Below are positions 1-64,000 of a stretch of DNA of 64,000 nucleotides, piece after piece. The position numbers were made by a program, and so were the translations under genes. The DNA lies in the NCBI GenBank assembly GCA_000002445.1, contig CM000207.1, positions 128,001-192,000 of the forward strand. The letters are read 5' to 3'. The notes under the pieces were generated by a model, which saw only the letters and a list, made by a program, of their open reading frames with translations, was not told the origin of the DNA and ran no database searches. Each line of letters begins with the position of its first letter. Position 1 is the first letter of the stretch. The DNA comes from Trypanosoma brucei (lineage: Eukaryota).

Positions 1-258
1 CAAAAACAGTGCCTAAATTCTCTGTCAGCGCTTGCTTTCCGTTCGCCACCGGTGGCGGCAGATACGAAGCTGGTAAGGCTTCCCCTACCGAACCAACACA
101 GTGGCCAGTATAAGCACAATCCGGCGCAGCGACGCTAAATATACGTCATTATACGCCACAGGCGGCCACACCAGAAGTTTCAGAATGGGAAAAGCAATAA
201 ATTACTTCTGTTCCTCTACATCTTTTGCTCACAGCAGGAAGCACAAACATAGGACAGT

Positions 259-1680
259 ATGATCTTAACGACGAAGAGAAAACTGGAACCAATTTCAAAA
301 GCAATTAAAGTAAAAAATATTCAGTGGGCGACAGCCGCGTCGCTCTTAAGTCTAGCTATCCTAGAAGCGAAAGCAGAATACAAAGTGTGTTCAACGCCGT
401 GCTCCTGCGCCACACGGCTGGAGGAAGCAGTAGCTCATTACTCGCAGAAGCTAAGCAGCAATATAAACGGCCACAAAGAACAAGTGGCTGACTATACCCG
501 CCTACTGATTTCAGCACTAAGTGACAACATAGAGCTAGCGAGAAAGGTGCGGGTAGTACTTGCAGCGGCGGGGCAAACAATAGAAGAATGTGAGCAAGAG
601 GTGTGAACCGGGAAGCAGCCACTAACTGAAGGCCTGAAACTGTTCCACAACGCCTCGGCGAAACTGAGGACCCTCGCAAAACGCCTAAGCGTTAAACACA
701 GACTGAAGATCTCAGCAAACTCCGGCCACGGACGGTTTACGCAATCAAGCTTTGAACAGACACCAGTCACGACAGAGCAACCTTTGGCTTGTCAAACCGC
801 CGAGGACAAAGCCGAAACCGCATTCGACCCTGACCAAAACGATGACAAAAATAATGTAAAGGAATTCGCAAAGCACGACCATATCACTGTAACCTGCCAA
901 ACAACATCAGCGTCGGGCACGAACTGCCAAGGTGAGACCCCTCAAACAGGTGGAGACTACATTGAGTTTGCGTTTCACGAAGCCATCAGCGCAGACACAA
1001 CCAAAGGCGTCACTGGGTGGAGCTCACCTAACGGAGGTGATGATGTCGTATTTTCTAAAGAGGTAAACATAACTAAAGGAACAAAAGAACAAAGCAGCCG
1101 AGCTCTAAACCTTCTGAAATCATCCATAACGCCGACAGCATGCGCAGTAGGTCTACAGGATTTCAATTCCATGGCCAGTAAACAAGCATTTAGGCGGCAA
1201 GCCATTCGAACCTTCCTCGCGAACCCAGATAACGAACAGAGTGAACCAACCGATGCTCAGAAACTGCAGGAAGCATTGGATACAGCTTATGGAAAAGAAG
1301 GAGACTTCAAAACCAAGTTCTGGCAAGCTGTCGAGCAGACTAAAGCAGCTGTCACCAAAAACAAGCAAAGAATCGACGTCGACATCAAGCCAAGTATATC
1401 GATGGCGTTGCTAACTGAAGCCCTGAGCAGGCGGCTAGGTGAAATGACCGCCAAAAAAAAGAAAAGTCCAGAGGCGCCAGTTGAGGGGGAAGCAGCACAA
1501 GAGACAGCCAAACCAGAAGATAAGAAAGGCGGGGATAATAAAGCTGCAACTGCAAATTGCACCAGCCATTCAACGGAAGATGCCTACACAAAAGGACAGA
1601 ATTGCAAACTGGAAAATAAGCTTGCAAATATTCCTCTATTCTAGCAAACAAGAAATTCACTCTGATGGTTTCTGCTTCTT
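259..1680 (+). pseudogene. VSG pseudogene (in-frame stop between 606 and 784; C-terminal GPI-signal segment in a different frame)
   Basis: ORFs 259-606 and 784-1644 are in the same frame, separated by stops. N-terminal 'WATAASLLSLAILEAKA' is signal-like. Cys-rich C-terminal domain. A 'NKKFTLMVSASLALLF' GPI-signal remnant at ~1650-1695 is out of frame. A 16-mer-like motif follows at 1729-1744. Confidence 0.7.
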
Positions 1681-1728
1681 TGGCCTTGCTGTTTTAATTA
1701 CCCTCTTTTTTAAAAGAATTTTGCTGTT

Positions 1729-1744
1729 TCATATATTTTAACAC
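1729..1744 (+). promoter_or_regulatory. VSG 3'-UTR conserved 16-mer-like element (tCATATATTTTAACAC)
   Basis: Matches the T. brucei VSG 3'-UTR 16-mer TGATATATTTTAACAC at 15/16 positions, about 50 nt downstream of the VSG pseudogene end. Confidence 0.6.
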
Positions 1745-2107
1745 CTAAATTACCTGAAAAATAATTAATTTTTTTGTCTGCCTGTAGGTGTATTTTTTTG
1801 ACTGAAATTTCTCTTTTTTTTCCAGCTCTTTTTTTAAATATTTTTAGGTTTAAATTTTTTAGGTGTTTTTTTAAGATTTTTGATATTTTATCGATTTTTG
1901 AATATTTGTATTCGAGCTATTAGTTTAATTTTTTTTAGTTTTTTTTCATTTTTCCAAATTTTTTAGCTTGATTATTATTTGAATTTTTTTAATTTTTACG
2001 GTTATAAATTTATTGTTATTTTTTAGTTTTTTTGTGTTTTTTCTGAAAGTTTGTTTAAAGTGGAGTTCAAATTAAAATAAAAAAGAAGGAAAGAAGAAAT
2101 TCGGTTT

Positions 2108-2136
2108 ATTATGGTTATGGTTAGGGTTAGGGTTTT
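2108..2136 (+). repeat. Interstitial telomere-like repeat tract (GGTTAT/GGTTAG/GGGTTA)
   Basis: 'ggttatggttatggttagggttagggttt', i.e. TTAGGG hexamers with the G-strand on the + strand, downstream of a VSG 3' end and a T-rich region. Confidence 0.75.
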
Positions 2137-2215
2137 TAAGTTTTGGGGGTATTTTTTAATTCTCTTTTTTTAAAATTAGGGTTTTGTGTTTTAATTCGCC
2201 ATTTTTTAATTGTAA

Positions 2216-2512
2216 GTGATGCAGCGGCTTTTTTACGTCAATCCTAATCATTTTTCTACCAGAAGACAACTTTTATTCATATTTTTCACCTGCAGCGCCG
2301 CAAGATTTGTTACTTTCTTTTTGCTTTTGTGAATTTCAGCTCTGCGTTTTGCGCTTCGCGCGGCCTTTAAAATTTAAAAAAAACGTTGGGGCTTGGCCTA
2401 TAGCGCTGCGCGCCGCTTTTCTTTTTACGCTTCAATGAGGACTTTGGCTGCGCGAAACGACTTGCTTTTCAAGAGACGCTAACAAACAAAACTTAATATT
2501 TGGAAGTGGAAC
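2216..2512 (+). repeat. Conserved ~300-bp subtelomeric element, copy A ('GTGATGCAGCGGC...TTTGCTTTTGTGAATTT.AGCTCTGCG...CGCTGCGCGAAACGA.TTGCTTTTCAAGAG...AATATTTGG')
   Basis: Shares long blocks with 10386-10600 and 11102-11380, checked by eye. Each copy lies immediately after a TTAGGG-like tract. Confidence 0.7.
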
Positions 2513-2809
2513 AATATGGAGTTCGGAAGATAAAGCCAGCCGAAATAACAGTCTGTACCGGTCGTGGCGCGGCACAGCAACCTAGCCAAAGCAAGCGGAA
2601 GCGGCAAGCGGTTAACTCCAGCGTCAGCAGGGCAATGCAGGTACGTCGCCATTCCCCAACAGATCCGGCAGCGCCAGTCAAGGATTTTAATGCAGGACCC
2701 ATAATCCCTACTGGCATAAATCCACTGCAAAAACCAACTAAGAAACACAGAAGTAGAGGAAAAGAATAAATGCAAAACTCCAGCAAACAAAACAGCAGAA
2801 GGGTGTGCG

Positions 2810-3110
2810 GCCATTGACTATTACTATGATGAAACTAACAAAGAATACAAGACAAAACCAGGAAAAGAAAACACATCAACAGGAACAGGAAAGACAAGTA
2901 CCGGAGTAGACTGCAATAAACACCAAACACAGCGAGCCTGTGAAGCGGAAAACAAGGATGTAAAACCGGGTCAGAAAGCAGTATCTGGATGTATTGAGGA
3001 TAAGTGCAAAGATTTATTTTTTCTCTTCAGTAAGAATTTTGCTCTGATGGCTGCTTCTTTTGTGAGCTTGGTACTATTCAAGGATTTTGAATTTTTAAAT
3101 TTGTTATTTT
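2810..3110 (+). pseudogene. Orphan VSG C-terminal-domain fragment with GPI signal
   Basis: Translation '...TGVDCNKHQTQRACEAENKDVKPGQKAVSGCIEDKCKDLFFLFSKNFALMAASFVSLVLF...' is a typical VSG C-terminal domain with a hydrophobic GPI signal. There is no N-terminal domain upstream. The 16-mer variant TGATATATTTCAACAC lies at 3120-3135. Confidence 0.7.
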
Positions 3111-3119
3111 GAGAGAATT

Positions 3120-3135
3120 TGATATATTTCAACAC
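3120..3135 (+). promoter_or_regulatory. VSG 3'-UTR 16-mer variant (TGATATATTTCAACAC)
   Basis: 15/16 match to the canonical 16-mer. The identical variant recurs at 9978-9993. Confidence 0.6.
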
Positions 3136-3283
3136 CTCCTGATGATAATGTGCAAATTTTAAAAACACAAAATTATAAAATTATGGTTTCAAATTGTCCA
3201 TGGTTGTATCGTACTAATTTTATAAGAATATTAAAAGATTTATAGTGTAATTTGCTTTATTTTTCTTGTTTTATGAACGTTAG

Positions 3284-3445
3284 TTAGGGTTATAATAGTG
3301 ATAGTAAGGTGAAAGATAAGAGTAAGTTGTTAGTGTGCATATACTAATAATATACTAAGAGCAGTAATTATGATTAAAGTAATCATAATCATAATAATCA
3401 TAATTGTGTGTGCTGTGAGTGTATGATAATAATATAAGTGATGAA
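3284..3445. repeat. Degenerate 70-bp repeat region (VSG upstream recombination repeats)
   Basis: ATR-rich runs ('atcataatcataataatcataat') with degenerate 'GTTGTTAGTGTGCATATACTAATAATA' and 'GTGTGCTGTGAGTGTATGATAATAATA' cores. Confidence 0.6.
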
Positions 3446-4380
3446 CACAAATTGAATGCTCCAAATAATAGCACTTGAAGCGATAGCAAGGGTTTAATGA
3501 AGTAAGTGGGAAAAGTAGTGTGAGAGTGAGTGCTTGGGAGAGAAAGAGAACAAGAGGAACATTATGAAAGATAATGGAGAATAATTTTTTTAAAAAATGA
3601 AAATGAAAGATAAGTAGCTTACAATAAATACAAAACAATGTTCGTCTTTATACACAAGAAGATTATCGGGGAACAATATGAAAGAGACAAAATAGAGCGC
3701 AATGACCAACTATGGTCACCCCATAAGCTGCCGCGCACACACCACAGAAATTTGTGATGTATCAGTATTAGTAGGAGAAGATTGTGGCCAACATGTCACT
3801 GAAGATCTACAGATTTAGCAACACAAATTGTGATAACAGCAATAGTAACATTAGTTTAAAAGACACGATGATGGGACTTTCATGACAAAACAGGGTGGTT
3901 GATTAATTATTACAGGAAACTGGTAATATTCATAGAACATTTAAAATAATCAGTACAACTAGCTACTTCCATTCATATAACTATGCATAGAGGTAAATTT
4001 GAAGATTGTTAAACAGCAGTGGAATTCCTCTAGCATCTACTGAACCAGATTATACTAAAACTGATACTAAAACAAAAAGTTAGAGATGTATGATTAAAGA
4101 GGTGTTTCAGACACTGATAATACGTCATTTAACAACGAAATAATAACAATATTAATGTATTGTTATGTAAAACCAGTAGTGACTCAACATATTTTTTTCT
4201 TTTATTTGTTATGATTTTCTTATAACATTCTCAAATTTTTTAAGTAAATTAAGTCATTAAATTTGGTGTTTTGGAAAATTTACTATTACCATTTATATTA
4301 CATAAAGTGTTTCACAGTGCAAAAACATTTCCGGAAAAACAGGAAAATATAGAATAGGGTCAACATGGGAAGCCCAGAGT

Positions 4381-5100
4381 CTTTGTGATTGTCGTTCAAA
4401 TAATGCAACTCAAGAATGGTGTAGGCTCATATTGAGTGACAAACTAAGTAATGTTGACATAATTACAATTGCGACAGAAGGTTTGTATAACCATATTAAA
4501 AGATCTGGATAGGTTGTACAATATTGATAAAGGCATAATGCAAGTGATGAGGACAATGTTATTCATTTGGATGGGCCTGATGCTATTGTTAGTGATGGAA
4601 ATAAATATGAGAATGCTGTGGAATATTTGATACAAAATACTGCAGAAAATGAAGATAGGGTTGGTGAATAGGATATTTACAAAGAGCATGTGGAGAGATT
4701 GTTATTAGTTTTTTAATGTTGGTTACAGAAAAGAAGAGGATAATAAATTACTTTATTTACTAAAATCACCTCTTAGTAGAAAAAGCTTATCTTAGTGGCG
4801 GTGGTTTGATAGCAAGAGTTTGGGCATTTAAGAAATTTGAATATGCATTTGGAGAATTATTAAAGGGAAGTGGGGAGTGGTGGTCAGAGCAGAGTATTTA
4901 CAAACCATTGCTAATATGGAGTGCAAGTGAGGAAGAAACTGTAGGACAGAGATTTGTTTTGAGAAGTGGAATGATTGGGTTATATGATGAAGCGAGATTT
5001 TTTTCTATTCAATATGGTCAAAAAATTGGAGAAGCTTTATTCATTCCACTTTTATCCTCCATTGATTGCATGGAAGAATGAGGCGAAGTTGATTGTGAAA
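4381..5100 (+). pseudogene. Repeated subtelomeric 'X' element, copy 1 (unidentified coding remnant; ORF 4806-5081)
   Basis: About 700 bp alignable by eye to 17250-17880. The shared ORF is 'LIARVW(A/T)FKKFEYAFGELLKG..EWW.EQSIYK.LLI...ETVG.RFVLR'. It sits in the co-transposed region between a 70-bp repeat and a VSG. Family not recognised; possibly an ESAG-family remnant. Confidence 0.5.
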
Positions 5101-5813
5101 AATATCTGTTGATGTAAAGAATTGGAAGGAAGGAAATTTAGTACAAGAGATTTGGGGGAACTTCAAACATACAAGATCGATAGCGAGAAATGTTATTTAG
5201 AATTTGTGGAGATTTGTTGTGAAGTGTTTAAAGCAAGGAATATTTTTAAAGCTCAAAAACAGTAAAATTAAAATTCTGAGTCAGCTCAGGGCTTGCAGGT
5301 GCACAGACTCTCAAGGATATTTTTTTATTAAAATACAATACCTACTTTTATCCAGACTATGTTAAAAACGGAAACGCGGGCACCGACAGAAGATTAGGCT
5401 GGCTTCACTACAGAAAACTACAAAAGCAATGACATCAGAAAAGTTCTCGGTTTTGACGACTTTCGCCTTTGGGATTCAATTGCGAAAACAGCAAGCACTG
5501 GCTAGAAAATAGAAGTCAGCTAGAACTGAACCTACGGCTAAGCACGACAGCGCAACACCAACCAATGCTTAGCGATACGAAAAACATTCGGCGGCAAAAT
5601 AACAGTTCAGCGAGGTGTAGTTGTCTATAAAACAATCTTTCGCCAAAGGGCTGGGACTTACTTTAAGAAAAAAAACAAGTAAATACATACAGAGCAACTG
5701 TCAAAAACTTTAAACCGCTTTCAAAGGGCTGGAGACCTCACCCTCATCGCCGGCCAACAAACCTTAAAATACAAGCACCACCACCAGACACCCTTTCACT
5801 AACATAACAGAAA

Positions 5814-7334
5814 ATGAAAGCCAGACAAATAATTACTCACCTGGCGGTGCTGTTGCTATTAGTGACCCCGCAGGCACGGGCAGCGGCACCGGCAGATGGC
5901 GACAACTTAGCGACGCTGGCGTACTTGTGCCCCGCCCTTCAGCTAGCGGACGGCGACATAACATTGCACCCCGAACAAAGCAATCTAGATGGCAGCCTAC
6001 AAGACCTGCTAGCGCTAAACATGTCACTAGCAGACGCCGCCTGGGCAGCTCAATTCAAGGCCTCACCGCCAGGTGCAACGCCAGTAGCAGCAACCGAGCA
6101 GCAGCAGAAGCAACAAGCCGGCACGCCAGAACAAATTGCTGCCTGGACTGCCGCCAAGGCCAATGTAGATAACACCGCCAAATTCAAAGATGTACTCGCA
6201 AAATACGGTTACACTCAAGAAAACGCGTCAAAGCTAATTCCTTTGAAAGGACCAATCGCACAGTACGCTGACGCGGCGTTCGGCATACAACAAGCGACAA
6301 AGACAAGCGAAAAAGACGACAAAACAGATTCAGACCTCAAAGCTTTGATAAAAACAGCAATCTACGGCCATGACGGCGGCTACGACGCCACAAAAAAGGA
6401 AGAAATGGGGCTACAAGGGACACAAAACCGGGAAAACCACTGTACAGCACAAAGTAACAGCAACCCAATTCAAACGATTTCGACTATGGTCGCTTGTCTG
6501 TGTGCCGTAAAGGACGACATGGTGTCGGGAAAAGCACCGTGCGGGCCGCACGCAGACGCAACGCTAAAATGGCAAGCTGACGGGCCGCCACAGACGCCAC
6601 TATGGCCGAAGATCCGCTCTATCTGCCCAAAAGCCGACGGCGGAACTGTAACAGCCGACAGAATAGCAGCAGCAATAGCAGCAGCAAAGATGGCTTTCTT
6701 CAGCAAAGGCAACGATCTTTATGTCGGCAAGTTCGACATGGCCGGCTGCGACGGCAGCAACAATGGTGCCTGTATAAAGTACACAGACCAGGCGTCGAAC
6801 TCAGTACCCAGCTTCAAGCAGGCCGCATGGATAGACAAACTTGAAACTGTAGAGACATCATTGCGAACGCGCCAGCAGAACCAGGACATCCAAAAGCAGG
6901 CGCAGACAAAAATAGAAACGCTCAAGCAGCTGGTCAAAGCAGCCGCCAAACACGCAGAAAAACTTACAGCGCCAACGACGCAGCACCATAGCAACCCAAA
7001 ACTAGCCACCACAAACGACAAAAATAGCCAAGCTCAGAAAACAGCAGATTGCTCAAAACTTGAAAAAGCGGAGTGCAAGCCCGATGTGGGATGCAGATAT
7101 AACGAAACAACTAACAAATGCGAAGAAGATCCAAAAAGTCCAGTTGTGCAGGCAAACAAAGAAGCTAAAGGAGGAGCAACAAACTCTGAAGGTAAGAATT
7201 ACTCTGGCAAGAAAACTGAGGGCGAATGTAAAGATAGCTGCAAATGGGATGGAAAAGAATGCAAAGATTCCATTTTCCTTTTCCGTAAAAAATTTTTCCT
7301 GATTGTTTTTGCATTTTTGGTCTTGCTGTTTTAA
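5814..7334 (+). CDS. Variant surface glycoprotein (apparently intact, 506 aa)
   Basis: Uninterrupted ORF. Signal peptide 'MKARQIITHLAVLLLLVTPQARA'. Cys-rich C-terminal domain. C-terminal 'KDSIFLFRKKFFLIVFAFLVLLF' GPI signal. 16-mer at 7397-7412 and 70-bp repeats upstream. Confidence 0.85.
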   Translation: MKARQIITHLAVLLLLVTPQARAAAPADGDNLATLAYLCPALQLADGDITLHPEQSNLDGSLQDLLALNMSLADAAWAAQFKASPPGATPVAATEQQQKQQAGTPEQIAAWTAAKANVDNTAKFKDVLAKYGYTQENASKLIPLKGPIAQYADAAFGIQQATKTSEKDDKTDSDLKALIKTAIYGHDGGYDATKKEEMGLQGTQNRENHCTAQSNSNPIQTISTMVACLCAVKDDMVSGKAPCGPHADATLKWQADGPPQTPLWPKIRSICPKADGGTVTADRIAAAIAAAKMAFFSKGNDLYVGKFDMAGCDGSNNGACIKYTDQASNSVPSFKQAAWIDKLETVETSLRTRQQNQDIQKQAQTKIETLKQLVKAAAKHAEKLTAPTTQHHSNPKLATTNDKNSQAQKTADCSKLEKAECKPDVGCRYNETTNKCEEDPKSPVVQANKEAKGGATNSEGKNYSGKKTEGECKDSCKWDGKECKDSIFLFRKKFFLIVFAFLVLLF

Positions 7335-7396
7335 CATTTTAAAACTTACAATGGTTTTTGTTTATTTTTGTGAAACTTATGTTACTTTCTAAAATT

Positions 7397-7412
7397 TAAT
7401 ATATTTTAACAC
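7397..7412 (+). promoter_or_regulatory. VSG 3'-UTR 16-mer (TAATATATTTTAACAC)
   Basis: 15/16 match to TGATATATTTTAACAC, about 60 nt after the VSG stop. Confidence 0.65.
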
Positions 7413-7577
7413 TCTTTATCAAGAATTTGCAAATTATTGTCTCTTTTTGAAAATATAAAAAATGTTTACAAACGTTTCAAATAGAAATAAAGTAGAGGTG
7501 TAATAGGGTATAAAAATGGGTGATATTCTAATTTGTTTATTCAGTTATTTTTTGATTTTATTAAATGGATATTTACT

Positions 7578-7848
7578 ATTGTTATAATAATGATAAAAAT
7601 AGGAGAGTGTTGTGAGTGTGTGCATACAAATATAATAATATAGTAATAATAAATAATAATAATAATAGTAATAATAATAATAATCATGATAATAATAATA
7701 AATAATAGGAGTGTGTTGTGAGTGCGTATATACGAATATTATAATAAGAGCAGTAATAATAATAGTAATAATAATAATAATAATGATAATAATAGGAGAG
7801 TGTTGTGAGTGTGTGTATATACAAATATTATAATAAGATCGGTGATAA
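7578..7848. repeat. 70-bp repeat array (about 3 units)
   Basis: Three units of (TAA/TAG/TGA)n followed by 'GGAGAGTGTTGTGAGTGTGTGCATACAAATATTATAATAAGA'-type cores (cores near 7604, 7709, 7797), immediately upstream of the VSG at 8315. Confidence 0.9.
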
Positions 7849-8314
7849 TGACAGAACCAACAAAAGCAGTAGTTCATAAAGTCGTGGTGATGGAATTTAC
7901 TTGAAAACTGTTGTTGTGGGATCTTATAAGAAGTAAATTAAATATTGAGTGGTTATTGACAGCAAAAAACAGTCCTCAATTTAAGAAGCAGATAATATAC
8001 CACAATCCTGACATTTTGTAAAAAACAAGGCACATACTATCAACTATAAGTGCTTTAAAACCAATTGAAGTCAGCACAAAGGCTACACAACTAAACTAAA
8101 ACGCAGAATACACAGCATTCACACCAAGTAAAGCAGCGCAATAGCTACATCATGCTAAATTAAACACTATATCCAGGGAATACGTCTGCTCACCACAAAA
8201 CTAACCTAAACTCGCGAAAATGACACAAATAACTCTGTCCACCGTTTGAAATCGGTAACAGGAAAGGTAAGAGAGAACGACGGCCCGCAAAGCAGAACCA
8301 AAGAAGCGATCGAA

Positions 8315-9913
8315 ATGACGGCACCAGTGTTGGGGGCTACCATGCTAACCATTGCGCTCCACCTCGTCACCTCTGGAAGCCTGGCAACGATACCGGAAGG
8401 AGCAAACAAGCACGAGCACGCGGTGTTGTGCGAAGTACTAGCGATTGTAGATGCCGACCTCGACATACCCCCACAAGAAAGTGTCGACGAGGCAAGCTAC
8501 AACAAAATACGTAACCTCAATTTTTCGACATCGACGACCGACTGGCGGAAGACGTTCTACTCAGACGACGCTCTAACGAAACCCCACCCAGAGGCCCAGC
8601 CGGCGCACAAGAAAATAGCAGACTACGCCAAATACTGGCCAGACTGGCATGGGGCGGCCACAGCATTAGCAGCAACGAAGAAACCAGACGAGGTTGAGAA
8701 AGCCAAACTGGACGAGCTAACACACCAGAGCCGGCAGATAGCACACGCCCGCGTACGGGCTATAGCAGAAACAGCTCGGGCGGCTAAAGAAAAGGCGCTA
8801 CAAACAGCCGGCGAAGCCGAAGTAATCGACAAGGCGGAGGAGCTGAAAGCACTGAAAACAGTTTTTTTCGGAGCAGATTCCGCAGCGGCGGCGACGGTAA
8901 CGACAACAAATGCGTTCGGCACGGGAACAATCAACGCCCGGCAAACAGCATGCGAGGCAGACCCAGCAGATGGCAAGGCGAAAACTCTAGTCGCACAGCT
9001 AATGTGCGTATGCACAAAAGCGACTCAAGGGTCGGCCCTCAGCAAAGCATGCACAGCGGCAGCAGACGGCAGCCAGGGATGGAACAGCGGTTCGGGGTCT
9101 CCCGCTGACACTGACGCCAGCGCAGTCGCCAAAACGTGTGCAAACACCGGAGAGAGCAAGATAACCGCCACGCGCTTGCGACAAGCAATAACCAACGTCG
9201 CAAAACTAGTACACCTAACAAGCGACGGTACCGGCTACATCGGCGTATACCAAGCAACAGGTTGCACCGGGGCCGACAACGCCGGCATGTGCGTCAAGAT
9301 ACCAAACTATAAATCGAATCCTACAGACGGGATTAAAAAGCTACAGTGGACATCAACCCTGGAAAACCTCGCTAACAAACTAGAAGCTAGAACCAGGTAC
9401 AACACCATTATCTCTAAACTAAACGAACAGCTACGATCCAGCTCAGAGCAAGCCGAAGAAACTATTCAACTAACAAAGCGAGAAGAAGCCGCTAGATCAA
9501 CAGCCACCAAAGAACAAACTCAAAAGTCCACCACAGCGACTCAGGCGCAAAACACCCTCATTAATGAGTGCGAAAAAATAACCAAAGCAGCGCAATGCAA
9601 GGAAAAAAAGCCGGCATGCGAATGGCAAAACAAAGCCGCCGAAGATGGCCCCCACTGCAAATTGAATGCGACGAATGTAGAACAACAAGCAACTCAAGCA
9701 GGAACAGGAGATGGAGCTGCAGCAACAACAACAGATAAGTGTGGTGCGGCAAAAACTCCTGAGGAATGTGCTGCAGTAAAGGGTGAAATTCCGAAAGATA
9801 AAAAAGCTGTTTGTGGTTGGATTGAAGGCAAATGTCAGGATTCCAGTATTATTATCAATAAGAAATTCGCCCTCAGCGTGGTTTCTGCTGCTTTTATGGC
9901 CTTGCTTTTCTAA
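8315..9913 (+). CDS. Variant surface glycoprotein (apparently intact; b-type N-terminal domain)
   Basis: The ORF runs from 8246, but the likely start is ATG 8315 (signal 'MTAPVLGATMLTIALHLVTSGSLA'). 'CVC' and 'GTGYIGVYQATGCTGADNAGMCVKIP' motifs are typical of b-type VSG N-domains. C-terminal 'INKKFALSVVSAAFMALLF' GPI signal. 16-mer variant at 9978-9993. Confidence 0.85.
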   Translation: MTAPVLGATMLTIALHLVTSGSLATIPEGANKHEHAVLCEVLAIVDADLDIPPQESVDEASYNKIRNLNFSTSTTDWRKTFYSDDALTKPHPEAQPAHKKIADYAKYWPDWHGAATALAATKKPDEVEKAKLDELTHQSRQIAHARVRAIAETARAAKEKALQTAGEAEVIDKAEELKALKTVFFGADSAAAATVTTTNAFGTGTINARQTACEADPADGKAKTLVAQLMCVCTKATQGSALSKACTAAADGSQGWNSGSGSPADTDASAVAKTCANTGESKITATRLRQAITNVAKLVHLTSDGTGYIGVYQATGCTGADNAGMCVKIPNYKSNPTDGIKKLQWTSTLENLANKLEARTRYNTIISKLNEQLRSSSEQAEETIQLTKREEAARSTATKEQTQKSTTATQAQNTLINECEKITKAAQCKEKKPACEWQNKAAEDGPHCKLNATNVEQQATQAGTGDGAAATTTDKCGAAKTPEECAAVKGEIPKDKKAVCGWIEGKCQDSSIIINKKFALSVVSAAFMALLF

Positions 9914-9977
9914 AAGAATTTTTTCCCCCCTCAACTTTTCCCCTCTTTTTAAAGAATTTTTGCTACTTGAAAACTTC

Positions 9978-9993
9978 TGATATATTTCAACAC
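9978..9993 (+). promoter_or_regulatory. VSG 3'-UTR 16-mer variant (TGATATATTTCAACAC)
   Basis: Same T-to-C variant as at 3120-3135. Confidence 0.6.
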
Positions 9994-10106
9994 GTAAAAC
10001 CTGCCGAGTTTTTTTTGTTTGTGTGTTTGTAAAAACATTCTGATTCTGTGAAAAATGTTTTCTGGAAATTAAATTTTTTTCTTCTTTCCTGTTTTTTGGA
10101 GTTTTT

Positions 10107-10172
10107 GTAGGTAGGTAGGTGGGGGGGGAGTGAGGCTAGTTAGGTTAGTTAGGTTAGTTAGGGTTAGGGTTA
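10107..10172 (+). repeat. Interstitial telomere-like repeats (GTAGGT / GTTAGG / TTAGGG)
   Basis: 'gtaggtaggtaggtggggggggagtgaggctagttaggttagttaggttagttagggttagggtta'. Confidence 0.75.
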
Positions 10173-10231
10173 CTTTTCCTCTTTTTCTTTTTTTACCCCG
10201 CACCTCTGTCCTGGATTTTTAAATTTTTTTT

Positions 10232-10600
10232 TAGTCATGCAGCGACTCCTTTTTTTTTTTTTACAATACCTTGCTGATTTTTGTTCCTTTAATGATGCAA
10301 CGGCTATTTTATTATATTTTGCCCCGGCGCAGGCGATAAGATTTATTATGTTTTTTTATACCAGGTTGCTGATTTTTTTATATTAGTGATGCAGCGGCTG
10401 TTTTTATATTCATTTTTACCGCGCCATCATTACGCGTTTGTTACTTCTTTTGCTTTTGTGAATTTAAGCTCTGCGATTTGGGCGGCAATCGGACAACAAA
10501 ATTTTCAAAAAAAAACGCTGGCGCGTGGCAGTTTCGCTGCGCGAAACGATTTGCTTTTAAGAGGGAAATAATTTAAAAATACTAATATTTGTGGGATAGC
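10232..10600 (+). repeat. Conserved subtelomeric element, partial tandem pieces (10232-10385) plus copy B (10386-10600)
   Basis: 'GTGATGCAGCGGCT...TTTGTTACTTCTTTTGCTTTTGTGAATTTAAGCTCTGCG...CGCTGCGCGAAACGATTTGCTTTTAAGAG...ACTAATATTTGTGGGATAGC' aligns to copies A and C. Upstream partial 'catgcagcgac' and 'tgatgcaacggct' starts suggest tandem fragments. Confidence 0.7.
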
Positions 10601-10689
10601 CGATCATCAAAATTAGCCATTAACCCTCAGCAACACAATCCAACGCTGCCACCCGACGGTTGAAGCCGCTCAACTGGCAGAGTGAAGTT

Positions 10690-11040
10690 TTATTTATTTA
10701 TTTTTTAATTCATTTTTTTTAATTTTAATTTTTTTCGTTCTTTTGTTCCGTTTTTTTTGAAAAATTAATTTTTTTTGCCGCATTTTACAGCACACACTTT
10801 CTATTTTTAACTTTCTTTTAATTTCCTTCGGGACCCGGTTTATATTTTTTTTAGATTTTTTTTAAAATTTTTTTCCACTTTTTTTTTCGAATTTTTTTAA
10901 ATTTTTATTCGAATTTATAATTTTTTTTGATTCACTTACAATTTTTAATTTTTAGGCCTTTGGTTTTTTCAGATTTTTGAATTTTTTGTTTTAGCGCGCA
11001 ACTTTTTTTTTTGCGCCCATTTTTTTGTTCGCCGCCCGAC
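10690..11040. repeat. T-rich low-complexity tract (AATTTTTT-type)
   Basis: Long runs of T and 'aatttttt' motifs, similar to 1750-2060 and 10000-10100. Resembles the T-rich spacer between a telomeric VSG and the telomere tract. Confidence 0.6.
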
Positions 11041-11051
11041 AAGCGGTGTTT

Positions 11052-11086
11052 CGGGTTAGCGGGTTCGGGTTAGGGTTAGGGTTAGT
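11052..11086 (+). repeat. Interstitial telomere-like repeats (GGGTTAG)n
   Basis: 'gggttagcgggttcgggttagggttagggttag'. Confidence 0.75.
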
Positions 11087-11101
11087 AATTTCTCTTTTTA
11101 A

Positions 11102-11462
11102 GTGATGCAGCGGCTCTTTTTTTTGATACGTGCCCTAAGCCTCATTTACCCAGCAGACATATTCGTCTTCATATTTTTCGCCTACAGCTTCGCCTCGATT
11201 TGTTACTCTTATGTTCATTTTTCTTTTGTTAATTTCAACTATACGGTTTGCGCTGCACACAGCTTCAAAAATATTTTTTTTCTTTTACGCTGCCGCGTTG
11301 TAGTTTCTCTCAACGAAACGATTTGTTTTCAAAAGAAAAAAAGAAAATATACTAATATTTGTGGGTAGCTAATTATCACGATTAGCAGTTAAGCAGTGGC
11401 TTCTCAATCAGGCGCCGTCACGTCAGCGGCTGAAGCCACTAAACCTCCAGGGTTGCGTTTTT
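11102..11462 (+). repeat. Conserved subtelomeric element, copy C
   Basis: Begins 'GTGATGCAGCGGCTC' and contains 'GATTTGTTACTCTTATG...', 'CAACGAAACGATTTGTTTTCAAAAG' and 'ACTAATATTTGTGGGTAGCTAATTATCACGATTAGC' blocks shared with copies A and B. Confidence 0.7.
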
Positions 11463-11479
11463 AACCCCGAATGAGACGA

Positions 11480-11775
11480 GAACAAAAAGTGAACTTTGAG
11501 TGGGGAAGCCAAACAAAAAGCAGCAGAACAAGCAAACTAAGCAGAAGGGAAAGATGGGAAAAATAATGACGACAAGAAATGTGCCGATTTTAAGACACAG
11601 CAAGAATACTAGGCGGCTGACGGTCCAAAACCAGCAGGAAAGAACAAATTTTGTGGTTGGATAGGAGAGGATGCCAGTGGAGGGTGATAAAGGTTTCAAA
11701 TATCGCTCTTCCAGTATTCTCGTCAATAAGAAATTGACTCTAAGTATGGCTTCTGATTTTGTGAGATTAATATAA
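11480..11775 (+). pseudogene. Orphan VSG C-terminal fragment (degenerate)
   Basis: '...KNKFCGWIGEDASGG' with a stop, then 'LVNKKLTLSMASDFVRLI' GPI-signal-like tail. Degenerate 16-mer 'TGATATCTTTTAACAG' at 11865-11880. Confidence 0.6.
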
Positions 11776-12044
11776 TTCTAATGATTTTTTAAATACTCAT
11801 TAATCTTATGAAATTTTGCTATTTCGTAAGCATTTGTTAAATTTTTTAAAAATATAATGACATCTGATATCTTTTAACAGTTTTTGATATAAATCTGCAC
11901 TTTTTAAAAAGTGTGTGTAAAAGTGGGTTACCGGTGCAGGGTATCAAAGTGATGGAGTATAAAAAATGCGTACTCATATATAATTTTCTAATTTGGTTCA
12001 TTTTTTGTCTTGTGGATATTTGTTAAGGCCATAAAAGTGATGCT

Positions 12045-12112
12045 TATAATAATAATAATGAAAATAATAATGTGAGAGCGTTGTTAGTGTGTGTATATAC
12101 TAATATTATCAA
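12045..12112. repeat. 70-bp repeat (single unit)
   Basis: 'aataataataatgaaaataataatgtgagagcgttgttagtgtgtgtatatactaatattatcaataa'. Confidence 0.8.
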
Positions 12113-13254
12113 TAAAAACAATTATGAATAGTAAGTGGATGGTTGAAAGAAAATTAGTTAATACAATGGAAAGCGTGCGATGGGGGTGATTAAATAAGGT
12201 AGAAATGGTGGATTAGAATGAAAATGGGTATCATTATAGAATGAAATGAAGTGATGAAACTGATTGTACGCATTGTCATGAGAAGAAAGTGACAAGACAT
12301 TATTATATGATATAATTTTGAGGATGCGATAATTGAGACACACAGCACGATACATCGAACAAATGTAGCAACTGCGTTGTACACAGTGATAGAACAAGGA
12401 GATAATGCTAACTAAAGTTCAAGGTGAAGGAGACAGTAAATGGATAAGAAACCACGTATATGAATCAATGAGCAATCTCTATAAAGTGGAAAGGATCAAT
12501 GGTTATATCCCTTCAATTCCCCATCGGTATACACGCTAGACGCTAAGAAATATAAGGAATGATTAAGGTATGTAAAAGTGGTTACATGCCTTAAGCCGAA
12601 AACAAACATTAACAAAATAAAAGTAGCGAAGAAGACATTTTCTGGCCACAAATTGCCTTGTCTTAAGCGTAAAAATCGCAAGATGGCAGAGCTAAATGAT
12701 GAAAAACAGGAGCTTCAAAGAAATTCTGACAGTGAAAAGCTTCTTGTTACTTTGTTATTCCAGCACCAGTTAGTACGGATAAAACTGTGGAAAAACAAAA
12801 ATTAATAATAGCCCTAAAGACTGAAATTTCATATATGTAAAGTTTGTCGACAGTTTGGAACAATTAGAAGCTATAATGTTGGAGAATACGTGGATATTTG
12901 ATATACCGAGAGGAATCAAGATGTTGTAGATTTTTATTAATGTGTTTAAATTAGTGTTTGGATATAAAAGAAAAGCCGTCAGCTGTTGACAGTTGGTTCT
13001 ACTCAACAAAGACGAACAATATTAAAGAAGTGCAACAGAAGTCGAGCTCAAACCAGCGAGACGATATGCACTCAAAGAGAGTAAAAACCCTAAAGTAAAC
13101 GATGTGCCCCGGCTAACTTCAATATTAAGATCAGACGTAGCGAAGACCACCGTAAGAAGAGAACTAAACGCCTCAACAACAACTTTTCTACGACCTGATT
13201 CTAACTTACGCCGACAAGAACAATAATGACTCTAATAAATTTATTTTTGAGTCG

Positions 13255-14870
13255 GTGACATCAGTCTCCAAGAGAGTGATGGCAGTAAGGGATAGTAGGC
13301 GACCAAACATACCCTTTATACAACGACACGACATAGCGCGGCTTTTCCTCATAATATCTCTAGCCGATGCTGCATCTGCATGCGCAGGCGACGCCGTTAA
13401 AAAAGAAGTGTGGCAACCCCTGTGTGCCGTGGCAGAGACACTGGCGGCAGCGGTGCCGGGAAGGACTGCAAACCCAAAAAAGAGCGTTAGCAGAGCAGAT
13501 TCGTGGCTCAAAGACAAACTGAAGATAATGGTATATTTTGGTAGACAGCCGCCCGGAGCAGCCACAAATCTCCGGCCGCTGCTGTAATCGCTTCCTGAGC
13601 TGCCGGCAATAACAGCCACACAGCTGCAAACGGCAATAGACGTAGCACTGAATGCACAGGCAGCCGGCAGTTACCTACAGGTCCGGATTGCTGAATTCGC
13701 AGAAATAGCTGCAGGGGCCTACGCTACATGCGGAACTCATGGGTGCCTAGAAGAATCAGGGGCAGCAATGCAGTGCAAGGAAGGCAAGCCTTGGGAAAAT
13801 GCGGTGTAGGCCCTCAGCTTGACGCTGAAGCGACGGCTAACAAAGCTATAACCAGTCCTTCGTCTCTGTTCGATGAGCTCACCACTGCCTCAGGCGATGC
13901 AACAACGACTGGAACTGTCCAGAACTACGCCCCAACTCAACACACCGGCACCAGCGTGGTGGGCGTACAAACACTAGCTGCGCCAGTAACATATTCCACC
14001 GGCTACCTCAGCCAGGCAACAGCAGGCGCCGCGATGATACACATTGTGAAGCCTGCAAAAACAGGAAAAAGAATTACAGCTGGAACCACTTATGCGGAGT
14101 TTGGCAACCTGTTCATATATGCCGCAGAGAATGAAATCGCGGCGGGCAAAGAGCATACAAAGTTCACCATTAAAGATCCGCAGGAATCGGCAGCAGCAAA
14201 CGCAGCGGCCCACCACCAGCTACTGAAGAAAACAAAAAAATACGACACAAGCAGCGACGCCGGCCCAGCAAGTGCGAAGCTAGAAGAGATCTACAAAGAC
14301 AGCGACAAGCCAACCGACCTCAAGGTATGGAAAGATATTAAAGAAACACAAATTCCAAACAAAGAATTTTCTACAAAGAAGACGGCGAGACTCCGCTCTC
14401 TGAAATACGGAGCGTTGAGCAACTTTTAAAACTACTTTCTAATTCAATAATAGCCAAAACAACGAAATAATCAAGTTAAAAGATGACGTAAAAGCTAACA
14501 AAAATAACAAACAGTCAAGCAATTCAGAAGAAGCTTGAAATAAAATCACAGACACTGACCCAAAGTCATGTAATTCTACTGAACATTGCCATTTTTACGA
14601 CACCAAACCAGCTGGAAAAAAGTGCACCTCGAAAATGGAACTGAAGGAAAGACTAGAAAAAGCAGGCCAAGAAGCAGGAGAAAAAATGGAAAGAAAGAGG
14701 AAAATGTCCAGGGAAAGGAGAGAAAGAATGTGAAGATAGTTGTAAATGGTAAGACTCAACTTGAAAAGATTACAGTTTCCTCGCAAATAAAAAATTTTCG
14801 CTGGCATCTGCTACATTGTGAGTGTGATTGCATTTTAGCATTCTTATATTCTAAGGATTTTTGCTTAATT
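13255..14870 (+). pseudogene. VSG pseudogene (frameshifted; a-type-like N-terminus)
   Basis: ORF 13255-13587 has a VSG-like N-terminus. ORF 13728-14429 continues the N-terminal domain in another frame. A degenerate C-terminal domain with 'SSQIKNF...' GPI-like tail follows at ~14560-14870. Exact 16-mer at 14909-14924. Confidence 0.7.
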
Positions 14871-14908
14871 TTATGAAAAAATTATTTTTCAAAATTATTT
14901 TTTAAATT

Positions 14909-14924
14909 TGATATATTTTAACAC
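14909..14924 (+). promoter_or_regulatory. VSG 3'-UTR 16-mer, exact TGATATATTTTAACAC
   Basis: Exact match to the canonical 16-mer. Confidence 0.75.
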
Positions 14925-15125
14925 TTTTTAACAAAAACTTTGCAAAAAGTTGAAAATTGTGAATATTTAAAAAATATCAAACATATGAAATATTTATGAT
15001 AGTGGCCTGTGGGTATAAAACAATTTGGAGTAAGGTATAAAAAAATGAGTGATATTATAATTTAGTTTACTTTCTTTATTTTATGAATATTAAAAGTAAT
15101 TTAGGTTTAAAATCCAAATAAAAAT

Positions 15126-15235
15126 ATGATAATAATAATAATATTGATGATGATGATATTAATAATAATAATGATGATGAAGATGATGATGATAGGTGAG
15201 TGTTGTGAGTGTCTATATACTGATATTATTGTAAT
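15126..15235. repeat. 70-bp repeat with expanded (ATR)n tract
   Basis: About 75 nt of ATA/ATG/ATT triplets followed by 'GATAGGTGAGTGTTGTGAGTGTCTATATACTGATATTATTGTAATG'. Confidence 0.85.
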
Positions 15236-15910
15236 GTTAGTGTTTGTAGATACTAAATGGTTTACCGCAACAGCAACAGTCGAAACAATGTCAAGGGCGC
15301 GACAAGACCAAGTAAATAATGTGAACAGCAGCTGAGTCAAGAAGGCAGACGGAAACGCATATTGTAGAGGCTTACATTCGGGCACAAATGTAAGGATGAA
15401 CAACATTATGCCCATTGAGATGATATAGGGTAAAATAAGTAAGAGAGAAGATGAAGTGTGCAGCCCATACGGTGTCACTACGTTATTGGAAACGCAAGCG
15501 GCGGTAGTTACAAAATATATGGTGATGGAAGAGTCTTTAAAATGTTTGGTTGCCGTGGTTGCAATAGGAAAACAGTATAAATATTAGCGTTTCTGAACAC
15601 AGAGAATGAACTAACTACTGCAATTTGACAAAAATACATAGAAGGGAAATGTGAATAATTCTATGTAACAGCAGGATTCACAGAATATGCAGCACTATGT
15701 GTGGTACAAGATCACTATTAAAACAAAATATAGATGAGAGGTTTAAAAAATTGCAGAATATTGACATACACTTTTGTAACAGCTACATCATGACAATAAC
15801 TTGGAATTACTTATGTAAACACTTTGGTGAAGAACATTTACTTATTTTCTCACTATATAATTTACTTTTATAAATATTCATAGTTATAATTATTATGGTA
15901 ATAGTATCTT

Positions 15911-16902
15911 GTGAAGTGTTTGAAGAGCAGCTGCATAATAATAGTTTATTTAATTTATATTGTTACGGCGATAAATGCACTTGTGTCGCTATACAGCTTA
16001 TTTGACGTGTGTAACACTATTTTACTAGAAGTTGATGATGATGAGTATATGAAATTTGTTTCAAAATATGTGAGGAGTATTTGGAGAACTGAAAATAATT
16101 TGGTTGTGGCTGGAATACCTTTCATAGATAATAATGAAATATTGAGAAGGAGGAATTTACAGAGAAAGAAACGTGTTGGGCTTATCCTGAAGTGGCAAGG
16201 AAATCAAATAACTTTACTGGCAAGTTGCTTATAATTTATGCCATTTCACCTCATACATATAACAATTGTGAGCTAAGAGAAGTTGTTTAAGAAGGGGAAT
16301 ATTTAAACAAGTACATTATTATTTTACCTGTTTGTGATGTAAATCCAACAACAAATAAGAAAGTGGGAGAGGCGCGTAATTTGGGATGGGAAGCAGAACT
16401 CACAGTTAGTAGAAAAACATATTTGTGATTCAAATTTGCCGTTGAAATATTTTATAAAAATAGTCCCTATATAATGAAAGCAGATGATGACATTTTTATA
16501 AGAGTACCACTCTATCTGAAATATCTAGAGGTGCTTCAAAGAGAGAAATTGAACATGAGAAGGGAAATTGGATATCCTAAAGATTTTAGTGATGAAATTA
16601 CATGGCATACCATTGGATATGCGTCCACACTGTCCAAAGATGTAGTTAAGGAAATTGTGGATTATAAACCTTTGAAAGACCTAGTGAAATCACCAATTAA
16701 ATTCAGAAATTTCGAATCATATATTGATTTAAGAGCACTTAATGAAGATATTATGATTGGGGAAGTTATAAGGAACAAATTAAAATTTGAGGGTTTACTG
16801 ACTGTAGATATGCAGGTGTGTCGTTATGTGATGCATACGAACAGGAGCGCTTCCTACGAAACTAATTTGACGACTGAAAAACTATCGTTTCCCATCATAT
16901 AA
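15911..16902 (+). pseudogene. Glycosyltransferase-like (beta-3-GT / GT67-type, DxD) pseudogene; paralogue of the gene at 58829-59881
   Basis: ORFs 15911-16234 (frame 2) and 16474-16902 (frame 1) together parallel the intact 350-aa ORF at 58829: 'VVAGIPFIDNNEILRRRNLQRKKR', 'MKADDDIFIRVPLYLKYL', 'ALNEDIMIGEVIRNKLKFEGLLTVDMQ'. The frameshift at ~16240-16470 marks it as a pseudogene. Confidence 0.65.
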
Positions 16903-17249
16903 GCAAACCTAACTGTATGTACCTCGAAGCAGCTACAAATATGATTCTATGGTGAAGCCCCGAATTCAAAAGTCGTACAAAAATTGACGAACGTTTTGTA
17001 GAATTTAAGTGCTAAAGTCTCCCTTCTTAAGTTCAGATAAGAGAGAAAGTTTTATAAAAACACATAGACCATCAACTACTGATATCTGCATTAAGACAAA
17101 ACCAATGTTGAAACTACGCCCCCGAAATAGTTACATCTTCTCCAACCATCTTTATGCAACTTCAAAAGGATGATGAAGGAGGTTTTTGCACTGTTGACGC
17201 CACTGGTTCTTCTGCTACCTCTTCAATTGAAAGCTTTCAAAAAAACCCA

Positions 17250-17880
17250 GAGTGTTTATGGTTGTAGTTCAAACTCATGCAACTCAAGGATGATGTAAGC
17301 TCATATTGAGTGCCAAACTAAGTAACATTGAAATTATTACAATTGCAATGGGAGGTTTGTATAGCCATGTTACGAGACCGACATGGGTTATGGAATTTTA
17401 AAAAAACAGAATGCAAGTGATGAGGATGTTGTAATAACTGTGAATTGATCTGATGTTATTGTTACTGAACAGGTAAGAAGTATGAGAATGCAGTGGAATA
17501 TTTTATTCATAACAACATCAAAATGTTACGCACTTCAGTTTGATTTGATTATAAACTCAGATCACAAGGAGCATGTGCAGAGATGTTATTTGTTTTTTAA
17601 ATATTGGTTACAGAAAAGAAGAGGATAAAAAATTACCTCATTTACTGAAATCACCTCCTAGTAGAAAACCTTATGTTAGTGTTGATGGTTTAATAGCAAG
17701 AGTATGGACGTTTAAAAAATTTGAATATGCTTTTGGAGAATTATTAAAAGGGGGCGATGAGTGGTGGTTTGAGCAAAGTATTTATAAGACTTTGCTGATT
17801 TACAGTACAGTTCAAAAGGAAACTGTTGGGAAGAGATTTGTCTTGAGGAGGTGAATGATTGGATTGGATTGTGAGGAACG
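17250..17880 (+). pseudogene. Repeated subtelomeric 'X' element, copy 2 (ORF 17573-17854)
   Basis: Nucleotide-level similarity to 4381-5100 ('gcaactcaag.atg.tgtaagctcatattgagtg.caaactaagtaa', 'aatattggttacagaaaagaagaggataa'). Conserved ORF 'DGLIARVWTFKKFEYAFGELLKGGDEWWFEQSIYKTLLIYS'. Confidence 0.5.
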
Positions 17881-18338
17881 TTTCTTTTTTATTCCATATA
17901 ATGGGGAGTTGGACGTGGCTCCACTTATTCATTATTCGGGGAACATAATTTCATGGGACCAAAAAGTGAAGTTCATTGTGAAAATCTTAGTTGGTTTCTA
18001 GACCTTATACTCCACCAACCACAGCACAAACCGCCGTCTGCGGTAACAGTGTTTTAAATAGACGGACAGGAAATCGGTCTTGTATACAGTTTTATCCGTA
18101 GAACATGCATCTCTTCAGCTGCTCTGTTCGACCATGCAAAAGACGGACCGTAACATCAGCAGGAGCAGCTGGCTAAGCGGCGGCAAGGGTCGAGGTGACA
18201 GTCTTCATTAAGAAAAACTAAGCTCTTGGAATAACCAGTAAAGCCAAAATTAGTTAAACTCCCCTATGTTGCAAGCGCACCACCACTTCACAAAAGCACC
18301 ATCCAAAACATAACTACCACAGAGCAAGGTAAGTCACA

Positions 18339-19893
18339 ATGGAACGCACCATAAGCTGGACTAATCTTTGCCCAGCTTCAGCCACGCTTATACTGTTGCT
18401 TTTGCAACTGTCGGAAGCCGCAACTACAAATGGGAAAACGCCCTGGCTTTCAGTGCGCTCTTCGACCTTTATAATCTAAGGCATGCGACCGCGCCATCTG
18501 CGCGGGCAAGGCAATTTTTTGCAGCGGATGATGTAGTAGAAACGCTTTTTAACCTGAACCTCAAAACGGTGAGGAACACGCTTCAGAGACAAAAGATGAC
18601 GATTTTAAAGGAGTTTCGGATATCTCCGGAAGGAATGTGCAGCTGCAACCATGGGTCAGCAAAGTTAAAGCTATCGATGATCTGGGCAAGTCAGGCACTA
18701 AACCGGGGCCTTATGCACCAGTTCCATCAAACCTGTACAAGCCAATAGCCAATGCTCAAATAAGCTCGATGCACGCTCAAGCGACAAAACTGCAAGAAGA
18801 ATACACCAACGCTCTAAAAGTTATACAGGAAGCGCCAAACACAGCAGCAATACACATAGCCAACTCCATATACGGCCAAGACAAAACAACGTTCGACGCT
18901 TCAGCCTTCACCAACACCAAAAAGCAGATGTGCGGTGACTGAACAAACGGCCACGCAAACCTCTACCGCAACGTAATAAACGACATGCTTTGCCTTTGTA
19001 CAGCGGACAGCAGCGAATCGGATAAAACCTGCGTGGAAAAAAACATAGGCGACGTCGCCAGCGACACAACCGAAGCGGCGACAGCAGCATCAAATCTTGA
19101 AGGAACCTGCACACAAAAAAAGAAACAAAAAAAGAGCTCTAAGAAGCGCTAATCCAGGCCAAGCTGGCGGATTTTTTCAACAACGTAGGCGCCATACCAG
19201 ACAGTCAGACTGACCCATCGGTACGATTCGTACTCGGCGAGGCGCATGGCGGTGGATGCGTAGGCTCAAGCGACACCCAATACGTAAATTACAAAGCTCA
19301 GTTTGCCACCGACGGCCGCGGCATTCCCTATGTAACCGAGATGGAGGCAGCATCTGCAGGCTTAAGGCTGGCCGCCGCATCCTACAGCCTAGCAGTCAGC
19401 ATCGAAGACGAGCTAAAAAGTCTGAAAGAGTAGGCAACCAGCCTACGAAGTGCAGCAGTCATAATCATTGCTCTACCTGATCGGACGGCTGAAGCGGCAC
19501 TCAATATCCCTAAAGAACTAAGTGAAAGTGCAGAAAAGGCTTGTAATAAAATAGATGAAGACAAATGCAACGCCGATAAAAAGTGCAGTTATGAAGCGAA
19601 AATTGATGGGACTAAAAGTGCAAATATATTGCAACAAAATACACAGCAAATGGTGTCCCTGCAACACAACCTCAAACTAAAGGAACACCTACTGTTAACT
19701 GTGCTGCCCACAATGACAGAGCAAACTGTGAAAAGGAAAATTTTGGAAAATCAAGCCCCTTTTGTGGATGGAGAAAGGGCAAAGATGGAGAACCTTATCA
19801 AAATAAAGAAATGTGTTGAAATTGAAGTTTTCTCGTCAATAAAAAAATTGCCTCTGATTGCTGTTGCTTTTATAAGTTTGGAAGCACCTTAGG
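18339..19893 (+). pseudogene. VSG pseudogene (multiple frameshifts and stops; a-type-like)
   Basis: Signal 'MERTISWTNLCPASATLILLLLQLSEAA'. N-domain pieces in ORFs 18368-18748 and 18637-18942. C-terminal domain at 19440-19893 with 'CNADKKCSYEAK' and the tail 'IKKCVEIEVFSSIKKLPLIAVAFISLEAP'. Confidence 0.7.
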
Positions 19894-20133
19894 ATTATAA
19901 TGGTTTTATAAAAATTTGCCTAATTTTATGAAACCTTATGAACTTACCGAACTTTAATATATTATAACAAGTGTTGAAAAAATATATAATTTTAGCGGTT
20001 TGAAACTAAAAAAAAGTAAAAATTGGTTTAAAATGAGTGAAACTTACCTATGAGTGTAAAGTAGGAATATAGGGAATGCACACAAATGATATTCTGAAAA
20101 CTTTATAATTTGACTATTTTGTTCATTTTATGA

Positions 20134-20192
20134 ATAACAATAATAATAATAGAAGAGTGTTGTGAGTGTTTATATACAAATATTATAATGAA
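20134..20192. repeat. 70-bp repeat (single unit)
   Basis: 'aataacaataataataatagaagagtgttgtgagtgtttatatacaaatattataatg'. Confidence 0.8.
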
Positions 20193-21689
20193 GGTGGTTG
20201 TAAAGAGTAAGTGCAAGGCGAAATAGAAGTACATAAAAATGAGTATAGTGCAATAAGTGACAGTGTGAGTGTAAAAAGAGTGTTATTAATATAAAATGGA
20301 GAAAAGGGGAAGCAAAAACGTGTAGTTTTAAATACAAATATGACAATAGGAATAATTATACACAACACGATTGTAGAAGACAATGAGGGAGAGGAAGAGC
20401 ATGGATTTAATACCAAATGAAGTAGTTATGTTATCCATGTAAGCATGAAAAGAAAAAAGTAAAAGGAGCAAAACATGGATTGGAAAAACGAGATTCACAA
20501 CATGAAAGTACAGAAGAAAATAAGTAGGAAGATTGTGCTCTTCATTTCACCAATAAAAAGATGGACGCTTCCGCGAAAATAATGGTGGCGACTGTGGTTT
20601 TAAATCTAACGCCAGATCCTAACGTTCATCTATAGAGCCTCAGCAGAGGCAGAAACGATGGATTGGATAAGTGTGAGGTAATGGCGAAGTCCTTTTCCAA
20701 TCAGATATAGTAATAAAAGTTAAAATTTGCGGGAAACAATATAATGCTATGTGTAGAAAAGGTTCTATACTAGGGTTACCAATGGATTTCCATGAAGAGA
20801 AAAGAATAAGAAGCCTGCTAAACTGCTTGAAAAAGCGCATCTGTGGACTTTTAGAAGTACTTTGCATAAAGTTAAAAAGTTTTGTGACAACGTGCTGACA
20901 ATTCTATGCAGGTACACGTGTGTAAAAATGACGCCTCCTAAAGATCATACAATTAATGAAAACTTTGTCAATGACACCAACTAAAACTGAATCTTAAAAA
21001 AGTAAAACTTAAAATGCAGCTATTCGTGATCCGCAAATTACTGTGTTTTAAACTGTAGCGCAGTTAACCCACCAGCACCACTAAAAAGAAGTTAACTCAA
21101 CAACGAAAGCTTGGAAAACAAATACTTTATTATGCTTTTTTAACCTAGAGTAGTGCAACGAGTTAACACAAAAATAGATTTCATTACAAGCGATAACTAT
21201 TATATTTTATATTAGGGAATTATTAGTGCTTGGTGAAAGAATGGAAAGTGAAGCAGCGGAAGAAAAGATAGGAATTTTATAGATGCGGGTAAACATGGGT
21301 TTAAATCTGGTACGCAATCATAAATTAGAAGTTAAAGCGTAAAAAAGTAACCCATATACGTGGGTAACCTGTGTATAGCCTGGAGACCCAAAATCGGTAG
21401 GTGCAAGATACTCAGTTTTAGTTGCTGCATACAGTGTCAGGTTTCCAGGCAGATGCTGCTAACAAAGCATGCCATGACCGCATAAGCCGTCTTGTAGCAT
21501 GGAATGACCTGCTAACACCGGCTGACCGACCATGCTACCTAGTCTTAACCAAAACAACAGAGGCTATTCAGTAAGGTGTCTCACTGAAAAGACTGGTTTT
21601 TCTATGCTTAATTGCCGCCTACAACACATAGAAGCAATATGAACAAGATTTTGCCTACAGTAGGTGAGGCAACGTCGCTTCCACGCCGA

Positions 21690-23240
21690 ATGAAAGTCTT
21701 TTTCGCAATAATAGCAGCAGCAGCGGCACTAAAGGAGGCGGCTGCAAACGACGGCCCAGCGCTAAACATGGAAGAGCTAAATGCGGTCTGCGAGGTTTTC
21801 AATCTTCTCAAAGCTGATACGACCAAACTCCAAAAGCTAACTCTAGACGAAACCGAAATAGTCGTGATAAGAGCACTAAACATATCAGTCTCTGATCCGG
21901 AGTGGAATCAGCAATTTCCAACAGTTTCCGACCGCGGAAAAGACGCCCAACTCAGAGGAAGATCCGTGCAAGAATGACCCGAAAAACAAAAAATGCAGCG
22001 CAGAATGAAAGGCATGGGCAGCCGACAACATCAGAGCAAACACCGATGGAACGATGCCAAAGAACCTACCAATTCCCAAGGCTAAGCTAGCGACACCAGA
22101 AGGCAGGGCGGCAGCAATGCAACTGGCATCCTTAACGGCAGAGGCAGTGGCGACAAAATTGGAATTCGAACGCAGCATCAACGGAGCGCTCACAGATGTG
22201 GCATCAAGAGTCACAGCCTTGCCGACGGAAGCGATATACGGTCAGCAAACAGACGGCAAGGAAGAAAATGTCCAGTGAAAACTAGCAACGGGAAGCCAAA
22301 GACATGACATATGTGCCATGCCGAACGTCGGCGATGCATTGTGCACAAAACTAGCCTGCATCTGCAGCAAGAACAACGAAGGGACAATGACAACCGACGT
22401 ATGCGGCGCGCCAACAACACAAACAGTAACTAAGACATCACCATCGACGTACCAAGCAGCCGCGGCAACTCTATTAAAAGTCTGTCAGAAGGCCGCGGCA
22501 CAGGAACTCACACCGCACAACATACACAGATTACTAGGCAACCTAAAGTCTCTGCTGCGAACCAAAGCCAACGCCGCCAACATGGCGGTCATCCTGGGTA
22601 AGATGGGAACAACATACCAATGTGGGAACACGGCGGGCACGGCATGTGCTGACTTTACAAAAGCAGTCATAACAAAAGAAGCTAACACACCTCAGGAAAT
22701 CAAATTGGAAACGAACCTGAAAAATGCAGCTAATGCTTTAGCGCTAGCAGCAAACGCACAGGCGGCCCAAAGCGAAGCAAAGCGACGATTAATCAGTTTC
22801 AAACGAAAGGCGAAGCATCTCTTTGAACACCTGGCTACAAAAAAATGACAGCCGCACCTCAAATCACAGCCAAACAGCTCAATAGCGAAGAAAAAACAGC
22901 CAACTGCGAAGCAATAATGAAAGCAGCCAAAATGCCAATGGAAAGGCAAAAATAATGAGGATGGCACCCACTTCAAACTGAACGAAACACACGTAGTAAA
23001 ACAAACGACCCAAACAGGAACAGGAGATGGAGCTGCAGGAGCAGCATCTAAAACTGGGTGTGCAAGGCACGGAACTGATAAGGCTGCTTGTGAAAATGAC
23101 AAAACAGGGGACAAACAAAATTGTGCATGGAGGAAGGGTAAAGATAATGAACCTGATCTAGAAAAAGAAATGTGCCGAAATGGAAGTTTTCTCCTCAATA
23201 AGAAATTGGCTATGATGTCTGGTACTTTTATGAGATTGGG
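21690..23240 (+). pseudogene. VSG pseudogene (fragmented over three or more frames)
   Basis: Signal 'MKVFFAIIAAAAALKEAAAN'. N-domain pieces in ORFs 21612-21977, 22054-22278, 22318-22848. C-terminal domain '...CARHGTDKAACENDKTGDKQNCAWRKGKDNE...NGSFLLNKKLAMMSGTF'. Exact 16-mer at 23331-23346. Confidence 0.7.
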
Positions 23241-23330
23241 AGCATTTTATTATTTTAACAAATTTGTTGAATTTTATGAAATATGTTATTTTGAGAGAAT
23301 TTACTGAAATTTATGAAATTTACTAAAACT

Positions 23331-23346
23331 TGATATATTTTAACAC
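23331..23346 (+). promoter_or_regulatory. VSG 3'-UTR 16-mer, exact TGATATATTTTAACAC
   Basis: Exact match to the canonical 16-mer. Confidence 0.75.
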
Positions 23347-23524
23347 TTTTGTCAAATATGTGAAAATTTTAAGAATTTGAAAATGCCAAAAATATGAAAT
23401 ATTGGTATTACATGTACGATAGTGACCTACAGGCAAAAACATTCTTTTAAGAAGATATTAAAAGTGATTACTATTTTCATTTTGTTCAAATTTTTAATTT
23501 TATGAATATTAGTTGTGGTTATAA

Positions 23525-23600
23525 TAGTAGTGAAAATAATAATGATAATAGTGATATGAGTGTGTTATGAGAGTGCACATACTAATATTATAATAGGAAT
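23525..23600. repeat. 70-bp repeat (degenerate single unit)
   Basis: 'agtagtgaaaataataatgataatagtgatatgagtgtgttatgagagtgcacatactaatattataatagg'. Confidence 0.7.
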
Positions 23601-25849
23601 GTTTCAATAGACTAAATTTGCAAGATAGAATAAAAGACATTAAAACAATGGAAAGGATGAAATAAGAGTGATTAAGAGAGTAGGATATTGAAAGTGGGAG
23701 AGCATGAGAAATATTATTAATAGTAACACAGAAAGACATAAAGAGGAAGAAAGAGGGGGACGGAATATGCGCAGTCTCAAACAAAAAAGATGATAATGGT
23801 CGTCACTACACACAATGAAATGAGAGAGGAACAGATTATAGAATGATGGCAAATTGGTGGCACTACATCATCAGAAGAAGAAGCGATAATAGGTCAACAA
23901 TAAGAAGAAAAATATGTAAAAAAATGACTGAATAGGCGACAGTGCAGAGCATATGTAAATAGAGCATCAGGAGAAGATTGTGCTCCACATTTCAATCAAA
24001 AATAGATAGATGCGACTGTGAAGATGAAAGTGACTGTGATTTTAAATCTGATGGCGGATCCTGATGCGTCGCTGTGAAGTGGAAGAGAAAGCGGGAAGGA
24101 ATTGGTAAGTGTGAAGTATTTTCAAAGTCTTCTCATCAGATAGAGAAACAATAGCTGACATTTGTGAGCTACAATAAAATATAATTAGACGAAGTATTTT
24201 TAAAAAGTCATTGCCAATGGATCACTATGAACAAAAAATAAAAGTAATAACGCTGAAACTACTTGAAATAGCGCATATTTGGACCGTTAGGGGAACTTTA
24301 TATGATATGGAAGATTTTGTAATGATACGCTAGCGATTCCATATCGGCATATAGATAAGCCGACGCGATTCGAGGACATAATGATCCACATAAGGGTGAA
24401 GGCTGATGAAGCTTAACTGGGGCACATGAAGCATGGAGAAAAGAAATTCAGCATGCAGCTCAAAAAAAAAAATTAAATTCATGAGCGCAAGGGGAGCACC
24501 CACGCACATGATTTGAAACCCAAGAAGAAGGCGAATAGTTATTTCCAAAAGCAGCTCCTTTACTTTGCTATTTCAAAGACGGATACTAGAGATGAGACTG
24601 TGGAAAATAGAACAGATTAAAAACAAGAAAAATTAAATGTTTTATTTATATAGAGAAAGGTTTTCAATGTATCATAGAAATATGGGAATAACCCGATGTG
24701 GGGATATATAAAAGATTTTATAGTTGACCGACCGGATCCGTCAGGATGTCTTAGACGGATATGACTTACAAGGCAGAAGCGAAGAAAGAACAACAGCGAC
24801 GCCAGTTACCGCCTGATCGCAGCAATCTAATACGCTGGACGGTGGAACCATATCTCAAGAAAAAGTGGCCGATAACACCTGACTTCCGGCAGAAAGTCGC
24901 AACAGAAGCTACTCCAGTCTGTTGGTGAGGCAGCAACTAAAACACTGACGCGATCCATGCAAAGAACTTTTTTAAAGAACCGGTTTTACTGCAAGGAAGA
25001 AAGTAGCTTCGAAGTACCTCACCACAGTAGAAAATAACTAACCTCATCACTTCACGACCGTCTCTGGCGTTATGCAAATAATAATAGGAAATTCGCTGCG
25101 ATATGTGGCAGTGACAATAATTGCATCATTAGCTGTCGAGAGAAGTGCCTTAACAGCAAAGATCTTTCAAACGCAGGGCCTTCTAACAAACATTAAAGAC
25201 GCCGTCCGTACTGGAATATCACCAGGCATACGATGCTCGCCTTCAAGCCAACTTTTTCTCTCTTCGTGAGGAATTACTGATCCGCGGCTTACGATACCTG
25301 CTTACTTGCGAAACGTTGGGTGAGGAGTGCAAGGGATGTGCAAACATTGTATGTCACCCACCGCATTCCCCCCGTCAAATATATCGCACAATCATGCAGA
25401 AGCTCTTCGCTGTCGAAGTAGAAAGACAAAGAGAACCGCTACCACCAGTCACCCTAACTTTCTCCCCCAGTTTTTTGTTCCATACAACACTATCATCGGA
25501 CGTGCATGCCGATTCCTAGGACAGTGTTCAGCTTGAATTATGTAAGAAATTGATTGTAAGGCACTACCGTGCAAAGGGAGCCCAACTAAATTCCATGCCG
25601 CATTTTGAAGTATGAGCAGACGGATCTGTTTCCTTAGGAATAAAATCAGGGGCTGCCTCAACGACATATGGCAATGACAATCCCATCTCGACGGTTCACT
25701 GTGGAGCCGGAACAATAGCGTGTAGCTACCGACCTGAGTGCATAGTAATGTTCGAGGTTTTGCATAAAATGATAAGCATATTACAACCGAAGGGAGCTCA
25801 CCCGTGTAAAATGTCTCTTTCTACTGACCGGCGGTCGCTGTTCAAGGCA

Positions 25850-27890
25850 CTACGAATGTGAGAAACAGCGGTAAAGGTAGGAATTTTGCGGGAGACTTGG
25901 ATAGTACTCTTGAGTATCGGATATCATAGCACCAGCATCTGCCTTCAGCTTATTTTTGGACATTGTGGTGTAGAAAAGAATGAATTGACGGACACAAAAG
26001 CGAGGGCACATGCAAACGTTCCTCAACAAGACGTCGGGTGGATACCCGACATCACTGCCTTGGAAAAGTGACACCTCAGGGTGAGCAGAGAGAAACTGAA
26101 GACACACAGGTTGGAAATGACCGGTGAATGGCAACCAACTAAAGAAGATTTGCCACTAAACCGATAGAGCAGGTGAAGTCACCAATTCCGCATTGGGACA
26201 TCGAACACATATGGATGGTTGCTGCAGGGGATAGACAAAACAGTTCCTAACAAGTGCAGATGGTGTGAAACCCATCCCTGCGGACAATACGGGAAAATGA
26301 ATTACGATAGAGCTCACATAGTGTTTCATACGAACCGAATGCACGGTGTACCCTACCATGAGGCATTGCGCCGGTTAAAACATGCTGCAGAACTTGGGGT
26401 GTTGCCTGAAATTTCACCCTATAACCCCTGCCCCCTCCACCGAAGTCGTATGCGCTCATTGTAACAAATCCTATGGAAACAAAGGAGGGCTCACATGGCA
26501 CAAAACTCGATGCCTTCACGGCAAAACGAGAAAGTTAGACGATGAAATGTCGGAGAAGCGGAAAGAAGATGAAAATATCAAACAGCACAAATGGGTTTGC
26601 GCAGAACGTGGCTTTTTCAATCCAAGAGTGCAGGTGTACTAACATTGCGCAGGCCACAGAAACACTACATGACCAACGACAGTCCCTTTCCACCCCACAC
26701 TGGCGGAACCATAATCCACACTGAATATGATAAAAAAACACACTCCAGTGAGGAATCTGTGGGTTCAAATTGATTTAGCAGAGAGGCCCGACAATACGTC
26801 ATGGAATAAAGAGCAGAGGTCAGCTTTAGCACATCATTCCAGTGGTGGAGAAACGGATAGGCAACCAAAGTGAAAACCGACCGCATCAACCCAACACCAA
26901 TGAACAAAGTGATAACACCACTAGTTCAGCCTCTGGAGAAAATGAAGCGATATATGGACCTCGCAGCTATATATTTCACACGTAAAATGGACTAGTGATA
27001 AGTCACGGGATGAAATACTGCGAAGTACAACCGCAAACGGGGTCGCGAGGAATAAAGAGGCAACGGGAACTCGAAGAGAATGCAAGTATTCCAACGAAGG
27101 GCTCCCGAGCGACGGAAACGAGAGGGCATCCAGTGAACGACCCAGTAGGCACATCTGAGCCGCTACAATGCACGCAATGTGGCTTTGTATCACAATCAAA
27201 AGGGGGAACAACACCAAGCACCAAGATTCAGCACCGCAGAGGCCATCCCCTGGATAGTAACACTGGTACAAAACGGAGCCGTTCCATCACAGAACAAGAG
27301 GTATCCCTCATTTGGAAAACGGTAACTATAGGTGTAAATGACACCTGTTGCACGCAATGCCGTCATACGCATGTATCAAAAGACAACCTGATGGAGCACT
27401 TCGGTGGAATGCATAGACAGCATCCCTTCTCCGTAGCAAAAGAATCTCCACCACCGCTCCGGAGCTTCAACGTCAGAGGGTTTCATCTACACTTCACGTT
27501 CGTAAACCGAAATCAGACGTCCCACTCAACATCAAGTTCATCTATACATCGCCATCAAAAACATGAAATCTGCGTTGAAAGGAAACATACACACTTCAAC
27601 TAATGCGAAGGGAATCCCACCCACATACTCGTGCGCTCAAGCCTAAAGTGCTCCGCAGTTACTTCGGGCTTGAGGGCGAAATATGCAGAAGATAGTGTTC
27701 ACCAAGGACCTTGCACAATTCCTCCTAGAAATTGAGAAACCCCTCATTCTCTTCCAGCCTGTACTTTCTTCATTCGAGAGGAACACCCCTATAAAGGAGA
27801 ATAGACTACACAAAAAGCTGCCCACTCCTCTGAATGAAAATTGTAAACTCCACTATGCTCTTCTACGTTTGGCTCAAAAAAAAAAAAAGA
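25850..27890 (+). mobile_element. 3' portion of a degenerate non-LTR retrotransposon (ingi/L1Tc clade; possibly DIRE): RNase H motif, three C2H2/C2HC-like zinc fingers, terminal poly(A)
   Basis: ORF 25886-26071 contains 'GHCGVEKNELTDTKARAHA', matching the LINE RNase H 'GHxGxxGNExADxLAK' motif. Zinc-finger motifs: 'CAHCNKSYGNKGGLTWHKTRC' (~26430-26500), 'CTQCGFVSQSKGGTTPSTKIQHRRGH' (~27170-27250), 'CTQCRHTHVSKDNLMEHFGGMH' (~27340-27420). Tract 'aaaaaaaaaaaaag' at 27876-27889. No recognisable RT motif upstream, so the copy is truncated and degenerate; it may extend back to ~24700. Confidence 0.6.
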
Positions 27891-29847
27891 AGAGGCAGAA
27901 GCCTTTCACTCTCAAGTAAACTGTTTTCGCCATTACGGAAGACCGAGGACTAAAAGCTGAACGTTTGCAACTGGTCACGCATAACTAGTTCGGACATAAC
28001 ATAAAATAGTCCCTCTGGAAGCAAATATGGTGCGCTCTGACCTAGATGGCGATTCGTTGAGAGCACGTCCCGTACAGAGCACGATCTACAAAAAGAAAGG
28101 ATTACTTTTCCCCGAATGAAGTATATAAACACTAGTGGGGAACAATTATCCTTTTTATATTGCCTTGGAATCGGGAGTGTACAGCTCATTTGGGAGGGTA
28201 GGTTTCCAAAATCAGCTTTTTGCAGGGACCCGCTTGCTGCCAACAGCCTTCTGTTAAAAAATACTAATTTTTTTTTCTATAGGTGGAACGAGGTTGGTAT
28301 TACCGTGGAACTGAGAATAGATCAACGTAATGGAAATTACGCCCCGTTCATTATAATTTTGCAGTCTTCTTTAACTACCCTTTTAAAGGATCCGATTTTT
28401 TAGCACTATGAAGTATACTTAAAGCGATTTTACTGCATCCATGCACTGAAATGGTTCTACAACTAGGGCACATGGAAACGGCAATGCGCCATTCCGAGGA
28501 TTTTTTTATGGCGAACTTCATGCGGTAGCTATTAAAGCGGTGAGTGAAACAAAAAGAGTCGCTACTCACAGCAAGATTAAAATTTTGTAAAGGACGGGTA
28601 ATACTGCCATCCTACCAAGAAAACATTTGAAGGGAGTTGTTGAAAGCTTTGCTGGTGTGGCTGATTGAGGGAAAAGACCGATCCATAATGCTGTAACCCG
28701 CTGATACGGCGCCATGGTAAATACAACATTTGTTTCACTCCTGTAAATGAGAGGTTAAGCAGAAATGATAATTTTCGAGGGATCTACCACAGTGCCACAC
28801 AACTTGTTCCAAAAGACCACTTTGATTGCCAACACAACCGCTAAGATGTCCTTAAATGCAGCAACCTGAAACGCGTTTCTACGAATGTGTGGGTGACGCC
28901 CCGCACTTCCCCAATGTATCTAACTGCGTCGCGTCGCACACAATCTAGTGGAGAATGTCACACTAGTTTCCACTGCTTCCCCGTTATTCCAGCATTTGTC
29001 ACCGTTCCCACATATACTTCGCAGTTCACCTCTGAGGTGTTGTTCCACGATAGAGGTTAAAATAATTAAAAACCTTTCAACGAAAGCTAACAGTAAGAGA
29101 CAAACGCGCATTATGCATATGCACGTGCGTGCACATACTTCCATCTTTACTCTAAAATACCTCCACTTCATGAAAGAGAGAACGGACATTTCTCCCCTAA
29201 AGAGGATATTGCTTCACTCAACGCACTAGGCGTTACATCTCGGGTTATGATCCCCTCGTTCAGAAGGCACTCCAAGCTTTCTTCACACACTACACCCACT
29301 TTTCTCTACCCTTCGGTAAAGCCACTTTACTAACGCACCGTTTTCACCGTATTTTGACAATGTCACTGAAAGGCTGCGGTTTTGCAATAAGTGTCTCCTT
29401 AAAACTCCAAGAACGAACGCCTAAAATGTGAACAAAGGTGTTAACCGTATGTCTGCCGCCTTCGTCATTGCAGGGTCCCACAGGCGAATCACATCTACGC
29501 CATAACCTCAGAAGAAATATCGAGACGCAGCAACTGAGAAGCCACTATCCCCGCAAATACTTCACTTTCATACCCTGCAGATTCATAAAGCTCCTACAAC
29601 TACAAACTGAAAAGCTCTGAAATAAGCAACCGGAAAGAACTTTGCTTAGCACACGCAAACTGTACATACAAGCATTTGAAACATAATAACATTGCCACTG
29701 TCTAATGACTAGTTTTTTTTTTTCACGGAAACACAACATGTCAATACAAAAAGAAAATCATTAAGCACATGAGCGCGTGCGAACTCGCACAAAAGCATGT
29801 ATGCTAAAACATCGGTGAAAAGGAGGAAATGTATATGAACGTATTTG

Positions 29848-30930
29848 TCAGATGGAAGAATTAGCGGTGGTAACATTACCAGCAACATCAATGTCGAACA
29901 GCAGCGACGTGAAGTTGTTATGCACCTTGTTAAATTGGGAGTGAAGAGAGGTGATATTTGACACCATTCCAAGAAGCATGGAAGGTGGCTGTCCGGCAGC
30001 AAAAGGTGTGATGAGGGGGCCAAATATTTCTTGCACCTTGACTTTAAGTTGAAAAGAAGCTCCACGATCTCGAACTTCTTTCCATTCCAATGCATCATTT
30101 GAGTTCTTAACTGCACCACTCCTATACAAATTATCCCTTGGAAGGTTGAAGCACTCCCTTACAGAACCATTCTGTACTGTTACTGCAAGACAACCGTCCT
30201 TATACGTTTTGAGAGTGCTCTCGTTTACAGTTTTTGCCAGAGGGCATGTTTGGTCAGCACACGGTGTTAACAACCCCTTAACCCTTTGAAAGGTTCGTTC
30301 TTCACATTTAGCAGTGCCTCCTGCTTCTACAGCCTTAACATCATCCCAAGCTGTCCGTGTTATCTCAGCAATAGATGCATAGTATTTATTTGCTGTTGTG
30401 AGAGCATCAGGTAAATATTTCCTCACTGCCCTCACACTCTCATTAACTTCAGAAAATAATCCACCTACTTTCGCTACAAGGTCTCCCATTTCATTTCCAT
30501 AAGATATAAGCTTTTCCATTTTCTTACGTTGGTCTCCCATTGCACTACTTACAACACTCAAATATTTTGTGCTTTCACCTGTTTTACCTTCCATGTCATC
30601 CAGTATACGAGATGCATTTGCGTATACTTCCTCATTCACAAGCATTTTCCTCTCGCCATCAGTGTATAATTTATTCAACGCATTCGAGAGACAACGAAGA
30701 TAACATAAAGTCTCTTTCAAATTCTTTTTGTAATAATCGTCGACCAGCGTGCATGGACCCTCTTCCTCTGCACCACCAATGCAAATTACAAAAAGTGAGA
30801 AAGCTAGGCATCGCTCAACAATAACCTTCATTTCCTTTAAAGCTGTACACAAAAAAATGTGGCACAGACATTTCATCGAACCGAATAAACTGCAGGCATG
30901 TAGTGGTAACGGATAAGTGATTTTACACAA
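29848..30930 (-). CDS. Secreted helical surface-protein-like ORF (360 aa); possibly transferrin-receptor/ESAG6-7/PAG-like or another a-type VSG-fold family member (unassigned)
   Basis: Long uninterrupted minus-strand ORF. N-terminal hydrophobic signal ('...CLAFSLFVICIGGA'). Long predicted helical stretches, then a Cys-containing region ('CADQTCPLAKTV...DGCLAVTVQNGSVREC'). N-glycosylation sequons. No C-terminal GPI hydrophobic tail (ends 'NVTTANSSI'). Confidence 0.5.
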   Translation of the reverse strand: MCKITYPLPLHACSLFGSMKCLCHIFLCTALKEMKVIVERCLAFSLFVICIGGAEEEGPCTLVDDYYKKNLKETLCYLRCLSNALNKLYTDGERKMLVNEEVYANASRILDDMEGKTGESTKYLSVVSSAMGDQRKKMEKLISYGNEMGDLVAKVGGLFSEVNESVRAVRKYLPDALTTANKYYASIAEITRTAWDDVKAVEAGGTAKCEERTFQRVKGLLTPCADQTCPLAKTVNESTLKTYKDGCLAVTVQNGSVRECFNLPRDNLYRSGAVKNSNDALEWKEVRDRGASFQLKVKVQEIFGPLITPFAAGQPPSMLLGMVSNITSLHSQFNKVHNNFTSLLFDIDVAGNVTTANSSI

Positions 30931-33900
30931 CAGGAGGTAAATTCACAGTAGTCGCCTCTTACATGACCTTTTTATTAGTATAGATTTTCTGTACGAAATC
31001 AATGAAAGCATATCTAGTGCGTGATGTTGCAGATGCCACCCCATCACACTGATGTTTGCTCTGACACAATTAAAGGGAACATCTTTCACCCCTTTCAAGT
31101 GGAACTACAGAGTTCAACAAAATCCAATAACTGGAAATGGAGATAACCTATTTCCCCTAAGCAAAAAACTTTTCTATCCATATATCACCCATAATCACTG
31201 CCTTCGCATTCACTATTTACCATGAAGGCAGCCAAGTTAAGAAAACGGAATTAACCTTCAGTGCGCAAAAAAAAATACCTTAGCTTACCGCCCACGACAG
31301 AACCCAGATATAAAACCACACGGAATCGCAGCTCAGTGTTGTTGGGGCTTAATGGAAGTAGACACAAGCCTATTAGACGCCTCCAACGGGAATAATTTTT
31401 CAGTACCTGCACAATGCCGACGCTACTAGAAAAAAGATGGAATATCATAAACGTTAGGAAAAATACCACGTTGCTTAGTGGAGCAAACAGTTGTAGAACT
31501 CAGAGGTGTACTCAAAAGAGCAAAGAAACACTCTTTGCGGCGGCACATATAATTAAAACACCCTGGGAAGGGAACTTGCCATCGACAGCGCATCTAACAA
31601 CAATGTACCGTTTGATCCTGTGGAAGTCTACATCTGGCTTCCCTCAATTTTTATCTCTGAACTACACTGCCAAAGGCCGGATGCGACCCCATACATGCAT
31701 GCCACACCGACTCCACAACCCTCATTTTAACACCTTACCCAGAGTACTTCCCCCACATTCCGTCCGGCGGACTTGGGTCCTGCAGACAAATGGTCGGTCA
31801 ACAGTGCTTAAACTGAAGCAAGTGTCATTGTGTTTGTCAAATGTTTCATACCTTACAATGACTCAAAAATAGAGAACGAATAGCTGCCACCTCAGTACCC
31901 TCTGGAAAATACAACTTTGAAAAGTACATATCCCCGTGTATCGTTTTACTCTCCCTTTCTTTCCACATCGCACCAGTTTGTCCCGTGGATGGCATTGAGC
32001 ACATAAAGAACATGAAAAGATTAAAACTTTTCGGGAAAGAAGTGTTCACAGAGGCAAACGTGATTCCATACCGAGGTCGCTGGAAGCACATGGTACAGAA
32101 TTATTTCGGAGGGAATAAGATGTGACGATATAAACCATAACCAGTATTAGCTTCTAAACAAAAAAGATCTGATTCGTTTCCTGGCACGTGCTGCTCCTGT
32201 TGCGATATCAGGTTTCCCTGAGAACTAGAAACACTCATAAGGGCATTGCTGAACCAGAATAACTTTGAAAGTGTCTGCAAACGATGACGCTAATACAGAT
32301 GCTATGATAACAGCGAACGTCTTAATACCAAGGCAAAATTCCATATGGTCGATTCTCCTTATTTTATATGTATCCCCTTAATAGCACTAAAACATCCAAC
32401 GCATATTTTCTTCATATCGGAAGGGCAAAGAAGTTCTTACAACCACTTCTCAAAACTCATCCAACCACCCAGCGACAGTTCTTCAAGGAGTTCAAAACAC
32501 CAATTAACGTGACATTGGTTATATTAAGGAAGCTTTCGCAAAAAAGCACATTGATATTTCGGTTGATTCTTAGTTCGCCACCGCACTCATCTTCTACGTT
32601 CGTTCCATTAATCCACAGCTTATTCACGTTAGGAACACAGAAACTGCTGTCAACACGCTTAAGATGGCCACGCTAACCACTCGAGTCTCAAATGCGTTAA
32701 ATCAAGCACCCGATAAACAATTAGTGTATACCACTTACCTCGTTACTGCAAAAAAAAAGGAGTCATAAAACAGCGTCAGCACCTCTTCTCGCGTAGTTTG
32801 CTCGATACTTCCTTATCCGCAAAACCCAACGACCTCATAAGCACCACACGACGTTACAGCCTTTCGTCTCTCAGTTCCTTAGGCAGCTCGGCTAGTCCAT
32901 TCTCCTTCCAAGCGGTTTCCAAAAACCTCACAGGATGCTCATTTATCTTTGTCATTTGGTATGCGACTTTCCGACCACTATGCTTTCCTACCAGACCACC
33001 AACACCTCGCTCATCCAGCCTCACTATTTCAGTCCTGGTGTCAGCTTCACGAGCATTCGCCAGCGCCAAACGTACAGCCCTTCTATTACCTCTAGGCCAC
33101 ATACACGGGCATACTTTGGACTCCGTGGCAACTCTGCAGCGTAAGGACCAAAAACTATGTAACGACACTGGTTGAATCTCCGCCAGCGCCCCACCTACTG
33201 AGTGGCTGCAAGACGTTCAGCCAGAAAAGTCACTGCCAATATCCACATTTCCTATTCGCAAAACAACTCGCAGAGTGGCAGCCTTTCTTTCACAATAAGT
33301 TGGAAAAGTACACGCACCTTAATGCGACACACCAACCCCATCCATAACACGAGGTGGAATATCTTTCCCTACATTTCGTAAAAAGAGACAGTGAGCTGCA
33401 GCAGCATAAACCCAGTCACACCCGACTCCAACAAGCACCACATCGCCTCTCCATACTATGTAATCCATTCCCTTACCTTTCATTATCTGAACTGCCTTTA
33501 GGCCACTATTCTAGACCTTTCAGCTCCATAATCATTCTGTGTTTCAGCTTTACATACACCCGACTCTCAGAAACCCTTTGACTCCATCAACAAAACGGCT
33601 GTATGTGAGCAAACATTTATTTACTCCGCTGCAGCTCTATATGTGCTACTTCATTGCCAGTTTGAACAGGAGCACACATCTGCATTGTGTAATGCGAACG
33701 AGATAGCTGTGCGTCATCAGCATATATGAGGGAATGCATAGTGGATGGCAACAAGCGCTGAGACTGCATCATAGATAAGGGGGAAAACATAATGTGATAG
33801 CAGTTGGTGCTGTCACCTCTTATTCGAGGAGAAGATGCTCCCGCGCTGCATATTCACTACTCTTACCTCTTGTAAAAGAGTTTGAGTACCGTGGCTCCGC

Positions 33901-36900
33901 GTCCACCTTCACTTTGCTGGGGGTTTTTGCATTTGTATCGTGTCCATGTCGATCTCAGGAATTGTTTCTGTTCCCTCTCAGCCCAGTGTTGGAAATAGTG
34001 ATGTTTGTGCTCAGGGGTTGTTGACAGCATCCCTTGAAAAAACTACCTGCCCATACTTGATATAAATTGTGTCTCTTCTCCACCTTTCTCGTTCCTTCCT
34101 CCACTTCCTGCGCTGCGCAGGAACAGAAAAATTTCCCGATGATCCCTCCTTTCCTGTTACTACACACTTCAATCGCCTCAATTAAAAATATCATGCCTTC
34201 TGTAGCTACAGCACTCCCTAAGGTCATACAGCCGATTCCAGTCCCCTTTACCAGGCTCGTTGTTGGACTCTCCTGCCTTGGCGCGGCACACCACATGAAA
34301 CTTTACGACGCACACCTCACCTTCACTATCCGTCTAGGTTGCTTATATTAAGAATTTGATTGAAGCAAAACACTTCATATTTATCTTCCTAACACAGTTA
34401 CGTGACACCACAACAACACACCAGAAAATCAATATGTGAAAGAAATCAAAGCTCAATTGCGGGATGTAGAATGAGATGAAAGGATAGAACATCCGCTTTC
34501 AGCTCCGCAACACCGACGCATACTATAATTTTATGGCAAAATAAACTTCACAAATAAAAAAGCGCTCGCAATGCATCTACCAGCCTCTCCCAGTTACGAT
34601 TCACCATTATTGCGTTTTGTGGCTAGGATTAGGGCTAGCACTGTTAACAGCAATTATGCATTCGCGGTTTAATCAAATGTGTTAAGGCAATCAAAGAGAA
34701 AAATAAAAAATAAGGTAATGCGCAATAGAGGCGCCATTTCCAACAAGTTACTTCCCCTAATTAATCATTAATTTCTCAAGCGTTGCGTATCAATCATTCA
34801 TTGCCTTCTGCACATTCGTCCACTTCCCCCACTCTTGATTAATTTAATTTTTTCGCATACCTGTACCTTGTGCAAGTCATTGATTCATTGATTACTCACC
34901 ATCCAAATCATTTCATGTTTTCGTCCACCACCCGTATCACTTAAAGAATATCTTATGATCATAAGTGCAATCCCGTATTTAGTCGCTGAATTTCTCGGTT
35001 ATTTCCCTGCAATTTAAATTTATGATTTTACTAAGACCCTCCTCCTTAACCCATTTTCATCTTCCCCCAACGTTTTTCGATCTAGAACAGAAGTAGAGCT
35101 TATTTTTTCTTTGAACACTTCACGTGATACGATTTTCTCAGTACAACTGAGGTTAAGTTCCTTTTGATTAATAAAAGGATTCGCAAAGCCATTGATTTTT
35201 CTTCTTTTTTCTTTGCGCTCGTTCTTTTTACAACGCTATTTTAGGCCCCTTTATACACTTGAAAACATTGACTTATATTTCCTGTTTTGAAATTATTCGC
35301 ATTAACACTGTTTGTTAATTATTTCTGTATTGGAGCTATTCATCCATCGCATTGGATGCCGCTATGGAACTTAACAAACAAGTCCTTTGGTAATAACTGC
35401 TGGAAGGTAGCTACGTATTTTTCACCAGTCTTTGTACTTGACGCTTGTTGCTCAGTTGAACGATTTTAAGTGCATATATTGGTTTCGTAGTAATTTGTGG
35501 TAGAAACATATGAAACGAAGCGCCGCAGAGAATCATCATACGTCCGCCACGCCACGGACCGTTACAGCCTCCTGTGGTGCTTTCTGCGGACTCTCACACA
35601 TCTACAAAGTCTGTTTCCATCCCCACTGCATCGCTTTGACCTGTTCCCGAACTCACTCCCTGTGGCGACGGCCGCGCCACGCGCCCACTGTTGTGACCTG
35701 CTACTTTCACTCCCGAAACCGCATTTCCTCTTTTTCCACCTTCTCAGCGGACGTTTTTCACGCTTTCTTGCTTTGCAACTCCCAATTCTTGCCCTTCTTG
35801 ACTCACTTTATGTTCTCTGTAGTCAGCTTCTGAGGGTGCCGACTCCAAGACTGGGGAGCCTTCAGATACCCGGTCGATCGGATCTTCGCTCCAGCTTCCG
35901 CCCGCAGCATCACTTGATTGTGCGCTCACTGTAGGAACGGTTTCATCAGAGTCGGGTACCAACCGGCAAATTCTCTCTGAGGTTGAACTCGATTCAACAC
36001 TCAGCCGTTTTTGTTGCGTTGGAGTGCTAACCGTGGCTGCACCTGGTGTGAGGCCGTTACGAGCTGAGGTAGCTACAGGGGACCGCTGGTTCACACCGTT
36101 CTGGCGGGTTGCGCCAGTGCCCTAAGGCCAGCAGTGGTGCTTATTGAAAGATTCCAAGTACCCCTCGCATTTCTAGCTTTTGCTTGTTGCTTGCATTGAA
36201 GCTTCCGACTCGCCGCGTGGCACAAGCAATCTTAGCGTCAAAAATGAGATTGTTGTATGTGTGAACATTATTCTCCCTCGAGGTTTCTGACGAACAAATT
36301 ATACAAAACACTACCAGGAATAAGGAGACCAATACATGTAAGAATGCCACGTGGTAAACAACTATAATTAGATTTAGAATTAGAGTATATACGAATAAAT
36401 ACACGATACTCCATCCGATTACTTCCTGTGGAAAAAAAAAGCGTCTGAAACGCCACGATGGTCCCTTCCATCGACTTCAGCGCCTTTTAACTTAATTTTT
36501 GATGTATCACTCCAGCGCCTCCCTCACCTACAGTCCTTTTGATCGCCCCTCAGCTTCCTTGCACACGATTCCCTATTTTCCATATTCTCAAGAACTCAGG
36601 GCAACAAAAAAAATCAGACAATATGTCTTTTAATGGCTTCACTTTCCTACCAATTTAAATGAAAAAACATACACCTAGTTCTTTCAATATTTTTTTAAAT
36701 AAAGAATTTATCGGAGTTCACTAGTCTTTTTGTTACCACTTCCTTCATCACCTGTAGGTGACTTTGTCGCCAAACCAACACATTTGAACTTGACCGTAGC
36801 TTCAATGCTTTCCTGTATACATAACTATATTTTTGCTCTCCATTCTTAAATGCTGCAACCAAGCTTCCAAAGAAAGGTCACGCTGTTTCTGCTTCTTATG

Positions 36901-37310
36901 TTTGAATGGGCCCAATTGTAAGCCTCGTAAGATTCACTTCCTGTGTACATTTATAACGCGGTTCTTTTAATATATCTTGTCCTTCCAGATTCCATAATTC
37001 CATAACAACAATATTAAAATCTGTATTCGTTCAATCCCAAAAGTTATAAAGTTTATTCACCATTTGCTTTTGTTTTCCTTACTGTCGCTTTTACTTTTCC
37101 TAACTTTTGTTGTTACTGATAGGTGTGAGCGGATTATTTTATTCTTTTGAGCATTGTATTTTTCCATTTTATGCAACTTTTTAAATGGGTGTAAAAAAGA
37201 AAAATCATTCCTTCCTTTCCTTTACTCTGTTCGCTGGTCTTCTGCGCTGGTGTTTGGCGTATTTTCCTTATTAAGGGTTAAAAATAAAAATAATTGAATG
37301 ATGAATAAAT

Positions 37311-38327
37311 TTATGCAAACAGCCAAAATAAAAATATCCGTAGAAACTGTAAAATAATTTTGGCGGAACTCTTTTGTTCTTCTGGTGGTCTTGCCGTAGT
37401 GGCACCTGTTTCAGTGCTGGTAGTTGTTTGCGCATTTGGGTTTCCATCTTTTTGTGGTCCTTCTGTCCCCTTAGCTGGTGAGTTATCCCCTGTGCTTGGA
37501 ACTGTGTTTGGCTTTGGATATTTTTCCATGCTTGGCTTCCCGTCCGCACGTGGTTTTGTGCTTCCACTTGTACTTTCATCCTTGCTCATTTCTTCAACTT
37601 CTCTCACCAGATCTTCGAGCTTACTAAGCCATTCAATACCACTTGCGTTGTCCTCGTTAGATCCCCTTGGGTACAGCACACAAATGCCGTCGTTCTCTGA
37701 TTCCGCTCCATTGCAAGTATGCAGTCCGTACTCTTTACCTCCCCCGTAGGTATAGAGGTGTTCGCGTCCATCTGAGTTCTTACGTTTCTTTATGCGCATC
37801 CTGAATTGAACCTTATTCTCGTGAAATTCAGTTTCTGATGGCACACCTTTTCCACTTCCAGTTATGCATCTACTCCTCAAGTCGTCCCATGTGCTTCGGT
37901 GCTTTTGGATGGTTGGCCATTCCTGGGAGTTAACTTTTCTTACATTTCCCGTGTAACAAAGGTCCCTAAGATTTGGTTGCTGACCTGTTCCTTCGCACAA
38001 ACAAATAATATCTTTTACAAGAGACCTTCCTGCCGACGCAGGGATACCCCCACTGTCTTGTCCGTAATCCTGTTCTCTGTACCATTTCCATTTCATTCTA
38101 TTCAGATCATCAACTCCTGATTCAAACAATATATCTTTAACCCTTTTTTGCACAGAGGCCACGTCTGCTTTTGATTTTCCCTTCATTGTTTCAAGTGAAT
38201 CGCTTATTCGTCCAACGAAACTAACAAATTCACATAATATTTTAAATTCATCCTCATTAAGTATACCTTGCTCCGCGCCGGACACATAGGTCAATATTAA
38301 AGTCACACCAAGAACTAATCCCAGCAA
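37311..38327 (-). CDS. Small b-type-VSG-like GPI-anchored protein (338 aa); VSG-related/ESAG2-like candidate
   Basis: Intact minus-strand ORF. Signal peptide 'MLGLVLGVTLILTYVSGA'. 'IICLCEGTG' (the CxC of b-type VSGs) and 'HTCNGAESENDGICVLYP' (compare 'GCNGSKGHGICVKF' in the VSG at 60040 and 'GCTGADNAGMCVKIP' in the VSG at 8315). Ser/Thr/Pro-rich linker. C-terminal hydrophobic tail 'AKIILQFLRIFLFWLFA'. A polypyrimidine tract lies upstream on the coding strand (38370-38400). Confidence 0.55.
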   Translation of the reverse strand: MLGLVLGVTLILTYVSGAEQGILNEDEFKILCEFVSFVGRISDSLETMKGKSKADVASVQKRVKDILFESGVDDLNRMKWKWYREQDYGQDSGGIPASAGRSLVKDIICLCEGTGQQPNLRDLCYTGNVRKVNSQEWPTIQKHRSTWDDLRSRCITGSGKGVPSETEFHENKVQFRMRIKKRKNSDGREHLYTYGGGKEYGLHTCNGAESENDGICVLYPRGSNEDNASGIEWLSKLEDLVREVEEMSKDESTSGSTKPRADGKPSMEKYPKPNTVPSTGDNSPAKGTEGPQKDGNPNAQTTTSTETGATTARPPEEQKSSAKIILQFLRIFLFWLFA

Positions 38328-39296
38328 CTTCTTTCACATCTTCACCACGCCACCTTCAACTACCTTCCTGAAGGGAAAAGACAAACAATAGAAAGAAAAA
38401 GCCATATATCTACAACTTCACTTCCAAATAAACCGTATGCGCAGCCAACTGAGAAGCACTTCTAGTTTGTAAATCCCTTTTACTTTCGGTGCGTCAAATT
38501 AAAAGGAACTGTAGCTCATGCCAAATACATTTCTCTTTTCCTTTTTTAACGTCATAAACAGTGGGAGATAAGCCATTAACAAGTTGATGCGCATACACCA
38601 AACAAAATCCTTGACAACAAGCGTGCAAAAGCTGCTCCCTGACCCATTCGTACGACTTTGGTAACCACTCTGCTGGGTTTTCTGAGAACTCCCAGGCCTC
38701 AGGGCGATCGTAGTTCCAACTGAACTTTAAACAAGCGAGTTCCTACGTTTCTTCCTCAGAAACGAACTCAGAAATTCGACAGTACGTGATTTACTTTCAT
38801 CTGTAGAGGTTTTAAATTACTCCCACGGAAAGGAAGCACCTGCATAGATGAGTGTATTCTCGACTGCAAGAGGTAAAGAATTTATCCTCTTACGTAAACA
38901 AAATCTTTTAACCGCCACTCGCTCCTCAAAGAAGTACCAGCGGAAGCTCCTCGAACGCTGTCGCACATTTGCATCAGGTGTATTTTCACCGTATTTGTTG
39001 GCACAGGCATGCCCCTTTGATAGATGAGTTTCTTGCCTGATGCTTTCACACAGAGAAATACCTGGTATCAAACAGAATCACCAATCATATCCTTGGTACA
39101 CAAAACGCCGGCTCAACACATAAGTGTGAACCTCCAGAACGATAATGTCGAGTTCTGGCACTTGAGGAAAAGGCCCGCAATGCTTGTTTTCTTGAATTGG
39201 GCTGACTTTCAGCTTTCCGATGCATATTTGTAGCGACACGAAGAGCACCGTATGCTCCGCTCATCAACGATAACTGGAGTCACAATCGATATTCCT

Positions 39297-39857
39297 TTAT
39301 CCCTGTGTGACTAACCGAAAGTGCTTGTCGTCGCCACCAGTGCTACACTTGGTAGTTTTTTTTCCGTAACATCGGGCCCCTGCGCATGAAGTTAACTCTC
39401 CCAACAATTCTGTTAAGAAGCTACAGCGTATGCGTTGTAGTGAACATGCCATTGTATTCCTCTCATTTCCTGGGAGAGTTGAACATGTCGTTGTTCCGCA
39501 GCTTCGTATTCCATTGCCTGTCTTTTCACCGGTATCACACATTCCTTTAACGTTGTTGACGTATCTTGGGGGCACCGTACTGCCGTGTATCAGCTCCTGC
39601 TGTATCGCTAGGAATTCTTCTGACCTCGATGTGAAACCACCGCCCCTGTATTTCACTGCGCAACTGCGTGTAGTTGTGCCGGCATCTGCACCTATTTTTC
39701 CGTTAGTGCCGCATTGTTGTGCTTCGCATTGAACCAACATACCCATTTGACTTTGTTGCGCTGTGAGCACAAGCAACGATTCAGAGCAGTGTTTTGGTCC
39801 ACTATGTATTACGGGGCCTACCCTTTTTCGCACAAAGTAAATGTACAAATTATACAT
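39297..39857 (-). CDS. Cys-rich ORF (186 aa) of unknown identity; possible degenerate surface-protein fragment
   Basis: ORF with multiple Cys and Gly/Thr-rich stretches ('QQCGTNGKIGADAGTTTRSCAVKY', 'CGTTTCSTLPG', 'CYGKKTTKCSTGG'). No flanking support; it could be a chance ORF. Confidence 0.2.
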   Translation of the reverse strand: MYNLYIYFVRKRVGPVIHSGPKHCSESLLVLTAQQSQMGMLVQCEAQQCGTNGKIGADAGTTTRSCAVKYRGGGFTSRSEEFLAIQQELIHGSTVPPRYVNNVKGMCDTGEKTGNGIRSCGTTTCSTLPGNERNTMACSLQRIRCSFLTELLGELTSCAGARCYGKKTTKCSTGGDDKHFRLVTQG

Positions 39858-42800
39858 TTATTTGAGTCTTCTGCATGATTATCAGTAGCATCAATTTCAT
39901 AAGAAAGATTCACAGATTTGACTAGCGTGTGCCACCAGTATAATCTGAAGTAATTCCACAAGCAATTTTAGGCGCAATGCCGCACATCGTACAAATTGAT
40001 GATTCTGCAAAGATATCACTGATTTCTCTTCTTCTCCGTCTCTCTGTGTTCACCTCCTCGTGTGGTCCATAGTGGCATTTAGCAGTATCATATGTATCTC
40101 TCTTCTAATTTGTGCACGGTCAACTGATATTATTATATGTATAGCATTTTGGAGAGTCGCTCAGGCAGTAGTTTAGGTGCCACCACCAGTTGTGTTCCGG
40201 ATTTCATATTACTAGGTGATTTGTTACTGTAAATACCATGAATCAGCTGAGAGTTCCAGACACAATACGACACGCTCTACCTTGCATCCTTGCTGTGACT
40301 CTTGCTCTTTTCTTTTCGCCTCATAGAACCACATCTCAATTTTGCATATGACAGTGTGAGGTACAAGCACAAAGTGGTATGCTTGAAGTGGATTTTTGCT
40401 TGTCGCCCACTAATGTTGGTAGCTCACTGAGGGATGTGGTAGTCATGCGCTTGCAACATTTCCCACGTCCATTATGTGTCGTCGGAATCCCTTCCACAGT
40501 AACACGATAACAGGGAATACCTCAAGGTTCCTATCCTCTCCTCCATTCGGTTGCCACCAAACCCTAAAATCAGGAATATCCTTGAGGAAGTATCCCATTC
40601 AGAATGCGTCCTTTATTATCTCCATAATAAGTTGTATTCGCTTTTGTAGTGAGACCTGTTTATGGATAAAATTTCCAGAAGCGCCTAGTTGTTGTTGTTG
40701 TTTTCGCTCCGTCGTGGAACAGTGCGAAGTTGTACGGTGGCACCTGCGAAAGCGATCAGTTATTCGTGTCCGCTGGTTCGTTGATGATTGTGTCGCCACA
40801 GAAACCTTACAATTTCATACTATCTCTCTTTATCCCGATTGCTACAAACCACTCTCTTCTGACTGTCATTCAGATAAACTCGGCGCAACACATCACTTTT
40901 TTTTGTGTACAAAATCGCGCTTCGACAACATTTTTGTCCACCATATGTGTTACGGGATCATCGCGTATTTGATACCCAGCATTATTCCCACTTGCAAAGT
41001 CGCGAATGGTCTTCTGGTATTAGCTCAACTGGCCCTTACAACTTTCCCTTTCATACTGTTTCACGTTGTCAATGGCTTTCCGTTCCATCCACATAACTGT
41101 CATCACAGCTGCTAATGAGCAACGTGCAAAGAAACCTATGTACCTTTGATGTTAGGCTGCACAAAATCAATTCTATGTTGTCTGTGGCAAAAGATATTAA
41201 TGCATCGCAGTATATTTCCTCAATCGAGCTTGATGTTTCCCCTACGTTCCTCTGGGATTAGCCACGCACGGTTTTTCACCCTTTATATCTTTTGGAAAGA
41301 TGTGGATTGGGAAAATAATTCGCAAGCTTATGCATCACCACCCCTCCCTGGATTTCCTCCATATGCCTAGGATACTATCCAGAATTCCGTGGTGGATTTT
41401 GCTGTTGCTATTCTGTATGGAATGTGTTCTTCCTTAGGAGATAATCCGCACCTGATATTTTTGACCTCAAAACATCGACAACTGTCATAAACCTTCACGC
41501 TACGCTCTGTTTGTACCTTTCTCTGGTCGCACAATCACCAAGCCTGATAACATCAGTTTCATCCGTTGCGGGATGCTTTAGTCATTTCAGCCTCAGCATC
41601 CTTCAAGAGACGCTTCACTTCCACACATAGCAACTTGTATCTCAGAAGTTTCTGTAATGCTACCAACTTCGCCGTGGCTGAATTATCCTCAGTAAAAGCT
41701 AACATCCTTAAGTATTCACCAACTAGGTCATCAGGGTACAGAATCACATTTCGCATTACACTACGCCAATATGGCCCCCTTTCAGGGAATATATATACAG
41801 GGCAGCACTGTATAAAATGCAGGTGAGAGTCGAGAGCCCGTACACAAATGTCCCACAAAATGTATTCACCACACTCCTTCTACTCCCTTAATATTTAGAA
41901 GTCCCAAATGTTCATATTTTTCTGCAGCTGCTGAGGTCATGCCGTACATCCTACCACACAGATATTTCACACCTCTGTGCACAGAATGAAGTTTTCTAGG
42001 AATTTCCAACCACCGTTATTAACTTACTTCATGTGTAAAATAATAATAATAATAGAAACCAGACAGAACAAAAAGTAAGATCCTATTTGTCAACGGTAAC
42101 TTCATTGACAAACCCAACTCCTCAACGGGAAACCGAGAACAGGAAGCCACAAAGCATATGGCGCATATGATTTTCACCTCTCAGTTAAAATGAGGTGGAT
42201 TGCATGACTTACACACCTTCTAAGAGCACACCCTCCGAGTGACCCGATTATAAGAAAAGAGACACTATGACGGTTGAAAACAGTTTTTCATAAACCTTCA
42301 CTCCATCCGTGAGGATAAATGCGCAAACAATGATAACGATGGCAATACTAGTGAAAACAATGATGGAGCATTAGGATCATGGGGAAAAACATGTACTTTT
42401 ACATTAAGGAACCTTAATAAATAAAAAAAAAATACAAATGTTCCCTACACAGAGGTATAGGGGGTGTTCGCCAACTTCGCAACACTGGTCAAAAAGTATT
42501 TAAATGTATCGACCATTAGTGCAGTCAGTTGAATAAGAAGTAACATGTAATATATAAAAATATATACAAAACCTACAGACTCGAATGTCTCATCGTTATT
42601 CGCCCACTGAAAGTGATGTTAATTTCATGTTGAACAAAATGATGGAGACCGATACCGCAAATGCACCTCGTCCAAAACATATAACGCATACCAGTTGAAT
42701 GGAAGATACAATTTGTGTGCCCACATAATCTGCTTCATGCCATCACGTCAACACAACCAGGTGTCCGAATACTCCACAAATGTCTTCACCATTTGCAAAA

Positions 42801-45800
42801 CTTAGCATTGCTTCACATTGGCTTACACATAGCAGCATCCACCAAACAACTAGTGCAAGCAACATGTGATGGTCGGAACACTATGCACTGCAACTGCGAG
42901 AGGCCTTCATTTTTAGAAGCAAACATAAATTCAGTGAATCAGATTGGTAACATTGTCCGACGGATTCGATTGTGAGCTGCACCGGGTTGGAAAGCAACCA
43001 AAACAGATATCAGAATACCAGCGGTGGTGCATTCCGGTTTCGATGACAATTACAGGCGAAACAATCTCTACATTTCACCTCATGGGCGACAAACCGCAGC
43101 AAAAAAGCAAACCAAACACACGGCAATGTGCACATAAACAATTTACCAAAAGAACAGATAGGACGGCGAGTACTTGCTCTCAATGGCACATCACTAATCA
43201 GTTACCTTTGGGGTAGGTTGAGTACGTGTCAAACGATAAACACGCGTTGGCGCTAGTGAGAATAAGAATATCTTTTCATTGCATCAAAATATAAATCGTA
43301 ACCGCATTCGCCTCCGTTTGAAATTTAAAAAAGAGAGTTTAAAAAAACATTCACGCCAAGGTGTATGCTACTAATCATCATTTTTAAGCTTAACCGCGAA
43401 GTGCCAACATATATAGAAGGCAACTCGCCATAAACTTGCAACCCACTGCCTCAATAACGGCACCAAAACTTACTTGGTGGGATTAAACCTGCAAGAGCGG
43501 GCAAATTTTTGGGGTTGAACATAAGAACACAGAAACGCATAAGGGTTAATTGAAATATCACCCAACTTGTGATAACTCAACACAGAATGGGCGTAAAGAT
43601 TGACTTCTAAAGTTAAGAAAGATTACGTAATTCAAAATAGAAAATCATAAAATGATTCACGACGCAGCCCGCGCATGTGCACAACACAATGGACCACCAC
43701 AATATATTCACCTCAGCCAGAGCCCACCTCTGTGCCATATCAAAAGTGTTCCATACAGCAAAAAAAAAAAGAAAAACATAATGTCAACCGCGTCTGTGTG
43801 GCTTGCCTATCTCCCACATTATGCATGTCAGATTGCTTTTACATGCATAAAGAAGGGTAAGAGTTGGCATTACGTTTTTTTTCAAACTGTTGTCCCCTAC
43901 TCTGATTTTGTTTTTCACGTTGATTCAAAACCTCATGAAGGCTAAGATTTCCACTTGATACAGAACCCCGGTATTACAAGGTCGTATGAAAAACGACCAA
44001 GCAAACAAACGCGTCTCGCCCTTGATGTTCACTGTAAATCAGTGTGATGGAAGTTTTACAAAGTTTGGGCCGCCTGTTGGAGTTGTGAAATTGTTATGAC
44101 GCTCAAAGGAGGCGTGACCGACGGCGAGGAGGTCATCGATGCGGTAGAGCTAAACGACATTTACTACCGGCTCCCAGAGAGCTCACCCTCAACTCTCTGT
44201 CAAACTGATGTACAGATCATATGGATCATAGAACAGATTCGGATGCCTTCATGATAAAAATTGCGTGCACCGTTATACGACGGCGCCCATAGCTGTTCAA
44301 ATCACTTCGACGGTACTTTCTTTCCTTGAAATAATCAGACATAGAGAGGTGGGTGCTATTTCTTTTGCCTTTTTGAGGTAGCTTTTCTCTGCTCCGCGGA
44401 AGTGTGGTAAGCGAATAAATGTATTCCTACTTCACGAGCACACATACGCACCACAGTGTTCATACCACTACTGTTGGTTGGTCGTATAAGCCCTATTTTT
44501 TAACCATGCGGTCACAAACCCATCACAGTTATGCGATGTGAAGATTTCATGTATTTGAGGTTTGGGGTTTCTAATACTCCCTGTATATGCAGTATCTTTC
44601 TGTAATCATAAATATGAATATCCGCATGCTGATTTTCATCACGCAAACAGTTATATGCAACATTCCTGTGTTCAAATAACCTTGTGCCGAGGCGATACGA
44701 TTAACACGTACCACTATGCACACATCTCCAATCGCCCATGAGCAGGTGCAAGAAAAGAAATTTAGAGCATTAAGATAGTTAAAGATAACTTGCTCTCATT
44801 GCTTCCAAATCCTTCCCGGAGAAGGAATTGTGGTACGGAAACGTACAGATCTGACAAGTAGTACTCATCTGAGCAACAGAATCCTACCTGGTATTGCAAC
44901 TGTGGGGGTCATCGCAACTATAAGCCAAAACAACACACCGGAAATTCAGTGAAACAACAACCTATACAGTTTCCAAAACAACGGGTTCCATACATCGCAA
45001 GAGGCAAACTGTTGGCACACAACCACCTTCACATGGGTACTTATAACTTCAAACAACGCACCTGAATACCGCACTGCATCACCAATGTCTAGTTTTTAGT
45101 GCAGCAAAAACCAAGAGAATTTGCGTGCCATGTGCCTGTCAGTTTGCAGTGAAATGTCGAAGCCCGATTTTTCCGCGAAGCTTATGCACGTGCAAGCCTT
45201 AACCCGCGTCTGGTGCCTGTCAAAACTTTCGAATCTTAGCTAGGATGTCAAGAAAAAAACATTCGCCGCTCCTTCTCGACTTCAGGCGATGCCTCAGGTA
45301 AATAGACATCACCAGTCGTCAACGCGCTCCGCCGCAACAATGCAACTCTCTTTCCTCCCGAAGTAGAAGCGGATGGAGTTTAAGGAAAATACGCCTCCCG
45401 TCCGATATGGCCAAGAACCAGTTAACGCTCTAAAATGAATGTTTGCAGAGTGTCGACGCTCGTTTGGCACAGCACGGGGCCGTCGGAGACCCGAAAGTAA
45501 CGGAAACTTTGAAAGGCACGACTGCCACACTTGCGCCCGCAAGCGGCAACCGACCCTCAGTGACCTCTGGATGCTTTGGACAACCCCTGACGCAAGCACA
45601 GAAGCGTTGGGGGCGAGTGGATGAGAACAAGGGCCCATTGGCCGTTAGAATAAATGCGTACTCACACTAACGTAACCAGGGCTTCTGCGTACCTGAGAGT
45701 TAAGGTTGAAAGCCTGGCATCGCACTTGTAGCTTGAGGGTGGCTTTGCAGTTTCCATTGATAGGGTCCCAACCTGGCATATTAACTGAAAGTCCGTACCC

Positions 45801-46019
45801 TCTCCCACGCCACTACCGGCTTAAAAGGACGCGACGCTACCAACTCGAGAGCAGCGAAGACCTCCAACAGCATTCAAAAGACGGACAGCCTTCGGTGCGG
45901 CAGTACGAAGCAACATGGAAGGCTCCGCGCACTGTGAGTTCCGTGTTGCACGATCTTTCGGGGGAAAGGGAGTGGAACGGCTAAGTTTTCGGAAGCAGTG
46001 TGCTACGAAGCCTCGTCAG

Positions 46020-47068
46020 CATTTTTTTTTTTTTTGAAGAAGGAATCGATAAAGGAAGCGGACGAACCCAAGGGTGCCACTACACTTGCCGTTCGTGACG
46101 AGGATGTCCAAAAGGCTGCTGAAAACAAAGGCATCGCACTGCCTGCAAAAACAGAGGGCTGATCGCGACTGAAAATAGACACCGATGAAAACTTTGTAAA
46201 AAGGACGAGCGGTAGGGATTTCTTGAGATAGTTCGGCGAATGTAAACAGAGAAACCTAGGGTGCCGCTTGCTTTCTCTAGAGAAAAAAAAAAAACTTCCC
46301 TTCGAAGTTAGTTGCCGCACCGCGTCTATCGCCACCCTCGACTCGGGCTGCGCATGGGCGGACTCATGTCGAAGCACCTGCGGATTCGACACTTAAGGGA
46401 TATGTAGAGAAAGGGATCCAAAACACACGGACGGGCCAGGCAGTGAACATTCCAGGAGCCGACGGCTGACCATTTTAACCGTTTGCACACCCTGAGTTAG
46501 CAGAAGTGGTTTGGGGAGCTTCCCGCCAACTGATGGGGGTGAGGCTTGGTTGTGAAAGCGGAAGGAGCTAAGCAAGATTGCTATGCGAAAGCTGACTTAT
46601 CTTCGTAATCGATGAACTTCGTCTAGAGAAGACTGCTGAAAAATGCTTTCACTGAAGGAAAACTGCTTTTTCATTCCCTAGAGAAATCGACTAATAATGT
46701 CGAGTTGTATTAACTTGTCGCTGTGTCCGTTGGAACGTAGGAGCTCATGGCAAGAGATGTTGCCAGAAGGAAAGAACGCGGGCTGTGGCGACCCCGTGCG
46801 CAACAGTCATATTCCATCGCGTGGAAGTTTGCCGTTGGCTCTATTTTTGAGAAGGTGATACTGCTGATGGCACGCTGGCACGTGCCCAGGGACCGACAAA
46901 TGAAAAACGGTGTCCCAGCAAGACGCCGTTGATCCCTGTGCTGTATGATGCCGTGGCCGGAGCAAAGCAGTGTTCCCCATGAGAGGAACGCTGCTGGCTC
47001 TTGGCTTCTCCCGATGAGACGGGGTACTGGACCCTGGCACCACGTTGAGGTGGCCGGCGCAACCAGGG
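46020..47068 (-). mobile_element. Candidate RIME/ingi-type retroposon fragment (5' hallmark-like palindrome at 47033-47068; poly(A) as a T14 run at 46022-46037)
   Basis: 'ccctggcaccacgttgaggtggccggcgcaaccaggg' at 47033-47068 is a CCCTGG...CCAGGG palindrome resembling the conserved 5' 'CCCTGGC' signature of ingi/RIME/L1Tc/SIDER elements. On the minus strand the element would start 'CCCTGGTTGCGCCGGCCACC...' and run to a poly(A) about 1 kb away. This is recognition from memory and was not aligned. Confidence 0.3.
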
Positions 47069-48590
47069 TATTGATAAGGAGATGACTTTCTCCAAAATGA
47101 GAAAAGTAACTGTCCATGCCAGAGTGGCGTTGCCGGATTGTATGTCAGTACATTATTCTTGAGGGTGAAGGAGGGGGGCGTGAACGTATCATCTTCTGCT
47201 CAGGGCGTTTAGCGTGGATCCACGTCTAACACAACGAATATGTGGCTTCTTGTTGGAGGGGGAAAGTTGATCGAACGGGGATCTTAACGTAACTAACACT
47301 GCGAAGCTAACAGGCGTGACGTTCTAAGGACCATTGTAGGTCCTCGTTTCCATTCGTGATTGCAGGAAATGTATGGGAGAAGGGTCTGGATAGCAATCCC
47401 GGCCGTGAGAACCTGCGTTGTCTTACTTGTTTTTTTTTACAAAATTTTCCGTTCTCATTGAGATGTGCCCCACAATATGAAAGCTATCTGATAGAGAACC
47501 AAAGGGACTGGACAGTGGAAAGAAGTGGATCCAATAAGTTTTGAAGCCTAATATTCTGATAATGATGTGGAATACATACTATACCGACTGCTTTGCAACA
47601 ATGATATTGTCACATCACAGAACTGCAGGACATATTACAAATGCGTTCCTTGACAAAAGAAAAAACGTTTGAAGTGAACCGACAAGTGCTCCATCCCCTT
47701 ACGACGCAAGCAAAAACCGAAACATCAATAGGTGAGAGCCGTTGTCCACTGAAAATAACGAACGCGAGGATGCTAGCAAAGCAAACGTTGCTGTGTATAT
47801 GGTGGTTGGAACTGTTCCTCAGAAAAAGTGTATCTATGCGGTAGCTGCAACACCAAAACCCAAGGTTTGAGCACCGGTGAAGAGACAGAAACGTAAGAGA
47901 GCACTGCGGCGGGAAACCGTTCGGTCATTAGCGAGAGAAAGTTATCCAATGAGGGTGGGCTGTCAACGAAGATTGCGTCGATGTACGTGCAGATTAAACA
48001 GTCCACCGAAAGGGGAAAATGTAACGGCGATTGATTTTGTGGACAGAGACAACGTTTGAGACCGTTGAGTAGTACGCCTCGGTTACACGCTTTTTATCTT
48101 ACTTCAATTTCATATTAAAATGAAAATGAGAAGACTTTGAACCGTGTCTTATTTGTATTATTCTGAGCGGTGGTGGTTCAATAGCCTCCGCCTTTCCCCG
48201 TTCCCAGCTCATTCGAAACATTTTTCTGGAAAAAAAATCCCGGAATGCTGTAACACAGTGAAGCAAATGATACTTAAAATATTGTTATGATTGTATGTGT
48301 GTGATTACTGGGAGATGCTCTTATGCTTTCTTTGATATTACAACTTAAGTGATATGCGTGACTCGCATGGTGTAAGTCTGTGCTTCTCCACGTATTGAGC
48401 AGATTTCGGAGAATCTGTATATCGCCACCGATGGGCTTAAAATTCCTAAGCGTTTTGTGGAGGTGATGACAGGCGTGCATATCAAAATTTGTTTTTGCGA
48501 AACTCTTCTTTATGCCCTTGGTAATTTATTATGATACTTCTTGTAAGGTTCCGTATACACTTGAGTAGTGGCAGCTTGTGAAGTAAAACA

Positions 48591-49406
48591 ATGCTTAAAA
48601 TTGCAGCAGTCATTTTGTTGACGCTGAGGACGTGTACGCCCAGTGTCGTCTTCACACGACAACCAGACGTGCAGGTCACATATGGAGACGAAGGGCCGAG
48701 AGAGTACTTCGCTCCCACAGCAGAACAGTTGGCACGGGGAAAGATAACTCCAAAACACAAAACTCAGCCGATGGTGGGACCTTTGACCCATGGTAGTATA
48801 CCCGATGAAAGGAGCGAAGGAGGTGAAAGTGAGAAAAAAAGTAGTGAAAAAGTCAGCCCTAAGGCAAGCGATGTTGAGAACGAGGATGGTACAGTGGTTG
48901 AAGTATTACACCAACCAGAGGCGAGTGGGGCACCTGTTGTTGCAGGTGAGGAAAGCACATATATAGCAGCACAAAAGTCAAAAAGAACAAAAAAACAATA
49001 GGGCGAGGACGATGAGGGTAAAGGAGGGAAGAACAAAGAAGATATTTCAGGAATGCAAGCAAAAAATCGTAACTACAGCCATGATGCACATCCTGCACCA
49101 CGAGGTGCAGTCTCGGTGGTTGACCAAGGAAGCACACAAGGGGCGAAAACCGTGAGCAAACGATCAGTCGATGAGGGAGGAAAGGAGATTTCGCAGCAGC
49201 AAGTGTCGGGGCAGTATGAAAGCTACGTAGCGTTGCCACTGCGAAATGGAATGTCCGAACATGAAGTGAGTAGACCTTCAGAAGTGGCCTTGGACGATGT
49301 GGGTGAACCCTCGTCCTTAAGTGAAAGTGTACCGAGGAGAAACGGTGCGAGTCGCAAAAGGTGTGCGATATTACTCTCCACAGGATTAAGTGTGGTGTTC
49401 TCCTGA
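48591..49406 (+). pseudogene. Acidic secreted/GPI-type protein gene with a single in-frame stop (about 272 codons)
   Basis: ORFs 48591-49001 and 49053-49406 are in the same frame, separated by one TAG (48999-49001). Signal peptide 'MLKIAAVILLTLRTCTPSVVF'. Acidic, Ser/Glu/Lys-rich body. C-terminal hydrophobic 'CAILLSTGLSVVFS' (GPI-signal or TM-like). Family not recognised. Confidence 0.4.
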
Positions 49407-61970: not shown

Positions 61971-63201
61971 GTGGTGAAGACGGAGTAGAAGGTTTATTAG
62001 TGGAACTTGAGACAATGGCATGGGTGTTATTTGTACAGGTGGGTGAGTGGGGGTGTGAGAGAATACGAGAAATTTTATTGACGGAGACCCGGAGAGACAA
62101 AGAAGAATGGAGATAGAACTTGAGATTTTTCGGATGCATAAAATGATTATGAGAATTATTATACAAAATGAAATTATTGAGGGTATGGTAACAGAGAAGC
62201 ATGATCTGTTTTTTCAGTTTAATGGAGTCCCTAGCTCACATACAGCAGCAACTAGAGGAAAGAAAAACAAAGGAAGAAACATGATAAAACCGTAGGATAA
62301 CGCCCAGTACAGCATAGAACAAAGAATTATCATACATCAAGATGAACATGAGTCGGTTACTCAAAGCATTTTACTGAAAATGAATAGATGCCACCGCTAA
62401 GATGGTAGTGGATGTGGATTTCATCCTGATAGTGAATCCAAAATACGAGAATGAAGTTTAGCAGACGCTGCTCATTCAAAAAATAACTGCAGGTGTTAGA
62501 GGAAGCAAAAAGGGTTTAAAACAAAATTTTTATAAATAAAGACAAAACTGAATATATTTTAATAGAAATTTGTAGTTTGGAGTTTATGTTACAAAGAAAG
62601 CTGTTTCTTGTCGCCAATTGTTTATACACCAAAAGGATCTCTCATACAACAAGCAGTCCACCAGCATCCTTACAAACAAAAAAGACAATATATACCCAAA
62701 CAGAATTGAAAAAGTGACGTAAACTGTGTGGCACAAGAAATTAAAAGTTTAGCTTCGGTTATTGCCAATAAACCTCAAAGTAACAGCGCAAGATCAATAA
62801 AATTAACTGGAAAGCAACTGCACTTTAGTTAGTGGTTGGTTTTAAAAAACGGATAAATCAGCTGCTAAACTTGTACTACGCGCCAGAGCGACTGAGGAAG
62901 ATGTTCCCGCAACGTTGTAAGCTAGGAAGCTAAGAAGCTGAGGGAAATTTAACAAAGAGAGGGCTGCGACGAATAAAAGGAGGAAAACAAATGAATAAAG
63001 ATGTTGCATTTGGAGTAAAAATGCGAACCATATAATAGTTGAGAAACGAAGTAAAAATACTAACTATCCACTCCCTCTGGCAGGGATTTGCGACCAACCT
63101 TCAACCCTACACTGACAACTATAGAGATAAAGTAGCAAAGGCACCAAGCGCCGGGCACAACCGTCAGCAGGCAATAAGACGGGTTCGTAAGCAAGAACAC
63201 C

Positions 63202-64000
63202 ATGACACCGGCGCAGCTGACCCTTTTCTTTCTGCTAGCTGGAGGCGGGTTGCAATCGACGGAAGCGACAGCTCTCGGCGACAACGAAAACACGCCGTAT
63301 TTCAACACACTTTGCAGCATCATCAAAGTAGCAACAACGCCATTGCCAGAGCTCGAAGCCACAGAAGACGTAGCAGAAATCGCAGCACTGGCGCAACTCG
63401 TCAACCTTACGGCAGTAAACCCGGAGGCACTGAAACAAATAGCCGACAAAGCAAAAGCGAAGGACAAAATCAAAGAGGAAGGAACGCCAGCGAACACCTA
63501 CTGCAAAGAAGGCAAAACGACCGTCTGCGAAAAGTTAGCGGAGTTACTTGCAAGCAGTAACGGAGCCAACCTCGAAGCAATAATAAACCAACGACTGTCA
63601 CAGGCGACGCCCGGGCAGCATCTGCTGGAACTCAGCGCAGCGATATCAGCTAAAGTTGCCGAGGCTCAACGACAAGATCCATCGGCCCAAATGAACCTCG
63701 CACGACAAGCACTAAACAACGCACTAGAAGGCAAAGACTCAGGGGACGCGACCGCTGCGGAGCTAACAACGGCAGGCAACCGAGAAGACCAGTGTGGGAA
63801 GCCGCAATCCGGCAGCGAAGCAGCAGGCACGACGGCCGGGGCTTCGCTCGCAAAAGACAGTCTTTGCATGTGTGCTACGACGTCAACAGCCAACAGCCAA
63901 ACCGCATGCGGAACAGACATTCAAGCGAACGGCGCCGCCCAGCTAACCTGGGGAACCGCGTCGACTCAGCACAAACAGTGGGAAAATCTGAAGAACCACT
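63202..64000 (+). CDS. VSG (a-type-like N-terminal domain), 5' part; open to the window end
   Basis: From ATG 63202 (frame 1) the sequence translates without stops to position 64000: 'MTPAQLTLFFLLAGGGLQSTEATALGDNENTPYFNTLCSIIKVATTPLPELEATEDVAEIAALAQLVNLTAVNPEALKQIADKAKAKDK...CMCATTSTANSQTACGTDIQANG'. It is not in the ORF track because it lacks a stop. The ORF-track entry 63039-63560 is a different, non-VSG-like frame. Confidence 0.75.
   Translation, partial: MTPAQLTLFFLLAGGGLQSTEATALGDNENTPYFNTLCSIIKVATTPLPELEATEDVAEIAALAQLVNLTAVNPEALKQIADKAKAKDKIKEEGTPANTYCKEGKTTVCEKLAELLASSNGANLEAIINQRLSQATPGQHLLELSAAISAKVAEAQRQDPSAQMNLARQALNNALEGKDSGDATAAELTTAGNREDQCGKPQSGSEAAGTTAGASLAKDSLCMCATTSTANSQTACGTDIQANGAAQLTWGTASTQHKQWENLKNH

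What the first reader, a model, noticed from the sequence alone, without database searches (positions are those of the whole stretch)
1700..2512. Fossil telomere junction inside the array (first of three): VSG 3' end, T-rich spacer, short (TTAGGG)n, conserved ~300-bp element
The order VSG end, 16-mer, ~350 nt of T-rich DNA, 'ggttatggttagggttaggg', then a conserved 'GTGATGCAGCGGC...' element mirrors what sits between a telomeric VSG and the chromosome-end repeat tract. Here it is followed by more array. Interstitial G-strand TTAGGG in the same orientation as VSG transcription suggests this stretch was once a telomere-proximal VSG locus that was healed, fused or captured into a chromosome-internal array.
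Basis: partly seen in the sequence, partly recalled or inferred. Interest (0 to 1): 0.6.

Follow-up and report, generated by a model that had tools for sequence, protein, structure and literature searches.

The report
Telomere-type VSG 3' flank inside array
A Trypanosoma brucei surface-antigen pseudogene in a chromosome-internal array is followed by the kind of non-coding tail, with a short TTAGGG tract, that normally marks antigen genes next to chromosome ends; it is a real and repeated recombination scar, but the TTAGGG tract is probably a standard internal part of that tail and not the stump of an old telomere.

Summary
Window 1697-2512 reads as follows: VSG pseudogene stop, short 3'UTR with the 16-mer, 364 nt of 54%-T DNA, TTATGGTTATGGTTAGGGTTAGGG, then an element of about 300 bp that starts with GTGATGCAGCGGC. 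Two more copies lie at 9994-10690 and 10690-11438, and a paralogue lies in a T. equiperdum VSG array.

The window is T. brucei TREU927 subtelomeric array DNA.

Published work treats 'TTAGGG-like repeats 3' of telomere-proximal VSGs' as a hallmark. At the live VSG221 telomere such a tract sits 200-300 bp after the gene, several hundred bp before the real terminal repeats. So the unit looks like a telomere-type VSG 3' flank that has moved into an array.

The TTAGGG tract is not the old chromosome end. The DNA distal to it is conserved in every copy, and the unit repeats in tandem. The actual breakpoint is further right, where each unit abuts an orphan VSG C-terminal fragment (3 of 3 cases).

I could not compare sequence with true telomeric flanks, because no T. 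brucei expression-site DNA was reachable with these tools.

This is a known kind of feature in a less usual place. Interest is modest.

The parts
259..1696 (+). VSG pseudogene upstream of unit A (frameshifts and an in-frame stop; GPI-signal end ...SSILANKKFTLMVSASLALLF*)
   Evidence: Read directly from the sequence; ORF list.
1697..1744 (+). Short VSG 3'UTR of the CCCTCTTTTTTAAAAGAATTTTGCT type, ending in the 16-mer TCATATATTTTAACAC (1729-1744)
   Evidence: 1 mismatch to the 16-mer.
1745..2108 (+). T-rich spacer of unit A (54% T, 20% G+C), with short-period T-tract repeats (period about 9-10)
   Evidence: composition; TTTAATTTTT x7 at 1924-1997; periodicity, z=8 at period 9.
2109..2132 (+). 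TTAGGG-like tract of unit A: TTATGG TTATGG TTAGGG TTAGGG, G-strand in the VSG's orientation
2133..2215 (+). T-rich linker containing TTTTGGGGG and one more TTAGGG (2176-2181)
   Evidence: (direct repeat D7).
2216..2512 (+). Conserved element A. It begins with the invariant 13-mer GTGATGCAGCGGC (2216-2228), is followed by a CCTAA motif in C-strand orientation (2246), and contains the conserved blocks TTTGTTACT, TTTTGCTTTTGTGAATTT.AGCTCTGCG, CGAAACGA.TTGCTTTT and TAATATTTG.
   Evidence: alignments; blastn 70-75% identity to the copies at 10437-10563 and 11096-11272.
2513..2755 (+). Unassigned junction DNA between element A and the orphan VSG fragment. It aligns only weakly to the tails of copies B and C. 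The recombination breakpoint probably lies here.
   Evidence: No blastn, tblastx or blastx match; weak MAFFT alignment.
2756..3135 (+). Orphan VSG C-terminal-domain fragment with its own long-type 3'UTR and 16-mer (3120-3135). 70-bp-repeat-like DNA follows (3320-3423).
   Evidence: blastx to P0021 from 2756; tblastn 2909-3139.
8315..9913 (+). Intact VSG (532 aa) upstream of unit B; 100% identical to a T. brucei brucei TREU927 VSG
9914..9993 (+). VSG221-like short 3'UTR (TTTTTCCCCCCTCAACTTTTCCC...) with the 16-mer at 9978-9993
   Evidence: the VSG221 3'UTR primer 221Uxho matches at 9920 with 4 edits and nowhere else.
9994..10106 (+). Short spacer of unit B (51% T), conserved with the T. equiperdum paralogue
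10107..10172 (+). TTAGGG-like tract of unit B: (TAGG)3 TG8 AG TGAGG CTAG (TTAGG TTAG)2 TTAGGG TTAGGG TTA. It starts 194 nt after the VSG stop.
   Evidence: The composition matches the published description of the VSG221 tract.
10214..10690 (+). Element B: three partial core copies (GTCATGCAGCGAC at 10234, ATGATGCAACGGC at 10292, exact GTGATGCAGCGGC at 10386), then the body and tail of the element
   Evidence: (direct repeats D5, D6, D8).
10690..11046 (+). T-rich spacer of unit C (57% T; TTTAAATTTTT x6 at 10839-10906). It follows unit B directly, with no VSG between.
11047..11084 (+). TTAGGG-like tract of unit C: TGTTTC GGGTTA GC GGGTTC GGGTTA GGGTTA GGGTTA
   Evidence: (D10).
11102..11438 (+). 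Element C (exact 13-mer at 11102-11114; CCCTAAG in C-strand orientation at 11132)
11439..11880 (+). Second orphan VSG C-terminal fragment, with 3'UTR and a degenerate 16-mer (11865-11880); a 70-bp repeat follows (12074)
   Evidence: blastx from 11439; tblastn 11439-11772.

Best explanation
Window 1697-2512 is one copy of a modular, non-coding, telomere-type VSG 3' flank. The module runs: short 3'UTR with the 16-mer, T-rich spacer, short degenerate TTAGGG-like tract in G-strand orientation, then a 0.3-0.47 kb element with more G+C that starts with GTGATGCAGCGGC.

This kind of flank normally lies between a telomere-proximal VSG and the terminal repeats. There the TTAGGG-like tract is already an internal feature, and it can act as a seed for new telomere addition.

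Here a VSG carrying such a flank has become joined to array DNA. The route was either gene conversion or break-induced replication from a telomeric donor into an array gene, or capture of distal array DNA by an eroded chromosome end. The join lies in the C-terminal coding region of a resident VSG, whose 3' remnant survives as an orphan fragment.

The scar is therefore at the boundary between the unit and the orphan fragment (about 2513-2755), not at the TTAGGG tract. In its present array position the unit is most likely passive, at most a latent telomere seed.

- **Shown:** the anatomy, the repetition, the conservation and the association with orphan fragments.
- **Inferred:** the telomeric origin (from published descriptions, not from sequence comparison) and the recombination route.
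For: 1. Three units lie in the window and one in a T. equiperdum array. All have the same part order and orientation.
2. The tract geometry in unit B (starts 194 nt after the stop) and in L001 (185 nt) matches VSG221, as does the T1-2AG1-6 plus T2AG(G/A)(G/A/C) composition. The published references are AJ271641 nt 211-322 and mispriming about 300 bp after VSG2.
3. Hall et al. 2013 treat TTAGGG-like repeats 3' of a VSG as diagnostic of telomere-proximal VSGs, citing Aline & Stuart 1989.
4. The unit-bearing VSG at 8315-9913 has a VSG221-like 3'UTR.
5. The flank lengths of 1.06, 1.53 and 1.25 kb fall in the 0.2-1.59 kb range measured for 17 cloned expression sites.
6. All three orphan VSG C-terminal fragments seen are immediately preceded by a unit. 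Each carries the other, long 3'UTR type, followed by 70-bp repeats.
7. DNA distal to the tract is conserved between copies, and the unit is tandem (B then C). The tract is therefore inside the module.
Against: - No real T. brucei telomere-adjacent sequence could be fetched, so homology of the spacer and element to true telomere-proximal DNA is untested.
- Four published primers from the last few hundred bp before the telomere repeats of the VSG2 and VSG3 expression sites do not match the units above background. The element is therefore not the same sequence as those two ends, at least at those sites.
- Unit A has a much longer spacer (413 nt from the stop to the tract) than VSG221.
- All four units seen are array-internal, so the family could be native to arrays.
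- About 3 of 12 VSG 3' ends examined carry a unit, which is frequent for a rare-accident model.
Confidence: 0.6

Rival explanations
1. Literal fossil telomere. The short (TTAGGG)2-3 is the eroded stump of a former terminal repeat tract. The sequence to its right was joined to it by fusion, healing or capture, so the junction is at the tract itself.
For: - The tract is in G-strand orientation, pointing away from the VSG, in all copies.
- The tract follows a VSG 3' end at a distance typical of expression sites.
- T. brucei can seed and heal telomeres on such tracts.
Against: - The DNA immediately distal to the tract is the same conserved element in A, B, C and the T. equiperdum copy. Independent fusions would give unrelated distal sequence.
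- B and C are tandem, 912 bp apart, with no VSG between.
- The live VSG221 and VSG2 telomere already has an internal tract of this kind well before the terminal repeats.
- There is no head-to-head CCCTAA array.
Confidence: 0.12
2. Array-native repeat family. The unit is simply one of several VSG 3'-flank or intergenic repeat types that evolved and spread within subtelomeric arrays by segmental duplication. Its short TTAGGG-like tract is a component with no history at a chromosome end.
For: - All four copies observed are array-internal. L001 lies at least 25 kb from its contig end.
- Copies are old: 70-75% identity.
- Primers from two real expression-site ends do not match.
- The frequency is about 3 of 12 VSG 3' ends in the DNA examined.
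Against: - The geometry and composition of the tract, and the 3'UTR type, match a bona fide telomeric VSG.
- The field uses such repeats as a telomere-proximity marker.
- This model does not predict the constant association with an orphan C-terminal fragment of a different 3'UTR class.
Confidence: 0.2
3. Telomerase-RNA retrocopy, like the TERC-flanked interstitial telomeric sequences of vertebrates. Telomerase repaired a break by adding TTAGGG, then read through its template boundary. On this view the element is the reverse complement of the roughly 370 nt of T. brucei telomerase RNA upstream of the template.
For: - The element is 300-470 bp long.
- The T. brucei telomerase RNA template lies at about nt 370 of a trans-spliced RNA.
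- The precedent in vertebrates appeared in the literature search.
Against: - No spliced-leader remnant is detectable at the distal end of the element above background.
- The distance and sequence between tract and core are not constant (84, 62 and 18 nt), so there is no fixed template-boundary junction.
- The core is itself triplicated in B and duplicated in L001.
- No Rfam match and no conserved fold.
- The telomerase RNA sequence itself was not available for comparison.
Confidence: 0.03

Closest known systems
'TTAGGG-like' repeats 3' of telomere-proximal VSGs (Aline & Stuart 1989, as cited by Hall et al. 2013), exemplified by the VSG221/VSG2 T2AG3-like tract (AJ271641 nt 211-322; Glover et al. 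2007; Kieft et al. 2024)
   Same: A short degenerate G-strand tract lies a few hundred bp after the VSG stop, in the VSG's orientation, preceded by a VSG221-like 3'UTR with the 16-mer and followed by non-telomeric DNA. The composition is T1-2AG1-6 units followed by TTAGG(G) repeats.
   Different: Here the flank is followed by an orphan VSG fragment and more array instead of terminal repeats. The tracts are shorter (24-66 bp against 106 bp). Unit A has a 413-nt gap from the stop to the tract. Sequence identity with the published flanks could not be tested, and four primers from two expression-site ends do not match.
Internal telomere-like tracts between subtelomeric repeat modules in other eukaryotes: TG1-3 between yeast X and Y' elements, and (TTAGGG)n islands at human subtelomeric block boundaries (from general knowledge)
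   Same: Short telomere-like tracts in telomere orientation are embedded between tandem, diverged subtelomeric modules. They are usually read as traces of past end-based recombination.
   Different: The taxa and sequences are unrelated. Here the modules are tied to antigen-gene cassettes, and the module boundary coincides with a truncated gene.
Short interstitial telomeric sequences of vertebrates, including those flanked by telomerase-RNA retrocopies (papers listed)
   Same: A few TTAGGG repeats at a non-terminal site.
   Different: Vertebrate short interstitial sequences are insertions at unique break sites with unrelated flanks. Here both flanks are conserved parts of a repeat family, and no spliced-leader remnant is present.
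Minichromosome subtelomere organisation: G+C-rich direct repeats separated by bent A+T-rich DNA next to telomere-derived repeats (Weiden et al. 1991; recalled from memory, not read here)
   Same: G+C-richer elements alternate with T-rich DNA carrying short-period T-tracts, next to telomere-like repeats.
   Different: The published sizes (74 bp and about 155 bp) differ from those here (about 300-470 bp and 110-420 bp). No sequence comparison was possible.

Membership tests
Telomere-proximal VSG 3' flank with TTAGGG-like repeats (Aline & Stuart 1989 type; VSG221 example) | A degenerate TTAGGG-like tract, in G-strand and VSG orientation, within a few hundred bp 3' of a VSG stop codon | tested here: met
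   The tract starts 413 nt (A), 194 nt (B) and 185 nt (L001) after the stop. The published VSG221 tract lies at nt 211-322 of its flank, and mispriming occurs about 300 bp after VSG2. Unit C is not directly behind a VSG.
Telomere-proximal VSG 3' flank with TTAGGG-like repeats (Aline & Stuart 1989 type; VSG221 example) | The flank ends in the terminal (TTAGGG)n array of a chromosome | tested here: not met
   Each flank runs into an orphan VSG C-terminal fragment, 70-bp repeats and further VSGs. No long TTAGGG array lies anywhere in the 64 kb.
Telomere-proximal VSG 3' flank with TTAGGG-like repeats (Aline & Stuart 1989 type; VSG221 example) | Nucleotide similarity of the spacer and distal element to flanks of bona fide telomeric VSGs | not testable with these tools
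   VSG221 and the TREU927 VSG are not in the contig index, and no T. brucei expression-site DNA was reachable. The only proxies are a VSG221 3'UTR primer, which matches at 9920, and four telomere-adjacent primers, which do not match.
Fossil telomere, healed or fused chromosome end | An abrupt junction of telomere repeats to unrelated sequence, unique to each event (or head-to-head arrays for a fusion) | tested here: not met
   The sequence distal to the tract is a conserved element in all 4 copies, and the units are tandem. There is no inverted CCCTAA array, only 5-7 nt CCCTAA-like motifs in the window copies and 22-30 nt imperfect ones in L001.
Interstitial telomeric sequence (generic) | At least 2 tandem telomere hexamers at a non-terminal position, more than chance gives | tested here: met
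   Three sites against 0.17 expected; all on the + strand.
Telomerase-RNA-flanked interstitial telomeric sequence | The flank next to the repeats is the reverse complement of the telomerase RNA 5' of its template (here it would end in a spliced-leader copy) | tested here: inconclusive
   Spliced-leader similarity at the element ends is within background. The tract-to-core spacing is variable.
Structured non-coding RNA gene | A match to a known RNA family, or a conserved fold with covariation | tested here: not met
   No Rfam match with E<0.3 in 1500-12200. The RNAalifold consensus is -14 kcal/mol over 342 columns with an unfavourable covariation term.

The most novel reading that the evidence does not exclude
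The perfect (TTAGGG)2-3 and the invariant GTGATGCAGCGGC core survive in every copy, although the surrounding DNA has diverged by 25-30%. They may therefore be kept by selection as cis-acting sites: latent telomere seeds, or TRF/RAP1-type or other protein-binding sites. Such sites, scattered through the silent arrays, would let a break distal to them be healed so that an array VSG becomes a new telomeric, activatable VSG. They might also nucleate silent chromatin.
Probability: 0.15. Interest if true: 0.6.

Novelty: new member of a known kind. Interest (0 to 1): 0.3.

Why it matters
If confirmed genome-wide, telomere-type 3' flanks followed by orphan C-terminal fragments would be a simple sequence signature of traffic between telomeric VSG sites and the silent arrays. 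That signature could date and count how the archive is rebuilt. It could also help explain why many array gene fragments are C-terminal remnants; I recall about 18% of array VSGs being fragments, a figure not checked here. The internal tracts are also candidate sites where broken subtelomeres could be re-capped, as shown experimentally for VSG221. As a single locus, it adds little beyond what has been known since 1989 about sequences 3' of telomeric VSGs.

Tried and rejected
**Attempts to reach true telomeric VSG flanks**
The window VSG identified TREU927. A C-terminal-domain profile returned only 3 hits.
2. VSG221 and the TREU927 proteins are not in the contig index.
3. Only T. equiperdum loci came back. 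L001 was useful; L002-L004 had no informative 3' flank.
4. A metagenome scan for an element 28-mer found nothing.

**Other tests that gave nothing**
5. A possible fourth copy at 21212-21260 (single TTAGGG plus GTGAAGCAGCGGA) does not align and was rejected.
6. No reading frame is conserved in the element. Each copy opens MQRLF..., but the frames then diverge.
7. Rfam and a consensus fold found nothing.
8. Published primers next to the VSG2 and VSG3 telomeres, and the spliced leader, match only at background level.
9. T-tract phasing is present but the period is inconsistent (9, 10.5, 9-11.5), so I make no firm claim of DNA bending.

**Literature**
10. Marcello & Barry 2007, Horn et al. 2000 and Dreesen et al. 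2005 are not held. No held paper was found that describes interstitial TTAGGG tracts in T. brucei arrays.

Full report
**Source and context.** The intact VSG at 8315-9913 is 100% identical to a Trypanosoma brucei brucei TREU927 VSG on a 3.06 Mb chromosome record. The left 24 kb of the window is a head-to-tail array of VSG genes and pseudogenes on the + strand. The array shows 70-bp repeats and the 3'UTR 16-mer.

**Observation.**
- The frameshifted VSG pseudogene 259-1696 ends with a GPI-signal reading and a stop at 1694-1696.
- A 48-nt 3'UTR ends in TCATATATTTTAACAC (1729-1744), one mismatch from the 16-mer.
- 1745-2108 is 54% T and 20% G+C.
- 2109-2132 reads TTATGG TTATGG TTAGGG TTAGGG.
- After an 84-nt T-rich linker that holds one more TTAGGG, the element starts with GTGATGCAGCGGC at 2216 and runs to about 2512.

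Tandem TTAGGG occurs at three places, all on the + strand, against 0.17 expected. The exact 13-mer occurs three times, each just downstream of one of these tracts. Single hexamers are at chance level.

**The family.** I call the copies A, B and C.
- A runs from 1697 to 2512.
- B runs from 9914 to 10690, behind the intact VSG.
- C runs from 10690 to 11438. It follows B directly, with no VSG between, and its tract lies 912 bp after B's.

The element copies are 70-75% identical and share several conserved blocks. B carries three partial copies of the core.

A fourth unit lies in a T. equiperdum VSG array. This is L001, which starts 625 nt into a 21.6 kb locus and lies at least 25 kb from the contig end. 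Its order is VSG stop, VSG221-like 3'UTR with an exact 16-mer, a spacer alignable with B's, G5 TTAG TTAGG TTAGGG TTAGGG TTAC, then two core copies inside a 408-bp tandem duplication, then T-rich DNA.

In all copies the core is followed by a short CCCTAA-like motif in the opposite orientation. In L001 this motif extends to a C-rich run that is 70-73% complementary to the upstream G-rich tract.

**What follows each unit.** A, C and the L001 unit each abut a VSG C-terminal-domain fragment. The fragment starts are 2756, 11439 and about L001:1870. Each fragment has its own 3'UTR, of a different and longer type, followed by 70-bp repeats. These are the only orphan C-terminal fragments I found in the window and L001, so the association is 3 of 3. 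Between element A and its orphan fragment lie 243 nt (2513-2755) with no clear relative.

**Comparison with live telomeres, from the literature only.**
- Glover et al. 2007 describe, downstream of VSG221, [quoted passage not shown] at nt 211-322 of AJ271641. They show that it seeds new telomeres in about 10% of cells after the terminal tract is cut off. Glover et al. 2013 confirm this.
- Kieft et al. 2024 find that a CCCTAA primer misprimes about 300 bp after VSG2, while the true repeats begin about 0.8 kb after the gene.
- Hertz-Fowler et al. 2008 measured 200-1590 nt between the VSG and the telomere repeats in 17 cloned expression sites.

Unit B fits these descriptions. Its tract starts 194 nt after the stop and has the same odd composition. 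Its VSG has a 3'UTR that matches a VSG221 3'UTR primer. The whole flanks here measure 1.06-1.53 kb.

**Interpretation.** The arrangement is best read as a telomere-type VSG 3' flank now sitting inside an array.
- The TTAGGG tract is not the stump of the terminal repeats. At VSG221 the equivalent tract is internal, and here the DNA distal to it is conserved among copies and tandemly repeated.
- The discontinuity that records the rearrangement is therefore the boundary between the unit and the orphan fragment.

Two routes give this structure, and I cannot separate them. One is copying of a telomeric cassette, with its flank, into an array gene: the copy starts in the 70-bp repeats and ends non-homologously in the resident gene's C-terminal region. 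The other is an eroded chromosome end invading another array within a VSG C-terminal region and copying outward.

**Limits.** I could not obtain any true T. brucei telomere-adjacent DNA. Four published primers from the last few hundred bp of the VSG2 and VSG3 expression sites do not match the units above noise. The element is thus not demonstrably present at those two ends. An array-native origin of the family remains possible; I give it 0.2.

**Other ideas tested.**
- The element has no conserved reading frame, no Rfam match and no conserved fold.
- A telomerase-RNA retrocopy was considered, because the T. brucei template lies about 370 nt into a trans-spliced RNA. There is no spliced-leader remnant, and the spacing between tract and core varies from 18 to 84 nt.

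**Conservation.** Two or three perfect TTAGGG repeats and the 13-mer core persist in every copy although their surroundings are 25-30% diverged. This hints at constraint, or at repeated correction against telomeric copies. A latent telomere-seed role is the most concrete possibility, given the VSG221 experiments, but nothing here tests it.

**Verdict.** This is a real, repeated feature of a known kind in a less usual, array-internal position. It is useful as a marker of exchange between telomeres and arrays. It is not a surprise to specialists.

Noticed in passing
window 29848-30930 (- strand): A full-length-looking ESAG1 ORF (Pfam PF03238, E=1.8e-115) on the opposite strand to the left-hand VSG array. 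This is an expression-site-associated gene family member in array context, which also hints at expression-site-derived DNA in this region.
   Followed up: partly
window 2756-3135 and 11439-11880; L001 about 1870-2340: All three orphan VSG C-terminal fragments seen are immediately preceded by a telomere-type flank unit and carry a different (long) 3'UTR class from the VSG upstream of the unit.
   Followed up: yes
window 2216, 10386, 11102; L001 982 and 1392: The 13-mer GTGATGCAGCGGC is exact in four copies and 12/13 in a fifth, although the flanks are only 70-75% identical. In four copies it is preceded by TTGCTGATTTTTT.TATTA. No known motif was recognised.
   Followed up: partly
window 2246-2250, 11132-11137; L001 1009-1030 and 1409-1438: A CCCTAA-like C-strand motif lies just after each core, inverted relative to the upstream TTAGGG tract. 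In T. equiperdum it extends to a C-rich run that is 70-73% complementary to the G-rich tract over 22-30 nt. The meaning is unknown.
   Followed up: partly
window 1924-1997 and 10839-10906: The T-rich spacers contain short-period T-tract repeats (TTTAATTTTT x7; TTTAAATTTTT x6). Spectral peaks lie at periods 9 and 10.5 (z=8 and 5), which may indicate intrinsically curved DNA, but the period is not consistent between copies.
   Followed up: partly
window 16474-16902 and 58829-59881 (+ strand): Glycosyltransferase-like ORFs lie among the VSGs. 58829-59881 gives a weak Pfam galactosyltransferase match; I judged 16474-16902 by eye only and ran no search on it.
   Followed up: no
window 37311-38327 (- strand): A B-type VSG fragment lies on the minus strand, so gene orientation switches somewhere between about 24 kb and 37 kb. 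No telomere-like tract marks the switch.
   Followed up: no

What the first reader, a model, noticed from the sequence alone, without database searches (positions are those of the whole stretch)
37311..38327. Compact b-type-VSG-like GPI protein on the opposite strand (338 aa)
The ORF has the b-type VSG N-domain hallmarks (CxC 'ICLCEG'; 'CNG...GICV' loop) but compressed into about 230 residues. A Ser/Thr/Pro/Gly-rich low-complexity linker follows ('KPNTVPSTGDNSPAKGTEGPQKDGNPNAQTTTSTETGATTARPPEE'), then a GPI signal. There is no VSG C-terminal domain, no 70-bp repeat and no 16-mer. That organisation resembles VSG-related or ESAG2-like families rather than a switchable VSG. It is intact, has a polypyrimidine tract upstream, and sits isolated among degenerate DNA, suggesting it is maintained by selection. 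A mini-VSG with an O-glycosylation-like stalk could be an invariant surface or receptor protein.
Basis: partly seen in the sequence, partly recalled or inferred. Interest (0 to 1): 0.65.

Follow-up and report, generated by a model that had tools for sequence, protein, structure and literature searches.

The report
Inactivated copy of VSG-related surface gene
The ORF is a copy of the already described "VSG-related" (VR) surface-protein family of Trypanosoma brucei, in the reference strain's chromosome 9, and it has a stop codon at codon 2, so it is most likely a recently inactivated pseudogene and not a new kind of surface receptor.

Summary
There is a 340-codon open frame on the minus strand with a class-B VSG fold of about 235 residues, a Thr/Pro/Ser/Gly/Lys-rich tail and a hydrophobic GPI-type C-terminus. 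It has no VSG C-terminal domain, no 70-bp repeat and no 16-mer.

Two parts of the interpretation fail.

1. **The gene is not intact.** The "338 aa" comes from a TTG start in the bacterial code. The family's real start is four codons upstream and reads ATG TGA AAG AAG, where every homologue has ATG TGG AAG AAG (MWKK). The next in-frame ATG lies after the signal peptide. A cysteine conserved in 26/26 relatives is Tyr here.

2. **It is not a new type.** It is 79% identical to an annotated T. b. brucei TREU927 "VSG-related, putative" protein. It belongs to a subfamily of 26 proteins, most of them 340–345 aa, so the compactness is family-wide and not a local deletion.

The window itself is TREU927 chromosome 9: three neighbouring genes match GenBank proteins exactly, but this locus has no deposited protein. 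The literature already reports VR proteins as translated and surface-associated in bloodstream forms. Low interest; already known.

The parts
38368..38400 (-). Polypyrimidine tract (38400-38370, 28 of 31 bases pyrimidine) followed by AG (38369-38368). Probable trans-splice acceptor, 28 nt upstream of the ATG.
   Evidence: Read directly. Most of it is conserved with the T. b. gambiense paralogue L007 in alignment A3. Its role as a splice acceptor is inferred and not tested.
38337..38339 (-). ATG that corresponds to the start codon of the VR family.
   Evidence: It aligns with the ATG of ATGTGGAAGAAG in L006 and L007.
38334..38336 (-). TGA nonsense codon at codon 2. Homologues have TGG (Trp), so this is a G-to-A change at window base 38334 on the coding strand.
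   Evidence: DNA alignment A3: L001, L006 and L007 all read TGG at this codon. In protein alignment A1 nearly all members have W here (MWKK or close variants).
38277..38333 (-). Remainder of the signal peptide (KKLLGLVLGVTLILTYVSGA). It can no longer be reached from an ATG.
   Evidence: The hydrophobic core LLGLVLGVTLILTY has a mean Kyte-Doolittle value of 2.3. It aligns with the N-termini of all homologues. No signal-peptide predictor was available.
37566..38273 (-). Compact class-B VSG-type N-terminal domain (about 235 residues) with the CLC motif, the C-x-G...GICV loop and one N-glycosylation sequon (NAS).
38064..38066 (-). TAC (Tyr) at a position where all 26 relatives have Cys (DCGQDSG). 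This leaves seven cysteines where the family has eight.
37359..37565 (-). Low-complexity Thr/Pro/Lys/Gly/Ser-rich tail of 69 residues, highly conserved within the subfamily.
   Evidence: Composition. pLDDT is below 50 for residues 257-325. Conservation is seen in A1. Divergence from L006 is low at both synonymous and non-synonymous sites (dS 0.13, dN 0.11).
37311..37364 (-). Probable GPI-addition signal (17 residues, AKIILQFLRIFLFWLFA, after Ser-Ser) followed by the TAA stop.
   Evidence: Mean hydropathy is 1.8 and the segment is conserved in the family. The GPI function is inferred by rule of thumb; no GPI predictor was available.
35646..37310 (-). 3' flank that is duplicated together with the VR gene.
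   Evidence: blastn shows 72.8% identity over window 35646-38342 with the T. equiperdum VR locus L006.
38340..40868 (-). 5' flank shared with the T. b. gambiense chromosome 5 VR locus. It is non-coding. Identity reaches 91-93% at 39.9-40.7 kb, higher than in the VR coding region.
   Evidence: The 186-aa ORF at 39297-39857 is broken by stops and a frameshift in the gambiense copy.
29848..30831 (-). ESAG1 gene (identical to XP_803380) about 6.5 kb downstream on the same strand. The same VR-then-ESAG1 arrangement occurs at two other loci.
   Evidence: Pfam ESAG1 E=1.8e-115. Exact protein match. Colinearity with L007 and L006.

Best explanation
The ORF is a paralogue of the Trypanosoma brucei VSG-related (VR) gene family. 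It belongs to the roughly 340-residue subfamily and lies in T. b. brucei TREU927 chromosome 9.

An intact member of this subfamily encodes a signal peptide, a shortened class-B VSG-type helical domain, a disordered Thr/Pro-rich stalk and a GPI signal. According to the literature, such members are made outside the VSG expression sites and reach the bloodstream-form surface.

This copy carries a TGG-to-TGA change at codon 2 and has lost a family-invariant cysteine. It therefore cannot make a secreted, GPI-anchored protein and is a pseudogene. The inactivation is probably recent, or the rest of the frame has been kept open by gene conversion with intact paralogues.

The copy sits in a VR-plus-ESAG1 segment that has been duplicated between chromosome ends.

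Shown: family membership, fold, the nonsense codon, the Cys loss, the duplicated block and the mosaic relationships. Inferred: the GPI anchoring, the splice acceptor, the recency of inactivation and the role of gene conversion.
For: Family:
- 26 T. brucei-group relatives have E values from 1.7e-178 to 2.9e-65 and lengths of 250-367 aa, most of them 340-345 aa. The best is 79% identical: XP_844697, 'VSG-related, putative', TREU927.
- The next-nearest clusters are other annotated VR proteins, including Tb09.v1.0300. After them come T. congolense VSGs that align end to end.

Fold:
- Pfam VSG_B E=6e-28.

Pseudogene:
- The window reads ATG TGA AAG AAG, against ATG TGG AAG AAG in L006 and L007 and GTG TGG AAG A in L001. 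Nearly all aligned proteins have W at this codon.
- The next in-frame ATG is codon 52.
- C90Y and G71E fall at positions that are 26/26 and 25/25 conserved.

Annotation:
- The window's VSGs at 5814-7334 and 8315-9913 and its ESAG1 at 29848-30831 are exact matches to XP_803378, XP_803379 and XP_803380 of TREU927 (contig 3,057,547 bp).
- No protein closer than 87% identity (a 254-aa partial, P0003) corresponds to this ORF. The version starting at the downstream Met is also absent from the collection.

Duplicated block:
- Window 26872-40868 is colinear with T. b. gambiense chromosome 5 at 1.30-1.32 Mb, which also has a VR followed by ESAG1.

Mosaicism:
- Residues 1-70 and 135-255 are almost identical to Lister 427 'VSG 1903'. 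Residues 116-300 are almost identical to the chromosome 5 VR. Residues 70-120 match nothing closely.

Family biology:
- VR genes lack 70-bp repeats and many are up-regulated in bloodstream forms (PMC2771046).
- VR proteins are translated and surface-associated (PMC4587319).
Against: - Apart from codon 2, the 340-codon frame is completely open, which would be very unlikely by chance in DNA of about 41% G+C. Its upstream splice-acceptor-like tract is conserved.
- Pairwise dN/dS against three paralogues is 0.34-0.58, so the lineage was under purifying selection for most of its history.
- A single G-to-A difference could be a sequencing or assembly error, or a strain-specific polymorphism. I could not see reads, other TREU927 assemblies or the record's own pseudogene flag.
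- The overall number of departures from family-conserved positions (4 of 64) is within the range of intact members (0-14).
Confidence: 0.8

Rival explanations
1. It is a functional VR gene. The TGA at codon 2 would be a sequence error or a polymorphism private to the sequenced clone, and the locus would make a normal GPI-anchored, VSG-fold surface protein, as its paralogues do.
For: The rest of the frame is open for 340 codons. The polypyrimidine tract and AG are conserved. All domain features are retained. The closest relative in another strain, Lister 427 VSG 1903 (P0003), begins MWKK.
Against: - The nonsense codon is in the reference sequence.
- A second damaging change is present: the invariant Cys is Tyr, leaving an odd number of cysteines.
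- No protein is deposited for this locus, although its three neighbours have one.
Confidence: 0.12
2. It is a decayed canonical b-type VSG that lost about 110 N-terminal-domain residues and its C-terminal domain by deletion at this locus.
For: Only profile positions 193-342 of Pfam VSG_B match well. hhalign aligns VR residues 56-248 with canonical VSG residues 171-358, so the first 145 or so residues of a canonical domain have only about 35 counterparts here. The ORF lies in a region with VSG pseudogenes.
Against: The same short architecture, the same length (most members 340-345 aa) and the same conserved tail occur in 26 relatives on several chromosomes and in several strains and subspecies. 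T. congolense VSGs of 361-374 aa align with the profile end to end. The shortness is therefore a property of the lineage and not a local deletion.
Confidence: 0.02
3. It belongs to another VSG-derived family, such as ESAG2, Fam1 (Tb927.6.1310-like flagellar-pocket proteins) or TgsGP, and not to VR.
For: Fam1 has the same outline: 347 aa, signal peptide, b-type VSG homology, no C-terminal domain and a GPI signal (PMC3605285).
Against: - All hits that carry a genome-project name are 'VSG-related'.
- No ESAG2, TgsGP or chromosome 6 TREU927 protein is among the 26 close hits or the 20 next-nearest representatives that I named.
- PMC3605285 treats VR and Fam1 as separate families.
Confidence: 0.03

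Closest known systems
T. brucei VSG-related (VR) genes (Marcello and Barry 2007, as cited in PMC2771046, PMC2854126 and PMC3605285); closest member XP_844697 (TREU927 chromosome 5)
   Same: 79% identity over the full length. It has the same length class, signal peptide, shortened class-B VSG domain with the same cysteine framework, conserved Thr/Pro-rich tail and hydrophobic C-terminus. There are no 70-bp repeats, no 16-mer and no canonical VSG C-terminal domain.
   Different: - This copy has TGA at codon 2 and Tyr in place of an invariant Cys.
- It lies in subtelomere-type DNA, next to a VSG array and ESAG1. VR genes are typically described at chromosome-internal strand-switch regions, although some VRs are subtelomeric (PMC2771046).
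- Residues 70-120 are a patch not closely matched by any known member.
Canonical VSGs of Trypanosoma congolense (for example YnAT 1.3 and IL3000 CCD13942, CCD11629)
   Same: They are short b-type VSGs of 361-413 aa. Two of them (361 and 374 aa) align with the VR profile almost end to end (profile 1-325 to residues 1-327). [quoted passage not shown]
   Different: Sequence similarity is distant (E 6e-9 to 8e-7 with the profile). They are variant antigens of another species. The conserved VR tail is not shared.
Class-B T. brucei VSG N-terminal domains with solved structures (mVSG1954 8b3w, VSG11 8ok4, VSG3 6elc, VSG615 8ok8)
   Different: Only 14-16% identity. About 110 residues of the N-terminal part of the canonical domain have no counterpart. 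There is no C-terminal domain and no switching apparatus (70-bp repeat, 16-mer). The model has moderate confidence only (mean pLDDT 59, pTM 0.60).
Fam1 (Tb927.6.1310 family) of the African trypanosome cell-surface phylome
   Same: A T. brucei-specific, b-VSG-derived protein of 347 aa with a signal peptide and GPI signal and without a VSG C-terminal domain. It is expressed mainly in bloodstream forms (PMC3605285).
   Different: The authors treat it as a separate family from VR. No Fam1-type protein appeared among the close hits. I did not compare the sequences directly.
ESAG2
   Same: Also derived from b-type VSG (PMC3605285).
   Different: ESAG2 is linked to expression sites. No ESAG2-named protein appeared among the relatives I examined.

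Membership tests
T. brucei VSG-related (VR) family | Sequence clusters with annotated VR proteins and not with canonical VSGs | tested here: met
   Best hit is XP_844697 'VSG-related, putative', 79% identity over 100% of the query, E=1.7e-178. There are 26 relatives, most of 340-345 aa. The next clusters are also VR-annotated.
T. brucei VSG-related (VR) family | b-type VSG N-terminal domain homology | tested here: met
T. brucei VSG-related (VR) family | No 70-bp repeats upstream (PMC2771046) | tested here: met
   The only 70-bp-type repeat in the window is at 7584-7790, 30 kb away and next to a canonical VSG.
T. brucei VSG-related (VR) family | Typical location at a chromosome-internal strand-switch region (PMC2771046) | tested here: not met
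   The context is a VSG array with 16-mers, ESAG1 and a glycosyltransferase-like pseudogene. The same paper reports some VRs (for example VR10, Tb927.5.110) in subtelomeric clusters, so this feature is typical and not obligatory.
T. brucei VSG-related (VR) family | Intact coding sequence (needed for a functional member) | tested here: not met
   TGA at codon 2, with the next ATG at codon 52. This makes the locus a VR pseudogene.
T. brucei VSG-related (VR) family | Transcribed outside expression sites, with protein at the bloodstream-form surface | not testable with these tools
   Reported for the family (PMC2771046; PMC4587319). No expression data were available for this copy.
Canonical switchable T. 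brucei VSG | VSG C-terminal domain | tested here: not met
   No Trypan_glycop_C match at E<=10. The two canonical VSGs in the same window match it at 8e-17 and 1.5e-27.
Canonical switchable T. brucei VSG | 16-mer in the 3' UTR and 70-bp repeats upstream | tested here: not met
   All seven 16-mer matches are on the + strand at 1.7-23.3 kb, and none is near 37-38 kb. No 70-bp repeat lies near the ORF.
ESAG2 | Closest sequence relatives are ESAG2 proteins | tested here: not met
   No ESAG2-named protein appears among the 26 hits or the 20 next-nearest representatives that I named. No ESAG2 sequence was compared directly.
Fam1 (Tb927.6.1310-like) | Closest sequence relatives are the chromosome 6 tandem Fam1 genes | tested here: inconclusive
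   No TREU927 chromosome 6 protein is among the close hits. I had no Fam1 sequence for a direct comparison.

The most novel reading that the evidence does not exclude
The copy may not be simply dead. It could take part in segmental gene conversion among VR paralogues on different chromosome ends. Its N-terminal 70 residues recur in a Lister 427 gene, and its C-terminal two-thirds recur in the chromosome 5 VR with a different breakpoint. On this reading the supposedly invariant VR family would diversify by mosaic formation, as VSGs do, with pseudogene copies acting as donors.
Probability: 0.2. Interest if true: 0.3.

Novelty: already known. Interest (0 to 1): 0.1.

Why it matters
It matters little beyond good bookkeeping. 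The VR family is a poorly understood set of non-variant, VSG-fold surface proteins of a major pathogen, and its function is still open. This locus adds only one inactivated paralogue in the reference genome.

Two modest points may be useful:
- VR genes travel with ESAG1 in a duplicated cassette between chromosome ends.
- The VR coding region is much more diverged than its flanks (58-69% against 91-93% identity) and shows a mosaic pattern between strains. This hints at gene conversion or diversifying pressure on a family usually treated as invariant.

Tried and rejected
- The look-up of encoding contigs for P0001, P0008 and the window's VSG returned nothing: TREU927 genes are not indexed there. 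I therefore could not get DNA of the closest paralogue for a lineage-specific dN/dS test.
- Marcello and Barry 2007 (tried as PMC1950903) is not held. Its content is cited only through later papers.
- The afdb50 fold library was unavailable, so ESAG2 and Fam1 models could not be compared by structure.
- A PDB sequence search gave only a chance hit at E=1.4.
- A literature search for 'VR pseudogene' returned only vomeronasal-receptor papers.
- The 186-aa ORF upstream (39297-39857) was considered as a neighbouring gene. I rejected it because its gambiense counterpart has stops and a frameshift and it has no Pfam match.
- Internal deletion of a canonical VSG was rejected because the short architecture is family-wide.
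- Stop-codon readthrough or selenocysteine at TGA was considered and set aside on general knowledge: T. brucei nuclear genes use the standard code. This was not tested.

Full report
**The observation.**
The minus strand of the window carries an uninterrupted frame from 38333 to 37314, with a TAA stop at 37311-37313.

The bases just upstream, in frame, read ATG (38339-38337) TGA (38336-38334) AAG AAG TTG CTG. Most homologous proteins begin MWKK or a close variant. At DNA level the homologous loci read ATGTGGAAGAAG (L006, L007) and GTGTGGAAGA (L001) where the window reads ATGTGAAAGAAG. The gene's natural start codon is therefore present, but codon 2 has changed from Trp (TGG) to a stop.

The next in-frame ATG is codon 52 (38186-38184). 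It lies after the hydrophobic signal sequence, so no secreted product can be made from the sequence as given.

- Pfam VSG_B matches at E=6e-28. Only the second half of the profile (positions 193-342) aligns well. No VSG C-terminal domain is found even at E<=10.
- The CLC motif and the C-x-G...G-I-C loop align with the same motifs of the two canonical b-type VSGs that lie in the same window.
- The 69 residues before the hydrophobic C-terminus are rich in T, P, K, G and S and are predicted to be disordered (pLDDT below 50 for residues 257-325).
- The last 17 residues are mostly hydrophobic and follow Ser-Ser. That is compatible with a GPI signal, but this is my inference, because no predictor was available.
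- The VSG 16-mer occurs seven times in the window (0.12 expected by chance). All seven lie on the + strand between 1.7 and 23.3 kb, after VSG genes or fragments, and none is near the ORF.
- The only 70-bp-type repeat is at 7584-7790, upstream of a canonical VSG.
- A polypyrimidine tract followed by AG lies 28 nt upstream of the ATG, and most of it is conserved with a paralogous locus.

**What it is.**
A search of the protein collection gave 26 relatives, all from the T. brucei group. Their lengths are 250-367 aa, most of them 340-345 aa. The members that come from genome projects are named 'variant surface glycoprotein (VSG)-related, putative'. The best is XP_844697 of TREU927 (contig of 1,608,198 bp), at 79% identity over the full length.

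The compact architecture, the cysteine framework and the tail are shared by all of them. The shortness is therefore a family property and not a deletion at this locus.

A profile search of 1.84 billion representatives gave three tiers:
- Seven clusters of this subfamily (E below 1e-60).
- Other annotated VR proteins, for example Tb09.v1.0300 and VRs of chromosomes 1, 2, 3 and 11.
- T. congolense VSGs of 361-374 aa, which align end to end, and canonical T. brucei b-VSGs, which align only from about residue 160 onward.

An AlphaFold2 model built on the 27-sequence alignment has moderate confidence (mean pLDDT 59, pTM 0.60, with a well-predicted helical core). Its best structural matches are all class-B VSG N-terminal domains:
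- The first 22 Foldseek hits are VSG11, mVSG1954, VSG3 and VSG615.

**Where it is.**
Three other genes of the window are exact matches to GenBank proteins of T. b. brucei TREU927, all on a contig of 3,057,547 bp that also carries Tb09.v1.0300, so this is chromosome 9:
- the VSG at 5814-7334 is XP_803378;
- the VSG at 8315-9913 is XP_803379;
- the ESAG1 at 29848-30831 is XP_803380.

No deposited protein corresponds to the VR ORF. The closest relative over the full length is 79% identical, and a partial protein from another strain is 87% identical. The version starting at the downstream Met is also absent. The annotators of the reference genome thus called proteins for the neighbours but not here, which is what a pseudogene annotation would produce. 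I could not read the record itself.

**Signs of decay and of history.**
Besides the nonsense codon, the copy has Tyr (TAC) where all 26 relatives have Cys in DCGQDSG, and Glu where 25/25 have Gly. It is left with seven cysteines where the family has eight. Its total of four departures at 64 family-conserved positions is not exceptional, since intact members show 0-14.

Pairwise dN/dS against three paralogues with available DNA is 0.34-0.58. This shows purifying selection over the family's history but says nothing about the terminal branch.

The copy is a mosaic:
- Residues 1-70 and 135-255 are nearly identical to Lister 427 'VSG 1903', a partial sequence that begins MWKK.
- Residues 116-300 are nearly identical to the chromosome 5 VR.
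- Residues 70-120, which contain both unusual substitutions, match nothing closely.

**The surrounding block.**
Window 26872-40868 is colinear with T. b. gambiense chromosome 5 at 1.30-1.32 Mb. There a different VR (51% identical protein) is likewise followed about 6 kb downstream by ESAG1. A T. equiperdum VR locus shows the same linkage.

Identity to the gambiense block is 91-93% at 39.9-40.7 kb, upstream of the gene. It drops to 58-69% in the VR N-domain and returns to 75% in the tail. Synonymous divergence in the N-domain (dS 1.33) far exceeds the flank divergence. Coding region and flanks therefore have different histories, which is best explained by gene conversion among paralogues (inference).

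The rest of the neighbourhood has no long conserved ORF. The 186-aa ORF upstream is broken in the gambiense copy.

**How it works.**
For intact family members, the literature supports the following:
- They are expressed outside VSG expression sites.
- Many have higher mRNA levels in bloodstream forms (PMC2771046).
- The protein is translated and surface-associated in bloodstream forms (PMC4587319).
- The function is 'poorly understood' and the transcribing polymerase is unknown (PMC6988115).

For this copy, the most likely state is a recently inactivated pseudogene (confidence about 0.8). The main rival is that the TGA is an error or a private polymorphism and the gene is functional (about 0.12).

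**Verdict.**
- The family-level interpretation is right in outline, but the family is already known.
- The claims of intactness, selection and novelty are not supported.
- Interest is low.

Noticed in passing
window 1-24000 (+ strand): A head-to-tail VSG array. Two canonical b-type VSGs with C-terminal domains lie at 5814-7334 and 8315-9913 (XP_803378 and XP_803379). An a-type fragment lies at 13728-14429. There are seven copies of the 3' 16-mer, all on the + strand, and a 70-bp-type repeat at 7584-7790.
   Followed up: partly
window 29848-30831 (-), and L007 17099-18073: ESAG1 lies about 6.5 kb downstream of the VR on the same strand. The same VR-then-ESAG1 order is found on T. b. gambiense chromosome 5, and an ESAG1-like stretch follows the T. 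equiperdum VR. This suggests a duplicated VR-ESAG1 cassette. The ESAG1 protein falls in the same 90%-identity cluster as a T. b. rhodesiense ESAG1 (AAB04054).
   Followed up: partly
window 39900-40700: A non-coding stretch upstream of the VR is 91-93% identical to the gambiense chromosome 5 locus, far more conserved than the VR coding region (58-69%). I did not establish why this flank is so well kept.
   Followed up: no
window 58829-59881 (+): A 350-codon open frame with a weak galactosyltransferase match (Pfam Galactosyl_T, E=1.9e-6) and no ATG at its start. It is probably a glycosyltransferase pseudogene of the kind common in T. brucei subtelomeres.
   Followed up: no
window 60472-61392 (+): A truncated b-type VSG. 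VSG_B profile positions 129-352 are present with only the first third of a C-terminal domain, so this is a VSG pseudogene fragment.
   Followed up: no
window 26986-27600 (+): A 205-codon open frame with Cys/His spacing reminiscent of a zinc finger and no Pfam match. It lies in the part of the block shared with gambiense chromosome 5 at 78% identity. It may be a remnant of a retroelement; I did not examine it.
   Followed up: no
representative search hit P0042: A 3,844-residue predicted protein from an ENA assembly contains 13 separate matches to the VR profile. It is probably a run of VSG-like pseudogenes fused by gene calling.
   Followed up: no
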